NCBI GenBank assembly: GCA_964016885.1 | Contig: OZ024742.1 | Span: 193,750,001-193,814,000 of the forward strand | Origin: Eledone cirrhosa | Taxonomy: Eukaryota | Length of the DNA: 64,000 nucleotides | Direction: 5' to 3' | Shown: positions 1-64,000 of the stretch, in pieces | Layout: each line of letters opens with the position of its first letter | How positions within the stretch are numbered: the first letter of the stretch is position 1 | Notes under the pieces: generated by a model | The model's database searches: none | What the model was told of the DNA's origin: nothing | Seen by the model: only the letters and a program-made list of their open reading frames with translations | Position numbers and translations under genes: made by a program

Positions 1-48
<48 letters not shown>

Positions 49-64
49 CATATATATATGTGTG
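1..64. repeat. (TA)n/(TG)n microsatellite; one of dozens of (TA)n, (TG)n and (GA)n tracts across the window
   Basis: Direct reading; these tracts produce the [18 protein letters not shown] pseudo-ORFs. Confidence 0.95.
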
Positions 65-1149
65 TCCATAGAGAGAGGACAGAAAAGAATTTCTCCCAGC
101 TATAGTGGCCTTATTGATGTTGATAATTTATTGATACATCTTATCCATTACAATCTAACATATAATTATAGCAAAATCCAAAATAGACTCTCTTAACAGT
201 TAAATGTGAGTAAACTGTTATCGAAGATGCAGCTGTTCTGAAATTGTTTTACTGATAATATACAATAACAATAAACATTTGACATAGAATAGGCAAAAGG
301 TAAAAGTTTGCTTTGCTATCTTTAGATCTCGAGTTCGGACTTACAGTATGCCTTCCAGGGCAAATATCATTTATCTTAGCCTCCGGTAGATACCCGCGTA
401 ATTGCTGGATGGGAATTGTTTATAACCCCGTCAGATTGACGGTAATTGTAATTCAAGAGAGCGGACTAATTTCAAACTTTGATATACCTAATCTCCCTGA
501 GAATATACTTGCGGTTACACGTGTTTGTTGAATACCGGGTTACTGATAGATTCTTAGAGAAACAGAAGAATGAATTCCTATTGTCATTGCCTGCTTCTCT
601 ATCGCACTCCCCATCTCTCACTATCATATCCAAATGATGGGGGAGGAGGACATGTGTGGAGGCCCCGGCGGACAGAGTGGATCCAATTGCAGGCTATTTC
701 TCCGATCAAAAATCTGGAACACAATTCGTCGCATTCGACGTATTTCCATCAATCTATAACAACTGTCAAAATAAGTGGTATTTTATCAGAACATATTTAT
801 ATCAAGCAACATTAGAGAACCTAAGTATAGAATAAAGGAAATGTCACAATTAATACATAATATCCAGGAGGACTGACAAACAAAAAGCGGGGGAAGAACA
901 TTGGTTAAAAATGGATTTAGCACACCACGGTCGATATGCCTTCCCATATAGAACTACGTGCGACACTCGTTACATCAGTCATTCCTAATTTAGGTGAGAT
1001 GCTGTCTTCGCTATTTTGGGGCGGAAAATAGCAGTCCGCGAATTGACGAGAACAAATGTCTTGATCGAAAAAGGCATAAAAAGGCATAAAAAGGACCCGC
1101 TCAAACACAGCTCACTGTCTGTCGTATCTCTGCTTTACGGTTTATACCC

Positions 1150-1300
1150 GAGGAGTATGGCCGAGTGGTTACAGTGTTTTTCTTATGATCATACTATCCT
1201 GAGTTAGATTCTTGAACAGGGTCCTGCATTGTGTTTTTGTTCTTGAGTGAAACTATTAATTTCATGTTTCTCCAGTACACATATCTGAAAATGAGTACCA
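1150..1300 (+). mobile_element. Degenerate tRNA-derived SINE
   Basis: A-box-like TGGCCGAGTGG, a decayed B box, and a body (ttcttgagtgaaac...ctccagtacacatatctgaaaatgag) similar to the minus-strand SINE at 4915-5015. Confidence 0.55.
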
Positions 1301-1668
1301 ACAGTAAGTGGGGAGATAACACTGTAATACAATTGCAGCATTTCGTGTGTCATGTGTGTCTATATATACAGCTCGCTGAATAGGCGCGTGTGTTTTTTCC
1401 CATTTATACCTCCTTTTCTTCCCCGTTCCTTTCTCTTCTCCCTCTTGACACTTTAAGACAAACCTTTCCTGCCATTTCAAGTTTTAATATAATATATTTC
1501 TTCAATGTACTATTTTGATTGCTTTGTTATTTCAGATTACTTTTAACATACATACCTACTTACACACAAACATATTATATATATACATACACACACACAT
1601 ATATATAGATATATAAATATGCATGTGTGTGTGTGTAGTTATGAAATTAACAACATAAGACAATTATT

Positions 1669-1737
1669 CCATTTACCAAATATTTCACGAAGTCAGACGA
1701 GTTCGACACAGACGTCTGAAATCGCACATCAGAATAG
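1669..1737 (-). ncRNA. Type-I hammerhead ribozyme-like motif (A9 mutated)
   Basis: Minus strand: ctatt-CTGATGT-gcgatttcagacg..cgtctgacttcgt-GAAAT-atttg-GTA-aatgg; stems I and II pair. Confidence 0.6.
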
Positions 1738-1905
1738 ACCGGCCAGGTATCCCAGCCTGCTCTGTTCAAGATCTTGTCACCTGCAACGAATGCGGATTGA
1801 TGTGTAAATCAGGAGCTAGATTGAAGTATTATTTAAGGCATAAACATAGAATAATGTATTGAAAGGACTGTTGAAGCCCCATACGTCTAATAGAAGGGAG
1901 AGTCC

Positions 1906-1978
<73 letters not shown>

Positions 1979-2164
1979 CTAGTTTTACAGTTAATATGGG
2001 GGCCTATTTTACAGGTTATACATTTCTTATCTATACATGAGGGTCTTTGGAACGGGTATGTCTTGCTAATAAGTGTTTTTACGGAGGTACCAGGTCTTTC
2101 TACTATCTTAATATTGAGATTATGTTTATTTAGGGCCCTTCTATATATATATATTTATATATTC

Positions 2165-2572
2165 ATATTTCGTGTCTGAATTTGTTTAGCAAGATTCTTT
2201 ATCTGAAAACGTGTGTTGAAACCGATATTGTTATACTCTGGGAAGGTCATGTTGCCAATAAGAAACACACGCACCAGTGCTTTCACTACAATTTATTATG
2301 AATTAAATTTATAAATTTAAGAAATTTTTAAATTTCCGGTTGGTTGGTTGATTCTACAACCAGACGGTTGTCATATATTGTCAAAGTTCTTTCGTCACAC
2401 ATTCTGTGACCACTTCAGTGACTGGGGATTATTTTCTTTGTTTTGTGCCTCTCCTTTGTTCAACCAACAGGAAATTTACAAATTTCTTAAATTTATAAAT
2501 TCAATTTAAAGTGAAATCAGCTGGTGCGTGTGTTTCTTATTGGCAATATGACCCTCCCAAAGTATAACAACA
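2165..2572 (-). mobile_element. Solo PLE pseudo-LTR with a short inverted copy; HHR-like motif at 2380-2422
   Basis: Homologous to 16145-16450; 2470-2570 is an inverted copy of about 2225-2335; minus strand gtca-CTGAAGT-ggtcac..gtgac-GAAAG-aa-CTT-tgac. Confidence 0.7.
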
Positions 2573-2586
2573 TATATATATATATA

Positions 2587-2885
2587 TCATCATCATCATC
2601 ATTTTACGTCCGGTTTTCCCTGCTCGCAAGGGTGGGACGGGTCCTATTCAGCACAGCATCTCTCCACTTGTCAGTCATGATCCTTGATCATTTCCTCTGT
2701 GAGTTTCAGCGATCTGATGTCTGCTCTCACCACCTCCGCCCATGTTTTTGTGGTTTAGCTCTACTGCGTCTTCTTTCTACTGGGTTTTCTTGGCACTTTT
2801 TTACCCAGCGGTCATCCTCCATGCGCGTCACATGTCCATACCATCTCAGTCTTCTCTTCTGCACACCACAACTTATCCCTCTTAA
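2587..2885 (-). mobile_element. RTE-clade LINE 3' fragment with (GAT)n tail
   Basis: RRLRWYGHVTRMEDDRWVKKC motif typical of the RTE C-terminus; (CAT)n on the + strand at its 3' end. Confidence 0.85.
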
Positions 2886-2889
2886 TTCC

Positions 2890-4652
2890 ACCACTATCCT
2901 TTGGTACAACGCTCCCTTCTCACTTTCCGTTATTAATAATATCCATAAAATATTTCTTAGGGCATTACATAACAGCTTCCATCCTTCACATACATATAGC
3001 AATATTTTCAATAGGCATACTATTAAATTCTCGTATTCTACTACTTCTAAATTTCAAAAATTATCTGAAGACATAATTCTAAAATATTAAATAATAACTG
3101 ATATGCATCCAAACATGAGAGTCATAATAATAACAGTTTAAGGACCGACGTCAATGTAAACTCTAGTCAAAATAACACAAGTATTAATACGACGTTAAAC
3201 GTAACTTTGAGGAATGCCTCAAATAGTAATGTAAATCTATAAACCTTAGCACCACCTTTAGTTAATTCAACCACTCCTGATCCTAATATAATTAATCCTG
3301 GGCCACTTTCCAATAATTATGTAAATAATCTTAATCGTAAATGCAACTGCCCTGTTAGAACTAATTGTCCTCTTAGTAATTTCTGTCTCGATAAAAACCT
3401 AGTATACGAATGTAAAATGGTAACGTGTATCAATTCCTATAACTAAATTGGCTCTACTTCTACCTTCTTTAAAGCAATATTCTATAATCACTCTTCTACA
3501 TTTAAATCTCCACTTAAATGGACCAGCACCGCACTCTCAGAACTTATTTGGTCCTTAAAAGACAAAAACATAAATTACGAAATTTCTAGGCGTAAATTCA
3601 ACAACGCTTCTTCATACGCCAATGCTTCCATATCTAGTCTTTGTAATTTATGTCTAGTTGAAAAAATTACCATTATCTCGAATTTCAACACAATAATAAA
3701 TCGATGAACCGATTTATTTGGACTTTGTAATCATAAATCTTACAAGACCTTTCACAAAGTATATAGCTGATGTCCTATAACATATTCCACGAGTCACTAT
3801 TATCTTTACACATCTTTCATTATATTCTACAATGTATTATTTTGGTTTTCTCACTATATATTAAGCCTTTGATGTTCGTTTCGATCAAACCTTCGTAGAT
3901 TTTTTAAACAAATAGATTTTCTCTACGTTTTTTCTACGTTTATAAATCCTTCTAGCAATTTCCTTTATTTACTTGTTGATATAAAATAAAAATTAAATAG
4001 TATACCCCACATATATATTTTTACTAGAAATTATTATATTTGACATATTTTATAAAATTCTTTTTATATTTTATTTTATTAATACATTTTTACACTTCTT
4101 AAACCAATTTTTAGTATTTAAACCCAATATAAAATACTATACCCAGTTTTTATTTTTATACCTCTAATATTTGAACACCTTCTATAATAGTCGCACATAC
4201 ACCTCATCAATTTATTTTTTAACCGTTATTTACAGCTGTTTTCAATTTGACAGCGTTCCTGATCAAAAGTCGCTCTCTCTCTCTCTCTCTCTCTCTTCTT
4301 CTTCTTCTTCTTCTTCTTCTTCCTTCTCTTTCTTTTTCCTTTTTTCTCTTCTTCTTTCCTTTTCTTCTATTATCCTCTCTATTTCTTACTATAATATTAA
4401 CACATATATTTATGTCATATGTAGACTTAGCATTTTCCTATAAACAAGTGCCTCATATCATTATACCTTATTTTTTATCTGAAGAGAACACAACATCTAT
4501 GATTTTGTATCCGAAATACGTATAATAAAATATATGGAACTCTTATAATCATCTTTATTTCATCTTTATTATATATACTCCAGTTCTACCAACTGTTGAG
4601 TGCTACCTATCTGATATATGCATAGTTTTATTGTTCTACAATATTACTCACC

Positions 4653-4660
<8 letters not shown>
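2890..4660 (+). mobile_element. 5'-truncated Penelope-like element (Naiad-like): linker plus GIY-YIG endonuclease, pseudogenized; 3' HHR
   Basis: WYNAPFSLSV..IFNRHTIKFSYST; CNCPVRTNCPLSNFCLDKNLVYEC..IGSTST..CNLCLVEK ending near 3770; HHR at 4472-4530. Confidence 0.85.
4472..4530 (+). ncRNA. Type-I hammerhead ribozyme
   Basis: ttttat-CTGAAGA-gaacacaa..ttgtatcc-GAAA-tacgta-TA-ataaaa; palindromic stem III; lies downstream of the PLE ORF. Confidence 0.75.
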
Positions 4661-4707
<47 letters not shown>

Positions 4708-4712
<5 letters not shown>

Positions 4713-5015
4713 TCATCATCATCATCATTTCATTTTACGTCCGCTTTTCCCTGCTTGCAAGGGTGGGACGGGAACTGATGCTGGCTTGATTTCTACAGCT
4801 GGATGCCCTTCCTAACACCGACCTCATTTACAGTGAGTGCTGGGTGCTTTTTTGCCGTGGCACCTCCACGACCACTTTGCAGTGGAATGATATGGATCCC
4901 AATCCCTATCATCTCATTTCTACAGCTGAGTAAACTGGAGCAATGTGAAATAAAGTGTCTTGCTCAAGGAAACAACACATCACCCGGTCTGAGGATTGAA
5001 CTCACAACCTTTCGA
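4708..5015 (-). mobile_element. SINE with tRNA-like B box and RTE-type 3' tail
   Basis: B box GAGTTCAATCC on the minus strand; its 3' ~50 nt nearly match the RTE end at 2587-2641, including the (CAT)n tail. Confidence 0.75.
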
Positions 5016-5719
5016 TATGAAAGAATTTCCCTTCTTTCCTTCATAAAATAATATACATGAAAACATCAATTTTACATTCAGTGAAGCTGTGCCATCAGTA
5101 ATTTTATTCCTATAAGCTATCGTATATTTCTCATACTTTTATTACGCAGCCCTTTTAAATTTCATTCTTATATGAATTTATAATAATATGAAATATGAGA
5201 TGTATCAGAAGTATTTTATTTTATAAAAATATATTAATATTTGCGCATTGAATATAAATTTACAACGGTGGTTATATTTTTTATCGTTCATTGTAAAGTA
5301 TATTAACATTTTCATATTTATCAGATGTAGTATGATGTTGATATAGTGAATACTCGTGTATTCACTTTCTATACGAGTGTGGGAATTTACAAAGCTTCAA
5401 CTACTCGATAACTTGTTTCCTTTCAGTTTATATAAGTTTTGTTTATATTACCGAACAGTAAATTTTCAAGAGTTCATATATATATATATAAAACACGCAA
5501 TCATTACTGATACATAAATAATATAAGAATCGTTTGCGATACACACACAGACACACAGATAAGAAAGAGGCCAACACTAATACTGTCACAGACAATCATA
5601 AACACATACAGATGCACGAATGCACGCACACCTTTCTTTAGCGAGATTGGTAGGTACGTAGATAGATTATACGCACATGCACCTCTCTCTTTCTATATAT
5701 ATCTATTTATGTTTATCTG

Positions 5720-5843
<124 letters not shown>

Positions 5844-5844
5844 A

Positions 5845-8800
5845 AATATGCCGCCAGGGCGTAAAGAGTGGGACATGTACAATAGGGGGAGTTTACATAA
5901 AAAAGACGTCCACAATAAGGAGGAGGCAATAACAAAATATAAAAGTATAAAATATAAAATATGACAAAAATAAATTGAATAACAAAATCCTCAATAGAGA
6001 GGGTGCTCCCTTGATCTTTCATCTTTCTCACCTACAGTCTGATGTACAGTGAAGGCCCATTCACACGGGCCACTCTCGCCCCTTTCACCCATCTTTCAAA
6101 AAAACGGCTGGGGTGCAGCACCTCTCTCTCCATCCTCATCCTTCTTCCGAAATGATATCGGAAGAAACGGACCAGTTGTTGGCCAAAGAGAAAGGTGTCT
6201 GACCTCAGTCCTTTCAGACGCGTCCACCATACAACATCTTTCACCATGGCTATTACGCACAGAAACACCGCCTCTCCTTAGTTTTTGAAGAGGGGAGGCG
6301 GCTTGATCGTTATAATAGACACGGTGGTCAACCGGATCGGTCCCACCCTTGACAGCAATTGTTCGACATAGCCCCACAGATGCGCAATGCCCGAGCAGTG
6401 TACCAATGCGTGTGCAACGGTTTCCTCGTCGCACACGCATCTGGGACAGATCTTTTTCGAGGGGTCCCTACCCGGGCGCCCGTGTCTGTAGAGCCTTTCT
6501 CGAACGGGCAGAGCCCCTCGGTTGCACAGCCAGGCCAGGGACCTCTGGAAGTTATCCATAGGTCCCAGGCTGAATGTCCTACCGAACAGGTTGGCCAGTT
6601 CGTTTTCCTCCATGCCTAGGGCTTCTCCGAGAGCGTCGTCACACCTGCTAACCACCAGCCCTCTATTGAATGACGAGATGGATTCACCACTGACAGTCGG
6701 GTCCGCCTACCAGAGAAGCGTGAGGGCTTGGGCACACTCGGTGTGCCAGGCGCCCAGTTTCCTCGGTCTTTCCTTGATCCAGGATTGCAGCTCGGTGAGC
6801 GAGACGAATCTGGGAAAGGCTCGCCTCACAAACGGGGCCCACACCGGTTGACCGGTGAGGAATACCTGGAGGTGCCGTAGCCTTAATGCGTGTTTCCGCA
6901 TCATCAGCCACGGTAGCCCCAGCCCTCCTTTCGAAGGGTATTGACAGCAGATGGATCTCCTCACCATAGGAGCCCGCTTCTTCCAAAGGAATTGTAAGAG
7001 AGCGCGCTCCATTTTGGCGAGCGTTTCCCTTGTGCAAGGCACGACGGTCAGGCGATAGTAGATGACGGACGCTATATAAGTGTTCGCCACCTCCGCCCGA
7101 CGTTTCAGAGACAGTTTGCAATCGGCCCACTTCTGAGTCAGTGCAAACACACTGTTCGTTACCTCACCCCAGTTCTTCTCCTCCTGGAGGTCTGGTCCGA
7201 ACCAGACCCCGGGCCACTTCACCGGAAGACGACGCCATCAGAGGGCATCGGTTTGCCCGTCCACGTGCCCAGTTGCAGACCAATCGACTTGTCCCGGTTC
7301 AGCTTAGCCCCTGTTAACATTTCGTACTCCTCCAGTAAGGTGCAGATCGCTCCGACTTCCGAGGTCGTCGACACCATTACTGTTACGGTATCGGCGTAGG
7401 CCGACACCGCTTTCCGCAATCCAGGTTCCAAAGAGATGCCCTGCAACAACTCCAACTTCCGCAGCAGTGGCTCTAGAGTCATTACATTCAGAAGGGAGGA
7501 GAGAGGGCACCCTTGTCGGATGCACCGCGTGATTTCGAACGGCTCCGAGAGGTAGCCGTTCACCTTGACCCTAGCGCAGATGTGGCTGCTGTGCATGGCA
7601 GTAATCCAGCCCCTCAAAACGGGTCCGAAGCCTACCGCCGCTAGCACCGCATCCTGGTAACCATGGTCGACCCTATCGAACGCCTTAGATTGATCCAAGT
7701 TGACCAAGGCCCCACTAAAGCCGGGTTCGTTCCCAACCCTCTCGATGATGTATCGCATGAGGTGGAGGTTGTCGTGGATGGACCTGGACAGGACAGCAAA
7801 TGTCTGCCCATCTCCCACCAGGTTGCCCACGACAAGCGTCCAGCTCTTTGCTAGCACCTTGGCCAAAATCTGTAACTCTGTATTTAGCAGAGTTATGGGC
7901 CTGACAATATTTATATCGTCCCCATGGTTCGCGTCCTTCCTCACTAGCGTGACTACGCTCTTGGTCACAGCACAGGGAATTCTCCCGTTCTGTTGCCAGT
8001 TGCAGTAGACCGCCTCGAGGAGATCGGGGAACAAGGCCGGTATAGCTAGATATAGTTCGTATGGAAGACCATCGAGACCCACGGATTTGTGCTTGCCGCA
8101 TTTGCTCTGCACGTCCTCTATCTCAGCGGCTGAAATCGGCTCCTCGCAAGTCTTCACCTCCTTGTCCGTGAGACGCGGCAGGCCGTCGAGGTATGGACCG
8201 AAGTCCACACCCCAACCGGCTCCCGGCCCCTTCCGAACAATCTGGCAAAGTGCTTTTGAAAAGCCTCGAACATCTGCTTAGGTTCAAGGATCACCTGTCC
8301 ATGATGGTCTCGCATAGACCGGATAGTGGTCTAATCCCGCTTTTGGCTTCTGTCACGAGGGCCTAGCTGACAGCTTTGGTTCCTTCGTTTCCCAGAGCAC
8401 GTATTTTGCTTCGGACGATGCAGCCTTCGTGTTTCGCGTAGAAGAACTGGCCCAGGTCCGTTCTCGACACTAGCACTCTGGCCACGTCGCCGCTTCTGAT
8501 TGCCTCTTCTACACTATCTACCAACTCCCTTTCCTTCATATTTCTATTTGAGGCGAACTCCTTACTAAATTCTATAGAGGCTATTCTAATCTCTCTTTTG
8601 AGAGATCCCCAGCACCTGCTATTGACGATGGCGCCCGTCAACCGCTCCTTAACTAAAGTGCTAATCCGGTCCCTGCAAGCTTTACTTGCCGGTAAGGACA
8701 ATTTGAGCTTCCAGTAACCGGGTCCCTGTCTCTGCGTTCTGTCAAGGTTGACCATGCAGGTCACTAACTTGTGGTCTGAATAGCCAGCCATGAGCATTTT

Positions 8801-10150
8801 TGGACAACTTAAAAAAGTCCTTATCCTTATTTCTAACTAAGAACCTATCTAGGTACGACCTAGATGATCCGCGGGGGTTTGCCCAAGTCCAGGTTGACGC
8901 AGTCGGAAAATCTAGTCGATATCTATCGGCCAGGTCAAATCGGCCGATTAACCCTTTGAGGCTGTTACACCCCTCTCTATCGGGACAGGCCCCTACGTAG
9001 TTCCAACGTGCATATAGGATACCATTCCGGTCCCCCACTAATAGCAAGGAGCAGGACGTCCGTAGAAAAGTCTCCAGACGATGGAAGAATTCCGGCCGCG
9101 TTGACCCGAAAGGGCCGTAGACGGCTACCAGCCTAAACGCTCCGCCAAGGTCGAGAACCACTAGTCGACACTACGGGTCCAAATGTACCGTCTGTGTTGC
9201 GAGACTCAGATGTTTTTGCAGCAGACGGACAACCTCACCCCCACCTCCGGGCTGACAGAGAGATGCGTGCATCTCAAAGTCATCAAAGGTGGGGGCCAGC
9301 TGTCGCACGTTGCTGATCCGAGCCTGGCAAATAACCATCACATCTATACGTTGTGACCTTAGGTCATTTAGAAGCATTGCTTGCTTCCAAGTTGAGCACA
9401 GGCCACGCGCATTTAGACAACCAACTCTCAGCATAGCCATGTTGGTGGTGAAGAGAAAAGGCACTTACCTCTCTGCGTCCCGGGTATCGGGCTGCACAAT
9501 TTCCATGAGGGTGGGGGATGGGTTGTTGGGTGGGGTGGTGGTTTGTGGAAGTGTAGGAGCATCAGTGTGTTGTGCGGTTGGGGTGTTTGGAGTTGTGTGA
9601 GTGTTTGGGGAGGGGGAGGGGAAATGTTTTAGTAGGACGCGGTTAATGGGCCCGATGCAGAGGGCCCACGCCCTCTTTAAAGTTGTTTTTTAGCGTTTTA
9701 TATGTGTCCTCTGGGGCCTTAATCATTTTGAGGTGGGGGAAATCCGCTGCCTAGGTGAGGTTAGGCCCTTGGGTTTTCACTAAATTGTTGTAGTATACAA
9801 TGTTTAGCATTTTTTTTTATTTCTTGTGTTTATGTATGTGTATGCATGTTTTTGTTTTTGTGTGTTGTTTTTTGTTTGCTGTTGTTGTGTGCTTTTTTGT
9901 ATTGGTGTCTGTGTTATATTTTGGGGACGGTTTGTTTTCATTTGTCTGTCTGAGGTGTATTTTCATTTTTTTCTTTTGATTGTGTGGAAGTGCTCCTCCT
10001 CGTCTGACGACGAACGAGAGTCATCTTCCGTGTTGGCGCGGAGGGGTAGATTTTCGGGTTGTGTTTGCGGTGCGGGTATTTTGGAAATGTTTTATTTAGT
10101 GTGGGGGGTGGGGGTATGGGTTGGACAGTGTTTTGTTTTGGTTTGAGCTG
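5845..10150 (-). mobile_element. Tx1/L1-clade LINE copy A (ORF1 tail plus frameshifted APE-RT-zf ORF2)
   Basis: CLNARGL, VAVYGP, SYLDRF, SDHK (APE); DQSKAFDRVDH, RQGCPLS, YADT (RT); CPRC..ETVAHALVHC; split over several ORFs. Confidence 0.93.
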
Positions 10151-10164
10151 GTTTGAGAGAGAGA

Positions 10165-10560
10165 TTAATAGATAGATATGTTTCTTTATTAGCCACAGGG
10201 GCACAAAAGAAGGGGACAAATACAAAGGGGGAAGTTTACATACAATAAAAACGTGTAAAATATTATCACAAATGCAATTTAAAAATTAGTCGATTTTCCC
10301 CAATAGGGGGAGACATTACATATGGGTAACACATACCCCCGAAAAAAAATGTGCAACCCTCATCTCCAGGAGTATGAAGAATTTGTACTCCTTTCCTCCC
10401 CTCCTCTTTTTTCTAAACCTACAGGCTGATATAGAGAGAAGGCCCATTCACTCGGGCCATTCTCGCCACTTTCACCCACCTTTCATAAAACTTGCTGGGG
10501 TACAGCACCTTTCTCTCCATCCTGATTCTTCTTCCAAAGTGGTATTTAAAAAAAAATTCA
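10165..10560 (-). mobile_element. Short 3' fragment of a related Tx1 LINE
   Basis: FFKYHFGRRIRMERKVLYPSKFYERWVKVARMARVNGPSL matches the end of copy A; AATAAA signal, then (TC)n. Confidence 0.85.
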
Positions 10561-10876
10561 GTTGTTGGATAAATAGATAGATAAATACATACATAGATAG
10601 ATCGATAGCTGTATTCACACACGTTGATATAGTAAGACAGAACAAACATTGGATTTTTTAAATATAAGTACATAAATATGTATGATGAGAAATGGATCCT
10701 GGAAGATTGTACTGCATTACGGAACTTGAAGTATATTGACGCCGGAGGTCTTCAAAGCTTATTTATACATGGAATCTGATATTTTCCTCAAGTGTTATGG
10801 AAGTTGATTAAAATTTAATTTTAACTTGAACGAATTATTAGTTATTAATAACACCCCATCCTGAAATAATAACTGT

Positions 10877-11057
10877 TTCTACTTTTGGCACAGGGCCAGC
10901 AATTATCCCAGTACATTACTGGTACTTTATTTTATCGACCTCGTATGGATGAAAGGCAAAGTTAACCGCGACCTGATTTGAACTCAGACCGTATAGGGAC
11001 GTAACTATGCTAGAAAGCATGGCGTCCGACCCCCTACCGATACTGCCAATTCGCCGC
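10877..11057 (-). mobile_element. Full-length tRNA-derived SINE with ~21 bp TSD
   Basis: Starts GGCGGCGAATTGGCAG; B box GAGTTCAAATC; 3' gtgccaaaagtagaaac; flanked by direct repeat ccatcctgaaataataactgt. Confidence 0.88.
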
Positions 11058-11499
11058 CCATCCTGAAATAATAACTGTATCATATTAGACGTATCACTTA
11101 CACATACGAGGTTATTCTAGACATTACACTAGCGATGTTATATCGCACATTCTCATACTGAAACTAGCGATATTAATTAATATACACCCCGAAGCCATAT
11201 ATACACACAATTGACCATGTAACATGCCATTAAATATGGAATCAAACCAAACTTAAACATAAACACTCTTAATTATTCTAGTCATAATCTAGCGGAAGTA
11301 TAATGCACATAACCATTTTCTCATTCACTCTATAACCAAAATTCCTGTTTGTATCAATTCATATTTTATATTTTCTCTTCTTTTCCTAAAATCTTTTATT
11401 TAACACGAGATGTGTTATAAAAGAAAGAAAACTGGGATCGCAAAAAAACATATTTCAAATCTAAAGAACAAACTACGGGATTTCCCCTTCGAAATAATA

Positions 11500-11830
11500 C
11501 AATCGCGAATACACGTGCCGAAATAGTAATCCTCAGAAAGGTCTTTGGGGTAACGTCCGGGTAGAGAGGTAACTTCTCCGAATTGAGAGATCACAGCTCA
11601 GATACTATAGGCAGGTGGTTAGAATGTCTCTGGAAAGATTGGCTGGACAGATTTTAAGGGCGAAACCATTAGGTAGGAGACCCAGAGTAGACCCCGAGCA
11701 ATATCTTTGAATAACATACATGAACTTGGCTGATGACGCTTGGGGATCCAACCGGATAAGTTGCAGACGGCTGCTTCTGACAGGACCCGCCAGAAGGAGT
11801 GTTTGAGAATTATGATTCTGCTGTTTGAGG
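11500..11830 (+). mobile_element. Decayed RTE-clade 3' fragment
   Basis: Translation LLRIERSQLRYYRQVVRMSLERLAGQILRAKPLGRRPR. Confidence 0.65.
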
Positions 11831-11939
11831 ATTCAGATTCCTACACACTCAAATTATATTCATTCTCTTATTTTGTCTTATTCCTTTGTATTGAAGTTTA
11901 CCGTTTCTACAGATTAAAGATAACTGTATCGGATAAAAT

Positions 11940-12265
11940 CTCTCTTCCCAACCTTGTGCAGTTTGCGACTAATCCAGGTTCTGCTGCACTTTGGGCTCAG
12001 GAGGCCAAACTCTCCAAATACCGGTCGGTCTCCGACAAGTTTACGGTCGTACATATGGCAGTGGAGACTTCTGGTGTCCTCGACCCTAGGGCTAGCTCCC
12101 TACTCACCACCATAGGCGCTGAGCTGGCCAGGCGCAGGTGTGAGCCTTGCGAGTTGGAATGGCTCCTCCAGTGCGTCTCCTCTGCCGTCCACCGAGGAAA
12201 CGCCTTCTCGATTCTGTACGGCGGGGCTGCGGGGAGGCCATCAATATGATTGACTGACTGGTCAT
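11940..12265 (+). mobile_element. CRE-clade non-LTR retrotransposon C-terminal restriction-like endonuclease fragment
   Basis: AALWAQEAKLSKY..MAVETSG..LLQCVSSAVHRGNAFSIL matches the CRE-type RLE C-terminus. Confidence 0.75.
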
Positions 12266-12289
12266 TTTATCATGTACTTTTTATATATC

Positions 12290-12772
12290 TATATCTGCCC
12301 AACACCATATGATGAAACCAGCAAGCCAGCTACATCAGGCCAACATCTATGACATGCGTGCACGCCTAATTGGCTTGACATGCTCAGGTCAGTCTTCCTA
12401 ACGTTCCCCCAAGTATTTCGGACTGTGTAGGCCCCCACCGACATGAAGCTGTTTAACTATGTACACGACATCCCAGATCAGTGACCACCCCCGTGACAGA
12501 CAAGAAAAACAACAAACTTTTAGGATATTTTGCTTTAATTTTTTGCCTTTTTTGCTTTAACTGCATGCCAACATATGGACTGCACCCCTTCATAAGTTCA
12601 GCTCGATTCCCGCCGTTCTAATACTGGTGGGCTAGTTCGAATCTATCCGTCGAAACGACCGGAGCTCAGCCATCGAGGTCCTGACACTTTTCCTATTACC
12701 GACTCTACTACCCCAAGCAATAAGTACTCTGGTGCATTATGGACCACCCCGTATCTTACCACATCCCCTTTG
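12290..12772 (+). mobile_element. Non-coding pLTR-like element with degenerate HHR (12585-12678); family also at 13635-13710, 14788-14968, 45130-45188, 48300-48925
   Basis: Shared ggtaaggaaccaggtggaccataacgcacc and GAAACGGC..GAGCTCAGCCGTCGGGG motifs. Confidence 0.75.
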
Positions 12773-12814
<42 letters not shown>

Positions 12815-12815
<1 letters not shown>

Positions 12816-13270
12816 CAAGGTTTAGCAAATAAGGAAAAAGTTTCAAAATAAATTTTAAACAATTAACATTATTTACTATAGTTACCTTTACCGAATCGGT
12901 TTCGAATCTCAAAAATAAATGGAATCCATACGACCTTCGTTGCAAAGAAAGATTCTCGTCAGAAGGTTCTTTACATTCGAAGAATATAAAATTCTCGAAC
13001 TTAAATTACGAACTGGCGCTATTCAAAATTGTTCCCGAGATGAGAGTAAATGAAGTGGAATCAATTTTTTCAAGGGCCGAGTGTAAAGATAGAGGCAGAG
13101 GCAAGGAAGTCAGTCGGCTACCGCTATAACTAGTAGCAGTCAGTACGACCAAATTTTTTCTCAACATAGAGGAGTTAGTAATAATAGAATATGTGTTCCT
13201 ACACGCACAAGGCGCTAAGGGACACATGTATTGCCCAACCAAATGCCAATGTGGTTCAATGGCAGGTTAA
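12815..13270 (-). mobile_element. Probable PLE 3' remnant (decayed GIY-YIG tail plus HHR)
   Basis: Weak similarity to a GIY-YIG C-terminus, directly followed by a canonical HHR. Confidence 0.5.
12884..12967 (-). ncRNA. Canonical type-I hammerhead ribozyme with long stem II
   Basis: acctt-CTGACGA-gaatct..agattc-GAAAC-cgattcg-GTA-aaggt; all three stems pair. Confidence 0.88.
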
Positions 13271-13550
13271 TAAATTAACGAGCCAATTCTATATTTATAT
13301 ATATATACGAAAAGTAAATAACAACAATAACGAGTACAGTTACGAAAGTGGTTAGGTATTAGGTTGACGCTCGAGATTGGGGGTCGAAGAGGACGTTTGG
13401 GGCATAAGCCCTTCACTGGGAGTATAGTGGGAAGGAGAGGAGTTCCGAGAGTGTGCGAGGGGTCAGTGGTGGAAAAAACATTAAAATGACAGGAAAAAAT
13501 TAAAACGAAGGGAAAAAATAAAAATAAAAAGAACACATTAGTCGGACAAT

Positions 13551-13633
<83 letters not shown>

Positions 13634-13707
13634 CGAAGGAAATGTGGTAAGGAACCAGGTGGACAATAACGCACCAAAGTACTCAATGCTTAGAGTAGTA
13701 GAATGGG

Positions 13708-13790
<83 letters not shown>

Positions 13791-13849
13791 CATATATTTA
13801 TATACATATATATATACATATATATATATATACATATATAGACAGATAT

Positions 13850-13897
<48 letters not shown>

Positions 13898-13930
13898 TAC
13901 ATGAATCAAAGCTCGGTTCAAACCATTTAT

Positions 13931-13979
13931 TCGCTTACAATTGTTTCTTCCAAACCGAGGTTTGGTGTCTTCGGAGCAA
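13931..13979 (-). ncRNA. Type-I hammerhead ribozyme, C4 variant
   Basis: ttgct-CCGAAGA-caccaaac-ctcg-gtttggaa-GAAAC-aatt-GTA-agcga. Confidence 0.8.
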
Positions 13980-14707
13980 TTTTTCAATTATTTTTTACGT
14001 ACATGACCTCCTTTCCAACACAAGAGACATATATATATCGATGCACAGTGGGTTGACATCCATTATAATATTTTAGCATGGCAATTTACATTCAAAGATT
14101 AAAGTCATATTAAAAGAAAACAAAATTAAAGTTAAAATACAACATTGGCAGTTTACGAAGATAATGCAAGAGGATAGTTAGAAGTAGTTAGTGTATGCAA
14201 TAGTTGCACGTGTGGTATGCACGTGTGTCTTATTTATATAAGATTATAGTGCAGCAGGGTGTTATATGTAATACAAGCACTTTAAGCGGGCAATCAAGAG
14301 TATTATGGGGGTTGTAGTGGTAAAGTATTTTTTATGTATGATATAGAAGCTTGTGTGCAGAGAAATATTAAAAATATTAAAAATGAGAAGCAAAACAATG
14401 TTATGGTTTTCGTATACACCACCATTTTCACAATCCAGGAAACTTAATATATAGATTATATGTCCTTCACATAATAAACGATGATTCAATATTGGATACT
14501 TGATGAATTAGGTTAGAATATTAGAGCTTGTTGTTCTTTAATCCAATTTTATAGAGCAGGTTGTTTTTGTTGGGAGAATTAACATCGTATTATTTTCCAC
14601 CGGAAAATAATACGATGTTAATTAGTAGTCTTTCACTATTTAGGGTTTAACATATATATATCTATAAAAGGTTTTAGTATATACATAACCATAAATAGTA
14701 TCCTTAA

Positions 14708-14787
<80 letters not shown>

Positions 14788-14966
14788 CGAGGGAAAAGTG
14801 GTAAGGAACCAGGTGGACCATAACGCACCAAAGTACTCAATACTTAGGGTAGTAGAGTGGGTAATAGGAGTAAGTAAGACCCCGACGGCTGAGCTCAAGC
14901 CGTTTCGACGTACAGAATTAGCCGTCGAAACGGCTTGAGCTCAGCCGTCGGGGTCTTACTTACTCC

Positions 14967-16143
<1,177 letters not shown>

Positions 16144-16144
16144 A

Positions 16145-17720
16145 TTCGTTTCTGAATTTGTTTAGCAAGATTATTTATCTGAAAACGTGTGTTGGAGCCG
16201 ATATTGTTATACTTTGGGAGAGTCCTGTTGCCAATAACAAACACACGCACCAGTTGTTTCACTTCAATTTATTATAAATTAAATTTATAAATTTAGGAAT
16301 TTATAAATTTATAAATTTCCGGTTGGTTGGTTGGTTCCACAACCAGATGATTGTTCATATATTGTCAAAGTTCTTTCGTAACACATTATGTGACCTCTTC
16401 AGTGACTGGGGATTCTTTTCTTTTGTTTGTTTTTGTGCATCTCCTTTGTTCTGTCCTATGCCATCTTGTTGTTGTAAAAGGAAAAGTCAGTGATGCATCA
16501 ATTTATTGTGTGTTACAGTTGTTTCGCCGGCAGACAGCTCGAGACACAATCATTGTATGGATCTGTCTGATTCTGGACCTGCATGTTCGTCGGACACTTG
16601 CAATAATTTCGAATCAAATTTTCTCACTGAGGTGTTAACGTCAAAAAACATATTCCTCGCTCGTCCTGCTTTTGGCTGTTGTGTTTCTACGTCATCATAA
16701 ATTCTGGCCAATAGTTGTGTCAAACTTGCCATCCCTCCGCCTGACATACTTTAATGAATCCATGCTGGATTTGGTATTTCACAAGTCCACTCTCGCACTC
16801 ACATACACACTACACACACACACATGGAATGGATGCATAAGTGGAATATACCAACGGCTTGTGTTGTAGGCATGTATATAGCAACGGCAGGGAAAGTTAA
16901 ATTAACTGCCGCATTAATCTTAAATCCAGCATCAAGTCCAACATCGAAGCTGCAAATTAAACATCAAGAATCGAAAATTAAAAATTAAATATAAAAAGTT
17001 AAAATTCAAATTCAAAACCACATATAAGGTTGAAAACAAAATCAGACTTATATTGAGTCAGCGTACCCAAGTTGGTGGGACGGTGTTATCCAAGGTACGT
17101 TACGAGGTAGGTATCGTTGGATCTGCTGTTAATTTCAGCTTGTTCCGCCTTGCATTCATTGGTAAGCTGCGGCATGTCGGGGTCCACTGCATACGCCCAC
17201 CTGGCAATGTCGTACCGGTAGTGCCTTGGATAGACCCATACGGTATCTCTAAAGCGGAGAGCGTGCATTTACGCTGGTGTCTGCAGGCGATGATGATTAC
17301 AGATTTGAGGTTGACTGCGTCACCCTTTAGTTTTACTATCTCCATAGCTTCGGACAGGCACAACATGCACCTCATCTCGCTAGCTGAGTACGCATTCGCG
17401 TGCAGGATAATACTCCAGCTGAGGTCAAACGCCCCGCCACTGTCTTTGAGTCCCCATATTAGGTCCGCCAGTCTGGTGGAGTGTCTCTTGCTCCTATCAT
17501 TGAACGAGTTCTTGTTGTACATCCTCGATTTAAAAGTCGTGGATGTTGCCCCGATGTAGGTGTGCCTATCATTGTGCGTGGTAACCACACATCTGTAGAC
17601 AACGCCCTTTGTCAGGCACATTCCCTGCAGAAGGCACTGCTCACCTACACTGCAGTTACATGTCCGTGCATTAATTTTGTCATTCCCTTTATGTAGGCCT
17701 GACGTCTTATTGGGGTCCAG
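16145..17720 (-). mobile_element. 5'-truncated Naiad-like PLE: GIY-YIG ORF end plus 3' pLTR with two HHRs
   Basis: CLTKGVVYRC..YIGATSTTFKSR..CMLCLSE..CRH; HHRs at 16510-16597 (gtgt-CCGACGA..GAAAC-aact-GTA-acac) and 16364-16406 (gtca-CTGAAGA..GAAAG-aa-CTT-tgac). Confidence 0.88.
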
Positions 17721-17742
17721 TGATATATATATATATATGTGT

Positions 17743-17789
<47 letters not shown>

Positions 17790-17794
<5 letters not shown>

Positions 17795-18395
17795 CAAGTG
17801 GAAGCTTAGTAAAATCGAAGCTTTAGCAGTGGCCAAGGTAACGACCTTCAATTAGGAATGACCAGCAAAGCACTCAATAAGGTTACAGGCCTTAGAGTAA
17901 TGACAGACGTTTAGACTGCTTGACAAATTGAAAATTGCTTTAGGTAAACCTAGCCACACAATACGCAAAACATCAACAAAAACTAATCAGGTTATGCAGC
18001 TGACCTGGACAAATCGAACGATATTTTGCAATACGTCCGATAGGTTTCTATGAAACCCGAAATCATCCATCCAACTTACGTAATATGTAAACTTTTGGTA
18101 TTCTATGATCGAACGGTGGATCACGTCATCAACAGGAATTTCGTTCTGTGGCTCAAGTCGGTGTGGAATGCAACGCCAAACTGCTACCGTTGGCAGTCCT
18201 CAGTGTTTCACTCTCACGTGTTATTTCCAACAAGGGAAGTAAATCCCGGTTTTTGGCGGGCGGATTCAAAATGTGAACAATGGAAATCAATTCCGTTCCA
18301 CATTTGAATGAAAAGATCGCGACTAGACATTATTAAACAAACATAAATAATTAATTAATCAATGGAATTTTCTAATTAAATTAATCAATTAATTA
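17790..18395 (-). mobile_element. Monomer of the ~610 bp non-coding HHR family (see 39391-40858); HHR at 18004-18136
   Basis: Shares cccgccaaaaaccggg..cccttgttggaaataacacgtg; cctg-TTGATGA..GAAAC..GTC-cagg. Confidence 0.8.
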
Positions 18396-18402
18396 TAAAT
18401 AA

Positions 18403-18573
<171 letters not shown>

Positions 18574-18574
18574 A

Positions 18575-21437
18575 TAAGTTTATGAAACGGAAATGTGGGT
18601 ATAAAGAATTTATTAGGTAACAATTGTTTCTATAGTGTATGGGTTACCTATACCTCGCTATTTGAATAATATAAAAATATTATCATAAACCGAAGGTAGA
18701 CTGCAAGCAAACACACCATGTCGTCAGACCTTTGTATTGGTATGATATGAAAATATTTTATACACTAGATAAAAGAGAAAGAAGGAGGTAGGAAGAGGGA
18801 AGTGAGTAAGGGGGAGGGAGTCCTAGGATTTAAGACTGTCAGACTAGTAGAGATTGTAAGGAGAGAATGTTTTGGCAGCAGTTAGCTTAATGAGGCGTGT
18901 TAGGGTTGGCGGGGGAGGTAAATTCTTCTAGTGGTGTTGTTCGGACAAAATTTAGTTAAAGGGGTCAAAGTGGTACAGAGTTACAGACAAGATATTGGGG
19001 CTATTATAGTAGCAGGTTATTTCTAAAGGGGTCCAGAAAACAGTGTTTAGTACTATTATTATAGAAAGCCATATCTTGTGTATAAACATATAAAAACAGA
19101 AATTTGCAAACGGTGGTGTAAAAAGGTAACATTATATGCATTTAAAAATAGAAAAAGTCGTTTTCAAACGATGGTTACAGTATAGTGAACGTTGAATTTT
19201 GCTGTTCAAAAGTTTGTTTACCGGCGTTAATATGCAGTATATCTCCAAATTGCATAATTTACAGAATCGATGATTTTGCTATAAGCAGGCGCAGCTTCAA
19301 TAATTTTCCAATCAAGGGAGAATGCTTGATTGCTCCTCCGGAGCTGCCAGGCTTTATCGGCGAGGGTTGTTACGGAGCGCATTTTCTCGTGCCTGATCGA
19401 AGATCGATGTTGGTATAGCCGAGCTTTGAAAGAAGTTGCGGTACATCCGACGTAATACCATTTGTTGCTTCCGGAATTTATTGTACATCGGTAGACAATA
19501 TTGCGTGCTAGGCACTGGTTATTCAGTGGGCACGTACCTGGTTTGGTGCAGTTACAATTATTTTTATGTTTTGCAGTATTATCCTGGATAGTTTGGTGGG
19601 GTTGTAGTTGCGTGTTAGTGCGTTGTATGTTGCTATGCTGGTGCGCTGAGTCATTAGGGATGTACTTATTTAGTATTGCTGAGTTGAGTTGTTTATTTAG
19701 TTGTTCTATGTTTGGTGCAGTGGAGTATAAGAGTCTAATGGTGCGCGAGTTAAAGATTTTATAGTATTTATGTGAAGTTGTAAAGTGTTTATTGATTAGT
19801 GTATAGAATTGTGAGATAATCTTAGTGCTAATAGAAGTATTGTACACGGGATTATACCATATGTACTCTCTACCTCTGACTCTATTTGCTGGTTTGCACC
19901 TATTAGTATGCCTATTGATGTGTGTGTGTGGTGCAATACCAGTTCGACTTAGATGTGTTTTATTCATAGTACTTATGTGGTTATCGTCTAGATATTCTAT
20001 TTTCTCGCAGTAACCAGATTTTCTAAGTGCGTCATTATAATATTCAGCATGCTCGTTGAAGGTCTGCAAATTAGACGACAGTCGGGAGATCCTTATGGAT
20101 ATATTTTTAGGGATAGATTTAATAATGGAATGGGGATGGTTCGATTTTACATTAACGTACTTGAGATTTTCATTAAGTTTGTGAAATGGCTCTATATTAC
20201 CGTTATTAAGGTTGAAGGCGACATCCAAGAATTTGACCACCTTAAGATTGTGTTCGAAGGTAATATTAAGCCCTAGTTCTAAGAAAAGTTTCCTAATGTT
20301 TTTACGTCGACTTTCTAGGTTTTGTTTGTTCATATTCTTGACTAATAGAAGTGTATCGTCGCGGTATATTCCGCCGTGGAGGTCCGTAAATTCGCTCTGG
20401 AGTCTGTGGGCTATATAGATCCCAACCAGATCCGTGACCTCCGCTGAATCATTAGAACCCATCGTAATGTCGAATTCCGAGGTCTATCTCCGCGGACCCA
20501 ATAACTATTTTCAAAATGCACTACTGTGCGTCTAGCTTCAAGTATAATATTAATTTCCTCGTTTGTGAGGTCCGAGTTAGTCTTAGCGAAAGAGAGGGCC
20601 TTATGCAGGGTCTCGGGTGAAATAGAGGAATAGTATTCATCTATATCGAATTGAATAAAAGAAGATTTGTTTTTGTCCCTAATGTTATTGAACCATCTTA
20701 TTGCCTGTTGAGTATTACCCCATAATTTAATATCTTCCTTAGCCTTAACTTGGGAGATAATACGATTTAATATGTACTTACTGATTCTACCTATATCGGA
20801 CTTTGAAGGACATATTAATCTAATTTTAGGGTTAGTATCGAAGTTATCCTTATGGTCCTTCAGATTAAAAGTCGGTGTAGCTGGAGATGGGGTTTGAAAA
20901 CGACTTTTTCTTTTTTTAAATGCATATAATGTTACCTTTTTACACCACCGTTTGCAAATTTCTGTTTTATATGTTTATACACAAGATATGGCTTTCTATA
21001 ATAATAGTACTAAACACTGTTTTCTGGACCCCTTTAGAAATAACCTGCTACTATAATAGCCCCAATAACTTGTCTGTAACTCTGTACCACTTTGACCCCT
21101 TTAACTAAATTTTGTCCGAACAACACCACTAGAAGAATGTACTCCCCCGCCAACCCTAACACGCCACATTAAGCTAACTGCTGCCAAAACATTCTCTCCT
21201 TACAATCTCTACTCGTCTGACAGTCTTAAATCCTAGGACTCCCTCCCCATTACTCACTTCCCTCTTCCCCGTCTCTTCCTACCTCCTTCTTTCTCTTTTA
21301 TCTAGTGTATAAAATATTTTCATATCATACCAATACAAAGGTCTGACGACATGGTGTGTTTGCTTGCAGCCTACCTTCGGTTTATGAAATATTTTTATAT
21401 TATTCAAATAGCGAGGTATAGGTAACCCATACACTAT
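18575..21437 (-). mobile_element. Naiad-like PLE (RT plus GIY-YIG, ORF 19227-20462 with upstream frameshifted part) bracketed by ~540 bp inverted pLTRs
   Basis: MGSNDSAE, IYRDD, FLDV, WYNP, CNC..CPLNNQC, YYVG; 18627-19168 is the reverse complement of 20893-21437; HHR at 18615-18731. Confidence 0.93.
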
Positions 21438-24400
21438 ATTGTCTGCCACAAACTGCCACATTTGTCTGCCACAAAAAACAAAAAAGGAAAAAAACCTTTG
21501 CTTCACCCTCCAAAAGCGAAAGAAGACAAAGAGGGCTAAAGGCTGCAAGGAGACTTGTAACAACACCACCACCATCACCATAACCACCAACAATAACCAC
21601 ACCACCACCACCAGCATCACCAAAAACACCAACATCGCAATCACAACAAAACACACGCACCCAACAGCAAACACAAGAAAACAGCAACAAAATCACCCCT
21701 CCCCACAAAAAGTACACAGCCATAAACATGGCAAATAAAGAACTCCGACAACACATAAACCAGCACACAGACATTACAAAAAAATCTACTACACCCCACC
21801 AACACCAATAACTCTCCCGACAAGCATAAACAACATTGAAATAAAAAAAGAACATTACAAACTTTTAAAACAAACATTCCCCAACGCAATTGGAGACTTC
21901 AGATGGTCGGTTACCAAGAGGATACACACCGACAATCCTCTTGTAAACACCCATGACCAGCCAACAGGTACGGTTCTACTGTCCCTTCACCACACAATCA
22001 ACGTATGTGATCTTTCTCACTTACAAGGTAAATGATCCTTTCTCATCCAACATGGCCGTACTTAGAATAGGCAGTATATATGTACGTGGCCTGGGGTCAC
22101 CTTGGAAGCAGGGTCACCTGTTCAACGACCTCAGGCCACTAAATATAAATATGGTGGCCATCAGTGAGACCAGAATCTCCGAAGCACGAGCTTTCGCACC
22201 GATATTCGGCGGCTTACGATGTATACAAATCTCCCAGCCGTCCAGGATTGGGGGGAGGAGTTGCCGTGCTTTTTAGGAAAGGCTTCGATCGGGCCATACG
22301 GGCTATCTTCCTGGACCCAGAAAGTAAGTCAGTGGTGCGGGACGTGACCGGCAGCGAAGGCAATGCATCAGGCTAGTAGCAGTCTACGCCCCAACAGAGG
22401 CAGGACGGCCAGATTTCTTCAGACGTTTAGAGACCTTCCTTGGAACTTCCCGCTCTTTAGTGTTATTGGGTGACTGGAACGGTATATTAGATGCACGCTG
22501 GGAATATATGGGGCTAGTAGACAGAGCAGGAGGGCGTAAAAGCCTCAACAACCTGATCAGACGTTTTGAATTATCTGACAGGTATAGACTGGCTTATTCG
22601 AATGTGCCAATGTGGTCATGGGCAAACCGCATCATGTCATCCAGATCGTACTTAGATAGGGTATTCTGTAGGGAAACAGATAAGGCTAGTGTAGGTTGTC
22701 CACAATTTAAAGTAGTCGACTACACGGACCACAAATTTGTGATCTGTGAAGTTGACTTAGATAGACCCCAGAGGCAAGGACCCGGCTACTGGTAGCTGAA
22801 CGAGTCATTCCCGTCGCACAAAGCTTACAGAGACCGGATTAGCCAATTAGTTGCGGGTGCGTTGACGGGTAGTGGTTTCCCGTGAAAAGGGCTACTAGAG
22901 TAGAATCGATAAAGTTTAGCAAAGGAGAAGTGATAGAGGAAAATAGAGTAGAGGGAGAGTTAGTTAGAAAGCCAGAAGAGGCGTTTAGGACAGGCATCGC
23001 AACCGACGAGCTTGCGGCGAGATTGGCACTCGACCAATTCTTCAACACAAAGCATTAAGGCTGCGTTGTCAGAGTAGAGCGCGTGCTCTAAGACACGAGG
23101 ATACGAAACCCGTTCAATGGGCCCGGGTCATGGAGGCGCGACGTGGCAACAAGTCCACAATTCGGTCTTTGCCTAATCAAAACTGGAGCATGTTGCTCGA
23201 ACCCGCCTTTTCAACAGCACTTTGTTCAATTGTTCGGGAGCGGCGGCGGGCCGGATCGGTGTATAGACTTCGGTGCATACCTCGACGGACTGCCGCGGCT
23301 CTCGACGACTGCAGCGCAGGGCTGCGAAAACCGATAACAGCAGCTGAAATACGGGAAGCGATGTCTGATTGCACGAGGGTTAAATCGCCAGGTTTCGATG
23401 GTCTGCCCTACGAGCTTTATGCGTATATGCTATACTTGTTCGGCGACCTCTTGGCAGATGTCTACTGCAACTGGCAACAGAACGGGAGCATTCGCAGTTT
23501 TGTGCACCGGGGAACGGTGGCGCTGCTGTGAAAAGATCCGAACAAGGAGAACGTATAGACAACCCCAGGCCCATATCTCTGCTAAACGCAGATTTTAAGA
23601 TTTTGGCCAAGGTGTTAGCAAAGTGATTGGCGCTTGTCGTCGGTGATCTGGTAGGAGAGGCGCGGACATGGGCTATTGCGGACAGATCCATCCACGATAA
23701 CCTCCATCTCATGCGATACATCATAGAGAGGGTGGTTAAAAGCCTGGGACGGGTGGAGCCTTGATCAACTTGGATCAATGTAAATCATTTGATAGGTTCG
23801 ACCATCGGTATCTGGCTGCGGTATTTGAGGAGGCCGGCTTCAAGCCCGCTTTTAATGACTGGATCGCTGCGATGCACATCGACATCTGCTCGATTGTGAG
23901 GGTGAATGGTCACCTGTCACAGCCTTTCGGCATCATGCGCTTGGTCCGCCAGGTTGCCCCCTCCCCTCTCGTCCCTGTTGTACGTACTGGCCTTGGAGCC
24001 GTTACTGCACAAATTGAAGACGATGAGAGGGTCCCACGCGAACCTGGATGTGGGAGATCCGTTTCAGCTTACGTCGACGATGTCACCGTGGTGGTGTCGA
24101 GCACCAAACATGTCCAGAGGTTCGGCACCGCTCTTAAAGAATACGTATCGGTGACAGGAGCAAATATAAACCAGGAAACGTCGGTGGGATTGAAACTCGG
24201 CACCTGGAGAGGTAAGTCCATGCTATCCGACAGCGTCGTGGGGCGATGGACGGAATGGCCGGTTATATTGCCCTGGATCAGGAAAAGACCGAAGGATTGC
24301 GCTTGGAAGCTGGAATGTCTCCAAGCGCTTACCGCCCTCTACCAGCTGGGCAATAGTATCGGTGGAACATCCAACTCGGAGTTCTATAGAGGGCTAATGG

Positions 24401-25237
24401 AGGGAAACGCATCGACGTTCTCGGGGAGACCCTGGGCGTCGAAGACGATCAGCTGTTCGCTCTCTTCAAGAGGACTTTCAGACCGCAGCCTACGGACAAC
24501 TTCCAGAAATACCTGGTCTGGTAGTGCTACCGGGAGCCTTGCCGGTTCGGGATAAACTCTACAGGCACGGAGGTACTGTCAGCCGAGCTTGTCCAAGATA
24601 CACTCAGGGCGACGAAACTATCCTGCACGCACTCGTTCAGTGCCGGAGTATTGCTGACTTGTGGAGCTATGTCGAACAGCTGCTGTTGCGTGTAGGATAT
24701 ATCCGGTTATCGACTCAGTCGATTGTGCAGATAGCCCCACCATCCTCCTTTAAAGAGGAGGAAGGACAGGCAGTTTTCATCTGCCTGGTGGCGATGGCGA
24801 AAGAGATTGTGTGGTGGACAAGAATGAAAGGGTTGAAGCCGAACACTTTCCTCTCCGGCCAATACATTATTAACTTTTTCAAGTTTCATTTGAAGAGGAA
24901 AATCAGGGTGGAGAGGCAAGTGCTGTCTTCTAGTAAGTTTGTTGAAAGGTGGGTGAATGTGACGCGTCTGGTCCGAGTGAACGGGCCCGCTCTGAGTATG
25001 AGCCAGGCTAAGGAGTGAGAAAACTGAGAGAGGGCGATTGACCCTCGGAGGTTTACCCCCTTTTTGGGGAATTTTTGTTGTTTGAATATTTTGGATTTCT
25101 AGCCCGATTTTGTTATAACCACTTTACACGACCACAACCCATTTTGTATCGTCCTGTACTGTTCTGCGCCGTCTCTAATGTTTTTCTTCATGTTAGCCCT
25201 TGTAGCCAATAAAGAAACCATTATTATTATTATTATT
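21438..25237 (+). mobile_element. Tx1/L1-clade LINE copy B (5'-truncated, frameshifted, internal deletion), (ATT)n tail
   Basis: GDWNG, SYLDR, TDHK; DQCKSFDRFDH, YVDD; CPR..ETILHALVQC; AATAAA then (ATT)n. Confidence 0.92.
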
Positions 25238-25239
25238 GT

Positions 25240-25640
25240 TTTTTGAGACTCAGTCATTGATGTTAGTTAACTGGAAAGTTTGTTGAAATGAATATCAAGC
25301 CACTACCTTCAGTCTCAGATATTCAGGACGTATCGGAGGGTTCTTGCTGTTCCCAGCAAGCATGCCTTTTGAAGCGTTCCAAAAAGCGTGGCAGGGCCAA
25401 TTTTCCTTAACCATCCCAGGAAACATTTTGAGATGGTACCACTGCGCCTATGACAATCGGGACCCATTTGACTTCATGGCAGTTCCAAATCCTTCTTACC
25501 TCCCACTTTAATCCTGGTATCGGTTAATTTTCTCCCTCTCCTTCTCTTGCACTCTCGTGTCGAATGGGCAGGCTACAACCACAATCAGGCACGATCTTTT
25601 TTCCTTGTCCAAAACAACCAGGTCAGGTCTATTGTGTTCC
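25240..25640 (-). mobile_element. R4/Dong-clade RLE C-terminal fragment flanked by (TAA)n
   Basis: Frameshifted translation HNRPDLVVLDK..ACPFDTRVQEKEREKINRYQD..EVRRIWNC..VPIVIGA..LQKACLLGTARTLRYVL; (ATT)n on both sides. Confidence 0.82.
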
Positions 25641-25667
25641 ATTATTATTATTATTATTATTATTATT

Positions 25668-28600
25668 GGTGACCTACGTAGTAAATCGTATCATCGTGAG
25701 CTCCGCAAAGGTTTGTTATTTTCAGTTGTTTAAAATTACCATTTATGGAAAATGTTTATTGTTAACTGTATATAAGCGCACATACATTGATTTCTGAAAG
25801 GGACACTCAAACATATTGGGGCCTTGAGCCCAAAATTTAAACTTTTTATAATTATCAAACAAAACAAATTTCTTTGAAAAATCATGGAAGACTCAGAGTC
25901 ACTAGTTCCTCACAAACTAACACGTCACACCGACACCACCATTGTAAATATTACTACGTTTGCCAGCACTAAACATATAAACAGTAGCAATATTTTAAAT
26001 TTGTCTCAGCCAGACATTCATTTCCCGCCATTACCAATGACTGCAGGTTTTAAAGCTGCCACCACCACCACCACCACAGCGACAACAAAACAAAATAGAA
26101 AAATAAATTAAATCGTGATATCGAAATGAATTCAACCATAATGAACTCTTCCACACCGAACACCACTGACGGCACCACCACCACAACTGAAACTAAAATT
26201 AACAATAACAAAAATAACGATAACAACAACAGCAACAAGGAAATTTAGAAAACTACCCTGAGTTTTGCCAGAGTAACAAAAACGTGCGAAGCGATCCAGG
26301 TAACTCAGGAGGAATTAGAAGAAACCAAAAGAATGGTAAAGAAAGATGGGTACAGGGTCAGCCTCACCTCCCCACCTAATAAAATGGAGCATCGTCGCCT
26401 ATGCACAGTGTCTTACCGGACAATTAACATAAAATCGCGCCGAGTGGAACGAGCATCCGTGGACAGGTGTGGACAAAAAAACACACATCAGACGTGGACA
26501 GAAATATGGAACCGTGGACGTGTTCTTTGAAACACCACAGGAGGCCAGAGAACACTCCATGGCCCCATTAAGAAGTGACGACTTCACACACGTCCCAAGC
26601 TATTGTGGCCAGAGACTTGTGAAGATCAGGGTGACCCACGTTCCATATGCCATCGAAATTACCCGGCTAATGGCTGCCGTCCTCGCCGGCATCGAGGCCA
26701 ACACCAAGATAATCGAAATAGCGAAATAAAAGAAGGAGAACAGGTCCGGATCTGGGATGGAGCTCCTGATCCAAGCGGACCATAAAAGCATTGAGGAGAT
26801 CCCTGAGGTAATAGATCTCACTGACCGCAGCCACCTCACCGTAATCTTCGAGGGCAGAAGGGCTAGGTTTGTCGTTTGTGGTGAAGGAACCCACCTAAGG
26901 GCTTTCTGCCCTCAGGCTAAAAGGTTGAGGACACCTCTCTTACCCACACCAGTGTCTCAACCATCAACACCACCAGCAGCAGAAATGGCAGCAACAATTG
27001 TAACAGCAACAACAGAAGAAACTGTAACAGCAACAACCCCAGCAACAATAGCAAAACCAACATCACCACCACCCAACGCGCCAGAACTGGCACTAGCGCC
27101 TACATAATCCACCACGCCACAACCAAAACCAACGCCCGTGGATGATTTTGCACTCCCCGGCTTATCGCAACTGGAGACAGATTGTGACGACTAGGAGTGG
27201 CAATCGGTATCAGGAAAAAAAAAAAGAAACCAAAAAAGAAAAAATTCTCTTCCTTCCCCCTCCAAAAACAAAATACAGAGGGGAACAAATAAATTATCAA
27301 ACTAAAAAGTTAGGACAGATATGCCACCATCCACACCAGCATCACCAACCCCATCACCACAAACACCAACACCATCACCATCATTAAACCCAACACCACC
27401 ATCACCAACAACACAAAAGTCACCAAAAGGCGTAACAGAAACAAAACCACAACAAACGCAATAAAACAAAACAACCAAAACGATACACACTACACAGCAT
27501 TTAAGGGGTCGATAAAATAAAGTACCAGTAATGCACTGGTTAATTGCTGGACTTGTGCCTAAAGTAGAAACAATTAAATTTGAACAACAAACAATGATTA
27601 CACTACATGCAACACAACACCAGCATCACAGAAAAAGACTACACAACAACCCAAAAGTTCACACCACCTCCGCACATACAAATCACTCGCATCACACAGA
27701 AAACGTACACGACACTGAAACAAAAATTCCCCAAAGACATCGGAGACTTCCGACAAACACTCTCCAGGAGGATTTATAAGGACATCGTTCCGGAGGAGGC
27801 CACAAGCAGTGAAAAGGATGGACACACCATCCCTCCTCTACGAGAAGTAAAGTAAGTGGTCTTTCCCATCTTTTCCACTCCATTTCAACATGACCTCACT
27901 CAGAATAGGCAGCATAAATACGCGTGGCTTGGGGTTGTCACGGAAGCAGGGCCACCTGCACAACGACCTCAGGTTACTAAACATAGATGTAGTGGCCATC
28001 AGCGAGACCAGAATCTCCGAAGCACGGGCCTTCGCACCGATCTTCGGCGGCTACGATGTGTACGCATCTCCCAGCCGTCCGGGATCGCGGTGAGGAGTTG
28101 CTGTGCTTTTTCGGAGAGGTTTGGAGACGTCATACGGGCCATCTTCCTGGACCCCGAAGGTAAGTTGGTGTTGCTAGACGTGACCAGCGGAGACGGGCAA
28201 GCTTTCAGGCTAGTGGCCGTCTATGCCCCGACAGGAGCAGGGCGGCTTGATTTCTTCCGGCATCTGGAGACCTTTCTTGGAACGTCCCGCTCTTTAGTGT
28301 TAGTGCCCGCTGGGACTGTGTGGGATTAGCGGAGAGGGGAGGAGGGTGCAAGAGCCTCACCAACCTGCTCAGGCGTTTTTAACTGTCTGACAGGTACCGA
28401 TTTCATTTCCCGAATGTGCCAATGTGGACTTGACAAATCGCATAGGGTCATCCAGATTATATCTAGATAGAGTATTTTGTAGGGAAATAGTTAGGTCTAG
28501 CATAGGTTGTCCACAATTCAAGATAGTCAGCTACACGGACCACAAATTCGTGATCTGTCTGCTTAAATTAGATAGGCTTCATAGACGAGGACCCACCTAC

Positions 28601-31495
28601 TGGAAGCTAAACGTGTCCTTACCAGCGCGCAAGGCCTACAGAGACCGGATTAGCGAACTAGTTAAGCGGGCGCTGACGGGGGCTATCGTCAACAACATGT
28701 GGTGGTTTGCTCTGAAAGAGCAATTAGAATATAGTCCATTAGGTTTAGTAAGGCTTTAGCAATAGAGAAAAATAGAGCAGAGGGAGAATTAGTTAGAAAA
28801 TTAGACGAGGCGCTTAGCAAAGGCATCGCGACCAACGTACTTACGGCGAAGTTGGCCCTTTTAACAATCCTCAATGAAAACACGGAGGCTGCGTTGTCAG
28901 AGCTAGGTGCATGCTCTCAGACACGAGGGGACGAAAGCCGTTCAATGGGCCCGAGTGGCGGAGACGCGTCGTGGCAACAAAGCCACGATCGGGTCTTTGG
29001 TGGACCACGACGGGCGCATGCTACTCCATCCCGGGCAAATGTGTGAAGCTTTTCAGCGACACTTCGATCAGCTGTTCGGGGGCAGCGGCGGGCCGGATCG
29101 AGGGATGGACTTTAGTGTCTACCTCGACGGACGCCGCGGCTCTCGGCCACTGAGGCGGAGTGTTCCCAAAAGCCGATAACTGCCGCTGAAGTACGGGAGG
29201 CAATGACTGGCTGCCCAAGGGGTAAATCGCCTGGTTTGGATGGTCTGCCCTATGAATTTTACGTACAGATGCCAGACTTGTTCGGAGGCTTCTTGGCGGA
29301 CGTCTACTGCAACTGGCAACAGAGCGGGAGAATTCCCAGCTCTGTGAGCCGAGGAGCTGTGGCGCTGTTGAGAAATGTTAGGCCCATAACTCTGCTAAAC
29401 ACAGAGTTCAAGATTTTGGCCAAGCTGCTAGCAAGTGGTTGGCGCTTGTAGTTGTTGGTCTGGTGGGAGAGGGGCAGACATGCGCCATTCCCGAGAGATC
29501 CATCCACGACAACCTCCACCTCATGCGATACATCGTAGAGAGGGTAGCTAGGGAACCTGACACGGGTGGGTCCTTGATCAATTTAGATCAGTCGAAATCT
29601 TTCGATAGGGTCGACCATCGTTACCTAGCTGCAGTCCTGAGAGCGGCTGGCTTTGACCCGTCTTCAGAGGCTGGATCGTTTCCATGCACAGCGTAACCTG
29701 CTCTGTGGTGAGAGTGAACGGTCACCTTTCGGAACAGTTCAACATCATGCGCTCGGTCCGCCAAGGATGTCGCCTCTCGTCCCTCTTGTACGTATTGACT
29801 CTCGAGCCATTACTGTACAAACTGAAGACGTTGAGGGGGGTCCCGCGAGAACTAGGATGCGGAATATCCGTGTCAGCATATGCGGACGATGTCCCCGTAG
29901 TGGTGTCGAACGCCAAACACATCGAGACGATCGGCACTACACTAAGGGAATACGAAGCGGTGACAGGAGCAATGATCAACCAGGAAAGGTCAGTGGGCCT
30001 GCAGCTCGGCACCTGGAGAAGCAGGTCCATGCCATCCAACAGCGTCGTCGGGCGCTGGGCGGACGGACCGGTTAAATTGCTCGGGGTCTGGTTCGATCCG
30101 GATCTCCGGACGGACAAAAACTGGGACGAGGTGACGAGCAGGGTGGCTTCTCTCACCCAGAAATGGGCCGAGAGGAAACTATCCCTGAAAGGTCGAGCGG
30201 AGGTGGCTAACGCCTATATCGCGTCCGTCATCTACTACTGCCTGACCGACGTACATTGTCCTAAGCCCCCGCCTGACTGCGCTGGAGCGTTTGCTGTTTG
30301 GCATTTTGTAGAAGGGACGCGCTCCGATGGTCAGGCGGTCCATCTGCTGTCAACACCCGCTACGTGGAGGGCTGGGATTACCGTGGCTGATGTTACGCAG
30401 ACACACGCTCAGGCTACAACATCTCCACCTCTTCCTCGACGGTGATCAGGTGTGGTCGCCGTTTTCTAGATGCGTCTTTCCCCTGCTCGTCTCCTTGACG
30501 GAGCTGCAGTCCTGGGTCAAGCAAAGACCGAGAGGGAGCGCTTGGAGACTGGAATGTCTTCAGGCGCTCACAGCCCTCGACCAATCGGGCAATGTGATCG
30601 GTGGAAACTCCACCTTAGCGTTCTATATAGGATTAGTGGGCGAGAAGAGCGACGACGTACTTGGGGAAACTCTAGGCGTCGACGAAAATCAACTAGCCAA
30701 TCTCTTCAGAAGAACTTTCGGGTCGGGGCCAATGGACAACTTCCAGAAATCCCTGGCATGGCATTGCTACCGAGGAGCTTTGCCAGTTCGGGATAAACTC
30801 TACAGTCATGGAGGTGCCGTCTGCCGGGCATGTCCGAGATGCGTGCAGGGCGACGAAACCATCCTGCACGCACTCGTCCAGTGTCCGAGCATTGCTGACT
30901 TGTGGGTTTATGTCGAACACCTGCTGTCGCGTGTGGGACGGATCCAGCTATCAGCTGAGTCCATCGTGAGGATTTCCACGCCCTCTTCCTTTAGCCGGGA
31001 AGGGCAGGCAGTTTTTATCTGTATGGTGGCCATGGCGAAAGAGATAGTATGGTGGATACGTTTAAAAGGGCTGAAGATGAGCACTTACCTCTTCCGTGAT
31101 GCCCTGATTAACTTTTTTTAATTTAATTTGAAAAGGAAAATCAGGGTAGAAAGGGAAGTGTTCTCTTCCCAGCATTTTGTTGAAAGATGGGTGAGAGAGG
31201 CAAGAATGGTCCGAGTGTGTCTGAGTATGTGTCTGAGTATGTGTATGTAAATTAAAGGTTGGAAACTGGGAGAGGGCTGTTGGTCAGGATCACTGTGGCT
31301 TTTTAATGGGCTTTCTCCACGAATGTCCCTCGGAAGTCTCCTCCTTATTGAGGTATTTTTTCATTGTTCTATTACATCCTCTGTTTCTTGTTTTTTACAC
31401 GCAGAAATGCACATTTTTTACCGTCCCGTATTGTCATGTACTGTCCTGAATGTCTACTTTATGTAAACCCCTGTGGTTAATAAAGAAAGCATTAC

Positions 31496-31523
<28 letters not shown>
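25668..31523 (+). mobile_element. Near full-length Tx1/L1-clade LINE copy C (ORF1 ~25884-27855 with decayed CCHC knuckle; ORF2 ~27890-31250), pseudogenized
   Basis: ORF1 FVVCGEGTHLRAFC; ORF2 SINTRGL, SETR, TDHK, DQSKSFDRVDH, RQGC, YADD, CPRC..HALVQC; (ATT)n at both ends. Confidence 0.94.
27504..27572 (+). mobile_element. 5'-truncated SINE (10877 family) inserted in Tx1 ORF1; similar pieces at 42826-42887 and 51855-51963
   Basis: ggtcgataaaataaagtaccagt..gtgcctaaagtagaaac. Confidence 0.8.
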
Positions 31524-31576
<53 letters not shown>

Positions 31577-31579
<3 letters not shown>

Positions 31580-34500
31580 ATAAGAATATTTATATTTATA
31601 TATGTTTGATATAACTATAAATATCTATGCTTGTAATAAGTATTAGCCGGTTACCGGTATGACAAAAGGCCCAATGCAAATGTTCAAGTGTTTTACAGAG
31701 CCGAGATACAAAGTGTTAAAATGATGAAATTTTAGTTTAGATCATTTATTAGCTGACAATTGTTTCTTCCGGAGGGAAATCTGGATTCATCGGAGTATAA
31801 GGAATGTCGAAACATGTAACTAGTATCTTAGTCATTTAGAACAATTAGGGTACATAATTTTTATTAGTGTCAAAGACATCATGTGGAGAGTCAGGAGTTA
31901 AAAAGATCTTCTGCTTGAAGAACACAATTTCAGGCTGCACTGGTTGGAAGTGTAATAGGTATAATTAAAATGTACAAGCAAAAAAATCACAGGCAAAACG
32001 AAGACAGGCAAAAAAGTTATAATAATGGAAAATTCGTGTACAATGCAGGAGTCAATACAGTCAATAAGGCATGTATGAGGAAAATTTATAATGCAGTTGA
32101 AATAAACATATTTTGTGTGGGGTGTTAAAGCATGTTATAATTGTTATAAATGTTTAAGATAGTGTGCAATTTGTTAGAGAGGCATGTGGTGATAATGTGG
32201 GTATTTTTTTATGTAAGGTGTAATGCAAAGCACTAGACAGAGTTGGGTATGGGATGTTTATTTAAGTGTTTTTGTGTTGTAGTTCATATTTATGTGCATG
32301 TGTTGTTTGTTACACACAGCTATTAACGATGGGATTATTTTAAGTCGTTCATAGTCAGTAGGTGTTCGTTTGTTAAATGTAAATTCCTCCGAATTACTGG
32401 CCATGTTGTTATTGTACGTATATTATCTTATTAATTTGTTATCAACAAATTATCTTTTCTAGGGTTTGTATTAACCGTTATTAAGTTGTTGGTGAACCAT
32501 TAGGTTGCTTAATTTTATAGGTTTACACAGGAAGTTGTAAAGGGAGTTAATAACAAACGGTGGTAATTAAGGTTGTTGATAAATTAAGGGTTGTTATAAT
32601 ATTGTGGTGGTGTTATACATTTATCTATATAGAGTATATAAAATATAAAATATTCTTGGTTATATAATTCTTATATTTTCAACCGGTGTGGAGGAGGTTA
32701 AATACATTTTTTAATTTCGTTTATTATAACTAGATAGTTTTACATAGTTAGTATATGCATGTATAATCATTGGGTGTTTATTCGGGTGTCTATATTATTT
32801 AAATCTTTTAATAGTAAAAGGTAAGGGATCAAACAGGGGTTTATTGATTTTATGTAGGTCAGTGTGGTCTTTTAATTAAGGTGTAGTCCTATATTCATGA
32901 GGGTCTAGTTGGATAAATGACTGTCTAGTTGGATAAATTACAAGGTGGTGGTCTAGTGTTATCTTCGACATTGGTCTTTATTTTTATCTTTATTATTATT
33001 ATTATTAGTTACTAGGTTTGACGTAGTGGAACGAGAATCTATGGTAATGCGGACACGGGTAGACGATCTCTGATTTCCTATTTAGTAGGCTAAGGTCAGA
33101 GTGAATAATATTTTTAGACTCGAGGATGCAACAGTTACAAAATGTGTTAGGTGGTCTATATGAAGGGGCCTTAGCTATCACTTCCCATTTTAAGGTGTAT
33201 GGTATATTACTTGATTTTAATGAGTGTATGTATGTGGATAGTGAGTTTACTTTGCTAAGTTTAGGGTTTCTGAACGAATGGAGGTGTGAATTATATCTGG
33301 TCTTCAAGCTATTCGATGTAGAACCTATATATACTTTCGAGATGTGATTGGCGGTTACAGTACCGGAGTAGACAATGTCTTTAATTAGGCAGTTCTTATT
33401 TAATGGACATCTCTTGTTAGGCCTACAGTTACAATTGTTTTGTTTACTAGTATACTGGTTAAGGGAGTATGCATTTGAGTGGTTGTTTGTGTTTCTACTT
33501 CTAGTATTATGATTATGGTGAGTGTTATTACTATTTGTATTATTAGTGTGATTTGCTGTATGGTCTTGTACTGTGTTGTTGCTCAGGTTATTTCTATGCT
33601 GGACATTAATACTTTGGTGTAATTTGAAGTATGTTTCAGTCTTTCTCTTGTTGGTGCTGGCTATATCGTCTGCTATGTTAGGTGTGGTGGAGTAGGATAT
33701 TTTAATTGTGTTTGTGTTAAATAGATTGTGGTATATATGGTTAGTTGGGAAGTCTTTGTCTAGAGTAGAGAATAAAACTTTAGGTATGTTTGTTGATACA
33801 TTTAAGTTGAACAGAGGGTTAAAAAATGTGCTACTTCTTCTTCTATTCTTCTTATGGTTGTTATTCATACTACTGTTTAGTGTGGTGTTAGGTTCCTTCT
33901 TAACTATATTTTTCTTTCTGTGGTGTTTCTGAGGGTTATTGCTGTGGTGTGATATAAACCTTTATACAGGAGTCTAGATTTTCAATACTATGATCATATT
34001 TACCTTATTCATGGCCATGTTGTGTGAAATTATATTAGGTTGACTATGGATGATTGACGATTTAAATTTAATGTTATCTCTCTCTGGCCGGAACTGGCTA
34101 AGGCTTCATTATAGTATTGGGAGTTACGATTAAATGTATTCTCGTTGTAAGAAATGCTAGAGATTCTATTAGATACTCCTTTAATGATTGAGGAAGTCAG
34201 TACAGATTTAGGGTGGTTAGAGTTGGTATTAACATAGAAAAGTCTTTCATTAGGTTTATGATAAGGTGTGTATTTTTTAGAGTCGAAGTAGAGAGTGACG
34301 CCCAGGAAGTTAACATTTTTGGTGTTTTTATCTAAAGTGATACCAAAGTTATAGTTTTTAAATATTTTATGTAATTGTTTTCTAGTTTTTTTCTATATTG
34401 AACTTTTTATAGTCTAAGACGGAGAGTGCGTCCTCTCGACAGAGGCCACCATTGAGGTAAGGTGGGTTCTTGGGTATTTCGTTTAAGAGAAATAAACCGA

Positions 34501-35759
34501 CTAAGTCGGTTACCTGTGCCGAGTCACTAGATCCCATGGTGATATCGAAGTTGTTGGGTCTATTCTTGCGGGTCCATAATTGGTCTTCAAATTTAATTAT
34601 TGTTTTCCTGGCCGCAAGGATTATATCTACCTGGGATCTAGTGAGTTCACTATTGTTCACGGCCATTATTAATGCTTTATTTAGGAGGATAGGTGAGATA
34701 GAAGTGTAGTAGGAGTTTATATCAAGTTGGATGAATTTCTTGTTATTATTTTCTTTAATACCATTAAACCATTCGATTATTTCACTAGTGTTTCCCCAGA
34801 GGTTAAAATGGATTTTTTTTTAATTTGGGGGATTACCTTATCTAAGATTTTTTTTTATTAATGATACCAATGTCGGATCTGGATGGGAAAATAAGTCTAA
34901 TTGAGGGATTAGTATTGAAGTCATCCTTATGGTCTTTCAGAGCGAATCGTAGGGGATTAGGGGTGTACGGTTGAGTATATCCCCCTACTCCTATTTTACA
35001 TATTAACCTACGGGCTTCAATATTTATGTCATCCAGGTTTTTATGTGATGTTCTTTTGTAGTTCCTATAAAGTTCTTTATATATAAATTCTCTATATGTA
35101 TCGTAATCAGGGCTATATATATGTTTTTAGTTTATCAGCTAGTACTAATATATTCTTATTGTTATTAAAGTTTTTTATGGTGGAATTTAGGTTATTTAGG
35201 ATGTCGTTCTTCTTATTGTAGTATTTCTTGTCCCTAATCCTTTTAATAAGTGACACAAGGTCGTTTTCAAATGAGTCCAGTAAGATATTGTGTGGAGCGA
35301 TTTTATATGTTTTGAATCCGTATATTTCAAGTGAAGGTGCATCTTGTTTTTTTGTAGCGCGGTTCCTATCGTAGAAGGCCTTCCATCTAACTCTTTTGAT
35401 AAAATACTTGACACTATTAATCAATAGTTTTTCGTATGTATCCCTAAATGCATTATAACTTTTTTGCCTGTGTTCTTTTTGCTTGTGATTTTCTTGCTTG
35501 TGAATTTTAATTATACATATTACACTTCCAGCCAGTGCTGCCTGAAATTGTGTTCTTTCAAGCAGAACATCTTTTTAACACCTGATTCTCCACATGATGT
35601 CTTTGGCACTAATAACAATTATGTACCCTAAATGTTCTAAATGACTAGGATTTTAGTTACATGTTTCGACATTGCTTATGCTCCGATGATTCCAGACTTC
35701 CCTCTAAAAGAAACAATAGACAAAATGTTCTAAACTAAAATTTGATCGTTTTAACACTT

Positions 35760-35761
<2 letters not shown>
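31577..35761 (-). mobile_element. Naiad-like PLE, near full-length decayed ORF (35424-33005) with inverted pLTRs
   Basis: RVRWKAFY, FDITMGSSDSAQ, CRED, FFNPLF, CNCRPNKRCPLNKNC, VYIG; 31709-32022 is the reverse complement of 35452-35761; HHRs at 31752-31796 (-) and 35680-35724 (+, decayed). Confidence 0.92.
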
Positions 35762-35813
<52 letters not shown>

Positions 35814-35897
35814 TAGTATTAGTTATACTATTTATGGTTATGTAAATACAAAACCTTATGCAGTTATAAGTATTTTACACACACCCTAAATAGTGTC

Positions 35898-35928
<31 letters not shown>

Positions 35929-37144
35929 TGGAAAATAATTACCCTAAATAACAAATCAACAGGCACAGTGCCCGGAAGAAATATATTACTTTAACGCTTA
36001 ATATTTTGGACACTAGTCCTTAATCAGGAGACGGATTTAGAAATAGAAGACAAATAGTAAGTAAAGAGTGTCTCAACAAATTAACTCACTACACCTCACT
36101 ACCCGACCCGTGTATAGCGAAAAGGCGCAAGAAAAGATCTATAATTTCAGTGGGATCTAGCCTTTGTAAAATCCAATTCGAAGCATATATTTTTTTGTGA
36201 TGGAAGTATCAGGACATATAACAGAACTATTTAAGAAATTGAAATTTCAGTCTGATTCAACGTATATAGAAACGGTTGTTGACAATACATGTTGACAAGC
36301 ATTACACAAATATTGGATCTTATCGGTGAAAGGAAAACATAATCTAATAGAATTTAAAACCGAAATAATCAACAGGAGAAATAGAGATCTCTTATTTGCA
36401 ATCTGGGATGTTATCCGTATATCCTATTCTATACAATTGCTTGTTTTAATAAAGGAGCCACATCATTATGGTGTGGAAAAATAAAATTCCAGCCACGCAA
36501 TAGATTCCTCTTAACCGATTGACGCTCTCAATCTGTCGCTATGTGCATACATTATACATACATTCTATTAACATTTCATTGAAATACTATTCAGTTACTT
36601 CAATTTATGTTCTGAGTTCAAGTTCCGCTATTGACCAGTTCGCATTTCATCATTGTCGAAGCTGCGGATCATACATTTACATCATATTATTTTTTCTAGT
36701 TACACAATTGTTTCAATCAATTTTTTCACATGAATTCAATTTGTATATTCTCGAGGAATGTTTTGTATTGAAGTATTTATCCATATGTCTCAAGATTCAC
36801 AGTACTTCTTAAGCTGGTGACAAAATAAAAAAGAAACAGCAATGAATATATCCACCTACTTACTGTTCTTAATTGTGTTTAAATCAACGCCTGTCTGTTT
36901 TTTTTTTTGTTTTTTTTTGTCTTGAAACTCTTGTTGAGAATTTCTTACCATAAATGTCTTCAATATATTTGTTCATATCCAAACGATTTTCAACAATTAC
37001 ATTATTTAAAAAAAAGAAAACTTCGTTGCTAGTCTACTTCCAAAATGACAATCCACAAATACACACACACATATTCACACACACATATTCACACACACAC
37101 ATATATACACACACACACACACACACAAATATATATATATATAT

Positions 37145-37230
37145 AACGGCGATGAATTAGTTTTACGAGGTTTTTGATATGAAATCGTGTGTCGAAACAA
37201 ATATTGTTATACTTGGGGAGGGTCACATAT

Positions 37231-37267
<37 letters not shown>

Positions 37268-37475
37268 AAGATGTGAGAAAAACCACAGACCCTCCATCTC
37301 AACTCACCTTTTGAAAAGCAGAAGAACTGCGAAACCGGTAAAGGAACCAAATAAATATATATATTTTTTTTTAAAATAAGACTTCAGTTGCATTTTCGAT
37401 TTCATCCCTTTTTCTTTATACTTCCACTCGTGTAGGACACCTCGGTTATTTTTCATTTTGTAAAAAAAACCTCAC

Positions 37476-37525
<50 letters not shown>

Positions 37526-37753
37526 CGGCGATGAATTAGTTTTACGAGGTTTTTGATATGAAATCGTGTGTCGAAACAAATATTGTTATACTTGGGGAGG
37601 GTCATTTTGTGTAATAATATGACAACATTGAGGACCGAATAAATTAAATTAACCGATATAAAAGACACAGAAGCGAAAACCAACCGAACAGTGAATGTGT
37701 TCTGTTATTAATTCTGGCAGTATTATTACACAAATATGAACCTCCCAATGTAT

Positions 37754-37757
<4 letters not shown>
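37145..37757. mobile_element. Cluster of short pLTR fragments in (TA)n
   Basis: 37145-37225 and 37523-37605 match the 2165/16145 pLTR end; 37270-37420 matches the 49950-50080 pLTR. Confidence 0.7.
37307..37344 (+). ncRNA. Minimal type-I hammerhead with U3-A8 core
   Basis: cctt-TTGAAAA-gcag-aagaa-ctgc-GAAAC-cg-GTA-aagg; homolog at 50006-50043 (-). Confidence 0.8.
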
Positions 37758-37808
<51 letters not shown>

Positions 37809-37841
37809 CATAAACACATATATATATACATACATAAACAC

Positions 37842-37882
<41 letters not shown>

Positions 37883-37948
37883 GGAAAAAATGAAACGATA
37901 TTTCATACTTATATATATATATAAATATATATATGTGTGTGTGTGTGT

Positions 37949-38010
<62 letters not shown>

Positions 38011-38905
38011 GTGTCTGTGTGTGTGTGCGTGTGTGTGTGGAGAGAGAGAGTGAGAGAGAGGGTGATTTAGAAAGATAGGAAGACACATATATATATGTGT
38101 GTGTGTGTGTGTAGGGAGGGACAGAGAAAGAGATAAGAATTTCTAATTTAAGATGCTAATAATAAAGCTTTCAGAAATTGTGATACTTTCAGAATATATG
38201 TATTCTTTTCTACTTTGCACGGTGTCAATACTGACAGGTTACAGCATTGAAATAAATGAAATGATGTTTCCTCTTCCACAATATAAAATTCGACTTGTAG
38301 AATATTTCATATTATGAGACAGTTTTGAACATCCTAGGTTTAAAAGAATGGACGTGAACCAATGTAAGAACTACACATATAATCGATACTAAGTTTTAAC
38401 ATGTCAAAATCGAAAATCTTATCTTAATGTTCTTCATATTTCAGTAGGTTAGAATTATATTTAAATAAATTATAGATAGAGAAAATGATATTGTTTTAAC
38501 TTAGTGAATACTCAAACCAAATACATTTACCGCTGAAAACATTTTCTTATTAGGTTACATACCTTAGCCTGCAGTGTTTAATGCAGTTCTGTACATTTTT
38601 TTTATGGCAGATGGTGGCAGCTTGTGTATCATGTAAGTTAGGATGATCGTTTCACATCTACGCCATTTCTCGATGAATCTCACTGTGCAGTCAATAATGT
38701 GTACTGTTTGGTACAAGAGCCGCGTTGAGGGAAAACACTTTTGAAGGAAGTTGGCCTGGATTAGCAGCATTACATGCACCCGGCTTAATTTAACAGAACT
38801 CACAATATAGGCAGCTGATATCCCATGACTATGAGTGAGAACCTCCGTTCCCGGCGGCATATTCAATAGGTGTGAACGGACATCCTCAATGAAAGAAATA
38901 TTCCA

Positions 38906-38947
<42 letters not shown>

Positions 38948-39022
38948 TAATAATAAATTTGAAGACTAAAATCCAAAGAAGGCTCGATATATATATGTAT
39001 GTGTATATATATATATATATAC

Positions 39023-39089
<67 letters not shown>

Positions 39090-39185
39090 ATATATATATA
39101 TAGTAATAATAATAAATTTGAAGACTAAAATCCAAAGAGGGCTCGATATATATATATGTATGTGTATATATATATATACATATAT

Positions 39186-39268
<83 letters not shown>

Positions 39269-39390
39269 AGTGTATATATATATGTATATATACATATTAC
39301 ATATATATATATTTGTATGTAAATATATATATACATATTATATATATATAATATGTGTGTATATATATATATATATGTATATACATATAC

Positions 39391-40853
39391 TGATATTTGA
39401 TTTCGGATTCATAGAAACACTTTAAACGTATAACGTTTGATTTGTCCAGGTGTATTTTTTCACAACCGGTTAGTTCTTTCGTTACTTTGGTATTGTGTGT
39501 TAGATTTTGCCTACCACAATGTTCAAATTGTCAAGCTATTTAAACGTATGTTATTACTCTAAGGACCTACTTTGTCGAGGGCTTTGCTAACTCATTCATA
39601 TAGTAGGTCGAATTTGCTTGCTCACCGCCAAAATTTCAATTTTACTAAGCCTCCAATTATATTATTTTCTCCTAGATTTAATAACTAACTAATTAATTTA
39701 ATTAGACAATTTTGTTGATTGGTTAATTATTTGTGTTTCTTTAATAACATCTGGTCGAGAGCTTATTCTGAATATTAGCGGAAATTATAATATTTCCTTT
39801 GTCTAACATTTTGAATGACCCGCCAAAAACCGGGGTTTATTTCCCTTGTTGGAAATAACACGTGACAACCAAATGTTCGATTCGCTGCTGCTAGTTGTAA
39901 CATTGGGTATCTCGCCCCGTTCTTTGGTAGAACGAAATCCTGTTGATGAAATGAATCCTCTGTTCGATCATGAATACCACGGGCCTGCCAGTTACGTAAG
40001 TCTGATATTTGATTTCGGATTCGTAGAAACATTTTAAACGTATAACGTTTGATTTGTCCAGGTGTATTTTTTCTCAACCTGTTAGTTCTTTCGTTACTTT
40101 GGTATTGTGTGTTAGATTTTGCCTGCCACAATGTTCAATTTGTCAATCTATTTAAACGTATGTTATTAGTCTAAGGACCTACCTTGTCGAGTGCTTTTCT
40201 AACTCATTCATATAGTAGGTCGAATTTGCTTGCACACGCCAAAGATTCGATTTTATTAAGCCTCAATTATATTATTTTCTCCTAGATTTAATAATTAACT
40301 AATTAATTTAATGATACAATTCTGTTGATTGGTTAATTATTTGTGTTTCTTTAATAACATCTGATCGAGAGCTTATTCTGAATATTAGCGGAAATTATAA
40401 TATTTCCTTTGTCTAACACTTTGAATGACCCGCCAAAAACCGGGGGTTATTTCCCTTGTTGGAAATGACACGTGACAACTAAATGTTCTATTCACTGCTG
40501 CTAGTTGCAACATTTGGTATTTCGCCGCGTTCTTTGGTAGAACGAAATCCTGGTGATGAAATGAATCCCCTGTTCGATCCTAAATACCACGAGCCTGCCA
40601 GTTACGTAAGTCTGATATTTGATTTCAGATTCATAGAAACACTTTAAACGTATAACGTTTGATTTGTCCAAGTGTATTTTTTCTCAACCTGTTCTTTCGT
40701 TACTTTGGTATTGTGTGTCAGATTTTGCCTGCCACAATGTTCAAATTGTCAAGCTATTTAAGGACCTACCTTGTCGAGTGCTTTCCTAACTCATTCATAT
40801 CGTAGGTCGAATTTGCTTGCATCCTGCCAAAGATTCGATTTTACTAAGCCTAC

Positions 40854-40858
<5 letters not shown>
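39391..40858 (+). repeat. ~2.4 tandem copies of a ~610 bp non-coding unit, one HHR per unit (39939-40062, 40549-40672)
   Basis: tgatatttgatttc at 39391, 40003 and 40613; flanked by (TA)n. Confidence 0.9.
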
Positions 40859-40899
<41 letters not shown>

Positions 40900-40904
<5 letters not shown>

Positions 40905-41183
40905 CTCTTTTTCTCTTTTACCGGCTGAGGCCATGCTGGGTCACCGCCCTTGTTGCTACACATTTTATCTCAAGCATGTATTGGTTGACCACTGGTGCAA
41001 GAGGGAGTTCGTTGCGGCTACCCTTAGGTTTCCCTCGTGCCTTGCAGTGGGCTCATCCGTGATCAGGGATAGAAAGGTGTCGAGATGTTTCTTGAAGTCA
41101 TCCTCATCCACACCATGTAGATCTTTCAGATCCCTCGGCAGCTTGTTGAAGAGTGAAGGGCCCTTGAACCTCAGGCTATTGCA
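40900..41183 (-). mobile_element. CR1-like LINE 3' fragment
   Basis: NSLRFKGPSLFNKLPRDL..FKKHLDTFL..DEP..AATNSL. Confidence 0.75.
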
Positions 41184-41199
41184 ATATATATATATATAA

Positions 41200-41446
41200 A
41201 GAATGAATAATAACAGGTAGACATCATAAACAGGTAATTTATTCTGTGTGCTTACAAATGTTTCCACGGTGGTTATACAGCCTAGTTATGTTATGTGCAA
41301 ATTTATAACTATTTGCAAAAGTCAATTATCAAATGCTGTGACCACTGAATCCTCAGAGCAGAATGGTTAAAATGTAAAATGTAAATACCCTTAAGTGAAG
41401 TTATTGGGGAAGATAGAGTACAAAAAGAAGAGAGAAAAGAATGGGA

Positions 41447-41477
<31 letters not shown>

Positions 41478-44028
41478 GGGTTAGAGACATAGGAGGGAGT
41501 GGTTTGTAGAATACAGATATCTTAATCAAAATGTTGAGGTAGGGGTTTTATTATACTGGTTACTCTTAAAGCGACCACCTTAGCGATGCGTTGATAGTCA
41601 AGGTTGAAATTATTTATTGCCACAGAGGGCAGGTTCATAGATGTGGAGAGGGAGGGAGGTGGACCGAGGACGAGAGAGAGAGAGACAGGGGGATGGAGAG
41701 AGAGGGAGAGATAGAGAGGGGACAGAAGAAAGCTATGGGATGGGTGTACATTAAGTTCATAGTTGTAGTCTTCAAATTGCACTAAGTTTCCATTTATAGT
41801 GATAAGCAGGGTATTGTCTTGTAGTATAGGGGAATAGAAAGTGGTTAGCTAGAAAGCAATGTTATAGTTACGGGTTCGAATGTTAAGTTATTTTATAATG
41901 AGATAATTTAGCCTTCAGTTTGTGGTTGCAATATAATGATCGTTCGATTCTATCATTTAGTAATTTACTTTTGGATTTTAAGATGTAAAAGAGTTCAAAG
42001 TTACATAACCCACAGTACTTCAATCAACTCCGATATGCACTAGCGCTGGAAAGTATATCCCATTTCAAGGTGAACTGTTGGTTGCATTTACGGAGTTCCC
42101 AGGTCTTGTTGGCGAGCGTGGTCACAAAACGGTGTTTATGATGTTTAATTGAGAATCGAGGACGATACCAGCGAGATTTAAAGGAGGTAGTGGTAGACCC
42201 GATGTAATACCATTTCTGGTCGGTCGATTCAACAGTGAATTGGTAAACAATGTTGGACTTTAGGCATTTATTCTTCAATGGACATCTTTCAGGTAGGTGG
42301 CAGTTACAGTTTTTATTGTGGGTAGCAGGGTATACCATGGATATTTTGGGATAGCAGTACATGTGGGTTGTGTAATACCCGTCTCCCATTTAGTGGTTGG
42401 GAGGCCGATACTACGTTATGCTCAACTGTTATTAAAATATTTTGTTTTGTAGTGTTGTTTTTTCATGTATGCTTCAAGGTTTGGTGCCGTGGAGTATGAT
42501 AGTTTAATAGTTTTAGAGTTCAGAATGTTACTGTGTTTATGGGAACTAGGGAAATGCTTGTTGATTAACTGAAAGAATGAAAGAGATAGTTTTGTACTAA
42601 TCGAAGCATTAAACATGAGATTATACCAGATATACTTTCTACAACGTGATTTATTTGGTGATGATTTTCTATTATTAGTATGTCTGGTGGTACTGCGTGT
42701 ATGCGCTTGTATTTCTGTACCCCGGTTACGTATTCTTCGATTTCGTGTAGAGCTATGTGTGTTATGGAGATTCTTATCAATGTATTCTATTGTATCCCGG
42801 TGTTCGGCATTCCTTAATGCATTATTATAAAATAAAGTACCAGTAATGCACTGACTAATTTCTGGCCTTGTGCCTAAAGTAGAAACATTTATAATAGTAT
42901 TCAGCATGTTCACTGAAAATAAGACGATAGGCGAGAGATTCTAAGAGAAATACTACGGGGAACCGATTTGATCATGGAAAGTGGGTGGTTTGAGTTAAAA
43001 TTGATATAGGTAAGGTTCTCATTTACCTCGCGGAAGGGTCGTATCAGTCCGGTATTTAAATTAAGAGTTACGTCTAAAAAATGTACTACTTTAAGATTGT
43101 ATTCGTACGTTATATTTTGACCCAGTTCACTAAAAGATTTTCTAATGTTTTCCGTAGCCTTTCACGATTTTGGTTATTTAAGTTATTAACTAAAAAGAGC
43201 CCGTCATCTCTATACATTCCCCCCTGTAGATGACTAAATTTACCATGTAGTATGTGGGCTATGTAAATTCCCACAAGATCGGTGACCTCCGCTGAGTCGT
43301 TGGAGCCCATGGTAATGTCGAAGTTTGTGGGTCTGTCCTTACGTTCCCAGTAGCAGTTATCAAACTTGATAATAGTTTTTCTAGTCTCTAGAGTAATATA
43401 AATTTCTTCCTCCGTTAGGTCGGAATTGACTTTAGCAAACGATATGGCCTTAGGTAAAGTGCCGGGTGAGATTGAAGAGTAGTATTCGTCTATGTCAAAT
43501 TGTATAAACTTAGATTTATTCTTGTGCTTAACGTTATTAAACCAGCGAATTGCATCGCTAGTGTTGCCCCATAATTTAATTTCTATTTTCTTTTTCAATT
43601 GAGTTATTACTCTGTCAAGTATATTTTGCTAATGTTTCCTATGTCTGATTTAGAAGGGCATATAAGTCTAATCTTAGGGTTAGAGTCAAAATTTACCTTA
43701 TGGTCCTTCAGGTTAAAGGTGGGGGTTGCGGGTATAATCGGCTCGGTTATATCGTCTATCTTCAGATTATTCACCACCTTGTATGCATTGTTGTTAATAC
43801 TTGCTAGCGTAGTTTCACTTGTTTTCCTATATTTCTTGCGTAGTTCTTTGTGTATGAAGTTGTTGTACGTATCGATATCCATGGTATACACGTTAGAGGT
43901 CTTGTCAGCTTTCACAACAATTCCATTGGTATTTTGCAGTCTTCGCAGTAGTGCTTTCATGTTGCTCTGCAGCTCATTACTTCTATGTTTGGTAAAGTTA
44001 ATATTCATGGTCCTATTCATTAAGTCTT
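41200..44028 (-). mobile_element. Naiad-like PLE, decayed RT plus GIY-YIG; 3' HHR at 41249-41360
   Basis: VKADKT, FDIDEYY, MGSNDSAE, MYRDDGL, CNC..CPLKNKC, YYIG; tgct-CTGAGGA-long stem II-GAAAC-attt-GTA-agca. Confidence 0.92.
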
Positions 44029-44029
44029 G

Positions 44030-44061
<32 letters not shown>

Positions 44062-44064
44062 GTA

Positions 44065-44382
44065 TAAAGAAAACAAAAAATCAGAGATGCATCTGAACTT
44101 AATTTATTGCGTTTTACAATTGTTTCGCCGGCAGATAGCTCGAGACATGGTCCTTGTATGGATCTGGCTGATTCTACGGCTGCAGGTTCTTTCAGATACA
44201 GGTATTTCGTTCGGGGCAAATTTTATCACTCCCAAAGAAATACACGTGCCTGAAAGAACCTGCAGCCGTAGAATCAGCCAGATACAGACAGGAACCATGG
44301 CTCGAGCTACCTGCCGGCGAAACCATTGTAACACGCAATAAATTAAGTCCAGATGCATCACTGATTTTTCGTTTTCTTTATT
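44065..44382. repeat. Head-to-head inverted pair of an HHR-containing pLTR segment
   Basis: The two arms are reverse complements and homologous to 16490-16600; core CTGAAAGA..GAAAC-(a/c)att-GTA. Confidence 0.85.
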
Positions 44383-44464
44383 CTATCTACAATCTACACT
44401 GCTGAATATCGAGTGCTAATTTTGGCATATAGCCTATGGAAGCACCATATCTACCATTTTACAC

Positions 44465-44507
<43 letters not shown>

Positions 44508-44554
44508 CAGTATATATATATATATATATATTTTATGTATATATATATATATTT

Positions 44555-44591
<37 letters not shown>

Positions 44592-44691
44592 GGAAATAAT
44601 GAGACGAGATTTCATTTCCCACTCTTAGTACGGCTGTTACTTAAATGTAAGTATATATACGTACATACTTATATGTATACAGATGTACAGT

Positions 44692-44908
44692 AGTATGTAT
44701 ATATACATACATGCACACATATATATATGTACGTATGGATTCACCGAACATTTATTATAATGCTCGGTGTGTTTGTAAATAAACATCCCGGCTTAATACG
44801 GGATGTTTGTTTACAAACACACCGAGCATTATAATAAATGTTCGGTGAATCCATACGCACATATATATATGTGTGCATGTATGTATATATATATATATAT
44901 ACATACTA
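44692..44908. repeat. Near-perfect ~210 bp palindrome
   Basis: ggattcaccgaac..aaacatcccg/cgggatgttt..gttcggtgaatcc. Confidence 0.85.
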
Positions 44909-45303
44909 CTTTTAACATTCTTATTTTTCTATATAGACTTACTCCATATAGATTAACTTATTGTTTCGTCTTCCTCCCCCCTCCACCTCTTGACCTCTTA
45001 TCCTTAGGATTCTGCTGTAGTTGTCACTTTCAACGCACGAGTGGGTTACCTCCACCCGCTCTCTCTCTTTCTTCTACTGGCAAGTTCAGCTACACCTATT
45101 CATTTACAAGGATTAAAATGTTCATTTAGTCCAGAATTAGCCGTCGAAACGGCTTGAGCTCAGCCGTCGGGGTCCTACTCGTTCCTATATATATATATAT
45201 ATATATATTATATATGTATATATCTATGTATATATATAAAATATATATATATCATATATATATATATGTAATATGTATATATATATATATATATATATAC
45301 ATA

Positions 45304-45339
<36 letters not shown>

Positions 45340-45364
45340 TTGTATATATATATCATAAATATAT

Positions 45365-45419
<55 letters not shown>

Positions 45420-45692
45420 GATAATAAATATCGTTATAGGTAATCCCGTTAGAGATTGTGAATACCTCTTATTGTGGATAGTTTTAGCATACGTCGTTCT
45501 TTGACTTAACAAGAAGTTTACGTAGATGGTGAGTTTATGATTTCACTTGTATTCCTACCTAAGTAAATTTTGGTGTAATTAAATTGAAAAAGTGAAGAAT
45601 AACATGGTCAACAGTACAAAAAAAAGGGATTTAGTTACAGTCTAACAATTTGTTCACTGATTAAGTTGTCTAAAAATTGCTGAACACTAGTT

Positions 45693-45792
<100 letters not shown>

Positions 45793-45794
45793 TT

Positions 45795-45935
45795 AAAATA
45801 ACAGATTAAATGTTAAGCAAAGAAACGCTGCTTTCACCCTTAACGGTATCTTCTGAAACTCAGTTTTTAAGTTTCAGAAGACCCAGTTAAGGGTGAAAGC
45901 AGCGATTCTTTGCTTAACATTTAATCTGATATTTT
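45795..45935. repeat. ~140 bp palindrome at the start of a short element whose end recurs at 38945 and 39105
   Basis: cagattaaatgttaagcaaag..ctttgcttaacatttaatctg; gagccctctttggattttagtcttcaaatt recurs inverted. Confidence 0.75.
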
Positions 45936-46059
45936 AATAAATATTTGCTCCACGGTTCTTATATATTTGATATATATTTATCCTTATCGAGCCCTCTTTG
46001 GATTTTAGTCTTCAAATTTATTATTATTTCTATATATATAATCTATAATATATATATAT

Positions 46060-46127
<68 letters not shown>

Positions 46128-46128
<1 letters not shown>

Positions 46129-46772
46129 AATATTTTCGAAACAGTGATCGAACTTTGAAATTATAAATGTACGCTATCGCCGTAATTTGACTAAAGACAT
46201 TTACACAAATTATTTAGCCTGATAGTGCTGTTAAGAATCCACGATGAAATGGGAAAAGATGAATATTGACGTACATGGGATCGAATCCAGTTCTTTTGTT
46301 ATCCAGACCACTGTGTCCCCATTACATAAACATATCACCCGTCTTTTTCCATTCAAATTACAAACTATAAACTTAGCAACTGTACATGTCAACTAAGATT
46401 ATTTTCGAAACAGCGAGCGAGTTTTGAAATTATAAATGTAAGCTATCGCCTTATTTTGACTAAAGAAATTTCAAAACTCGTTCGCTGTTTCGAAAATAAT
46501 TTTACTTGCCATTTATAGTTGCTAAGATTATAGCTTCTAATTCGAATAGAAAAAAATGGTTGATGGGTTGGTGTAATGGTAGCACAGTGTTATGGATAAC
46601 CAAAGATGTGGGTTCGACTTCCATGTACGTCAGTACTCAATATTTTTCCATTCATCCGAGAGTTCTTATCCCCACTATCAGGCTAAATAATTTTCTTTAA
46701 TTTCTTTAGTCAAAATACGGCGATACCTTATATATATATATGAAATTATAAATGTAAGCTATCGCCGTATTT
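46128..46772. mobile_element. ~270 bp tandem/inverted unit with an internal tRNA-like segment
   Basis: Direct repeat at 46130 and 46401; inverted copy at 46468-46730; A box TGGTGTAATGG and B box GGTTCGACTTCC at about 46562-46632. Confidence 0.7.
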
Positions 46773-46809
<37 letters not shown>

Positions 46810-48237
46810 GTATATATATCACCTTGATCACCTTGATCGACCAGGCTGTCGGGCGCCAATCGCCGCCGCTGGTCACAACACGTCGTGCTGTGTTAGCCAT
46901 AAGATAACGCCATGCCACTGACTGACCTCAATAGTTTATCGGAAATCATTCTGCTAACGAACAAATAATATGCTTTCTGAAATAAACAGATTCATTTTCT
47001 TTTATAAATGTTATAGAAATAGAAATGATGCTGAGGCATATTTAAAATTTCGAATCATGTCAACATTAGCCTTTAATCGTAAAATCATATTAACATATAA
47101 AAATTATTATTTCACGTATTTTTAATATTGAATATAAGGGATATTTTGTGAGAGTTAAACCGTGATAATGCAAATAATATTGCACATTTGCACATGATTG
47201 AAATTTCTGCTGACGCTCAGAATCATGTGCATGCATATTATGTAACATTTGCGGTTGAATAATATTGCCAAATGTCATAAAGTAAATAATTAAACATTGA
47301 GAGACAAAACATGTTGACATAGAAATGACGATCATTTAATTATTAACATGTATTTGAGTGGAAGCGTTAGGATGATAAAACAGTAAAAAAACAAAGACAA
47401 TATATTAACGCATTCGTAGCCCCTCAAACATGTTGTTATTTCGTGATATGTAGAACAGCTACAATAAAGATTGTAAACATATGAACTAGATTGATACAGA
47501 ATTCTCTTTGCAAATGGCGTTTAAATATCCGAAACTTGCAAAAATATTTCATAAACCTATTCTGTTTGGTGAAACAAATAAGATAAATTTAAATGTTGAG
47601 CTATGCATTATCGCTTAATAAAAATAATTCTATCGTGCAATGACTGTGCGTGAAGATATTTTTTAAAGTGAGGAAAGACTGTGCACTGAACCATTCTCAC
47701 ACTCTGAGCGACAGTAGCTATAACCCGAATAGAAGAAAAGATCAACATCATCGGTAACTACTATACGCGGGGACATAGAAATAGTCGGGCTGGACACCCG
47801 GTCGCGTGGTTAAACCACTGGGAGTGAAGGACCCTTAGCCTTTGTCAGGGCATTCTTCTAGGAGAGGCAACTCAGGAAACTGGGATAGCTCTGATATATA
47901 CATACATACAGACATACAAACATACATACATGCATACAAACATACAGACTAACCAACAGACATACAAACATATACACTCATACATACTTTGCATATATAA
48001 TGTGTGTGATAACTCGTATGTAGGACACTGTGATTTTCCTTCAGCATGTAATCGCCGAAACGGAGTGCTATACGTTGCACAAAGTATTGTGTACTCTTTA
48101 GAGAGAGTAATATGCTTTATAAGATTTTACTCATAGTTCCTGTCACAAAGTACACATTTAATTACGAATACATATATATACACGCACACACGCACGCAGA
48201 CACACACACAGACACCCACACACCCACACACACGCAC

Positions 48238-48272
<35 letters not shown>

Positions 48273-48299
48273 AATATATATATATATGTATGTATATAT

Positions 48300-48926
48300 C
48301 AAAGGAAGTGTGGTAAGGGACCAGGTGGACCATAACGCACCAGAGTACTCGATACTTAGGGTAGTAAAGTGGGTAATAGGAAAAGGGTCAGGACACCGAC
48401 GGCTGAGCTCCGGCCTTCCTGACAGCTAGATCCGAACTAACGAGCAATATTAGGACGGCACGGACCTAGTTGAGCTTATCAAGGGGTACAAACCATATAT
48501 GGGCATGAACTCAAAACAAAAAGCATAAGTATCAAATCAAACAATCCTAAGAATTTGTTGTGTTTCCTGTCTGTCACGGGGAGTGGACAATGATTTAGGG
48601 ATGTCATGTACATGGTTAAATTCCTTCATAGCGGCGGAACTGGCCTGTACAGGGGAGGGAGGTAAGATGCCTTTCCCAGCTGTGGGTGCCAATCCGGTCA
48701 GCCGTTAAGTGAGAAAATCTTTACAACTATCTCTAATGGGGGTAAGAAAGTAAATTCAGCATATAGGAATTAAGGGAGGTTGGTTGGTTAGAGTGAAAGT
48801 AAGTATGCCAAGTTTAACACATAGCTAGAGCAAAGCATATAGATATTAATACTAAATAAATTCCTAATAAATAAAATCGATGTCGAAACGGCCGGAGCTC
48901 CGCCGTCGGAGTCCTGACTCTCTTCT

Positions 48927-48928
<2 letters not shown>
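48300..48928 (-). mobile_element. Non-coding pLTR-like element with U3-A8 HHR (48394-48486) and a short inverted end
   Basis: cccc-TTGATAA-g..ctaggtccg/cggatctag..stem III GGCCGGAGCTCAGCC-GTC; intact GAAAC in the inverted piece at 48881-48920. Confidence 0.75.
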
Positions 48929-48957
<29 letters not shown>

Positions 48958-49399
48958 ATTATATATATTATATATATATATATAGTGCGTGTGCGTGTGT
49001 GTCTGTGTGTGTGTGTGTGTGTGTATGTGTGTGTGCGTGTGTGTAAAATGTAAACAGAAATAACAACACATCGGTACAGTATATTCAAGCTTTGTGAAAA
49101 TCGGTTGTGAACTCAAGAAGTTATGACGTTTTGTTGCATTGCACTGCAGTGCTTCAGTCGACTCCAATGAAGTGGTTAAAGTGGGTTATCTGCCGGAAGC
49201 CCCTATAATAAATATCTGGAAAAATGAAAGTGCCCATGACCATCCGCAGTACATAATAACCTGTCTCTTAAGTTTGGTGAAAATACTGTAGAAATGCATA
49301 AGGTTTGAACATGCGCGCGTGTGTGTGTGTGAGTGTGTGTGTGTGGGTGTGTATGTATTTGTGTGTGCATATATATGTGTATGTACGTCGGGGCGTACG

Positions 49400-49900
49400 T
49401 ATGTACTGGCCTAAATCTTCGCTATTTACTTTTACTACATTAATAACCTCGGTCATTTTCGTTTTCACTGTTACTTACATCATTCTTAAATTCCGGGCCT
49501 GGAAATCATTCTGTTATTTTAAATAGAATATTAGTCTAATGACTCCATTTATACCATAGACTTGGTCATGTCTTTGCATGAAATTGTTCTTCACGTTCCA
49601 CATAACGACGTATTATTCTCGCTTTTTTTCGTTAATTGCCAGGGAACGTCTTCACGAACCAAAATATCGTCTTCCTGTTTTCCTTCGGTTGCAACGTTTC
49701 TCGAAATATTTACTTCTGCGTTCACAGATTACTCTCAGTTCAATTTGAATGGGAAATTCCTGTTTCATCTATTTTCCGTAACCATGGAAGATTGTAGCTT
49801 GAAAGTCGACCCAACGCCTCCTCGAGTGGTTCTGCATAACTGTGTACATTTTTACTGCATTCCACCAAGCAGTTTCGACGTTTATCCGACTAGAGCTACA
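49400..49900 (-). mobile_element. Possible highly decayed piggyBac-like transposase remnant
   Basis: Fragments LRVICERRSKY, YFGS and ENNTSLCGT resemble piggyBac motifs; weak. Confidence 0.3.
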
Positions 49901-49939
49901 TATACAACGTCCGACCACTTCCAATTTATATAGTAGATA

Positions 49940-52900
49940 TATATATAAGGAAAAAGATGGAATCGAAAATGCAACTGCAGTCTTCTTAAGGATATTTATT
50001 TGTTTCCTTTACCGATTTCACAGTTCTTTTGCCTTTCAAAAGTAGAATTGAGATGGAGTGTTTGAGGTTTTTCTCACATCTGGTTGGTGTTTGAATGCTA
50101 CTTCCGTTTTATATGGAAAAAAGTGGCTCGAAATACTAGGTTTTTAGCGAAGTAAATTGGTTGGTTGATGAATGTCATGTGAATAAGTATAATAAATTTC
50201 GCGCCAGTTCGCTTTACAAAGTTTTTATTATATTTGCCTTTAAAAAAAAATGGGTGGGGTCTAAGATTGTTTTTTCACATATGATTGAAGTTTGGTTGGT
50301 TGATACAGTCACGTTAATAAGCATATCAGCTTTCGCGCCAGTTGGTGTTTGAATTTCTTGTTACTTTAAAAAAAGTGGCTCACGAAGGCTTTTTTTATAA
50401 ATGTACAACTACATTAAATTTCGCGCACGTATTTTAGAATTTTTTGTAGCAATTTAGAGAATTTTGGGCCAAACAAAAGATAATGGTCAAAATGACTATT
50501 ATCTTTTGTTTGGCACAAACGGGATGGGGAGAATTGTTCTGGTTCAGTGAATATGGCTGGTGTACTGGGCTGTCAAAATTCAGACTTTCTATTGAAATAA
50601 AGAAAGTAGAGCTATGTATGTTTATTTGTGTGGTGGTGGTGGTGGTGGTTGTGGTGGTGGTGGTGGTGGTGGTGTGTCTGTGTGTGTATGTAGGAAGATG
50701 ATTCTATTAGGAGAAATGAGGGAGGGAATTGTGTGTGTGTGTATGGGTGTTATATGTGTGTGTATGGGTGTTATATGTGTGTGTGTGGGGGGGAGTATGG
50801 TTAGCATGTTAAGATGGAGAGAATCTATATATATATTGTGTGTGTGTAGGAAAATGATTCCGTTAGTAGAAATGAGGGAGGGAGTTATGTGTGTGTAGGG
50901 GTGGGGTTAGTATGTTAAGGTGTTGGAGTATTAACGTATGTTAAGGTTTATTTAGCTCTGTTTTTTTTATTTTCGAAAATAGGTGTTATGTGTGTGTATG
51001 TATGTGTCTGTTTGCATGGTTAGCCTGTTATGGTGTTGACATAATGTATATTAAACTATATTTAATGCTGGTCTATATTTTTGAATAAACATATTTTCCT
51101 TATTTATTTGTATTTATTCTGTTGTATTGTCAGCGCAAAGATATAATGGGAAGACTTTGAATTTGGGTGTCTTATTATTTGCGCATATGTCTAGATGTGC
51201 ACTGGCTGGTTTCTGTCTTGTAATTGTTGGCGATGAATTATCATTCTGTTTCTGAGTATGAGTTTAATTTGTCCTATGTAATCTTCATTGAATCCTTTAC
51301 ATTTAATGGCATAAAGTATATTTTTTGATGAGCAAGTGAAGGGATTTTTTACAGCAAAATTTTTTCTTGATTGAAATGTATACATGTTGCCTTCAATGAG
51401 GTGAGTGCAGGTTCCACAATAGAGCGACCACATTGTTTGACAGTTGGTTGTGGGTTTGTGGTAGCTAATTTGGCATTGCTGAGTAATGTTTTTAGTGATT
51501 TCGGTTGTATTTTGCTTTTGATTATTTTGTGGTTTCAGGTTTTTTTTTCATTCTTTGGTCTTATTTCAATAGTGGGATGTGTCTTGTGAATAATGTTCTA
51601 AGCTTCCGCATTTCTTGGGTTGTGTGTTGAGATATATGATAAAATATAAATAAATATATGATAACATATTGTACATTGAATTTGTTTCTGTTTTCGTAAT
51701 TCATCAATGCCTATTGCTTTAGCCATTTCTATTCCATTATTTATTAGTAATGGTGGGTACTGTCTTTCGAGCAGAATTTGCTTTAATTCTCAAAAGACTT
51801 CAAGAATTAAAATAAATTCTGCTCGAAAGACAGTACCCACCATTACTAATAAATAATTGTTTCTAATTTTGGCACAAGGCCAGCAATTACCCAGTGTATT
51901 TCTGATAAAATAAAGTACCAGTAGTACTGGGTAATTGCTGGCCTTGTGCCAAAAGTAGAAACAATTATTTATTAGTAATGGTGGGAATTTCCTTTAATAC
52001 TTGAAGTCTTTTATTGCGCGTTTCATAATTGGAGACAATTGTGCAAATTCTTCTTGCTAGGTTAAAAACGGTGTTCGTCTTCGTGTGCTTTGGATAGTTG
52101 GAGGTGAATAGCAGATATTGTTTGGAATCTGTTGGTTTGTAATGTATGTCAGTTTCAATATGTGTGTCTTTTTTATGATTAAGATGTCCAGAAATGGGAG
52201 TTGGTCTTCGCTGTATTCCATTATGAATTGAATTTGGTTAATGATGCCGTTAATTAACATTTTGAAATCATTTAGCTGGTCGAGTGTGTGAGACCAAAGA
52301 ATGAGACAATCATCCAAGTAGCGTTTCCAATTCTCTGATAAATATTTGTGGATGTTCAATCCGTATTTTGATTTGGACTGTTCATAGATCTGGACTTCCA
52401 AGTATGCCATGACTAAGTTGGTATAAGTTGGAGCGACCTTTGTATCCATCGCAGTCCGCGATATTTGCTTGTAAGTACTGCCATCGAAATAAAAAAAGTT
52501 GTTCTGTGTAATAAATTTTAATCACGCGGTGATGAAGCTTTTTTCTATTCTGTCAGCTATCTCATTTGGATATTTCTCGAGCCAGAATCCTTTTGCTTCT
52601 AGTCCGTGTTGGTGTGGGATCGTTGAAACACAATAATAGTGTCGTTTTTTTCATGTTTGGGGAGGTGGTTTAAGAGGTCCAGATCGTCTCTTACAAGGCT
52701 TGGTATGTGTATTAGAATTGGTTTTATTAGTATGTCTATAAAGTTGCTTAGTCTGTGTGTTTCACATTGTGTGCCCGCTACAATTGGACTTAATTTAAGG
52801 TGTGTGGGGGAATTGTATGTTCACGCAGGTTGAGGTGGATTGTGTACAGGCCTCGTTAATTATTTTACACTTGTGGATCTTCGGAAGTCTGTCAAGGTTG

Positions 52901-54260
52901 CTGGTTTTGTATTCAAAATGTGTTAAATAATCGCGTTCCTTTTTAGTTGTCTGCTTGGTATCACAAATTAATGTGTTTAATCTGGTGATCATTTTTGATT
53001 GGTGGTAGTTTTTTTCTCTTTCATAGTAGTTAGTATCTTGTAAGAGAGATGACATAGAATTGTTATATTGTTCAGTATCCATAATGACAACAGTAATTCC
53101 CTTGTCCGCTTCCTTAATTTTAATGTCGACTCGTGTTGGGTTTGGGTTTAGGTTGCGGTAGTTCGTGGTATGGGAAAGTTGCTATGTGGTCACAAAATTT
53201 GTCCAGAAATCTGTTCCTACCCTTTGTTGGGTTGTAGCTGCTTTTATTCCGTAGAATTAGTTGGTCGTTATTCTCCTTGTCATAAATTTCTTCTGTGGGA
53301 CGTAATTTTCTACAGAAGTGTGAGATGTTATTCTCATTGAGGTTAGAGTATCGTGGTGTTGGTGTGAATTTCAGTCCTTTGGAGAGAATTTTAATTTGTC
53401 GGGCTGAGAAGTTTGAATTTGAAAGGTTGATTATTTTCGGTCTTTCAAAATCAGTTTGTGCCACTGGGTGTCATGGGTCCTGTAGCCTTGGTCTAAAAAA
53501 TGATTTTTCTGAATTTGTTCATGGGTATTATTATATCTAATGGCATTTCCCCTGTTGTGTGGTCTTGTATAGAAGTTACCGACGTATTGAGGTTCGGGTT
53601 GTTGATGGTCCCGGTGGTAGATTTGGTTCCTTTGTGTTGGTTGGGATCTACAATGTTGGCATAGGTTCTGTATGGGTTGGCGTCTACGGTTTTGGAATAG
53701 ATTTTGTGTGGGTTGTGATCTGCGGATCGGGTCCTGTCTTGTGTTGGGGGACATTCAGTTGTTTTAGTAGGGTTATAGTTTTGTCTATGGGTTCTGGGAT
53801 TATCGTCATAGTTTTGCTGGGGGTATGTGGGATGTTTTGTTACTTTTTTGTCATTTGTTGTGAGTGTGGTGTGTGAGATTTAGTTTGTTTTAAAAATGGG
53901 TTACCTGTATGTTGTTCAGTTTTGAAATCCATTTCGTAGTTGTTGAACCAGGTGGCGTTTTTTTCAGATCGCTGGAGGAATGTTAGTTCTTCATCCTCAC
54001 AATTTTCTTTCCAGAGTTATAACGTTTTTTCATAGAGTAGGCTTTCAGAGTGCCTTGAGATTTCTGTTTCCATCTGTTGGTCGAGTGACTTCAATTTTTC
54101 TTCGTTGGAGTTGGCTCTTAACCGCAACATTTCTATTTATATTAAAACTTTTCTAAGGCCATCTTTTCCCTAAGTTTTTGTTGGTTTTCTGGTTTATTCT
54201 GGATGGGTTTTATATGGAGTGTTTTGGGGGTTGATTGGGGTAGAGTGTAGCCACTTTTCA

Positions 54261-54262
<2 letters not shown>
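49940..54262 (-). mobile_element. Neptune-like PLE, decayed RT plus Zn-finger linker and GIY-YIG, with 3' pLTR/HHR
   Basis: IINLS..LSKGLKFTPTP, LPKIHK, MDTKVAPTYTNL, WKRYLDD, LPFLD, FTCSSKNILYAIKC..YIGQ..RNRM..H. Confidence 0.9.
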
Positions 54263-54354
<92 letters not shown>

Positions 54355-54455
54355 AATATACATATATACATGCGTACATATATACGTCACGAGAGCCGAC
54401 CAACAACAACATATGTGTGTATGTACGTGTGTGTGTGTGCGTATGTATGTATATG

Positions 54456-54523
<68 letters not shown>

Positions 54524-54524
54524 T

Positions 54525-54557
<33 letters not shown>

Positions 54558-54560
<3 letters not shown>

Positions 54561-55879
54561 AAAATTAAGATAAATTAAATGAATTTAATCTAAATCGAAA
54601 TTGTGGGTGTCATGCCATAACGGCGTGCGCCATATCGCCCGGAAAATAAGCTCAAAGATTCTATCGTGTAGGTCCGAGCCTTTTATAATAACTAGAAATT
54701 GATTAACATATATATAAACATGAATAATCAGAGGAGATAATTTTTACAAGCGTGTAACCACGCATAGCTAGTTGGGTAACAAATATATAAAATTGATTAG
54801 AACTTCAAAAATAGATACCTTTTAATATGATTAATCTTCCCTGTATATATTCCATTAAATAAATATATTTCACCAATTAATCAGATGGTAAGTCACGGAA
54901 GGTGGATATAATTGGATTATCAATAAGGAAGAAGAATGTCCAGCAATCCATGCTTACACAGCGAGTTCAAATCTTCAACTGCCCGGTACCACCTGTTGTG
55001 TTTACACATCACAGCAGCTTCGTCTCAGTGGCGTGAATAGGTATTCGACAACTAGAAACAGCAGTCGATTCCTTTCAACAGAGTTAACTCTACAATATAT
55101 ATCCACTTCCGTGATTTACAATCTGATTAATTGGTGAAATATATTTCTTTAAGGGAATATATACAGGGAAGATTAATCATATTAAAAGTATCTATTTTTG
55201 AAGTTCTAGTCCACTTTATTTATTTGTTACCCACCTAGATATGCGTGGTTACACGCTTGTAAAAATTATCTCCTGTGATTCTTCATGTTTATATATATGT
55301 TAATCAATTTCTAGTTATTATAAAATGCTCGGACCTACACGATAGAATCTTTGAGCTTATTTTCAGGGCGATATGGCGCACGCCGTTATCGCATGACACC
55401 CACAATTTCGATTTAGATTAAATTCATTTAATTTTTCTTAATTTTGGATATAGATATATAAATACGGCTCCGTAATGTAGAGCTAACTCTGTTGAAAGGA
55501 ATCGACTGCTGTTTCTAGTTGTCGAATACCTATTCACGCCACTGGGACGAAGCTGCTGTGATGTGTAAACACAACACGTGGTAGCGGCCAGTTGAGGATT
55601 TGAACTCGCTGTGTAAGCATGGATTGCTGGACATTCTTCTTCCTTGTTGATAATCCAATAATATCTACCTCCCGTGACTTACCATCTGATTAATTGGTGA
55701 AATATATTTCTTTAATGGAATATATACAGGGACGATTAATCATATTAAAAGGTATCTATTTTTGAAGTTCCAGTCAACTTTATTTATTTGTTACCCAAAT
55801 AGCTATGCGTGGTTACACGGTTGTAAAAATTATCTCCTATGATTATTCATGTTTATATATATGTTAATCAATTTCTAGT

Positions 55880-55885
<6 letters not shown>
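54558..55885 (+). repeat. Second locus of the 15055 family: ~563 bp unit in partial tandem with a 5' inverted copy
   Basis: atcaatttctagttatta recurs at about 55303 and 55867; 54558-55095 is inverted; conserved cctattcacgccactgg. Confidence 0.85.
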
Positions 55886-55948
<63 letters not shown>

Positions 55949-55981
55949 TAAGCACTCACACACACATACACTACACACATA

Positions 55982-58880
55982 TGTTGTTGTTGGACGGCTA
56001 TCGTGATCGATAAAGTCCAGCCTAGCAATTCATTCGTTTGTGTACCCTCATTTGGGATCTCAGACCAAAATCTGATACTAACAGGCGGCTGCATATATGA
56101 GACTCAATGGAACGCTCTACAGTACTGGTCCTGGCCTTCATTGATGCAGGTTTTTCCACCTGGCTGCTTTCTCTTTCATTTTCATAAATTTCTTTTACTT
56201 GTGAATAGCTTACGTCCATTCAGACGTATTGGTGGCCAAGTTTTCCTATTATTCTTCATCAATGTTACATTTCTGGAGGGAATTGTTTCAGTATGTCGTT
56301 GTAGCGAAGCTTAAGCCATCCTCTTGGTCGATGGCCCTCTGTCAGTTGACTATAGGTTTTCCAAAGAACATTCATTTTTGAGACACTGTGATAAAATTTG
56401 ATGTTTAACATAGGTCGTAAGCAACAGTGGTGAAACTGATCTAGTAGATTGACACCCGTTAGGTAAATAGTTCATGATTCGCATCCATACAAACATGCAG
56501 TCAGGCCCACTGCTCTATATATTGCGCACTTCATCTCCAGGTTCAGAAACCTTTCGTTCCATGCTCGGTTATGGATAGTATTATAGGAAGCACTTACCTC
56601 AACGATGCGGTTATCGAAAATGTTGGAAAAGGAGGGACTGCTACAAAGATACGTGAAGGAGTCAAATTTGTTAAGTGCCTTGATGTCGATTCTTAGTTCA
56701 GGCATGTTTACTGTTGAAACATTTACAAGTTGAAACATCACTTCAGGCTTTTTGATGTTATTGTTAGCCTACATAGCTTAGTGGCTGCAGACAGAGGATA
56801 TGTCTAGTCATTGAAAGACATCCTCCGAGTGGGTGACAGTAGCACAGTCATCAGTATATAGGGTCACGAACAAGTTATTTAGTAACTTTAAATTTTTCCT
56901 ACAGGCGTTGAGTATTGAAGATACCTCCTTCTGTCCTGTACGTGATCTGAGTCCTTGGATCTGAATCTTTAATAGCAGAGATGTGGCGTTTTGGAGCGAG
57001 AACGCATCCATGTTTGATTCCATTAGTGACCGGGAACTCATCATTCTAACTGCCGTTGAATGATATTGTGCATATGCCATCGTGAAATCATCTGATTATT
57101 TTGACCATCTTCTGACAATCCTGGTCTGGACACTGTATCGAACGCCTTGGTGAGGTAGGCAAAGTGGATATAGTGATCCATAGTTTGTTCTTTACATTTT
57201 TTTTTATCTGTCCTTTTGCGAATATCATGTCAGCTGTTCTTCTCTTCTGACGAAAACCACAATGGCTTTCTGGTACTCTCTCATCAAGAAGACCTTTTAA
57301 GATGACATTGGAGACTATCTTGCCTTCAATGCTCAAAGGGGAGGTCCCACTATAGTTGTCACAGCTGTACTTGTCACATTCGCTTTTGGACAGGTGTTCT
57401 ATTCCAGCTTCTTTCAGTTCTTGTGGTAAACAGCTATCCTTCCAGCATGCACGGAGGTACTCAGTAATCTTCTGTATCAGCGGCTGACCGTCTGTTGATT
57501 TAGCCCATTACAACTCTGCAATTGCTTTTGTCACCTCTTCTTCCATGGATAGGTTGTCAATTTGCACATGTAGGGGTCTAGCTGAGATATCTTCCATGAT
57601 ACTAGAATAAATCGATGATGGTCTGTGAAGGAGCTGCTCGAATTATTCTGATCATCTCATATTTATTTCCTGAATATCAGTGAGGAGCGCACTCTGCAAA
57701 TTCAGGATTGGAGCTTCACTTCTTTATTGTGGCCCATACATCACTCTCAAGTTGAGTCAGCATAACCCAGGATCTCCTCTGTCATCCTTTCCACCACCCT
57801 TCATAGAGCACAACGGTTTTTGAGATGGTGGAGCTTGTTCGTTTTAGTCAGATTATTTGTCCGTTAGCCATTTCATTCGTGCAACATACTTCCCAGCAAA
57901 AAGCCTGAATTTCAGAATCTTTGTCATCTATTCAGTCCAGATGATGTTTTTGAGGACCTCTATTGTCACTTTGGTGGCGATGTCAACTTCATTTCTCAAT
58001 TTGACCCACTTTTCTTCTGTCTCTCCTTTGATAAAGGCAACTTACTCTCGACGCATCGAGAGTTTATTCTGTAAGGTAATTTTTAAGTCAGGCTTTTAAG
58101 TTTTCTGATGTTCCAGTTTTTCTTTTCTTATTCTTCGCACCAGGTTGTTCACCTTTGATCTGACGAAGAGTTAGTCTGTTGAACATTCGGCACCTATCTG
58201 CTTAGATAATGTGATAGTCACACAGATCGTCTTCTCAGCAGACAATAAAATATATTTGATGTCAGTGGTTCGAACTTGGTTGCATCTAGGTGGTTTTAGA
58301 GGCACCCTTCAGTTGAGAGAATATATTCCTCATTGCGAAATTGTGCTGGGAGCATAATGAAAGCAGACGTTTCCCACTGAGTTCTCATTATTGATCCAAT
58401 GCCCACCAACAATGCCTTCCCGTGCTATATAATTTGGGCTGATGTTCACATTGAGATCCCCCAGGATAATCAACCTATTCCCTGCAGGTACAATGTGTCC
58501 AACTTTAAGTTCTTGGTTTTCATCTTGTTTTGTCTTGGCGAGGACATATACACTTATCAAAGTACCATATGCATCGTCCCGATGCTGACATTGATGACCT
58601 GGGGCTGTGACTCAAGTCCAGTGAGGAGAGACATACTTACTGAGAAGTCAACACCTGCCTTCCTTTAAGCTTTGTGACTTGACCAGTATATAATATATCC
58701 TGATCGAACCTGGCTTAATTGACCCCCGTTTAAATATCTTGTCTCGCTGTTACTACCTGATACCAACAACCACGAGTGGTGTTCTGTGGTAATTCTTTTT
58801 ACGCAGTATGCGGGTGCAGGATTTTCTATCTGCGGTTACTCCCATCAACTTTCCTCACACAAGGGGTAACCCTCGAGACA
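55982..58880 (-). mobile_element. Decayed near full-length RTE (BovB-like) LINE with (CAA)n tail
   Basis: IILGDLNV (APE), ESHCGFR..TADMIF, LYTDDC, FTYL, LYGCES; short 3' end copy at 54385-54411. Confidence 0.88.
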
Positions 58881-59016
58881 GGCACAGATTGTAGAGTCTG
58901 GTTTCATACAGTAATCGAGACTTATCTCTTACCTTTGCTTAATATGCATATTAAAAAGGTAAAACTAAGAAAAAGGTAAAATTTAAAAAGTGGAATATGT
59001 TAAAGAAAAAATATGG

Positions 59017-59092
<76 letters not shown>

Positions 59093-59114
59093 CCATATTT
59101 CTTTAACATATTCC

Positions 59115-59157
<43 letters not shown>

Positions 59158-59174
59158 AATATATATATACAAAT

Positions 59175-60229
59175 ATTATGTTCTGGTATATCAAATTATT
59201 ACCATAGAACCACCTTAAATCATAGACACACTATATATTTCCGGGGGTACATTGTACCCTCAGATATATATTAACCTTTTTCAATAATCTCCATATGTAG
59301 AGATACAAATTTGTCGTTATATTTAGTTACTAAAAATCTTTTTTTAGTGGCGAGCTATAGACGGCGAGTCTACGATTTCCCGCCTTCACTATACACCAAT
59401 GTATTTACGGGTCACTTTCACGACCTTTTAGACCTGTATTAGTTGGAGTGAGGTCATATATTTTGTCGTTCCTGGGGTTTTTAACCCTAGGACAGGAAAA
59501 TGTTTCTCTGATGATCGTTGCTTTTCCATTAATATCCTGGTGATATTTAATGTTTTGCACCGTGAAACTGTACAGTTAGGGCCATTAGAATAGGTAAATA
59601 TTTATATTATATTTTTTAATTTTGATTAATTTTGATTGTATATTAATTTTGATTTATTTTGAAAAATTGATTGAATTTTACTTGTTCTGCTTATCTTGAT
59701 ATTATGTTCTGGTATATCAAATTATTACCATAGAACCACCTTAAATCATAGACGCACTATATATTTCCGGGGGTACATTGTACCCTCAGATATATATTAA
59801 CCTTATTCAATAATCTCCAGTATGTAGAGATACAAATTTGTCGTTATATTTAGTTACTAAAAATCTTTTTTTAGTGGCGAGCTATAGACGGCGAGTCTAC
59901 GATTTCCCACCTTCACTATACACCAATGTATTTACGGGTCACTTTCACGACCTTTTAGACCTGTATTAGTTGGAGTGAGGTCATATATTTTGTCGTTCCT
60001 GGGGTTTTTAACCCTAGGACAGAAAAATGCTTCTCTGATGATCGTTGCTTTTCCATTAATATCCTGGTGATATTTAATGTTTTGCACCGTGAAACTGTAC
60101 CGTTAGGGCCATTAGAATAGGTAAATATTTATATTATATTTTTTTAATTTTGATTAATTTTGATTGTATATTAATTTTGATTTATTTTGAAAAATTGATT
60201 GAATTTTACTTGTTCTGCTTATCTTGATA
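59175..60229 (+). repeat. Near-identical tandem dimer of a ~527 bp structured non-coding unit, one HHR per unit (59504-59581, 60031-60108)
   Basis: attatgttctgg at 59175 and 59701; ttct-CTGATGA..GAAAC-tgtaca-GTT-aggg; flanked by (TA)n. Confidence 0.92.
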
Positions 60230-60600
60230 TATATATATACATATATATATAAATCAGGAAACAAGAGTGACACGGTTTGCTATATAAAAAAGGTTTTTAA
60301 TCTCATTGCTGAGAAAAGAAAGCGTACATTAGCAGATGTACTGCTAATATACTCTTTCTTTCGCAAAGTTTCTTTCTCAATGCCTCTTTAATTATTAGAC
60401 TATTCTCTTGTATTATATGTTGCATTTATTCCAATCTGTGCTTTTAATTTTAATTTGAATTATTGTACAATTCTTGTATAATATGTCGCATCCAGTACAC
60501 CCTGTAAATACGAAACTGTTGCTCTGAACATCAATATATATGTATCTATATGAATGTTCATTTGAATAGGAGGTTAATTATATGTACAAACATTGATAAT

Positions 60601-60646
60601 GCTCCGATGCCTCCAAACGAAAGTTTTGAAGAAACGATTGTCAGCT
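60601..60646 (+). ncRNA. Degenerate C4-variant HHR related to those at 13931 and 31752
   Basis: gct-CCGATGC-ctccaaac-gaaa-gttttgaa-GAAAC-gatt-GTC-agc. Confidence 0.6.
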
Positions 60647-60699
60647 ATTTAATGATTTGAACATAACAAAGTGTCTAATTTGTTATAATGTATTATATA

Positions 60700-62885
<2,186 letters not shown>

Positions 62886-62959
62886 TGTTGCTCTGGTGCT
62901 TACATAGAGCACGCTTCACTCCTATGACTTTTTCAATTTTCAACGGAAATTTCAATACT

Positions 62960-63054
<95 letters not shown>

Positions 63055-63379
63055 GTGTGTATATATGTATATATATATGTGCGCATACTTGTATATATAT
63101 ATATATATACAAGTAAATAATCGAGAATCAGAATTTCGGCCCACAATTAACGATAAACAAACTTCGACATGAGTGGCAGAGGGCTCAATAGTTTGGATGA
63201 ACCAGAGCTATAACTATCGTTAAAATGCCAACACATAAAGACGATGCTTAGAATCAATCGCACAGCCGAAAAAAACGACCAGGAAAATTCGGGTCACTCA
63301 ATTAAAAAATTAATAAATTAATAGATTAAAGAAATGTATATATTTATATTGACCTTAGATGTTTCTGCCCTAGTAGACC

Positions 63380-64000
63380 TATAAGAGGTAGACCCCCCAC
63401 CATAACCTCAATGGCAAAAAAGACTCCCACGGGAAGGTGGATTGGGTGGACCAAAGCTATACGGACCCCCCAAAACAATGATCAGGTAAGAAAAATGGTC
63501 GCACATGCAATAGGGGCTAGTATCAAAACTACCCTAAAGGGCCCCATATTTAAGTTCAATGAGAAAATCTACACCCAAAATGAGGGAGCAGCCATCGGCG
63601 TCAGCATAGCTGGTGATGTTGCCAACCATTTCGTGGTATGGTGGGAAAGGAGACTTAAAGATCTCCTTAATGAAAGCACCATAGACCTCATCATGTACTC
63701 TCGTTATGTAGACGATATCAATATAGTTATAAGAACACCCCCACTAGAGAGCACTAACAAGTTTGAATTAGAACGTAGCACGATGGAAAGCATCCAGCAG
63801 ATAGCTAATTCCATACACCAGAGTATAACTGTAACTATCGACTTCCCTTCCAAACACCCTAACAATAGACTACCTGTATTAGACACAGAACTCTGGATTA
63901 ACACTATAGACGAGAGAGCCCAAATTCTCCACTCACACTATGCTAAACCCATGGCCTCTAAATACCTGATACTCAAAAACTCGGCAATGTCCAGTAGTGC
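63380..64000 (+). mobile_element. PLE reverse transcriptase of a third type, open to the window end
   Basis: Frame from ATG 63495: FKFNEKIYTQNEGAAIGVSIAGDVA..WW..YSRYVDD..IANSIH..DFPSKH..LPVLD..HYAKPMAS; absent from the ORF track because it has no stop. Confidence 0.88.

Follow-up and report, generated by a model that had tools for sequence, protein, structure and literature searches.

A non-coding tandem repeat of Eledone cirrhosa, probably a non-autonomous Penelope-like retrozyme with a variant hammerhead motif

How does a non-coding repeat that carries a hammerhead-like motif spread, and does the motif cut RNA in the cell? We addressed this question for a repeat in a 64,000-nucleotide stretch of Eledone cirrhosa DNA (the window, from contig OZ024742.1) and for its copies in the sampled genome, which measures 3.0 Gb and is rich in microsatellites.

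Anatomy, ends and target of the repeat

The original prediction described about 2.4 tandem units of approximately 610 bp and a diverged monomer on the minus strand. Both were found directly. The array at 39390-40859 (+) consists of one partial and two full units (39390-39660, 39661-40270, and 40271-40859) with 91.5% identity at a one-unit offset, and the monomer at 17795-18395 (-) is 67-71% identical to the array units. The predicted series cctg-TTGATGA...GAAAC...GTC-cagg was read at 39939-40062 (+) and 18136-18004 (-), and the second full unit does carry GTGATGA, together with CAAG in stem I. Because of these two changes in the last unit, and because the 5' half of the core is absent from the first unit, the array contains one intact hammerhead. 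The features of the two loci are as follows.

38908..39389 (no strand): (TA)n target microsatellite on the 5' side of the array
39390..40859 (+): insertion of the non-coding element, a partial tandem of subfamily A, ending at the fixed 3' end of the family
39390-39660 (+): 5'-truncated first unit of the array
39414..39450 (+): remaining 3' half of a hammerhead, from the truncated first unit, whose core has lost its 5' half
39661-40270 (+): full unit holding the intact hammerhead
39930..39934 (+): GAACG of the leader, which would form the 5' strand of a predicted pseudoknot with 39961-39965
39939..40062 (+): intact predicted type I hammerhead variant of the middle unit
39939-42/40059-62 (+): stem I of this hammerhead, CCTG / CAGG
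39943-39949 (+): core TTGATGA, with U3 at 39943 and G8 at 39948 (CCTG TTGATGA is 39939-39949)
39950 and 40025 (+): extra A after A9 and extra A before GAAA, respectively
39951-58/40017-24 (+): stem II basal helix, 8 bp
39961..39965 (+): TGTTC, predicted 3' strand of the pseudoknot, directly past the stem II basal helix
40026-29 (+): GAAA (GAAAC is 40026-40030; stem III runs to 40057)
40056-40062 (+): GTC/CAGG, with predicted cleavage after C 40058
40271-40859 (+): last full unit of the array, with a 21-nt deletion
40549..40672 (+): decayed hammerhead of the last unit, with G3, stem I 3' strand CAAG (40669-40672), and no hammerhead fold
40857..40899 (no strand): (TA)n target microsatellite on the 3' side of the array
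17795..18395 (-): almost complete subfamily B monomer, sharing the 3' end of the array and about 20 nt short at its 5' end
18004..18136 (-): predicted hammerhead of the monomer, with U3.G8, an extra C after A9, and one stem II base lost

Exact matches to the 3'-end motifs numbered at least 1,858 for the clade of the window loci and at least 5,065 for a sister clade, with 0 in the controls; these are counts of units, not of insertions. DNA searches with the two window types were scored for the best 40 of 3,341 and the best 40 of 3,422 candidates. Subfamilies B, A0, A, and C were defined from 150 units and D and E from two further searches, and the six consensuses are 58-91% alike. As predicted, the repeat is non-coding: no sense-strand open reading frame (ORF) longer than 64 codons occurs in the four consensuses tested. 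The repeat belongs to a non-coding superfamily of two clades and thousands of copies.

Both window loci are embedded in (TA)n and stop at the same unit position (40859-40861 and 17792-17801); only their starts differ. By reading, 53/60 core-selected loci end at the unit end, the other 7 being broken or inverted or truncated at the edge of the locus. A sample of 87 insertions was then taken from the first 100 of the 1,858 3'-motif matches listed, with tandems merged and one duplicate dropped; L204 was left out as a duplicate flank of L203. (TA)n lies directly 3' of the unit end in 76/87 of these insertions and at the 5' junction in 63/87. Inverted 5' pieces were seen at loci L022, L068, L075, L076, and L166. 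Run-on into the next unit at the 3' end occurred in 8/87 insertions, and L243 alone was seen to stop after approximately 25 nt, the described 3' tail of Penelope-like elements (PLEs) being 30-40 bp.

Described PLE insertions show 5' truncation, partial tandems, and inversions, and the Hydra clade targets (TA)n (PMC8557442). The repeat has the traits of a non-autonomous PLE, namely, a fixed 3' end, 5' truncation, partial tandems, and 5' inversions, and its junctions show the (TA)n target of Hydra, Neptune, and Naiad elements. Its fixed 3' end also fits the fixed internal start sites of reverse transcription shown for a Poseidon PLE (PMC11167929). The combination of fixed 3' and variable 5' ends is the Penelope insertion pattern rather than random circular permutation. 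Consequently, the staggered starts noted originally are real, but the two loci share one end, and the conclusion drawn from them, a circular template, fails as stated, the 5' stagger being ordinary truncation. Fixed ends common to all copies had been named as evidence against the prediction; the 3' end is indeed fixed, whereas the 5' ends vary.

A circular monomer RNA copied by rolling reverse transcription could still be the main template. Private departures from the consensus are shared at 52% within an array (24 pairs) versus 9% between loci (3,133 pairs), and in three arrays the units are nearly identical. This difference implies that arrays arose by repeated copying of one template or were homogenized later, and a circular or concatemeric template is possible. 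Circles have been shown for other animal retrozymes (PMC7229834), and a fixed internal start on a circle would likewise yield a fixed 3' end. However, truncation accounts for the staggered starts, 66/87 insertions are shorter than one unit, and shared mutations are also expected from template re-jumping, local duplication, or conversion. We regard circles as an unlikely main template.

Conservation of the variant hammerhead

In the minimum free energy (MFE) structures of the window copy and of consensuses A, C, and D, three helices surround the core, which is open at stem I. The unconstrained MFE structure of the intact window copy has the hammerhead topology, with an unremarkable z-score of -1.25 and an MFE frequency of 0.009; z-scores of the consensuses are weak (-0.8 to -2.9). 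Since the fold energy is unremarkable, support for the hammerhead rests on conservation and covariation, both of which were observed directly. In the six consensuses, 22/22 core and stem I columns are invariant compared with 232/525 ungapped columns overall, and variability in the core is confined to N7, which takes all four bases, position 8, and the extra base after A9. The naive chance of this invariance (0.44^22, approximately 1e-8) is inflated because the columns are linked and because the patterns that led to C, D, and E already included part of the core. U4, G5, A6, A9, G12, A13, A14, the A15.1-U16.1 pair, and H17 are invariant, as in a type I hammerhead core.

We aligned 26 motifs; L335 was left out because its stem III could not be parsed reliably. 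Paired bases fill 92% of the cells, compared with 26-49% in slid structures, and both sides have changed in 5/8 stem II pairs. The covariation score was 0.249 versus 0.156 for shuffled alignments (0/500), a control that related sequences inflate. The original suggestion of selection on the hammerhead structure is supported by these data, and the absence of covariation, which it had put forward as grounds for rejection, was not what we found.

The repeat might instead be a neutral satellite or the remnant of a DNA transposon, with a hammerhead-like motif that is decayed or resembles a ribozyme by chance. Its non-canonical core and weak folding z-scores would fit such an origin, as would Rfam, in which no hammerhead or other ribozyme was found among the 82 window matches at E<=1, these being microsatellite artefacts. 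Against this, subfamilies as little as 58% identical have the same invariant core, stem II shows compensatory changes, the copies are dispersed and have a fixed 3' end, and the 5' ends form the step described below. These observations largely refute it already, and we consider it very improbable.

The hammerhead departs from the canonical form at the base of stem II. The originally predicted stem II of about 75 nt stands as the length of a region but not as a continuous helix: a basal helix of 8 bp closes an insert that is itself branched. In 35/35 parsed motifs, one additional base follows A9 and an additional A precedes G12 (of 40 new loci, 11 could not be parsed and were skipped), with G10.1-C11.1 coming next in 25/35; in none of these motifs does the 10.1-11.1 pair directly adjoin the core. 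In the monomer, stem III is longer and has a GCAA loop. The base added after A9 has a precedent in PLE hammerheads (PMC4209133). The motif is best described as a predicted, conserved variant of the type I hammerhead rather than a plain member, because it fails the canonical tests at the 3-8 pair and at the stem II base. Its new features are the nucleotides inserted on both flanks of the base of stem II, together with a candidate leader pseudoknot.

The putative pseudoknot joins GAAC in the leader to GTTC just above the stem II basal helix, both invariant in the six consensuses. A pattern built on GAAC/GTTC gave 2,770 matches versus 10 in the control and revealed the sister clade. Among the 26 motifs, the inner flanking pair is A-U in 9, G-C in 6, G.U in 2, and unpaired in 9, and the outer flanking pair is U-A in 7 and unpaired in 13/20. 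The four central pairs never vary and, for most rows, were imposed by the search pattern, so the pseudoknot is a candidate only. Pseudoknots between stems I and II occur in approximately 40% of hammerheads (PMC3088659).

At the second non-canonical point, the 3-8 pair, U3 was found in 46/46 cores of the window clade and 27/27 of the sister clade, in samples chosen by 3'-end motifs. In the window clade, position 8 is G in 36 and A in 10 of 46 cores, whereas 26 of 27 sister cores have A8. Genome-wide, 526/2,770 motifs have U3.G8, and position 8 is otherwise mostly A. By hand count, the first 100 of the 2,770 motifs listed comprise 77 U3-A8, 17 U3.G8, 3 C3.A8, 2 C3-G8, and 1 U3.C8. The canonical C3-G8 pair is thus replaced by U3.G8 or U3-A8, C3 being present in 0/73 cores selected by 3'-end motifs and in 5 of these first 100 motifs; the C3 consensus named as a refutation of the prediction was not observed. 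G8 is the consensus state of B, A0, A, and E, A8 is that of C and D, and part of the sister clade has G8. The claim of a conserved U3.G8 wobble therefore applies family-wide for U3 but only to some subfamilies for G8. The wobble is a lineage state, given that U3 is nearly fixed and G8 occurs in 526 motifs among others that are mostly A.

In a midpoint-rooted tree, G8 lies on the backbone and A8 arises four times, with two weak backbone nodes (0.41 and 0.64). An order G-C > G.U > A-U at the 3-8 pair may be inferred from this tree, whose root is unsettled and placed at the midpoint only. CpG decay was rejected as the source of U3, since position 3 precedes U, and may contribute to the change from G8 to A8 where N7 is C. 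Three related copies of a sister subfamily (L302, L314, and L327) have C3 with an A8 mismatch, possibly a step toward or away from C3-G8. The U3-A8 pair is natural in hammerheads (PMC3088659; PMC4209133), and U3 together with G8 is quoted for a rare isolate, a saltern variant that also has two inserted bases (PMC7151607). A family-level U3.G8 core was not found in the literature as far as it was accessible; the PLE variants of Lunse et al. or supplements (PMC4209133, preprint, PMC8557442 S2) may show such motifs.

The family amounts to a natural series of 3-8 core pairs in which each state is represented by thousands of copies. Its hammerhead form was missed by Rfam here and would also escape descriptors that demand CUGANGA, that limit stem II to a short length, or that expect the 10.1-11.1 pair next to the core. 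Unrelated type I hammerheads were observed in the flanks of other loci (L078:1069, L104:3183, L152, L207, L284, L313, L352, and L391). Their stem II regions span 26-83 nt, most of them have a base added on either side where stem II meets the core, and their stem III loops are short and in many cases palindromic. Hammerheads with a long stem II seem to be general in this genome.

5' ends of insertions at the predicted cleavage site

If the hammerhead cuts RNA before it is copied, the cut should leave a mark on the 5' ends of insertions. In the window clade, 21/68 copies that reach the 32 nt past the predicted site start there, compared with a fraction of 0.053 per bin elsewhere (p 3e-11), and 1/47 5' ends fall in the 32 nt upstream. 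The pattern was replicated in the sister clade, for which 67 insertions were taken from the first matches listed of 5,065: 16/46 start in the 32 nt past the site versus 0.064 (p 1e-8), and 2/30 upstream. On recount, 7/23 second units start in the 32 nt past the site; the p values of 0.003 against upstream and 0.09 against downstream bins were both computed with an overstated denominator of 31. The pile-up was 12/28 in A0, 4/12 in B, 3/11 in C, and 2/17 in A, the subfamily of the window array, where it is weak. Subfamilies with U3.G8 together gave 18/57, and the U3-A8 subfamily C gave 3/11. Short copies were assigned to subfamilies from their 3' part, and 5'-end positions are uncertain by approximately 10 nt owing to TA microhomology. 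The ends scatter from +1 to +32, with few exactly at 0 and three lying 4-7 nt upstream (L213, L235, and L347). A milder rise occurs near another, 5' hairpin (5/30 and 4/18 in the two clades). AT content was rejected as the cause, because bins that are equally or more AT-rich show no excess.

The pile-up is itself a direct observation, and it is likely the footprint of cleavage in vivo at the predicted site. Run-off from cleaved RNA is the best account of its sharp upstream edge, the rivals being stalling and a promoter. In this alternative, the element is the same, and the pile-up would come from reverse transcriptase stalling at the folded hammerhead or from transcription starting just downstream, the motif being kept as a protein-binding or structural signal. 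The spread of ends over 30 nt instead of a single base, the reappearance of the step in the second unit, the smaller rise near another hairpin, and a core that departs twice from the canonical form are in its favor. In addition, a Poseidon PLE could do without hammerhead activity in vitro: mutants had no effect on insertion, and no RNA-seq ends were reported at the site (PMC11167929). However, stalling predicts ends inside stems III and II, and the upstream 32 nt hold only 1/47 and 2/30; the invariant and free positions also fit catalytic needs (N7 free, a purine at 8 pairing with U3, and C17). We therefore judge stalling or a promoter to be improbable. The pile-up bears on the circular template as well: reverse transcription of a circle would meet no end at the cleavage site, whereas 5' ends are concentrated there in both passes.

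The reading that we favor, and hold to be likely, is that the repeat is a non-autonomous Penelope-like retrozyme, mobilized by Hydra PLEs, whose conserved variant hammerhead cleaves a fraction of its RNAs in vivo. A partial tandem would be transcribed through more than one unit. A PLE endonuclease would nick (TA)n, and reverse transcription would start at a fixed internal site of the RNA, yielding the fixed 3' end. The hammerhead would cut approximately 30% of sites. On a cut RNA, the reverse transcriptase would then reach the end of its template some 210 nt after starting, whereas an uncut multimer or circle would let it proceed into the next unit. The weak core, in which U3.G8 or U3-A8 is combined with a base added on either side where stem II begins, would be braced by a leader pseudoknot of 4-6 bp, which would stand in for the usual contact between loops I and II. 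Incomplete cleavage would suit the element, because only copies longer than one unit can reproduce.

A narrower claim, to which we give slightly less than even odds, is that a U3.G8 lineage has persisted over several subfamily generations and, braced by the leader pseudoknot, cleaves in vivo about as frequently as its U3-A8 sisters (approximately 30% of sites), setting the 5' ends of the copies made by PLEs. If this were true, insertion ends would be a genome-scale read-out of ribozyme activity, since cleavage would set the 5' end of PLE-copied RNAs; there would be a natural G-C > G.U > A-U path through a catalytic core; and a large class of long-stem-II PLE hammerheads would have been overlooked by current descriptors. 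The 5'-end step at the predicted site, seen in two clades, is a cheap test for any PLE or retrozyme family. Among the papers listed by literature searches, no title or abstract opening contained a report of an insertion 5'-end step at a hammerhead site.

Probable mobilizer and relation to known systems

Hydra-clade PLEs that target (TA)n are the likely mobilizer of the repeat, a partner inferred from the target, the end pattern, and the form of the hammerhead. The window contains an example of this likely kind of mobilizer, which may or may not be the partner itself.

18575..20974 (-): coding PLE with Hydra-clade motifs (reverse transcriptase, CxCX5C linker, and GIY-YIG)
18615..18731 (-): hammerhead in the 3' UTR of this PLE, with C3-G8, an extra C after A9, and an extra A before GAAA

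The hammerhead at 18615..18731 has an 88-nt stem II region, a short palindromic stem III, and U17, and the extra A is present in 20/20 copies of this coding neighbor. [quoted passage not shown] Neptune identity was rejected because the motifs fit Hydra. An autonomous PLE carrying the unit was not found directly upstream in the same orientation at the loci examined by tblastn with two window PLE proteins, and similarity between the unit start and the tandem junction of one Hydra family was not significant (p 0.06-0.96).

The repeat resembles the metazoan non-LTR retrozymes of Cervera and de la Pena (2020, PMC7229834) in its tandem units, which are non-coding and carry a single type I hammerhead apiece (here with a variant core), and in its dispersal as monomers and short multimers; those retrozymes have been proposed to be non-autonomous PLE derivatives. 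The length of 610 bp lies within the 51-972 bp range of retrozyme units in a preprint (Li, Clavereau and Pollet, bioRxiv 10.64898/2026.07.22.740005), and the element also works like a non-LTR retrozyme as reviewed in PMC6765202. It differs from the retrozymes described in PMC7229834 in a core with U3 and G8 or A8, the extra base before G12, a 75-nt branched stem II, a stable long stem III, (TA)n targeting, and a fixed 3' end, and it is known here from DNA alone.

The hammerheads of PLE pLTRs are minimal, with a tiny palindromic stem III, and fold as dimers (Cervera and de la Pena 2014, PMC4209133), whereas the repeat has a long, monomer-competent stem III, the extra A before G12, and whole subfamilies with U3.G8. 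With Hydra-clade PLEs (Craig et al. 2021, PMC8557442) it shares truncated 5' ends, inversions, and partial tandems as well as (TA)n as its target, and with the Hydra-type coding PLE hammerheads of the window it shares the two extra bases and the long stem II. In contrast to these PLEs, it has no ORF, and it shows no significant sequence link to the one coding family compared. Craig et al. call Hydra hammerheads canonical and the role of hammerheads in PLEs unclear. Stem I-II pseudoknots and natural U3-A8 pairs in hammerheads (Perreault et al. 2011, PMC3088659) are parallels, although the pseudoknot predicted here joins the 5' leader to the junction above the 8-bp stem II. Compared with the saltern U3.G8 isolate (PMC7151607), U3.G8 is here the consensus of several amplifying subfamilies, with at least 526 motifs.

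Further observations concern the surroundings. The family of the PLE at 18575-20974 (L091-L110) is young, with 3' UTRs 96-97% identical and 1,065 candidates; it has two alternative 3' ends approximately 110 nt apart, a tail far beyond the described 30-40 bp, and one copy (L104) runs on into the ORF of the next. Two hammerhead-like sequences lie in the 3' UTRs of PLE remnants: 41246-41364 (-), with an 83-nt stem II region, belongs to the remnant at 42425-44080, and 31745-31800 (-), with CCGAUGA (C4) and a poor fold, to that at 33008-35574. A 5'-truncated GIY-YIG fragment of another Hydra-type PLE (17103-17722 (-)) shares the (TA)n tract of the monomer, around which three elements are nested head to tail in one tract. 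The consensus fold has, where the unit starts, a long hairpin that is conserved and AT-rich (unit positions approximately 17-72; window 39677-39732); it may serve as a start signal for reverse transcription or for protein binding. A perfect hairpin at 51857-51963, made of two copies of a very common short repeat in inverted orientation, recurs in many locus flanks and scores as mir-1271 in Rfam, below threshold. Finally, the window contains GC-rich degenerate non-LTR retrotransposons with endonuclease, reverse transcriptase, and zinc finger regions at 6281-9170 (-), 22328-25015 (+), and 27856-31118 (+), which we take by their motifs to be Tx1/L1-like.
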